Source: Candidatus Micrarchaeia archaeon
GTDB taxonomy: Archaea > Micrarchaeota > Micrarchaeia > Anstonellales > J096
Direction: 5' to 3'
Assembly: GCA_041500865.1 (NCBI GenBank)
Contig: JBGQMY010000023.1
Coordinates: forward strand, 1-15,532
DNA: 15,532 nt
Below, one piece after another: positions 1 to 15,532 of this stretch (position 1 is the stretch's first letter; each line of letters opens with the position of its first letter). The translations under genes were made by a program, and so were the position numbers. The notes beneath the pieces were generated by a model. That model saw nothing but the letters and a program-made list of their open reading frames with translations. It was not told where the DNA came from and searched no databases.

Positions 1-588
1 GTTGTGTTCAAGCAGTAAAGCGCAGGTTTCGGTGTGTCCCCAATGTGCGGCATACATGAGCGCAGTCGTGCCGTCATTGTCATTTGCCTCTATGTCTGCG
101 CCTTTTTCAAGCAGGAAAGCGCATGTTTGGGTGCATCCGTTCCTTGCGGCACATATAAGCGCAGTCATGCCGCCATTGCTCTTTGCCTCGATGCTTGCGT
201 TGTGTTCAAGCAGTAAAGCGCAGGTTTCTATGTACCCTAGCCATGCGGCATGCATGAGCGCAGTCCTGCCGTCGTTGTCCTTTGCCTCGATGCTTGCGCC
301 TTTTTCGAGCAATAAAGCGCAGGTTGGGATGCGTCCGTTGTATGCGGCACGCATGAGCGCGGTCCTGCCGTCATCGTCCTTTGCTTCTATGTCTGCGCCG
401 GCCTTTAGCAGCCTATCGATTCCTTCATCGTCTCCCTGGGGGACGGCGTTCAAGAGCGCCTCGTCCAGCTTTTTGCGCTTGCTTGGAAACATCAGCATCC
501 TTTTCGCCGACTTCTTGCTTAATTCGAATAGGCGCAATGTTTTTTTCCGGAAACGGCCTGGCTCCTTTTCCCTTTGGCGCTGTGCCAT
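1..588 (-). CDS. Ankyrin-repeat protein 1 (3' end runs off the window)
   Basis: Not in the ORF track because its stop is outside the window. Manual translation from ATG 588: MAQRQREKEPGRFRKK...KKLDEALLNAVPQGDDEGIDRLLKAGADIEAK-DDDGRTALMRAAYNGRIPTCALLLEKGASIEAK-DNDGRTALMHAAWLGY...; 33-aa ankyrin repeats with the G-x-TAL-x-x-AA motif. Confidence 0.93.
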   Translation of the reverse strand, partial: MAQRQREKEPGRFRKKTLRLFELSKKSAKRMLMFPSKRKKLDEALLNAVPQGDDEGIDRLLKAGADIEAKDDDGRTALMRAAYNGRIPTCALLLEKGASIEAKDNDGRTALMHAAWLGYIETCALLLEHNASIEAKSNGGMTALICAARNGCTQTCAFLLEKGADIEANDNDGTTALMYAAHWGHTETCALLLEHN

Positions 589-620
589 GACCTTATTATG
601 CGGCGAAGGGAATAAAAATC
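586..620 (-). promoter_or_regulatory. Conserved ankyrin upstream element, copy 1
   Basis: GATTTTTATTCCCTTCGCCGCATAATAAGGTCATG; ends in the ATG of ankyrin 1 and overlaps the TGA stop of ankyrin 2. Confidence 0.8.
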
Positions 621-1179
621 ATCCTGCAAGGCACTCGCCGAAGGATTTCAGGAAATTCTTGACAACATCTGCGCCTACCGATATCTGCAGCTTTTCTATG
701 GACTTGAGGAATGCGGCTGTTTCTTTGTTGCCGTATTTTTTGGCGATTGAGGATGCGGTCTTGTGTTCTTTATCTTCTGCCTTGATGCTTGCGTTGTGTT
801 CAAGCAGTAAAGCGCAGGTTGGGGTGTGCCCCCATATTGCGGCATATATGAGCGCGGTCCTGCCGTCATTGCTCTTTGCCTCGATGCTTGCGCCTTTTTC
901 AACCAACAGCATGCATACGTCAGTATATCCTTCCCGTGCGGCCCGCATGAGCGCAGTCCAGCCGTAGTTGTCCTTTGCCTCGATGCTTGCGCCTTTCTTG
1001 ATGAGCCGCCCAATCTCTTCGTTGTTGTCTTGCTCTGCGGCGCTGATGAGTTCATCATTGAGTTTCTTCTGCGCTTCTTCTGGCAGTTTTGGCTTCTCGC
1101 TTGGCGCCGGCTCCTGTTTGCGTTTTATGATATGCATTTTCTCAAGCGCGCGCCTGAACACGGGCTTCATTTCCTGCAT
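619..1179 (-). CDS. Ankyrin-repeat protein 2 (about 186 aa; N-cap, 2 repeats, C-cap, tail FLKSFGECLAG)
   Basis: ORF 619..1224, with the start reassigned to ATG 1179 (MQEMKPV) at the end of the conserved element; GWTALMRAA and GRTALIYAA repeats. Confidence 0.93.
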   Translation of the reverse strand: MQEMKPVFRRALEKMHIIKRKQEPAPSEKPKLPEEAQKKLNDELISAAEQDNNEEIGRLIKKGASIEAKDNYGWTALMRAAREGYTDVCMLLVEKGASIEAKSNDGRTALIYAAIWGHTPTCALLLEHNASIKAEDKEHKTASSIAKKYGNKETAAFLKSIEKLQISVGADVVKNFLKSFGECLAG

Positions 1180-1211
1180 AGCTATATTGTGCATAAAAGG
1201 AGTTAAAAATG
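1177..1211 (-). promoter_or_regulatory. Conserved ankyrin upstream element, copy 2
   Basis: CATTTTTAACTCCTTTTATGCACAATATAGCTATG. Confidence 0.75.
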
Positions 1212-1286
1212 CTATTGGATGCATTCCTTGAAGCCTGAATAAAACGCGTTTGCAGCTTTAACTGGCTTTTCCGTCTCAAATCCCAT
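1212..1286 (-). pseudogene. Orphan C-terminal fragment of an ankyrin-family gene (MGFETEKPVKAANAFYSGFKECIQ*)
   Basis: 24-codon frame ending in the family tail F-x-S-x-F-x-E-C-I, with its TAG immediately followed by element copy 2. Confidence 0.6.
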
Positions 1287-1320
1287 TCCAGGTTATGCAC
1301 CACATGAAGCCGGAACAGAA

Positions 1321-1941
1321 TCAGTTGGACATTTCCCGTGCCCTTGGCAAAATGGGCGCGAACTTAAGGAAGTCTGCCGTTTCCTTTTTGCTGGTCTGTG
1401 CGGCCCACGCGAATGCGGTATTGCCGGCATGGTCCTTTGCCCCGATGTCAGCGCCTTTTCCGACCAGGAGCGAGCAGACGTCGGTATGCCCGCTGCGTGC
1501 GGCATACATGAGCGGGGTCCTGCCAGCATTGTCCCTTATTTCCATGCCCGCGCCATTTTCAGCCAGGAACCTGCAGATGCCGGCCTTTCCGTTGCACGCG
1601 GCCTCTATGAGCGCGGTGGAGCCGAAGCAGTCCCCTGCATTCACTTCCGCGCCTTTTTTGACCAGCAATACGCAGGTGTCGGCGCTTCCATTCCATGCGG
1701 CATGCATGAGCGGGGTCCAGCCGTCTTTGTCCCTTGCATCGGCATCCGCGCCAGCCTTCAGCAGCCTGTTGATTTCCTCATTGCCGCCTTCCATGGCTGC
1801 CTTAATCAGCCTGGCGTCAAGCTGTTTCTGCCTGCCTGTCAGTATCCTTCCGGCCTTCTCCAGCTTCGGATTGCGGAAGATGGCATCCTTTGCCTTGCGC
1901 ATGCGCATTGCGAATTTTGACTCGGCGAGCCTTTGCGCCAT
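1321..1941 (-). CDS. Ankyrin-repeat protein 3 (about 206 aa; 3 repeats plus caps; stops just before the family tail)
   Basis: GWTPLMHAA, GSTALIEAA, GRTPLMYAA and GNTAFAWAA motifs; start at ATG 1941 (MAQRLAESK) after the element. FCSGFMWCI follows the TGA in frame. Confidence 0.92.
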   Translation of the reverse strand: MAQRLAESKFAMRMRKAKDAIFRNPKLEKAGRILTGRQKQLDARLIKAAMEGGNEEINRLLKAGADADARDKDGWTPLMHAAWNGSADTCVLLVKKGAEVNAGDCFGSTALIEAACNGKAGICRFLAENGAGMEIRDNAGRTPLMYAARSGHTDVCSLLVGKGADIGAKDHAGNTAFAWAAQTSKKETADFLKFAPILPRAREMSN

Positions 1942-1973
1942 GCCCCCATTATGTGGCAAAGGGAATTAAAATG
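1939..1973 (-). promoter_or_regulatory. Conserved ankyrin upstream element, copy 3
   Basis: CATTTTAATTCCCTTTGCCACATAATGGGGGCATG. Confidence 0.78.
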
Positions 1974-2021
1974 CTCGCCCAGGTTGCCCAAGCAGGCCAA
2001 AAACAGACGCACAACACAACC

Positions 2022-2029
2022 TTTTAAAA
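2022..2029 (+). promoter_or_regulatory. Putative TATA box of the coiled-coil gene
   Basis: TTTTAAAA upstream of an AGTGA SD-like site (2074-2078) and ATG 2084. Confidence 0.45.
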
Positions 2030-2083
2030 CCTTTTTCCGGATTAGGATTACGCTGATTGGATTATTCCGCAAAAGTGATTGAC

Positions 2084-2656
2084 ATGGCAGACGAGAAAGG
2101 GGCTCCTGAGCAAAGGCAACCCGCCGTGCCCCAAAAGGGCAGCGTCGAGGAGGAAATTTCAAAGCTCACTGCCAGGAAGAACGAGCTCATAGAAAGGGTC
2201 AAGAGAGTCTCGAAGGGGCTGAAATACAAGACAATAGAGCTCAAGGCGCTTGAGCCGCTGGCCGCGCAGGCCGAAAGGGAAAACCCGTTCATACTCATTA
2301 GAAAGTTAAAGAAGCTGGAATTCAGGCTCTCGACCCAGGCTTCGACGCCGAAAACCGAGAAGCTGATGATGAAGGACATCATCGACCTTGAAAGGAAGAT
2401 AAGGAAGGTCAAGCCCCTTCTCACTGCCTCAAGCAGGATAAGGAGGGTCAGGGAGGACCTCAAGTATTACGAGGGCGAGATGGTAAAGGTGGAGTCTGAG
2501 CTGAAGGATCTGAGGTCAAGGCTGAGGGAGCTCATCAGCAGGAAGAAGGAGGACAAGGCGGCTGAAAGGAAGGGCATCTCCTATGACGAGACTGTCGAGG
2601 TAGCGGACGAATTCGTCTCCATGGAAGACATCGCCGAAATAGAGAAGCACGACTGA
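2084..2656 (+). CDS. Archaeal coiled-coil protein (COG1340-like)
   Basis: K/E/L-rich heptads; the segment KKLEFRLSTQASTPKTEKLMMKDIIDLERKI resembles the conserved archaeal coiled-coil family. ATG 2084 with an SD-like site is preferred over TTG 2057. Confidence 0.8.
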   Translation: MADEKGAPEQRQPAVPQKGSVEEEISKLTARKNELIERVKRVSKGLKYKTIELKALEPLAAQAERENPFILIRKLKKLEFRLSTQASTPKTEKLMMKDIIDLERKIRKVKPLLTASSRIRRVREDLKYYEGEMVKVESELKDLRSRLRELISRKKEDKAAERKGISYDETVEVADEFVSMEDIAEIEKHD

Positions 2657-3682
2657 TTATCCAAGCGCGCCTTCAACGCCGTCAAGCATGCTCATCGGGA
2701 AGTCCATGTCGCCTTTCATCTTTATCCAGTTGCTCAGGCCCGAAAGCTCCAGGCCGTAAAGCATGGCCTTCTTCGCATGGAACGGCACAAGCTCGTTCAG
2801 CGTCTGTATGGCGTCATGCGCGGCTATCTCCCTCATCAGGTGCGATTCCCTTATTCTTTTGTCTATATGGCATTTGCCCTCGAACGCGTCCGCGAACCAC
2901 GGCAAGGCAATTGACATGAACGTTATGCCGCCGCCTGTCGCGCTTTTCGTCAATCCCGCGGCGTCCCCGAACAGGACGGCGCCCTTGTTCTGCATCCTTT
3001 CCCTCATGCTTATCGGGATGACTGCGCCCCTCCACTTCACGCCTTCGCCGCAGTCGCCGAAGAATTTTATGCCTTTCCCGAGAAGCGCCCTGTCAACAGT
3101 CCCGAAGCCTATCTCAGAGACGTTCCTGCGCGGTATTATCCAGCCGAAGAAGCCCTTGAATGCGTCGTTTATGAAGACGCGGACCATGTCCTTTTCCCAT
3201 ATGCTGTCTACGTAGGCATGCATCGTATATGCGTATTTCCTTATGGGCGGGAACCCGAACGCCCTTGCAGTCTCTGACCAGGGCCCGTCCGCGCCTACGG
3301 CGTTTTTCATCTTCAATATGTCCGAGGTGGCCTTCCTTGTCCCGTATTCAACGTCAACGCCTTTCTTTTCCGCGGCTTTCGCGCTTATCTCATTGACCTT
3401 TTCCCTGTCCATCACATATGCCACGTCGCGGTCCCTTTTCACCTCAAGCCACTCGCAGCCCACGAATATCTTTGCGCCCTTTATCCGGTTTTGGACCGCC
3501 TTGCTTACGCTGATTGATTTTGATATGTTCTCCATCCCCCTGCTTGAGATTAATCCCGAACACTCTATTGAATCGGACGGGCTTGCATGCTCCTCATATG
3601 CCTTTACGTCGTGCCCCCTTTCCGCAAGCTCGGCCGCCATCATGGAGCCGGCTATGCTGAAGCCTACGACGTTCGCCTTCAA
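2657..3682 (-). CDS. Geranylgeranyl reductase-family FAD-dependent oxidoreductase
   Basis: N-terminal Rossmann segment VVGFSIAGS, then ECSGLIS, VGADG, GFFGWIIP and GDAAGLTKSATGGGI. The start is probably TTG 3682 (SD GGGTG; TTTAAAA at 3722-3728); ATG 3706 is the alternative. Confidence 0.82.
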   Translation of the reverse strand: MKANVVGFSIAGSMMAAELAERGHDVKAYEEHASPSDSIECSGLISSRGMENISKSISVSKAVQNRIKGAKIFVGCEWLEVKRDRDVAYVMDREKVNEISAKAAEKKGVDVEYGTRKATSDILKMKNAVGADGPWSETARAFGFPPIRKYAYTMHAYVDSIWEKDMVRVFINDAFKGFFGWIIPRRNVSEIGFGTVDRALLGKGIKFFGDCGEGVKWRGAVIPISMRERMQNKGAVLFGDAAGLTKSATGGGITFMSIALPWFADAFEGKCHIDKRIRESHLMREIAAHDAIQTLNELVPFHAKKAMLYGLELSGLSNWIKMKGDMDFPMSMLDGVEGALG

Positions 3683-3732
3683 CCGATAAACACCCTGAAA
3701 TGCCATTTTGGCTCGTTGCCGTTTTAAATCTT

Positions 3733-4860
3733 TCAGTGCCTCGCAAGCTTCCTCTTCCTGTCCTCGAAGATTGGGATATATAACAGCAGGGCAAGGCCCT
3801 CAAACAGCAGGGTTGCCTCCAATGAGAAGCTTACTGCTATCAAATACCCAACCAGCACGCCGCTGACCCTGCTTATGGCGAATATGAACTCCCGCCCCAT
3901 CATGCTGGAAACAAGGTCCTTGCTGTTGTCCACAACAAGCGCGAGCGGCAAAGGGAAGAATATGCGCGAAAAGAAATTGACAAGGCCGTAGCCCAATATG
4001 AACATGGCGATCCCCTGCGCCCAGCTGGTGAAAATCGCGGAAAGCGCGAAGCACGCCACAAGCACGAGCAGCAGCTCCCTGCGCCGTTCCATCCTGTCGG
4101 AAAACCGCGCAGCCACGAATGCCGCAATGACCGAGAATACCGTTGCCAGGGACGTTAAAATGCCGAACTGCAGCGGCGTGCCCGCATAGCGCAGCAAGAT
4201 GACGCTCAGCGTCATCGAAACCATTATCGTTGCGGTAAAGCCTTCCATGAACAGCATGGACTTCAGCCCAGAAATGGACTTTATGCTGTCAATCAATGAA
4301 TATTCATATTTGCGGTTCTCTACAAGGCAGAAGACTATCGGAATGCCTATAATGAAAACAACTATTGAAAGCGCATAAATCGCCGCGAACCCGAACGATT
4401 GCACGAAAAGGCCGGCCAGCGCCGGAACCAAAAGCGAGATGACAGGGCTTACGGAATAATAGAACGCCCCGAGCTGCGCGCTGTTCCCTTTGCTGAATTC
4501 ATAGAACATCGTGTTGAACGGCGCCCAGAACGCGAAGCACGTGAGCCCTGAAAGGAAAAGATAAGCAAAGGCCGCCAGCGGAAGCGGCAAGACAATTAAA
4601 GATAGTACTGAAAGCGCGGAAATGGCCATGCCTGCAACCATGAAATCCCTGGCTGCAAAGCCCCGGAAAAGCGGGATTACAAGCAATGGCGCCAAGTATA
4701 TGAACGCCCCGACCCCAAATATGACAGGCAGGGACATGCCGCCCTGATTGAAATAAACATAAATAATCGAGGATGTTGGCGCCCATGCCACATTCCATAG
4801 GATATAGACCGCGACAAGCCTCTGGAACGGCGTCAATGCGCTTAGCTTTGGGATTTCCAT
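3733..4860 (-). CDS. MFS transporter
   Basis: 375 aa with about 12 hydrophobic helices; MFS loop motif ARFSDRMERRR; GGTGA SD inside the upstream stop codon. Confidence 0.87.
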   Translation of the reverse strand: MEIPKLSALTPFQRLVAVYILWNVAWAPTSSIIYVYFNQGGMSLPVIFGVGAFIYLAPLLVIPLFRGFAARDFMVAGMAISALSVLSLIVLPLPLAAFAYLFLSGLTCFAFWAPFNTMFYEFSKGNSAQLGAFYYSVSPVISLLVPALAGLFVQSFGFAAIYALSIVVFIIGIPIVFCLVENRKYEYSLIDSIKSISGLKSMLFMEGFTATIMVSMTLSVILLRYAGTPLQFGILTSLATVFSVIAAFVAARFSDRMERRRELLLVLVACFALSAIFTSWAQGIAMFILGYGLVNFFSRIFFPLPLALVVDNSKDLVSSMMGREFIFAISRVSGVLVGYLIAVSFSLEATLLFEGLALLLYIPIFEDRKRKLARH

Positions 4861-4864
4861 GCCT

Positions 4865-6697
4865 TCACCTGAAGAACACCTCGACGTATTTTTCCGGGTT
4901 CCTCGTGATTATGAACCTTTCGTCAGGCAAAAGCTTTTTGTAGTTGTTCCACGCGAACCTCTCGTCCATGAAGATTATGGCGGCCTTGTCCGTTTCCTTC
5001 CTTATCGCCCTTCCCGCTGACTGCAACGCCTTGGTCACGGCAGGATAGATGTATCCGTATTCCCATCCCTTGCCGAACTTCCTGTCATAATACCCTATTA
5101 TGGCGTCTATCTCCACGCCCATCTCCTCAAGCGCTATGCCTGCGACGACTACGACCTTTATCTCGTTGTTGGCGAAGTCCACGCCCTCCGCCACTGAGCC
5201 GCCCTGCACCGCCAGCATAAGCCTCTTGCCCTTCTTGAACCCGTGGATAATCTCCGCTATCTCCGCAGGCCCGGAGCTCTCGCCCTGCATGATGTACGGG
5301 ATGCCCTTTATCAGCGGAGCTATCTCGCCCATGACCTTGAATGACGGAAAGAAAACCACCACTCCGCCCGGGCTCCTTCCGTATATTTTTTCAATCGTTG
5401 ACGCGTATTTCACGAACTCCTCGAACACGCGCCTTGTGTATTTTGTCGTCATGCCCTCTGTTATGATCATTATCCTGTTGTCCTTGGCGAACGGCGAGGA
5501 ATACGACTTTTGGATCACCCTTGCCTTGTCCAGCCCGAGCAGGTCCGCGTACATGCCCAGCGGGCTCAAGGTCGCGCTTGCAAGCACCGCTGCCCTGAAC
5601 TTGTTTATGTATCTGCTCAAGGGGCTCGGGTCCAATGACCTGCGGGACAGCGAGAACTGGCCGCCTTCCCTCCTGCTTAGCACATCCACGTGCCCGTCCC
5701 CTTCTGCCATGCCAAGCTTTTCCATGAATGACGCGGTCTTGAGCAGCGCGCTTCTCCCGCCGGTTTTGAGCACGTATTCGTCCCCAATCTGCAGTAGCTT
5801 TTCCATCAAATCGTCGACATTGTAGCTTTCGCCCAGCGCCTCAACGAATTCGTTTGCGCTTGCCTTGACCTCGTTCTCCTTGCCTATCTTCTTGGAGGAC
5901 CAGTCCAGCAGGACGTCTGAAAGGCTGAGCGGCCCGTATCCCAGCTGCTCAAGCTCCTTGTCCGCCCTTTTCAGCATGCCGGTCGTGACAGTCGACGAGA
6001 CGTAGTCCCTCAGCCTCTTGGGCAGGTTGTGCGCCTCGTCTATTATGACGATGCTTCTTGCAGGGTCTTTTTTGGTTTTTGTCAAGAATGCGTCCCGGAC
6101 GGCCGGTATGAACAGATGGTAATAGTCCGCTATGACGACGTTGGCCCCTTTCGCCATCTTCATCATCATCTCGAACGGGCATGCCCCGCTTTCCGAACAA
6201 ACGTCAAACAGCTCGGCATGCTGCGCGTTCTCAAGCGTTGGCTTCAGCCTTGAGAAAAGCGCGTTCGCCTCGTCCGTTTCGGGCCTGCTGTATCCGATTG
6301 CCTTCCTGCAGAACTTGCACAGCTCGTCCTTCCTCATCGCGTTGCATGCCGAATAGAAGGACTCCGCGTCCGTTCCCTTCAGCGCAGGGTGCATGCAAAG
6401 GTGCCTCTTGCCTATCACGTCAACGGCCGAGAAGCCTTTTCCGTGCTTCCTGTCGATTCCTTTAACGACGTCTATCCCTATCCTGTGCTGGGATATCTTC
6501 GGCGTAAGGAAAAAAACCGTTAAGCCTTCCTTTTCAGCGGCAGTAAGCGCGGCTCCCAGCAGCGCATCGGTCTTGCCCAGCCCCGTCGGGGCCTCGGCAA
6601 GCAATATGTTCCCGCTTTCAAAGGCGCCCAATGCGTCCTGCGCCAGCTCGCTCTGGTGCTTCCTCAGCTGGCTGTGGCGGAACAGGATATCCATCAT
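4865..6697 (-). CDS. xpd: XPD/Rad3/DinG-family Fe-S DNA helicase
   Basis: Q motif LRKHQ, Walker A APTGLGKT, four-Cys Fe-S region (LCMH, ACNAMR, LCKF, ACPF), IIDEAHNL, SATL, EGVDF and QSAGRAIR. Start at 6697 via an ATGA overlap with the upstream gene. Confidence 0.92.
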   Translation of the reverse strand: MMDILFRHSQLRKHQSELAQDALGAFESGNILLAEAPTGLGKTDALLGAALTAAEKEGLTVFFLTPKISQHRIGIDVVKGIDRKHGKGFSAVDVIGKRHLCMHPALKGTDAESFYSACNAMRKDELCKFCRKAIGYSRPETDEANALFSRLKPTLENAQHAELFDVCSESGACPFEMMMKMAKGANVVIADYYHLFIPAVRDAFLTKTKKDPARSIVIIDEAHNLPKRLRDYVSSTVTTGMLKRADKELEQLGYGPLSLSDVLLDWSSKKIGKENEVKASANEFVEALGESYNVDDLMEKLLQIGDEYVLKTGGRSALLKTASFMEKLGMAEGDGHVDVLSRREGGQFSLSRRSLDPSPLSRYINKFRAAVLASATLSPLGMYADLLGLDKARVIQKSYSSPFAKDNRIMIITEGMTTKYTRRVFEEFVKYASTIEKIYGRSPGGVVVFFPSFKVMGEIAPLIKGIPYIMQGESSGPAEIAEIIHGFKKGKRLMLAVQGGSVAEGVDFANNEIKVVVVAGIALEEMGVEIDAIIGYYDRKFGKGWEYGYIYPAVTKALQSAGRAIRKETDKAAIIFMDERFAWNNYKKLLPDERFIITRNPEKYVEVFFR

Positions 6698-7191
6698 TCC
6701 GCCTTTTCGGGCCTGGACAGCGGGCATGCCAGGTTGACGGTCATCTCGTCCTTTCCTGCGTCGTAGGACAGGATTTCGGCATACCTGCCCCACTGGATTA
6801 TGCGCCTGAACTGCATTTCCGATTCTTTTGCGAAAAGCTCCTTTTCTATCATGTGCAGGAAATACGCCTTCGGCTTCGGGCCCTCTTTCCTGAGGACTGA
6901 AACGATTTTCCTGAAAACGGGCATCATGCATATCTGCGAGGATATGAGCGCCTTCTTCCCCTCGGGGTTCAGCGTGTAGAGCCTCCTGCCCATGTTCGTT
7001 ATGTTTATGCAGTCCCTTGTTATCATCACAAGCCCTATTATCTTCGCCGCGTCAATGACGGGCAGCAGCTCGTCTATCTCTATGCCCAGGTACTTCTGCA
7101 GGCTTTCAATCCTCATGGAGCCCTCGTTGTTGTACAAGATGTCGACCAGCCCTATTACCTCGGTTATGTTTGCGTACGGAACCCATTGCAT
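6694..7191 (-). CDS. Stand-alone AAA-associated C-terminal domain protein (partner of NitT/TauT-type ABC ATPase)
   Basis: VIGLVDIL...IDELLPVIDAAKIIGL...ITNMGR and IIQWGRYAEILSYD match the domain commonly fused to these ATPases; lies directly downstream of the ATPase. Confidence 0.8.
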   Translation of the reverse strand: MQWVPYANITEVIGLVDILYNNEGSMRIESLQKYLGIEIDELLPVIDAAKIIGLVMITRDCINITNMGRRLYTLNPEGKKALISSQICMMPVFRKIVSVLRKEGPKPKAYFLHMIEKELFAKESEMQFRRIIQWGRYAEILSYDAGKDEMTVNLACPLSRPEKAE

Positions 7192-7197
7192 TTCATT

Positions 7198-7953
7198 TCA
7201 CCTTACCAGCAGTTCGTATATCTTTGACACGTATTCCTCGAACTTCGCGCTCTTCATCAGCCTCGGCCTCGGAAGCGCTATGTTCACTACCTCCTTTATG
7301 TAGCCCGGCTTGCCGTCAAGCACCATTATCTTGTCTGCCATGTAAACGGCCTCCTCTATGCTGTGCGACGTCATCAGTATGCTGTTTGTCGGGAACTCCT
7401 TGTCCTGCCACAATGCCAGCAGCTCGTCCCTCATGGACTGCGCGGTCAGCGGGTCCAAATTCGCGAACGGCTCGTCCATCAGCAGTATCAGCGGCTCAAC
7501 GGACAGCGCCCTCGCTATGCCCACCTTCTGCTTCAACCCCCGTGCAAGCTCGTACGGCTGGCTGCCCTCGTTGCCGTCAAGGCCCATCATCTCAACATAC
7601 TTCCGTATGCGCGCCTTCTTGTCGTCCTTGCTGATGTTCAGGTGGTCAACCGCGAGGTCCATGTTCTCGTACACGCTGAGCCACGGCACAAGCGCGAAGT
7701 CGTGGAAGACCATTGACACGAGGTCGCTTACCTTCGTGGACGCTATGAAGAAGGACAGCTGCCCTTCTGAAACGGTCTCAAGCCCGGCCATCATCCTTAA
7801 CAGCATGGTTTTTCCGCTTCCGCTCGGGCCGACTATCGCGATTATCTCGTTTTCGTGGAGCGTGAAGCTTATGTTCTTGATTATCCACTTCTCCTTTCCG
7901 CTCTCGTAGAACATCTTGCCGACGCTTTTCAGCGAAACCCATTCCTTCCTCAT
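7198..7953 (-). CDS. ABC transporter ATP-binding protein, NitT/TauT family
   Basis: Walker A GPSGSGKT, Walker B LLMDEPF, D-loop NLD and H-loop SHSIEEA; start MRKEWV at 7953 (ATGA overlap with the permease stop). Confidence 0.92.
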   Translation of the reverse strand: MRKEWVSLKSVGKMFYESGKEKWIIKNISFTLHENEIIAIVGPSGSGKTMLLRMMAGLETVSEGQLSFFIASTKVSDLVSMVFHDFALVPWLSVYENMDLAVDHLNISKDDKKARIRKYVEMMGLDGNEGSQPYELARGLKQKVGIARALSVEPLILLMDEPFANLDPLTAQSMRDELLALWQDKEFPTNSILMTSHSIEEAVYMADKIMVLDGKPGYIKEVVNIALPRPRLMKSAKFEEYVSKIYELLVR

Positions 7954-9509
7954 ACGACCGGCCCCCTTCTCCTTATCGCGGCCCTCATCATGGGCCTTGA
8001 TATGGTTATGTGTATCAGCGGTATTATCGTGCATACGGCAAACGCCGAAAGGAACATCATCTTGACGTTCCCGTCCGCAAGCGCGTTCTGCACCATGCTG
8101 CCTATCCCCCATACCTGGAACTTCGTGTTTCCCAATGTCACGTATTCGGCGATTATGGTCGTGTTCCATCCGCTGCCTAGCGCGGCTATAGAGCCTATTA
8201 TCATGAAAGGCATTATAAATGGCAGTATGGCCTTCCTTATGAACCGCGTGTTCTTTATGTCGTACAATGTCTTCAGGTCGTAAACATAGTTAGGCACCGA
8301 CTTGAGCCCCCCGTATATGTTGAAGAAAAGGTACCACTGGATGCCCGTCATCAGGAACAATATGGCGACAATCTCGAAGTTCCCGAAAACCGACACCAGT
8401 ATGAGGATGGCTGCCGGGAATATCGCAGACGCAGGTATTGACGACACGACCTCCGTGTACCTTATGATTCTCTCCTCTATGCCCTTGTTCTTCGTTATCA
8501 GGTAAACGGCAGGCACCACCCAGAGCATGGAAAGCGCGAACGCGACCAGTATCCTTGCCAGCGAGTAGACGAACGCGGACGCCGTCATTGATACGTCGCC
8601 AAGCGTGACGGTCGGCAGTATCAGGTAGCACACGTAAAGGAACAGCGCGAGGATTGCCGCTATGAAGAGCACTATGCCGTATTTTATGCCCTCCTTGGCC
8701 ACTATTATGCCGCTGTTTATCACGGGGCTCCTTGCCGCGACCGCCATGGGCTCTAAAACATGCTCCAAAGCCCACCCCACTACGGACTTTACGGCGCCTG
8801 AAAGGTTTATGCCCGACTTGGGCCTGGCGTCCAGCGTCCTGTCATACACCATTGCCTCCCTCTTCCCCTTCAGGTACCTGGACGTCATGTTCATCAGCGG
8901 CCTCCAGACGATTATGTCCATGAAAATGATGACCCCTGAAACGAGCAAAAGCCCCGTGAGTATGCCGCCCACGTCCCCGTTCTTTGCCGACGTCATTATG
9001 AAATTGCCTATCCCCTTCAGCTCAAAGCTGCTGTGCCCCACCGATATGACCTCGGTCGCTATCAGGAAGTACCATCCGATGGCCCAGGAAACCAATGAGT
9101 TGGAGATGAGCCCCATGGCGATATAGGGAAAATAAATCTTGAACAGCTTGTCGAATTCGCTTACCCTGAATAATTTTCCTATGTCCTTCATGCTTCCTTT
9201 CAACGAGTAGAACCCCTCGTAAACGGAAAATATCATGTTCCACACCATGCTGGTCACGATGAGGAATATTGCGGCTATCTCCACCCCTGCGCCGCCAGGG
9301 AACTTGTCTATGAAAAAGAATATCGCAGGCGGGAAGAAAATCAATATCGGTATGGCCTGGAGTATGTCCAGGATAGGCATGAGTATCCGTTCGATTATAT
9401 GCTCCTTGGCCATGTAATACCCAAGGACCAATGCCAAGACAAGCGATATCATGTATGCTGCCAGCATCCTACCTGTTGACAGCGCAAGGAACAGCAGAAC
9501 GTCAGCCAT
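7950..9509 (-). CDS. ABC transporter permease with two fused TM domains (NitT/TauT family)
   Basis: Duplicated permease halves (ILQAIPIL...GWYFLIATE and VVSSIPAS...GWNTTIIAE). Start MADVLL at 9509, with TTTAAAA at -30 to -24. Confidence 0.9.
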   Translation of the reverse strand: MADVLLFLALSTGRMLAAYMISLVLALVLGYYMAKEHIIERILMPILDILQAIPILIFFPPAIFFFIDKFPGGAGVEIAAIFLIVTSMVWNMIFSVYEGFYSLKGSMKDIGKLFRVSEFDKLFKIYFPYIAMGLISNSLVSWAIGWYFLIATEVISVGHSSFELKGIGNFIMTSAKNGDVGGILTGLLLVSGVIIFMDIIVWRPLMNMTSRYLKGKREAMVYDRTLDARPKSGINLSGAVKSVVGWALEHVLEPMAVAARSPVINSGIIVAKEGIKYGIVLFIAAILALFLYVCYLILPTVTLGDVSMTASAFVYSLARILVAFALSMLWVVPAVYLITKNKGIEERIIRYTEVVSSIPASAIFPAAILILVSVFGNFEIVAILFLMTGIQWYLFFNIYGGLKSVPNYVYDLKTLYDIKNTRFIRKAILPFIMPFMIIGSIAALGSGWNTTIIAEYVTLGNTKFQVWGIGSMVQNALADGNVKMMFLSAFAVCTIIPLIHITISRPMMRAAIRRRGPVV

Positions 9510-9532
9510 CGCCTTACTTACGCCTTGAAGGG

Positions 9533-9539
9533 TTTTAAA
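9533..9539 (-). promoter_or_regulatory. TATA box of the ABC-XPD-MFS operon (leaderless)
   Basis: TTTAAAA at -30 to -24 from ATG 9509. Confidence 0.6.
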
Positions 9540-9550
9540 CACTAGGTTTT

Positions 9551-9584
9551 TTGCCTTGCCCCAGTGATAATCACTGGAAGGCAA
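9551..9584. promoter_or_regulatory. Inverted repeat upstream of the ABC operon TATA box (possible regulator site)
   Basis: TTGCCTT-gcc-CCAGTGAT-a-ATCACTGG-AAGGCAA. Confidence 0.5.
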
Positions 9585-9589
9585 TTATG

Positions 9590-9630
9590 CAATATTCGTG
9601 CGAGATAAGCTTCATCTCTCGCATATATTG
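9590..9630. other. Imperfect hairpin
   Basis: CAATAT-tcg-TGCGAGA-(11 nt)-TCTCGCA-t-ATATTG. Confidence 0.45.
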
Positions 9631-9736
9631 AAAAATTTTGACCTAAAAACAGGCCATAATCCCGCCAAAACCCCAGAATGCATATTCTGGCCTCATTTTT
9701 GACCCAATTGGGGCATTCTTCACCTAAGAAAGAGGG

Positions 9737-9750
9737 AAATCAGGCGGCAA
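9737..9750 (+). repeat. 14-bp direct repeat, left copy (AAATCAGGCGGCAA)
   Basis: Identical to 11599-11612; spans the ankyrin 4 stop codon. Confidence 0.75.
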
Positions 9751-10303
9751 CGCACTCGCGGAATGGTTTCAGGAAACTCCTGACAACATCCGCGCCTATT
9801 AATTCCTGCATTTTTTCCAAGGACCTGAGGAACTGCTCTGCTTCAGCCGAATTATTTACTCCTCTTACAGCCAGCGTCAGCGCAGTCTCGCCGGCATAGT
9901 CCCCGTTTTCAGCTTTTGCACCCATATCCGCGCAGTTTCCGATAAGCAAGGCACAGGTTCTGGTGCGCCCGTTCCTTGCAGCCCGCATCAGCGCAGTCCA
10001 GCCAGCCCATCCCCGTGTTTTTTCAATTTTTGCGTTCACATCCGCGCCCTTTGCAATCAGAAAGGCGCAGGCTTCAGTCTGCCCGTGCTCCGCAGCCCGC
10101 ATCAGCACAGTCTCGCCCCTTTCATTCGTTGCATTCACATCCGCGCCGGCTTCCAGCAGCCTTTCAACCTCTTTGACATTGCCTTGCCTAGCGGCATCAA
10201 TTAGAATATTATTGAACTGCGCCAATTTCTCAACCTTGGCTATCTCTGCCCTGATTGGCAAATTCCGTGCAGGCACATTCTCCTGGAGCTTCTGTTTCTG
10301 CAT
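9740..10303 (-). CDS. Ankyrin-repeat protein 4 (about 187 aa; tail FLKPFRECVAA)
   Basis: GETVLMRAA, GWTALMRAA and GETALTLAV motifs; start MQKQKL at ATG 10303 after the element. Confidence 0.93.
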   Translation of the reverse strand: MQKQKLQENVPARNLPIRAEIAKVEKLAQFNNILIDAARQGNVKEVERLLEAGADVNATNERGETVLMRAAEHGQTEACAFLIAKGADVNAKIEKTRGWAGWTALMRAARNGRTRTCALLIGNCADMGAKAENGDYAGETALTLAVRGVNNSAEAEQFLRSLEKMQELIGADVVRSFLKPFRECVAA

Positions 10304-10335
10304 GCCTTTATTGTGCAGCAAAGGGATTAAAAATC
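10301..10335 (-). promoter_or_regulatory. Conserved ankyrin upstream element, copy 4
   Basis: GATTTTTAATCCCTTTGCTGCACAATAAAGGCATG. Confidence 0.8.
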
Positions 10336-10386
10336 AAGAGTAAAAAGAGTCACCTTTTCTGTCCGTGCCAATCCCTTCCGCAAAGT

Positions 10387-10426
10387 TTTTTAAACTATTG
10401 CCAGTTATATAGCTGCTATGGTAACT
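10387..10426 (+). promoter_or_regulatory. TA promoter with probable autoregulatory operator
   Basis: TTTTTAAA at -31 to -24; imperfect palindrome CAGTTATATAGCTG (10402-10415) and ATAGC-t-GCTAT across the start. Confidence 0.55.
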
Positions 10427-10636
10427 ACGATCCAGGTAAGCGAGGGCCTTGTGGACGCCCTGAAAAAAAGGAAGCAATACGGCAAGGAAAGCTATGAAGA
10501 GGTGATCTGGAACCTGGTGGAAGACGGCATGGAGCTGAACGATGAGGCAAAGAGGGACATCGAGCAGGCAAGGGCCGAGATAAAGGCAGGGAGATTCTAC
10601 ACGCACGAGCAAGTGAAAAAGAGGCTGGGGCTCTGA
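10418..10636 (+). CDS. relB: Type II antitoxin (archaeal RelB-like, N-terminal RHH)
   Basis: 72 aa with TTIQVS...ESYEEVIWNL ribbon-helix-helix and an IKAGRFYTHEQVKKRLGL C-terminus; directly upstream of RelE. Confidence 0.82.
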   Translation: MVTTIQVSEGLVDALKKRKQYGKESYEEVIWNLVEDGMELNDEAKRDIEQARAEIKAGRFYTHEQVKKRLGL

Positions 10637-10885
10637 ATGTACGAGCTGGTCTATTCCCCTGAAGCGCTGAGGCAGCTGGAAAAGCTGGACCGCAATGCGG
10701 CGGAAAGGATAATGGCAGTGCTTGAGCGCCTGAGGATAAGGCCCGAGTCATGCGACATAAAGAAACTTGTGGGAATGCGCGGATACAGGCTCAGGGTCGG
10801 CGATTACCGTGTCATCTTCGATATGGAAAGGGAAAGGCTGGCCATACTGGTCCTTAAGGTCGGGCATAGGAAAAACATTTACTGA
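10637..10885 (+). CDS. relE: Type II toxin, RelE/ParE family
   Basis: MYELVYSPEALRQLEKL...KKLVG..GYRLRVGDYRVIF...LKVGHRKNIY, a canonical RelE pattern. Confidence 0.93.
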   Translation: MYELVYSPEALRQLEKLDRNAAERIMAVLERLRIRPESCDIKKLVGMRGYRLRVGDYRVIFDMERERLAILVLKVGHRKNIY

Positions 10886-10921
10886 TTTTATGCCTGCGCC
10901 TGCCAAAATCCCTGTTCTGCG

Positions 10922-11572
10922 CTATTTCACGCACTCATGAAAATCAGAGAGGAAAGCCTGCATCCCTTCTTTGCCCATTGATTCTTGCAGCTTTTCCATG
11001 GACTTGAGGAATGCGGCCGTTTTCTTGTTGTCGAATTTTGCGGCCCATATGAGCGCAGTCCAGCCGTCATTGTCCTTTGCCTCGATGCTTGCGCCTTTTT
11101 CAAGCAGTAAAGCGCAGGTTTCGGTGTGTTCGTGCAATGCGGCATGCATGAGCGCAGTCCAGCCGTCATTGCTCTTTGCCTCGGTGCTTGCGTTGTGTTC
11201 AAGCAGTAAAGCGCAGGTTTGGGTGTGTCCGTTCCATGCGGCCCACATGAGCGCGGTCCAGCCGTCATTGCTCTTTGCCTCGGTGCTTGCGTTGTGTTCA
11301 AGCAATAAAGCGCAGGTTGGGGTGCGTCCGTTCCGTGCGGCAAACATGAGCGCGGTCCGGCCGTCGTTGTCCTTTGCCTCGATGCTTGCGCCAACTTTTA
11401 ACAATCTTTCCGCTCTTTTTGTTTTGCCGTTTTCAGCGGCATCCAACAGCATGCCATTGAGCTGTTTCTGCTTTTTCTCTGATAATGCCTTCTTTTGGCT
11501 TTCTATTATGCCAGCTTTGAGATTAGCTGGCGCCTTTGCCGGAATGTTATTCTGGAGCTTCCTTTCCTGCAT
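10922..11572 (-). CDS. Ankyrin-repeat protein 5 (about 216 aa; 3 repeats plus caps; tail FLSDFHECVK)
   Basis: GRTALMFAA, GWTALMWAA, GWTALMHAA and GWTALIWAA motifs; start MQERKL at ATG 11572 after the element. Confidence 0.94.
   Translation of the reverse strand: MQERKLQNNIPAKAPANLKAGIIESQKKALSEKKQKQLNGMLLDAAENGKTKRAERLLKVGASIEAKDNDGRTALMFAARNGRTPTCALLLEHNASTEAKSNDGWTALMWAAWNGHTQTCALLLEHNASTEAKSNDGWTALMHAALHEHTETCALLLEKGASIEAKDNDGWTALIWAAKFDNKKTAAFLKSMEKLQESMGKEGMQAFLSDFHECVK
11062..11358. repeat. 99-bp tandem ankyrin modules
   Basis: 11161-11259 and 11260-11358 differ at only 6 of 99 nt by manual count; the same module sequences recur in ankyrin genes 1 and 2. Confidence 0.85.
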
Positions 11573-11603
11573 GGCTTTATTGTGCGCAAAGGGAATAAAA
11601 ATC
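11570..11603 (-). promoter_or_regulatory. Conserved ankyrin upstream element, copy 5
   Basis: GATTTTTATTCCCTTTGC-GCACAATAAAGCCATG. Confidence 0.8.
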
Positions 11604-11612
11604 AGGCGGCAA
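11599..11612 (+). repeat. 14-bp direct repeat, right copy (AAATCAGGCGGCAA)
   Basis: Identical to 9737-9750; overlaps the outer edge of element copy 5. Confidence 0.75.
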
Positions 11613-11838
11613 TGCCAATCCAAACACGATGTTCCTGATTTTCATGGCTGAATTACGTGTCTTTAGGGCTATTTTATGCGAAGTGCCAAATTGGGCAGAA
11701 AAATGCAATCCACGTGCAATGCGAGGCATTCTCCAGACAGGGAAACAATCAGGGTTTGTCTGATTTCGTCATAATTCATGGAAATAATTAAAGGAAATGG
11801 GGCAGGCCATCGATTAAAGTTGCAAAATCCATGAAATA

Positions 11839-11846
11839 TTTATAAA
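11839..11846 (+). promoter_or_regulatory. TATA box of the surface protein gene
   Basis: TTTATAAA at -29 to -22 from ATG 11868. Confidence 0.6.
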
Positions 11847-11867
11847 CAATCCTAAGTTTAGTTATCC

Positions 11868-14732
11868 ATGCGAATCGATTGCTTTATCCTGGCCTTGGTT
11901 TTAGCCATTTCGATTCTGCCGTTTTGCCATGCTGACAACCCAATGGCTTCTGACGGGGCGATGTTCCACAAGTACCTTAGCCACACCGCATGGGACGGGG
12001 TTTCTTACACGCCCGTTCCAGGGATCAACCAAGCAAACTTTTCAATCGGTAGCACTACATGGCAATCCTCCCCTGCGGTGGCCAACGGCTACGTCTATGT
12101 CGGCAACTACGATGGCACCGTCTACCAGCTCAACGCGTCCAACATCAGCATTGCCAATACCTCGCCCCCCTCGAACGTCTCGTTCTCCCAGCCGACTCCC
12201 GCGAGCAACGTCAACGACTTCATCTATCCCATCACATTCAACATGACATCTGCAAGCGCAATGAGCACACCCGGCTACATCGAGATAGACGGGACGAACC
12301 AGACCTGCATCCTGGCCGCAGACAACCTTTCATGCTCCTATGCGCTGCCCTATGATTCGACACTGTTCAACCACACCTACTCGGCCAAGGGCTATGCGGA
12401 CATCAACGGGACGTATTACCTCACGGACGAGACGAGAACCGTGCCTTATTACGGCTGCGGCAACGTGGATGCGAGCGGCACGCTGCTAGGCAACGTCAGC
12501 ATCAACGGCTCCACCTGCTTCACAATAATCGCGGACAACGTTGACTTCAACGGGAACGGATACACTGTCAGCGGAAATTCATCAAACGCCACCTACCTCC
12601 CCGACTTCGGCCTCAATCAGCTAGACCCCCGCTCCGGCGGCATCTATGCGAATGCGGAAAGCCTCGGCGATGGCCATGCCTGGAGAAACGAGACCTTGAG
12701 CAACTTCCGGATCGCGAACTTCATAGATGGCATCTATCTCGACACGATATTCAACTCCACAGTGATTAACGACACCTGCTATAATAACGTCGGTGCCGGC
12801 ATCGACCTCGACGGGGACGGCTACAACATCACATTCGTCAACAACACCGCCTACGGCAATCTCGGTTCCGGCTTCAACCTTCCCGGGGACAGCAGCGCCA
12901 ACAACACCATCGCCGGTAACCTCGCTTACGGCAACTTTTGCGGCTTCAACCTCAACTCCAATTCATTCTACAGCGTCACGGGCAACACCGCCCACGACAA
13001 TTACGCATATGGCTTCTACAGCTACATGGACGATGATATGGTGTTCTCCGGCAACATAGCCTACAACCAGTACGGATTCTGCATCTGTGCGGGCGACGGC
13101 ACCCCGCTCTCCTGCAACACCACCGCCGCCAGCCCTGGTTACGTCCTGCCCGATGACGAGTACTACATGCCTAATGACGGGTTCTACATCGTAGACTACG
13201 ACGACCTCTTCATCAACAACACCGCCTACAACAACACAAACGGTTTCAGCCTTGATGGGGACAACTACAACGTAACCCTCATCGGCAACTTCGCCTACAA
13301 CAATTCCAATGGCTTCTACAGCGACTACAACGGCAACATCAGCTTCACCAACAGCTCCTATAACGACTACAGTGACACCATCAGCTTCATCAACAACTCC
13401 GCCTACGGCAATCAACAGGATGGCTTCGTCCTAGACTCGGAAACCAACGACACGCTCCGGGGCAACTCCGCCTACAACAATTCCGGTTCGGGGTTCTACA
13501 TCTTCGGCGAAACCCTGCCCTCTGTCTCCTGCCCGGATTGCTTCGCCTCATCCAGCACCTACAACAGCCTCACCAACAACTCGGCCTACGGCAACGGCCT
13601 GTACGGCTTCCGCCTCGGCGTCAACTCCAGCAACAACAATCTCACCGGCAACGTCGCCTACAACAACACGGCGTACCAGATTTACCTGAGTGGCGCGTCC
13701 TCAAACCTGATATACGACAACGCCTTCAACGCTTCAAGGAGGCAGGGCGTGGCATATGACGACAATAATACGAATTCCTGGAACACCACAAAGTCCTGCG
13801 CGGCAAAGAACATCGTCGGCGGCAATTGCACCGGCGGGAACTGGTATTCCAATTATGCCGGAATCGATCTCAATAGGGACGGGATAGGCGAAACAGCCAC
13901 GTACGCCATAGGCCCGAATACGGATTATCTCCCCCTCACGAATAAATTGACTGGCGCCGCTTCCGCCCCATCAACCGCGTCCAACAATAACAAGGAACAG
14001 ATGTCCTGGTCCATCTCATTCAACTGCAGCAGCGGAAAGCTCGCTGCAACCAATTCCAATGGCATAGCCGGCATTGATGTCAGGCTGTTTGGCACGCAAA
14101 GCGCATATTCCGGCACGGGGCAATCAGACTCAAGCGGAACCGTTTCATTCATCGTCAGCGAAAGCGGAAGCTACAGGATAGACCAGCCTGCCATGGACGG
14201 GTATCTGCAGTATGCCTCAGATGCATTGGACCTTGCCCTTTGCCCTAACCAGCCGCCTGCCAACAGCACGCAGCCGACAACCGCGGTTACATCGGTGAAT
14301 CAAACCAGTAACAACCAGACAGCCAATCAAAACCAGACCGTAGCGCAAAACGAGACGCCAATTCAAAACCAGACCCCGTCAGGCCCAACCCCAGGGGATG
14401 CATCAGCCGCCATCTCAGCGGCCAATTCGGCCATTGGCCAGGCCATGGCGGAAGGAAAAAACGTAACGGGCGCACAGGACTTGATCAATGGGGCCAATGC
14501 TGCATTTGCCAATGGAAACTTCGCATCGGCGGTGCAACTGGCACAGCAGGCGGGCAGGCTTGCATTGAATGCGACTGCGCCACAGACCAACCAGGCAAGC
14601 AATGCCGACTCAACAGCAGCCAAAGGGCCTAACTGGCCCTGGATTGCGTGGGCATTGGTTCTGGTGGCGATAACAATCGGGGGATATTATTACCTGCTTG
14701 CGAAAAACGGGAAAAGGAAATGGAGCAAATGA
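11868..14732 (+). CDS. Large membrane-anchored surface glycoprotein with right-handed parallel beta-helix (NosD/CASH-like) domain
   Basis: Signal peptide, one PQQ-like blade, many N-x-AY[GN]N..GF beta-helix turns, NosD-type end (GGNWYSNYAGIDLNRDGIGE...DYLPL), Q/N/T-rich linker, Ala-rich helical segment, C-terminal TM helix with basic tail, and many N-x-S/T sequons. Confidence 0.88.
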   Translation: MRIDCFILALVLAISILPFCHADNPMASDGAMFHKYLSHTAWDGVSYTPVPGINQANFSIGSTTWQSSPAVANGYVYVGNYDGTVYQLNASNISIANTSPPSNVSFSQPTPASNVNDFIYPITFNMTSASAMSTPGYIEIDGTNQTCILAADNLSCSYALPYDSTLFNHTYSAKGYADINGTYYLTDETRTVPYYGCGNVDASGTLLGNVSINGSTCFTIIADNVDFNGNGYTVSGNSSNATYLPDFGLNQLDPRSGGIYANAESLGDGHAWRNETLSNFRIANFIDGIYLDTIFNSTVINDTCYNNVGAGIDLDGDGYNITFVNNTAYGNLGSGFNLPGDSSANNTIAGNLAYGNFCGFNLNSNSFYSVTGNTAHDNYAYGFYSYMDDDMVFSGNIAYNQYGFCICAGDGTPLSCNTTAASPGYVLPDDEYYMPNDGFYIVDYDDLFINNTAYNNTNGFSLDGDNYNVTLIGNFAYNNSNGFYSDYNGNISFTNSSYNDYSDTISFINNSAYGNQQDGFVLDSETNDTLRGNSAYNNSGSGFYIFGETLPSVSCPDCFASSSTYNSLTNNSAYGNGLYGFRLGVNSSNNNLTGNVAYNNTAYQIYLSGASSNLIYDNAFNASRRQGVAYDDNNTNSWNTTKSCAAKNIVGGNCTGGNWYSNYAGIDLNRDGIGETATYAIGPNTDYLPLTNKLTGAASAPSTASNNNKEQMSWSISFNCSSGKLAATNSNGIAGIDVRLFGTQSAYSGTGQSDSSGTVSFIVSESGSYRIDQPAMDGYLQYASDALDLALCPNQPPANSTQPTTAVTSVNQTSNNQTANQNQTVAQNETPIQNQTPSGPTPGDASAAISAANSAIGQAMAEGKNVTGAQDLINGANAAFANGNFASAVQLAQQAGRLALNATAPQTNQASNADSTAAKGPNWPWIAWALVLVAITIGGYYYLLAKNGKRKWSK

Positions 14733-15079
14733 AAAATGCCGGTTTTAGGGGCGTGTTCACGATAGACGCGCTGGCTGCCATGCTGCCAATCATCATAATC
14801 GTCTACATAGGGTTTTCGGCCATGCTGGCAAGGGCGGACGCGGCGGAAACGGCATACGGGAACGGAAGGGTCCTGGGCCTTCTCAGTGCGTCGGAAACCA
14901 TGATAAGGGAAAACGCGGTGTGCGAAGGCGGCGCATGCCATTACGGCTGGATAAACAGCACGGAAATAAGCGACAGGTATTCGGCAGGCGAAAGGATGGA
15001 AGGCAAGGACTGCATATACCGCATCGCCGCATACGGGGACGGCAAGGGCATAACGAAGGTTTATGTGTGCCATGATTAG
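14729..15079 (+). CDS. Small pilin-like protein with class III signal peptide
   Basis: MKNAGFRG/VFTIDALAAMLPIIIIVYIGF: basic-Gly cleavage site, acidic residue at +5 and a hydrophobic helix; ATGA overlap with the upstream stop. Confidence 0.68.
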   Translation: MKNAGFRGVFTIDALAAMLPIIIIVYIGFSAMLARADAAETAYGNGRVLGLLSASETMIRENAVCEGGACHYGWINSTEISDRYSAGERMEGKDCIYRIAAYGDGKGITKVYVCHD

Positions 15080-15346
15080 GGCCAACATGGGCTGGAAGCC
15101 AATGGATTCGTCTGCAAGAAGGATGCCGCCCCCTAACATCGGGCCAAGGCGTCTTCACGCCCGGCAGCCCCATCAGGCGCGGGTCGCCTGTAAGCCCGCC
15201 AGGGCTGTACATCCGGCCTGTTGTGCAAATCAGGGCATCTGCCATGCCCTTTTCCTGATTTTCCTCAGCTCAACGCGCGCCATGCAGCCTTCTACGAGGA
15301 TGGCCCCGCCCAACGGCATGGCCAATGACGTTATGCTTCCTTCCCA

Positions 15347-15532
15347 TCATATCCAGCCCTTTTGGCTGTTTCCGCCCTCCTCCGTTTCCTTCCATTCTCC
15401 GCAGACGACATACGCGCTTCCGTTCTGCAGCGCCCTGCTGTTTTCAAGGTAATAGCTGAAGCCCTGGAACCCGGTGCCCCACAGGCTGTACGCTGCCGAC
15501 CGCTCCGCGCATTCCGCTTTCTGGCCCAATGA
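15347..15532 (-). CDS. 3' end of a hypothetical protein entering from outside the window
   Basis: The frame is open to the window edge (...SLGQKAECAERS...QKGWI*) and looks protein-like; no family recognised. Confidence 0.5.
   Translation of the reverse strand, partial: SLGQKAECAERSAAYSLWGTGFQGFSYYLENSRALQNGSAYVVCGEWKETEEGGNSQKGWI

Follow-up and report, generated by a model that had tools for sequence, protein, structure and literature searches.

A promoter-like element at the 5' edge of ankyrin gene cassettes in a Micrarchaeia genome

A stretch of roughly 35 bases opens some 70 ankyrin-repeat genes in the 1.04-Mb genome of a Micrarchaeia archaeon. We suggest that this element probably combines two roles, as the core promoter of leaderless ankyrin genes and as a 5' crossover zone for the gain, loss and exchange of whole cassettes by short-homology recombination. 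Although DPANN genomes are regarded as minimal, here 123 ankyrin genes at 79 loci take up 74.8 kb, or 7% of the genome. Such ankyrin expansions are known from symbionts of eukaryotes. A search of titles and abstracts found no description of an ankyrin expansion in Micrarchaeota.

By itself, the promoter reading is ordinary. The new proposal, drawn from the sequence, is that the element likely forms the 5' edge of a mobile ankyrin unit. If it is both promoter and crossover zone, this would explain how new binder genes, ready for expression at once, can form with no transposase involved. The element would then also be a sequence tag for candidate host-interaction genes of uncultured archaea, and such a tag would be a route to how these archaea engage their hosts.

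Five copies of the element in the window

The window, i.e. the whole 15,532-nt stretch analysed, belongs to the genome here called G000 and carries five ankyrin genes on the minus strand: g1 (1..588, cut by the contig end), g2 (619..1179, C-terminus FLKSFGECLAG-stop), g3 (1321..1941, without the cysteine tail), g4 (9740..10303, C-terminus FLKPFRECVAA-stop) and g5 (10922..11572). The array of g1 likely continues into contig C11, ahead of RNA polymerase genes. The five element strings reported by the first-pass annotation lie on the minus strand where it had placed them, each stopping at the start codon ATG of an ankyrin ORF that Pfam confirms. With the first four codons included, copy 1 (577..620) consists of the TATA-like TTTTAT, CCTT, CATAAT, the ATG and these codons, and it shares its first bases with the TGA stop of g2. 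The other copies, also counted with four codons on the minus strand, are copy 2 (1168..1211), copy 3 (1930..1973, with 9 of 11 pairs of the dyad discussed below), copy 4 (10292..10335) and copy 5 (11561..11603), which is one base shorter.

Remnants of ankyrin genes adjoin two of the copies. The 3' tail of a lost gene (1212..1259, minus strand, ending in FYSGFKECIQ-stop) adjoins copy 2, while a 14-nt stop-region relic (11602..11615, minus strand) precedes copy 5 and opens a 259-nt tract that matches a tandem junction of contig C13 at 91.5% identity. The conserved host block at 2057..9509 is 80% identical in the congener G002, where its counterpart has no ankyrin gene on either flank, and a pair of antitoxin and RelE/ParE-type toxin (10418..10885, plus strand) separates g4 from g5. 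Contigs from public runs match every copy without differences: X3 covers the g1 copy, X1 and X2 cover that of g4, X2 and X3 the 34-nt copy of g5 and, among the listed contig pieces, only X1, possibly the source run, covers those of g2 and g3. Some contigs carry an additional base at 11585 and probably derive from paralogs, and contigs of run X3 depart from the window at 10336, upstream of copy 4, into ankyrin-tail-like sequence. Rfam and tRNA scans of the window gave no match and a sigma-70 scan gave no site at the elements.

The element as a probable leaderless promoter

Genes were called with a dicodon script that favours TATA-bearing starts, so leaderless counts are somewhat self-selecting; an unbiased histogram of TATA-ATG distances peaks at -29 too. 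A TATA box lies about 29 nt before the ATG in 93 of the 123 ankyrin genes, 73 of which qualify as the element by score. Element counts rest on a start-anchored analysis of these 93 and 348 other leaderless promoters, because an iterated matrix drifted to a generic archaeal promoter. The genome scan proposed earlier, using a matrix of the five copies, does retrieve the family, with 88 matches of at least 18 bits, 76 followed by ATG, against 2, 1 and 3 in shuffles.

In the ankyrin element, a TATA-like box at -29 is followed by a T-run at about -19 and an A-rich box spanning -12 to -7. Of the ankyrin genes, 65/93 have TTWWAW starting at -29, as do 164/348 of the other leaderless genes; in 88/93 ankyrin promoters it starts between -28 and -30. 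The ankyrin promoters have A at about -11 in 88% and at -9/-8 in 80% of cases, with C or T at -10. Both the T peak (58%) and the A peak (59/54%) recur in ordinary promoters. In 171 orthologous ordinary promoters the A positions are conserved in 74/68%, compared with 49% at 4-fold sites. A Shine-Dalgarno-like motif is found in a single one of the 93 ankyrin promoters but in 278 of 637 genes without TATA. In G002, a tRNA-Arg has as its TATA a box of the element type that immediately follows an ankyrin stop, and 9/30 tRNA promoters score at least 5, while the tRNA promoters of G000 score no higher than ordinary genes (p=0.39). Weaker forms of these features occur in ordinary leaderless and tRNA promoters, so the element is probably no special switch but a core promoter, the ordinary one in sharpened form. 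The promoter reading of the first-pass annotation is supported by the geometry, the near-lack of Shine-Dalgarno motifs and the shared features.

Haloarchaeal promoters have TATA at -27/-28 and WW at -10/-11 (PMC2151090; also PMC4983044). The element resembles these archaeal leaderless core promoters in its TATA-ATG distance, its A-rich box at -11 to -8 and the lack of a Shine-Dalgarno motif. However, it carries much more information between the boxes, where TTTGCCGCA occurs in 24/93 ankyrin promoters and 1/348 others, its conservation extends into codons 2-4, its copies are homogenised across 79 loci and it has no clear BRE. The A content before TATA, the BRE position, is 44-49% in ordinary and 22-30% in ankyrin promoters, and this missing A-rich BRE counts against the explanation we prefer.

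The columns described as invariant (.ATTTT.A...CCTT.....CA.AAT...G..) are so in the five copies but not family-wide, where CCTT is found in 44/93, CAYAAT in 40/93 and G at about -3 in 44-52% of ankyrin promoters. Nor are CCTT and CAYAAT missing from other promoters, as had been stated: 40/348 non-ankyrin leaderless promoters contain CCTT and 37/348 CAYAA, and the window's own permease promoter contains CCCTT. The element is modestly better conserved than synonymous sites, with a mean of 0.74 vs 0.61 over ten window pairs, although 4-fold identity is the higher in three of the ten. The two objections raised at the outset, a generic promoter and conservation no higher than at synonymous sites, are each correct in part.

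A dimeric regulator could in addition bind the element as an operator, on the imperfect dyad CCTTTGCCGCA-11 nt-TGCAGGAAAGG, and thereby control ankyrin and other fast-evolving genes together. We judge this unlikely, but it can be combined with the promoter and crossover explanation. The 11-11-11 dyad spans the start codon, with arms 22 bp apart. At least 7 of 11 pairs form in 34/93 ankyrin promoters and 7/348 others, the dyad register has one peak (0.45 vs 0.19-0.33), and a spacing of 11 is found in 24 genome copies, any other spacing in at most 2. Furthermore, only 3/25 high-scoring non-ankyrin genes are conserved, compared with 149/323 (p=0.0007), and their N-termini are more basic. However, a single ancestral chance dyad would yield the same dyad counts, arm covariation is not significant (p=0.058 in G000, 0.21 in G002), genes starting with MA or ME keep the left arm without the right one, and CAYAA is present in just 7/27 promoters of genome G001. 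TBP and TFB are each single-copy, which rules out an additional one as an element-specific factor, and the sigma-like gene (Sigma70_r2), found in G000 and in 0/18 other family members, is likewise ruled out as the regulator. What had been proposed as a family-specific regulon site therefore looks weak, and is better described as a sharpened generic promoter, with single-copy TBP and TFB and a sigma-like gene that was not found in the element-bearing congeners.

Cassette turnover between related genomes

Comparisons with G002 cover 833 kb of about 0.9 Mb, while G001 and, from another genus, G008 were sampled at ankyrin-rich stretches only; the genomes compared are 77-92% complete. Close relatives differ both in where their ankyrin genes lie and in which genes these are. 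The ankyrin-bearing intervals are colinear but empty in G002 in 24 of 57 cases, and at 10 of 11 shared loci the best ankyrin pair is 33-51% identical, compared with a genome median of 78%, which may partly come from fast evolution instead of swapping. Synteny breakpoints are enriched at ankyrin intervals (6/47 vs 16/546, p=0.005), although breaks at repeats could include misassembly.

A closer relative is L075-L080, whose host genes are 84-93% identical to those of G000. All four resolvable single-cassette gains, losses or replacements have their edges in, or about 6 nt from, the element or its first codons; three further comparisons are unresolvable replacements. At other loci the flanks are the same while the ankyrin gene differs, the switch lying between the element and a FxxxFxxC-stop tail that is conserved, and the 3' edges of cassettes between relatives fall at this tail or at the next TATA. 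Among Cys-tail ankyrin genes, 24/96 have the start of a TATA-like box no more than 10 nt from their stop, compared with 29/953 other genes; the corresponding figures for G002 are 17/33 and 27/799. On contig C6 of G002 a host promoter is split, its first 17 nt preceding an additional ankyrin gene. Near-identical paralog tracts begin at -2..0 of TATA in 14 of 23 cases and mostly end 38-46 nt on, and the element occurs as patchwork variants. Crossover offsets differ, lying at about -5, 0, +17 and near the ATG. At the distance of G002 the left edges are noisy (-216 to +83, with 5/24 within -7..+1 of TATA), and these 24 intervals showed neither a common target site nor a duplication. Conspecific contigs of runs X1-X5 and X8 contain no joint that cleanly skips or excises one cassette; most of their joints are short-sided, and paralogs account for them. 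Taken alone, every cassette difference is as compatible with deletion as with insertion.

We infer transcription, the direction of events and the exchange enzyme from sequence, and the mechanism we propose is as follows. TBP and TFB would start transcription at the ATG, giving leaderless transcripts. Being the sole 35-45-base sequence common ahead of otherwise diverged genes, the element would act as the 5' crossover zone, with exchange through RadA-type recombination, gene conversion or microhomology repair. Selection would retain promoter-to-stop units only, repeated conversion would sharpen the promoter into a family signature, and the products would form a diversifying set of protein binders. 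Short-homology recombination is favoured by the variable crossover positions and by searches for an integrase that gave no match. In Sulfolobus islandicus, 35-40 bp of homology is enough for gene replacement (PMC6249222). The suggested cassette-delimiting recombination site is thus retained as a preferred crossover zone, on the strength of the cassette edges between relatives, but not as the site of a site-specific recombinase, given the several offsets and the absence of any integrase, attC core or fold among those sought.

Alternatively, a plain promoter could ride along in ordinary duplications without an active part in recombination, the cassette edges coinciding with it only through the purging of copies that lack a promoter or keep surplus DNA. 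Selection for intact promoter-to-stop units alone could indeed put the surviving edges at the element. Paralog identity after TATA is only 0.51 vs 0.42 at 4-fold sites, element similarity follows gene similarity weakly but significantly, the edges against G002 are scattered, and in G008 a different promoter of its own abuts the ankyrin stops. However, several observations point to exchange inside the element, namely split and hybrid promoters, stop codons that abut the TATA of about ten unrelated genes or tRNAs, and patch changes within the element between 89%-identical orthologs. Likewise, over nine ortholog pairs element identity (0.80) is no higher than synonymous identity (0.78). We consider the passive promoter improbable, though worth keeping in mind.

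An integron-like system, with circular cassettes and a dedicated recombinase that was unrecognised or unassembled, would suit the promoter-to-stop units of about 0.45-1 kb, the indels bounded by direct repeats, the dyad, and a palindromic 60-nt module that substitutes for a cassette at the same edges; the incompleteness of the genomes leaves room for such an enzyme. We nevertheless regard it as very unlikely. PF00589, PF00239 and PF02371 have no match in G000, G001, G002 or G008, and the tyrosine recombinase PF00589 is found in 0/1 (G000) and 0/5 relatives, all incomplete, but in 14/14 controls. A Y1 transposase is present as a fragment in G000 only and DDE_Tnp_1 in G001 only. The attC cores, defined as GTTRRRY and RYYYAAC, occur at background (2/93 and 5/93 vs 9/348 and 22/348), as does folding (mean z 0.03 for either strand, with 9/93 top strands below -2), the variable offsets argue against a dedicated recombinase, and a viral contig scan for the element gave 0 matches. 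IS200/IS605, REP-RAYT, IS110 and serine-recombinase units were rejected, as no cognate transposase is common to the element-bearing genomes, and the TnpB genes of G000 and G002 (44% identical, at different loci) are unrelated insertions. Spread as reverse-transcribed copies, by the enzyme of the genome's DGR or group II intron, is hardly credible. G000 has two reverse transcriptases and G002 one, but none was found in G001 or the ankyrin-rich G008, and the promoter would be missing from a leaderless mRNA, while the ankyrin unit begins at TATA. The DGR template (C3) matches only its neighbouring non-ankyrin target gene, and DGR action on the ankyrin genes was rejected.

Known systems and the ankyrin products

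The closest parallel to short-homology exchange at the element is vmp conversion in Borrelia hermsii (PMC6011951), which shares a large paralog set, exchange between short 5' and 3' homologies and predicted crossover points; short homologies are likewise present at the ankyrin exchange edges. In contrast to vmp, there is no single expression site with a silent archive, as 93/123 ankyrin genes have their own putative TATA, the genes are dispersed among housekeeping genes, and the proteins mostly lack signal peptides. Real-time switching belongs to vmp, while ankyrin exchange is proposed from genome comparison. Integron cassettes and CALINs, also archaeal (10.1101/2022.02.06.479319), are similar tandem single-gene units with a short repeated separator, gained and lost whole. 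They differ from the ankyrin units, for which no integrase, attC cores or hairpin were found, each of which has a promoter-like box, and whose crossovers vary.

Two unrelated genes, for a methyltransferase and a cupin, start with the element plus an ankyrin-like basic leader. The leader similarity is weak (E 0.003-0.13), lysine-rich proteins score equally, and an HMM of the N-terminal leader retrieved mainly lysine-rich proteins. A 5' module ahead of unrelated cargo recalls the terminal reassortment of bacterial effectors, as outlined in PMC5675462, although neither a secretion system nor a translocation signal was identified. It can be speculated, tentatively, that this DPANN archaeon has a recombinase-free cassette system in which more than 100 natural DARPin genes can be copied, swapped and seeded at new sites by means of a 5' element that brings its own promoter and of a 3' tail that is conserved, and in which the promoter-plus-basic-leader module captures other cargo (kinase, methyltransferases, cupin). 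The repertoire would be co-expressed, rapidly diversifying, host-directed effectors, possibly for a eukaryotic host.

A cysteine four residues from the C-terminus is found in 59/123 ankyrin proteins vs 8/973 others. A CaaX motif is defined by an aliphatic residue at a2, and in 51 of the 59 tails this residue is A, G or S, which does not fit that definition. The cysteine is a likeness to the AnkB-type effectors of Legionella, and the tail's misfit at a2 a difference from them (PMC2916131); a broader tolerance at a2 is reported in PMC3188499. The prenyltransferase PF00432 had no match in five genomes, nor in any control.

An Atlas search returned generic ankyrins. Changes in the ankyrin repeats cluster at predicted binding positions, which we take to be the binding residues of DARPins, and swapping likely yields a fast-changing library of predicted binding proteins. 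The consensus-like ankyrin stack resembles DARPins, with a TM of about 0.95 over the target. The products differ both from these and from the AnkB-type effectors in being natural and archaeal, with a basic disordered N-terminus and a long C-terminal helix. In g5, such an N-terminus is followed by a DARPin-like repeat stack and a C-terminal helix of 33 residues, with FLSDFHECVK as its last residues.

Copies and probable promoter character of the element

Five copies of the approximately 35-bp element lie on the minus strand of the window, at 586-620, 1177-1211, 1939-1973, 10301-10335 and 11570-11603; each ends at the ATG of an ankyrin open reading frame, and public-run contigs cover all five in place. 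The first-pass annotation had read their invariant columns correctly (ATTTT.A...CCTT, CAYAAT at -12 to -7 and G at -3). A scan of the genome, G000, with a matrix built from these copies gives 88 matches at ≥18 bits, 76 with an ATG next, while three shuffles give 1-3. The named records carrying a strict form of the pattern are labelled Candidatus Micrarchaeia. The exact pattern occurs in 3 of the 151 genomes of the order: G000 has 22 copies, its congener G002 has 6 and an unrelated genome has one; a looser pattern additionally finds 9 copies in the congener G001.

In G000, a TATA-like box is located about 29 nt upstream of the ATG in 93/123 ankyrin genes and 348/973 other genes, and an unbiased histogram of TATA-to-ATG distances peaks at -29. 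Only one of the 93 ankyrin promoters has a Shine-Dalgarno-like motif. Haloarchaeal promoters agree with this layout (PMC2151090, PMC4983044). The T and A peaks of the element are also present, though weaker, in ordinary G000 promoters, whose A positions are conserved between species at 74 and 68% compared with 49% at synonymous sites (171 pairs). The part after the TATA box nevertheless distinguishes ankyrin from other promoters well (AUC 0.91; score ≥5 in 73/93 versus 33/348). Among tRNA promoters, 9/30 reach a score of ≥5 in G002, and those of G000 do not differ in score from ordinary genes.

Few of the 25 non-ankyrin genes with a score of ≥8 are conserved (3/25 versus 149/323, p=0.0007). 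In a Pfam scan of 22 mostly top-scoring non-ankyrin proteins, 15 had no match; a kinase, two methyltransferases, an mTERF-like protein, a cupin, HisG and a presenilin-like protease were identified. A methyltransferase (L124), a double cupin (L132) and an unknown protein (L123) combine the element with an ankyrin-like basic N-terminal leader, which suggests from sequence that these genes captured the 5' module of element and leader.

The element had been described as better conserved than the adjacent coding DNA. Its identity is modestly above that of synonymous sites among paralogs (0.51 versus 0.42, with 0.27 in the region upstream) and window pairs (0.74 versus 0.61), but level with them in nine ortholog pairs (0.80 versus 0.78).

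Together with codons 2-4, the element forms an imperfect dyad whose two 11-nt arms are separated by 11 nt. At least seven pairs form in 34/93 ankyrin promoters versus 7/348 others, and 24 copies have the 11-nt spacing. The arms show weak covariation (p=0.058 and 0.21), and the dyad may therefore be a single ancestral accident. A search for an alternative TBP, an alternative TFB or a shared sigma-like factor found none; sigma-70 genes have been noted in DPANN (PMC8204110). G000 and its congener G002 each have a single TFB (G000 C15:22149-23468; G002 C20:11053-12363) with a lysine-rich, histone-H1-like N-terminal extension of about 130 residues; in most relatives the TFB open frames are 300-335 residues.

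Cassette edges in relatives and within the genome

Four single-cassette differences were resolvable between G000 and L075-L080, records of a closer relative. These are a unit of 498 bp between two elements; one of 507 bp whose edge falls about 5 nt upstream of the TATA box and which leaves a stop relic behind; a 60-nt palindromic module in place of a cassette, with identical edges; and, between element and ATG, an additional unit of about 640 bp. In three further comparisons whole genes are replaced: host homology ends near the element and restarts at the Cys tail (FxxxFxxC) or the next ATG. Judged from these alignments, the element also marks cassette edges. Against this, the direction of gain, loss or exchange is not readable from pairwise comparison, and no clean excision was seen in conspecific contigs.

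Within G000, 24/96 Cys-tail genes versus 29/953 others have a TATA-like box no more than 10 nt after the stop, and about 10 such boxes precede unrelated genes or tRNAs. Some of the 93 ankyrin promoters adjoin an ankyrin stop (13), a relic tail (11), another stop (11) or a palindromic module (7). Near-identical paralog tracts typically span from the TATA box to codon 4; the tract at g5, the fifth ankyrin gene of the window, runs for 259 nt including its stop relic and is 91.5% identical to a tandem junction on C13.

When 57 ankyrin-bearing G000 intervals are compared with G002, 24 are colinear and empty, 11 have ankyrin genes in both, 4 have other genes only, 2 are empty and not colinear, and 16 break (10 at contig edges). 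Around the conserved host block of the window, G000 has at least three ankyrin genes and relics, G001 has one at the position of g3, and G002 has none on either side. At 10 of the 11 loci shared with G002, identity within the best ankyrin pair is 33-51%, while the first promoter is in many cases conserved at the locus. An extra cassette splits one host promoter 17 nt after the TATA start. Counting against an edge role, the edges relative to G002 are scattered, without a common target.

At the left flank of the window, where ankyrin genes lie in G000 and G001, G002 carries a coaD-like fusion gene (C13:11909-13583); no close counterpart was found in G000 (best match 35%). A stretch absent from this site in G002 includes the gene for a secreted-type, NosD-like beta-helix protein of 954 residues with a C-terminal membrane anchor (window 11868-14732). 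Elsewhere, a 4-kb insertion (G000 C1:31608-35753) lies between perfect copies of a stretch of about 44 nt that covers the host gene start.

Possible routes of exchange

The element had also been proposed as a recombination site delimiting cassettes. The edges at or near it in relatives agree with this, but no dedicated recombinase was found and crossovers fall at several offsets. Tyrosine, serine and IS110 recombinases were not found in G000-G002 or in G008, from another genus of the family; neither a tyrosine recombinase nor an Xer-like gene was found in six, incomplete, genomes of the family (G000, G001, G002, G003, G005, G008). No shared Y1, DDE or TnpB enzyme was found among these genomes: Y1 is a fragment, DDE exists only in G001 and the TnpB copies are unrelated. 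attC cores and folding in the element are at background level, and membership tests spoke against an integron cassette and against single-expression-site switching. A diversity-generating retroelement that looks complete, with a reverse transcriptase, a template repeat and a target gene next to it (G000 C3:18403-20715), was dismissed as the source of ankyrin variation, as it targets only its neighbouring gene.

The offsets of the crossovers, read from sequence, are consistent with homology-directed exchange, and we suggest that cassettes would be exchanged by such a route, through short-homology or microhomology repair. In Sulfolobus, 35-40 bp of homology is enough (PMC6249222), and Haloferax is known to perform microhomology repair (PMC12281630). 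The element probably behaves as a leaderless archaeal promoter would, and likely also as the upstream homology does in gene conversion of the Borrelia hermsii vmp genes (PMC6011951). The independent ankyrin expansion of G008 (L096-L106) differs in its C-terminal motif and has its own, different repeated promoter adjoining ankyrin stop codons; thus the architecture recurs while the sequence does not.

G000 also contains a large modular family of intergenic palindromic repeats with A/T-run hairpins (GGGAACCTTGGTTCCC), frequently located immediately 3' of tRNAs (for example C3:65820-66090, C9:39005-40080, C29:1423-1556 and C4:29215-29295). Some end exactly at the TATA box of an element, and one replaces a cassette at identical edges; no cognate transposase was found. 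Contig C36 (2413 bp), whose ends are repeated, encodes a group II intron-type reverse transcriptase and is possibly an intron circle or a collapsed repeat.

The ankyrin family and its Cys tail

The 123 ankyrin genes of G000 (1.04 Mb) are spread over 79 loci and occupy 74.8 kb in total. Ank_2 matches number 93-95 in both congeners, 73 in one other genus of the family and 0-19 in most other relatives. DPANN associated with ciliates have been reported (PMC11127453).

The predicted model of g5 has 30 disordered N-terminal residues, a DARPin-like stack and a C-terminal helix of 33 residues. Among 247 close, non-independent repeat pairs, amino-acid changes reach 49-79% at the turn and first-helix positions that serve as binding residues in DARPins, and changes in framework codons are mostly silent.

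FxxxFxxC followed by 2-5 residues and a stop is found in 96/123 ankyrin proteins (e.g. window 619-651 and 9740-9772), and within it a Cys four residues from the C-terminus in 59/123, versus 8/973 others. Codon choice in the tail tracks genome usage, so it looks like a protein-level constraint. The tail has CaaX-like spacing with a small residue at a2, and a tail of this type is also found on a non-ankyrin helical protein (G000 C13:15917). Some ankyrin arrays (G000 C1:52260-54726, C25:4700-7793) have no internal elements, and their stop-start junctions carry a GGTG-type ribosome site.
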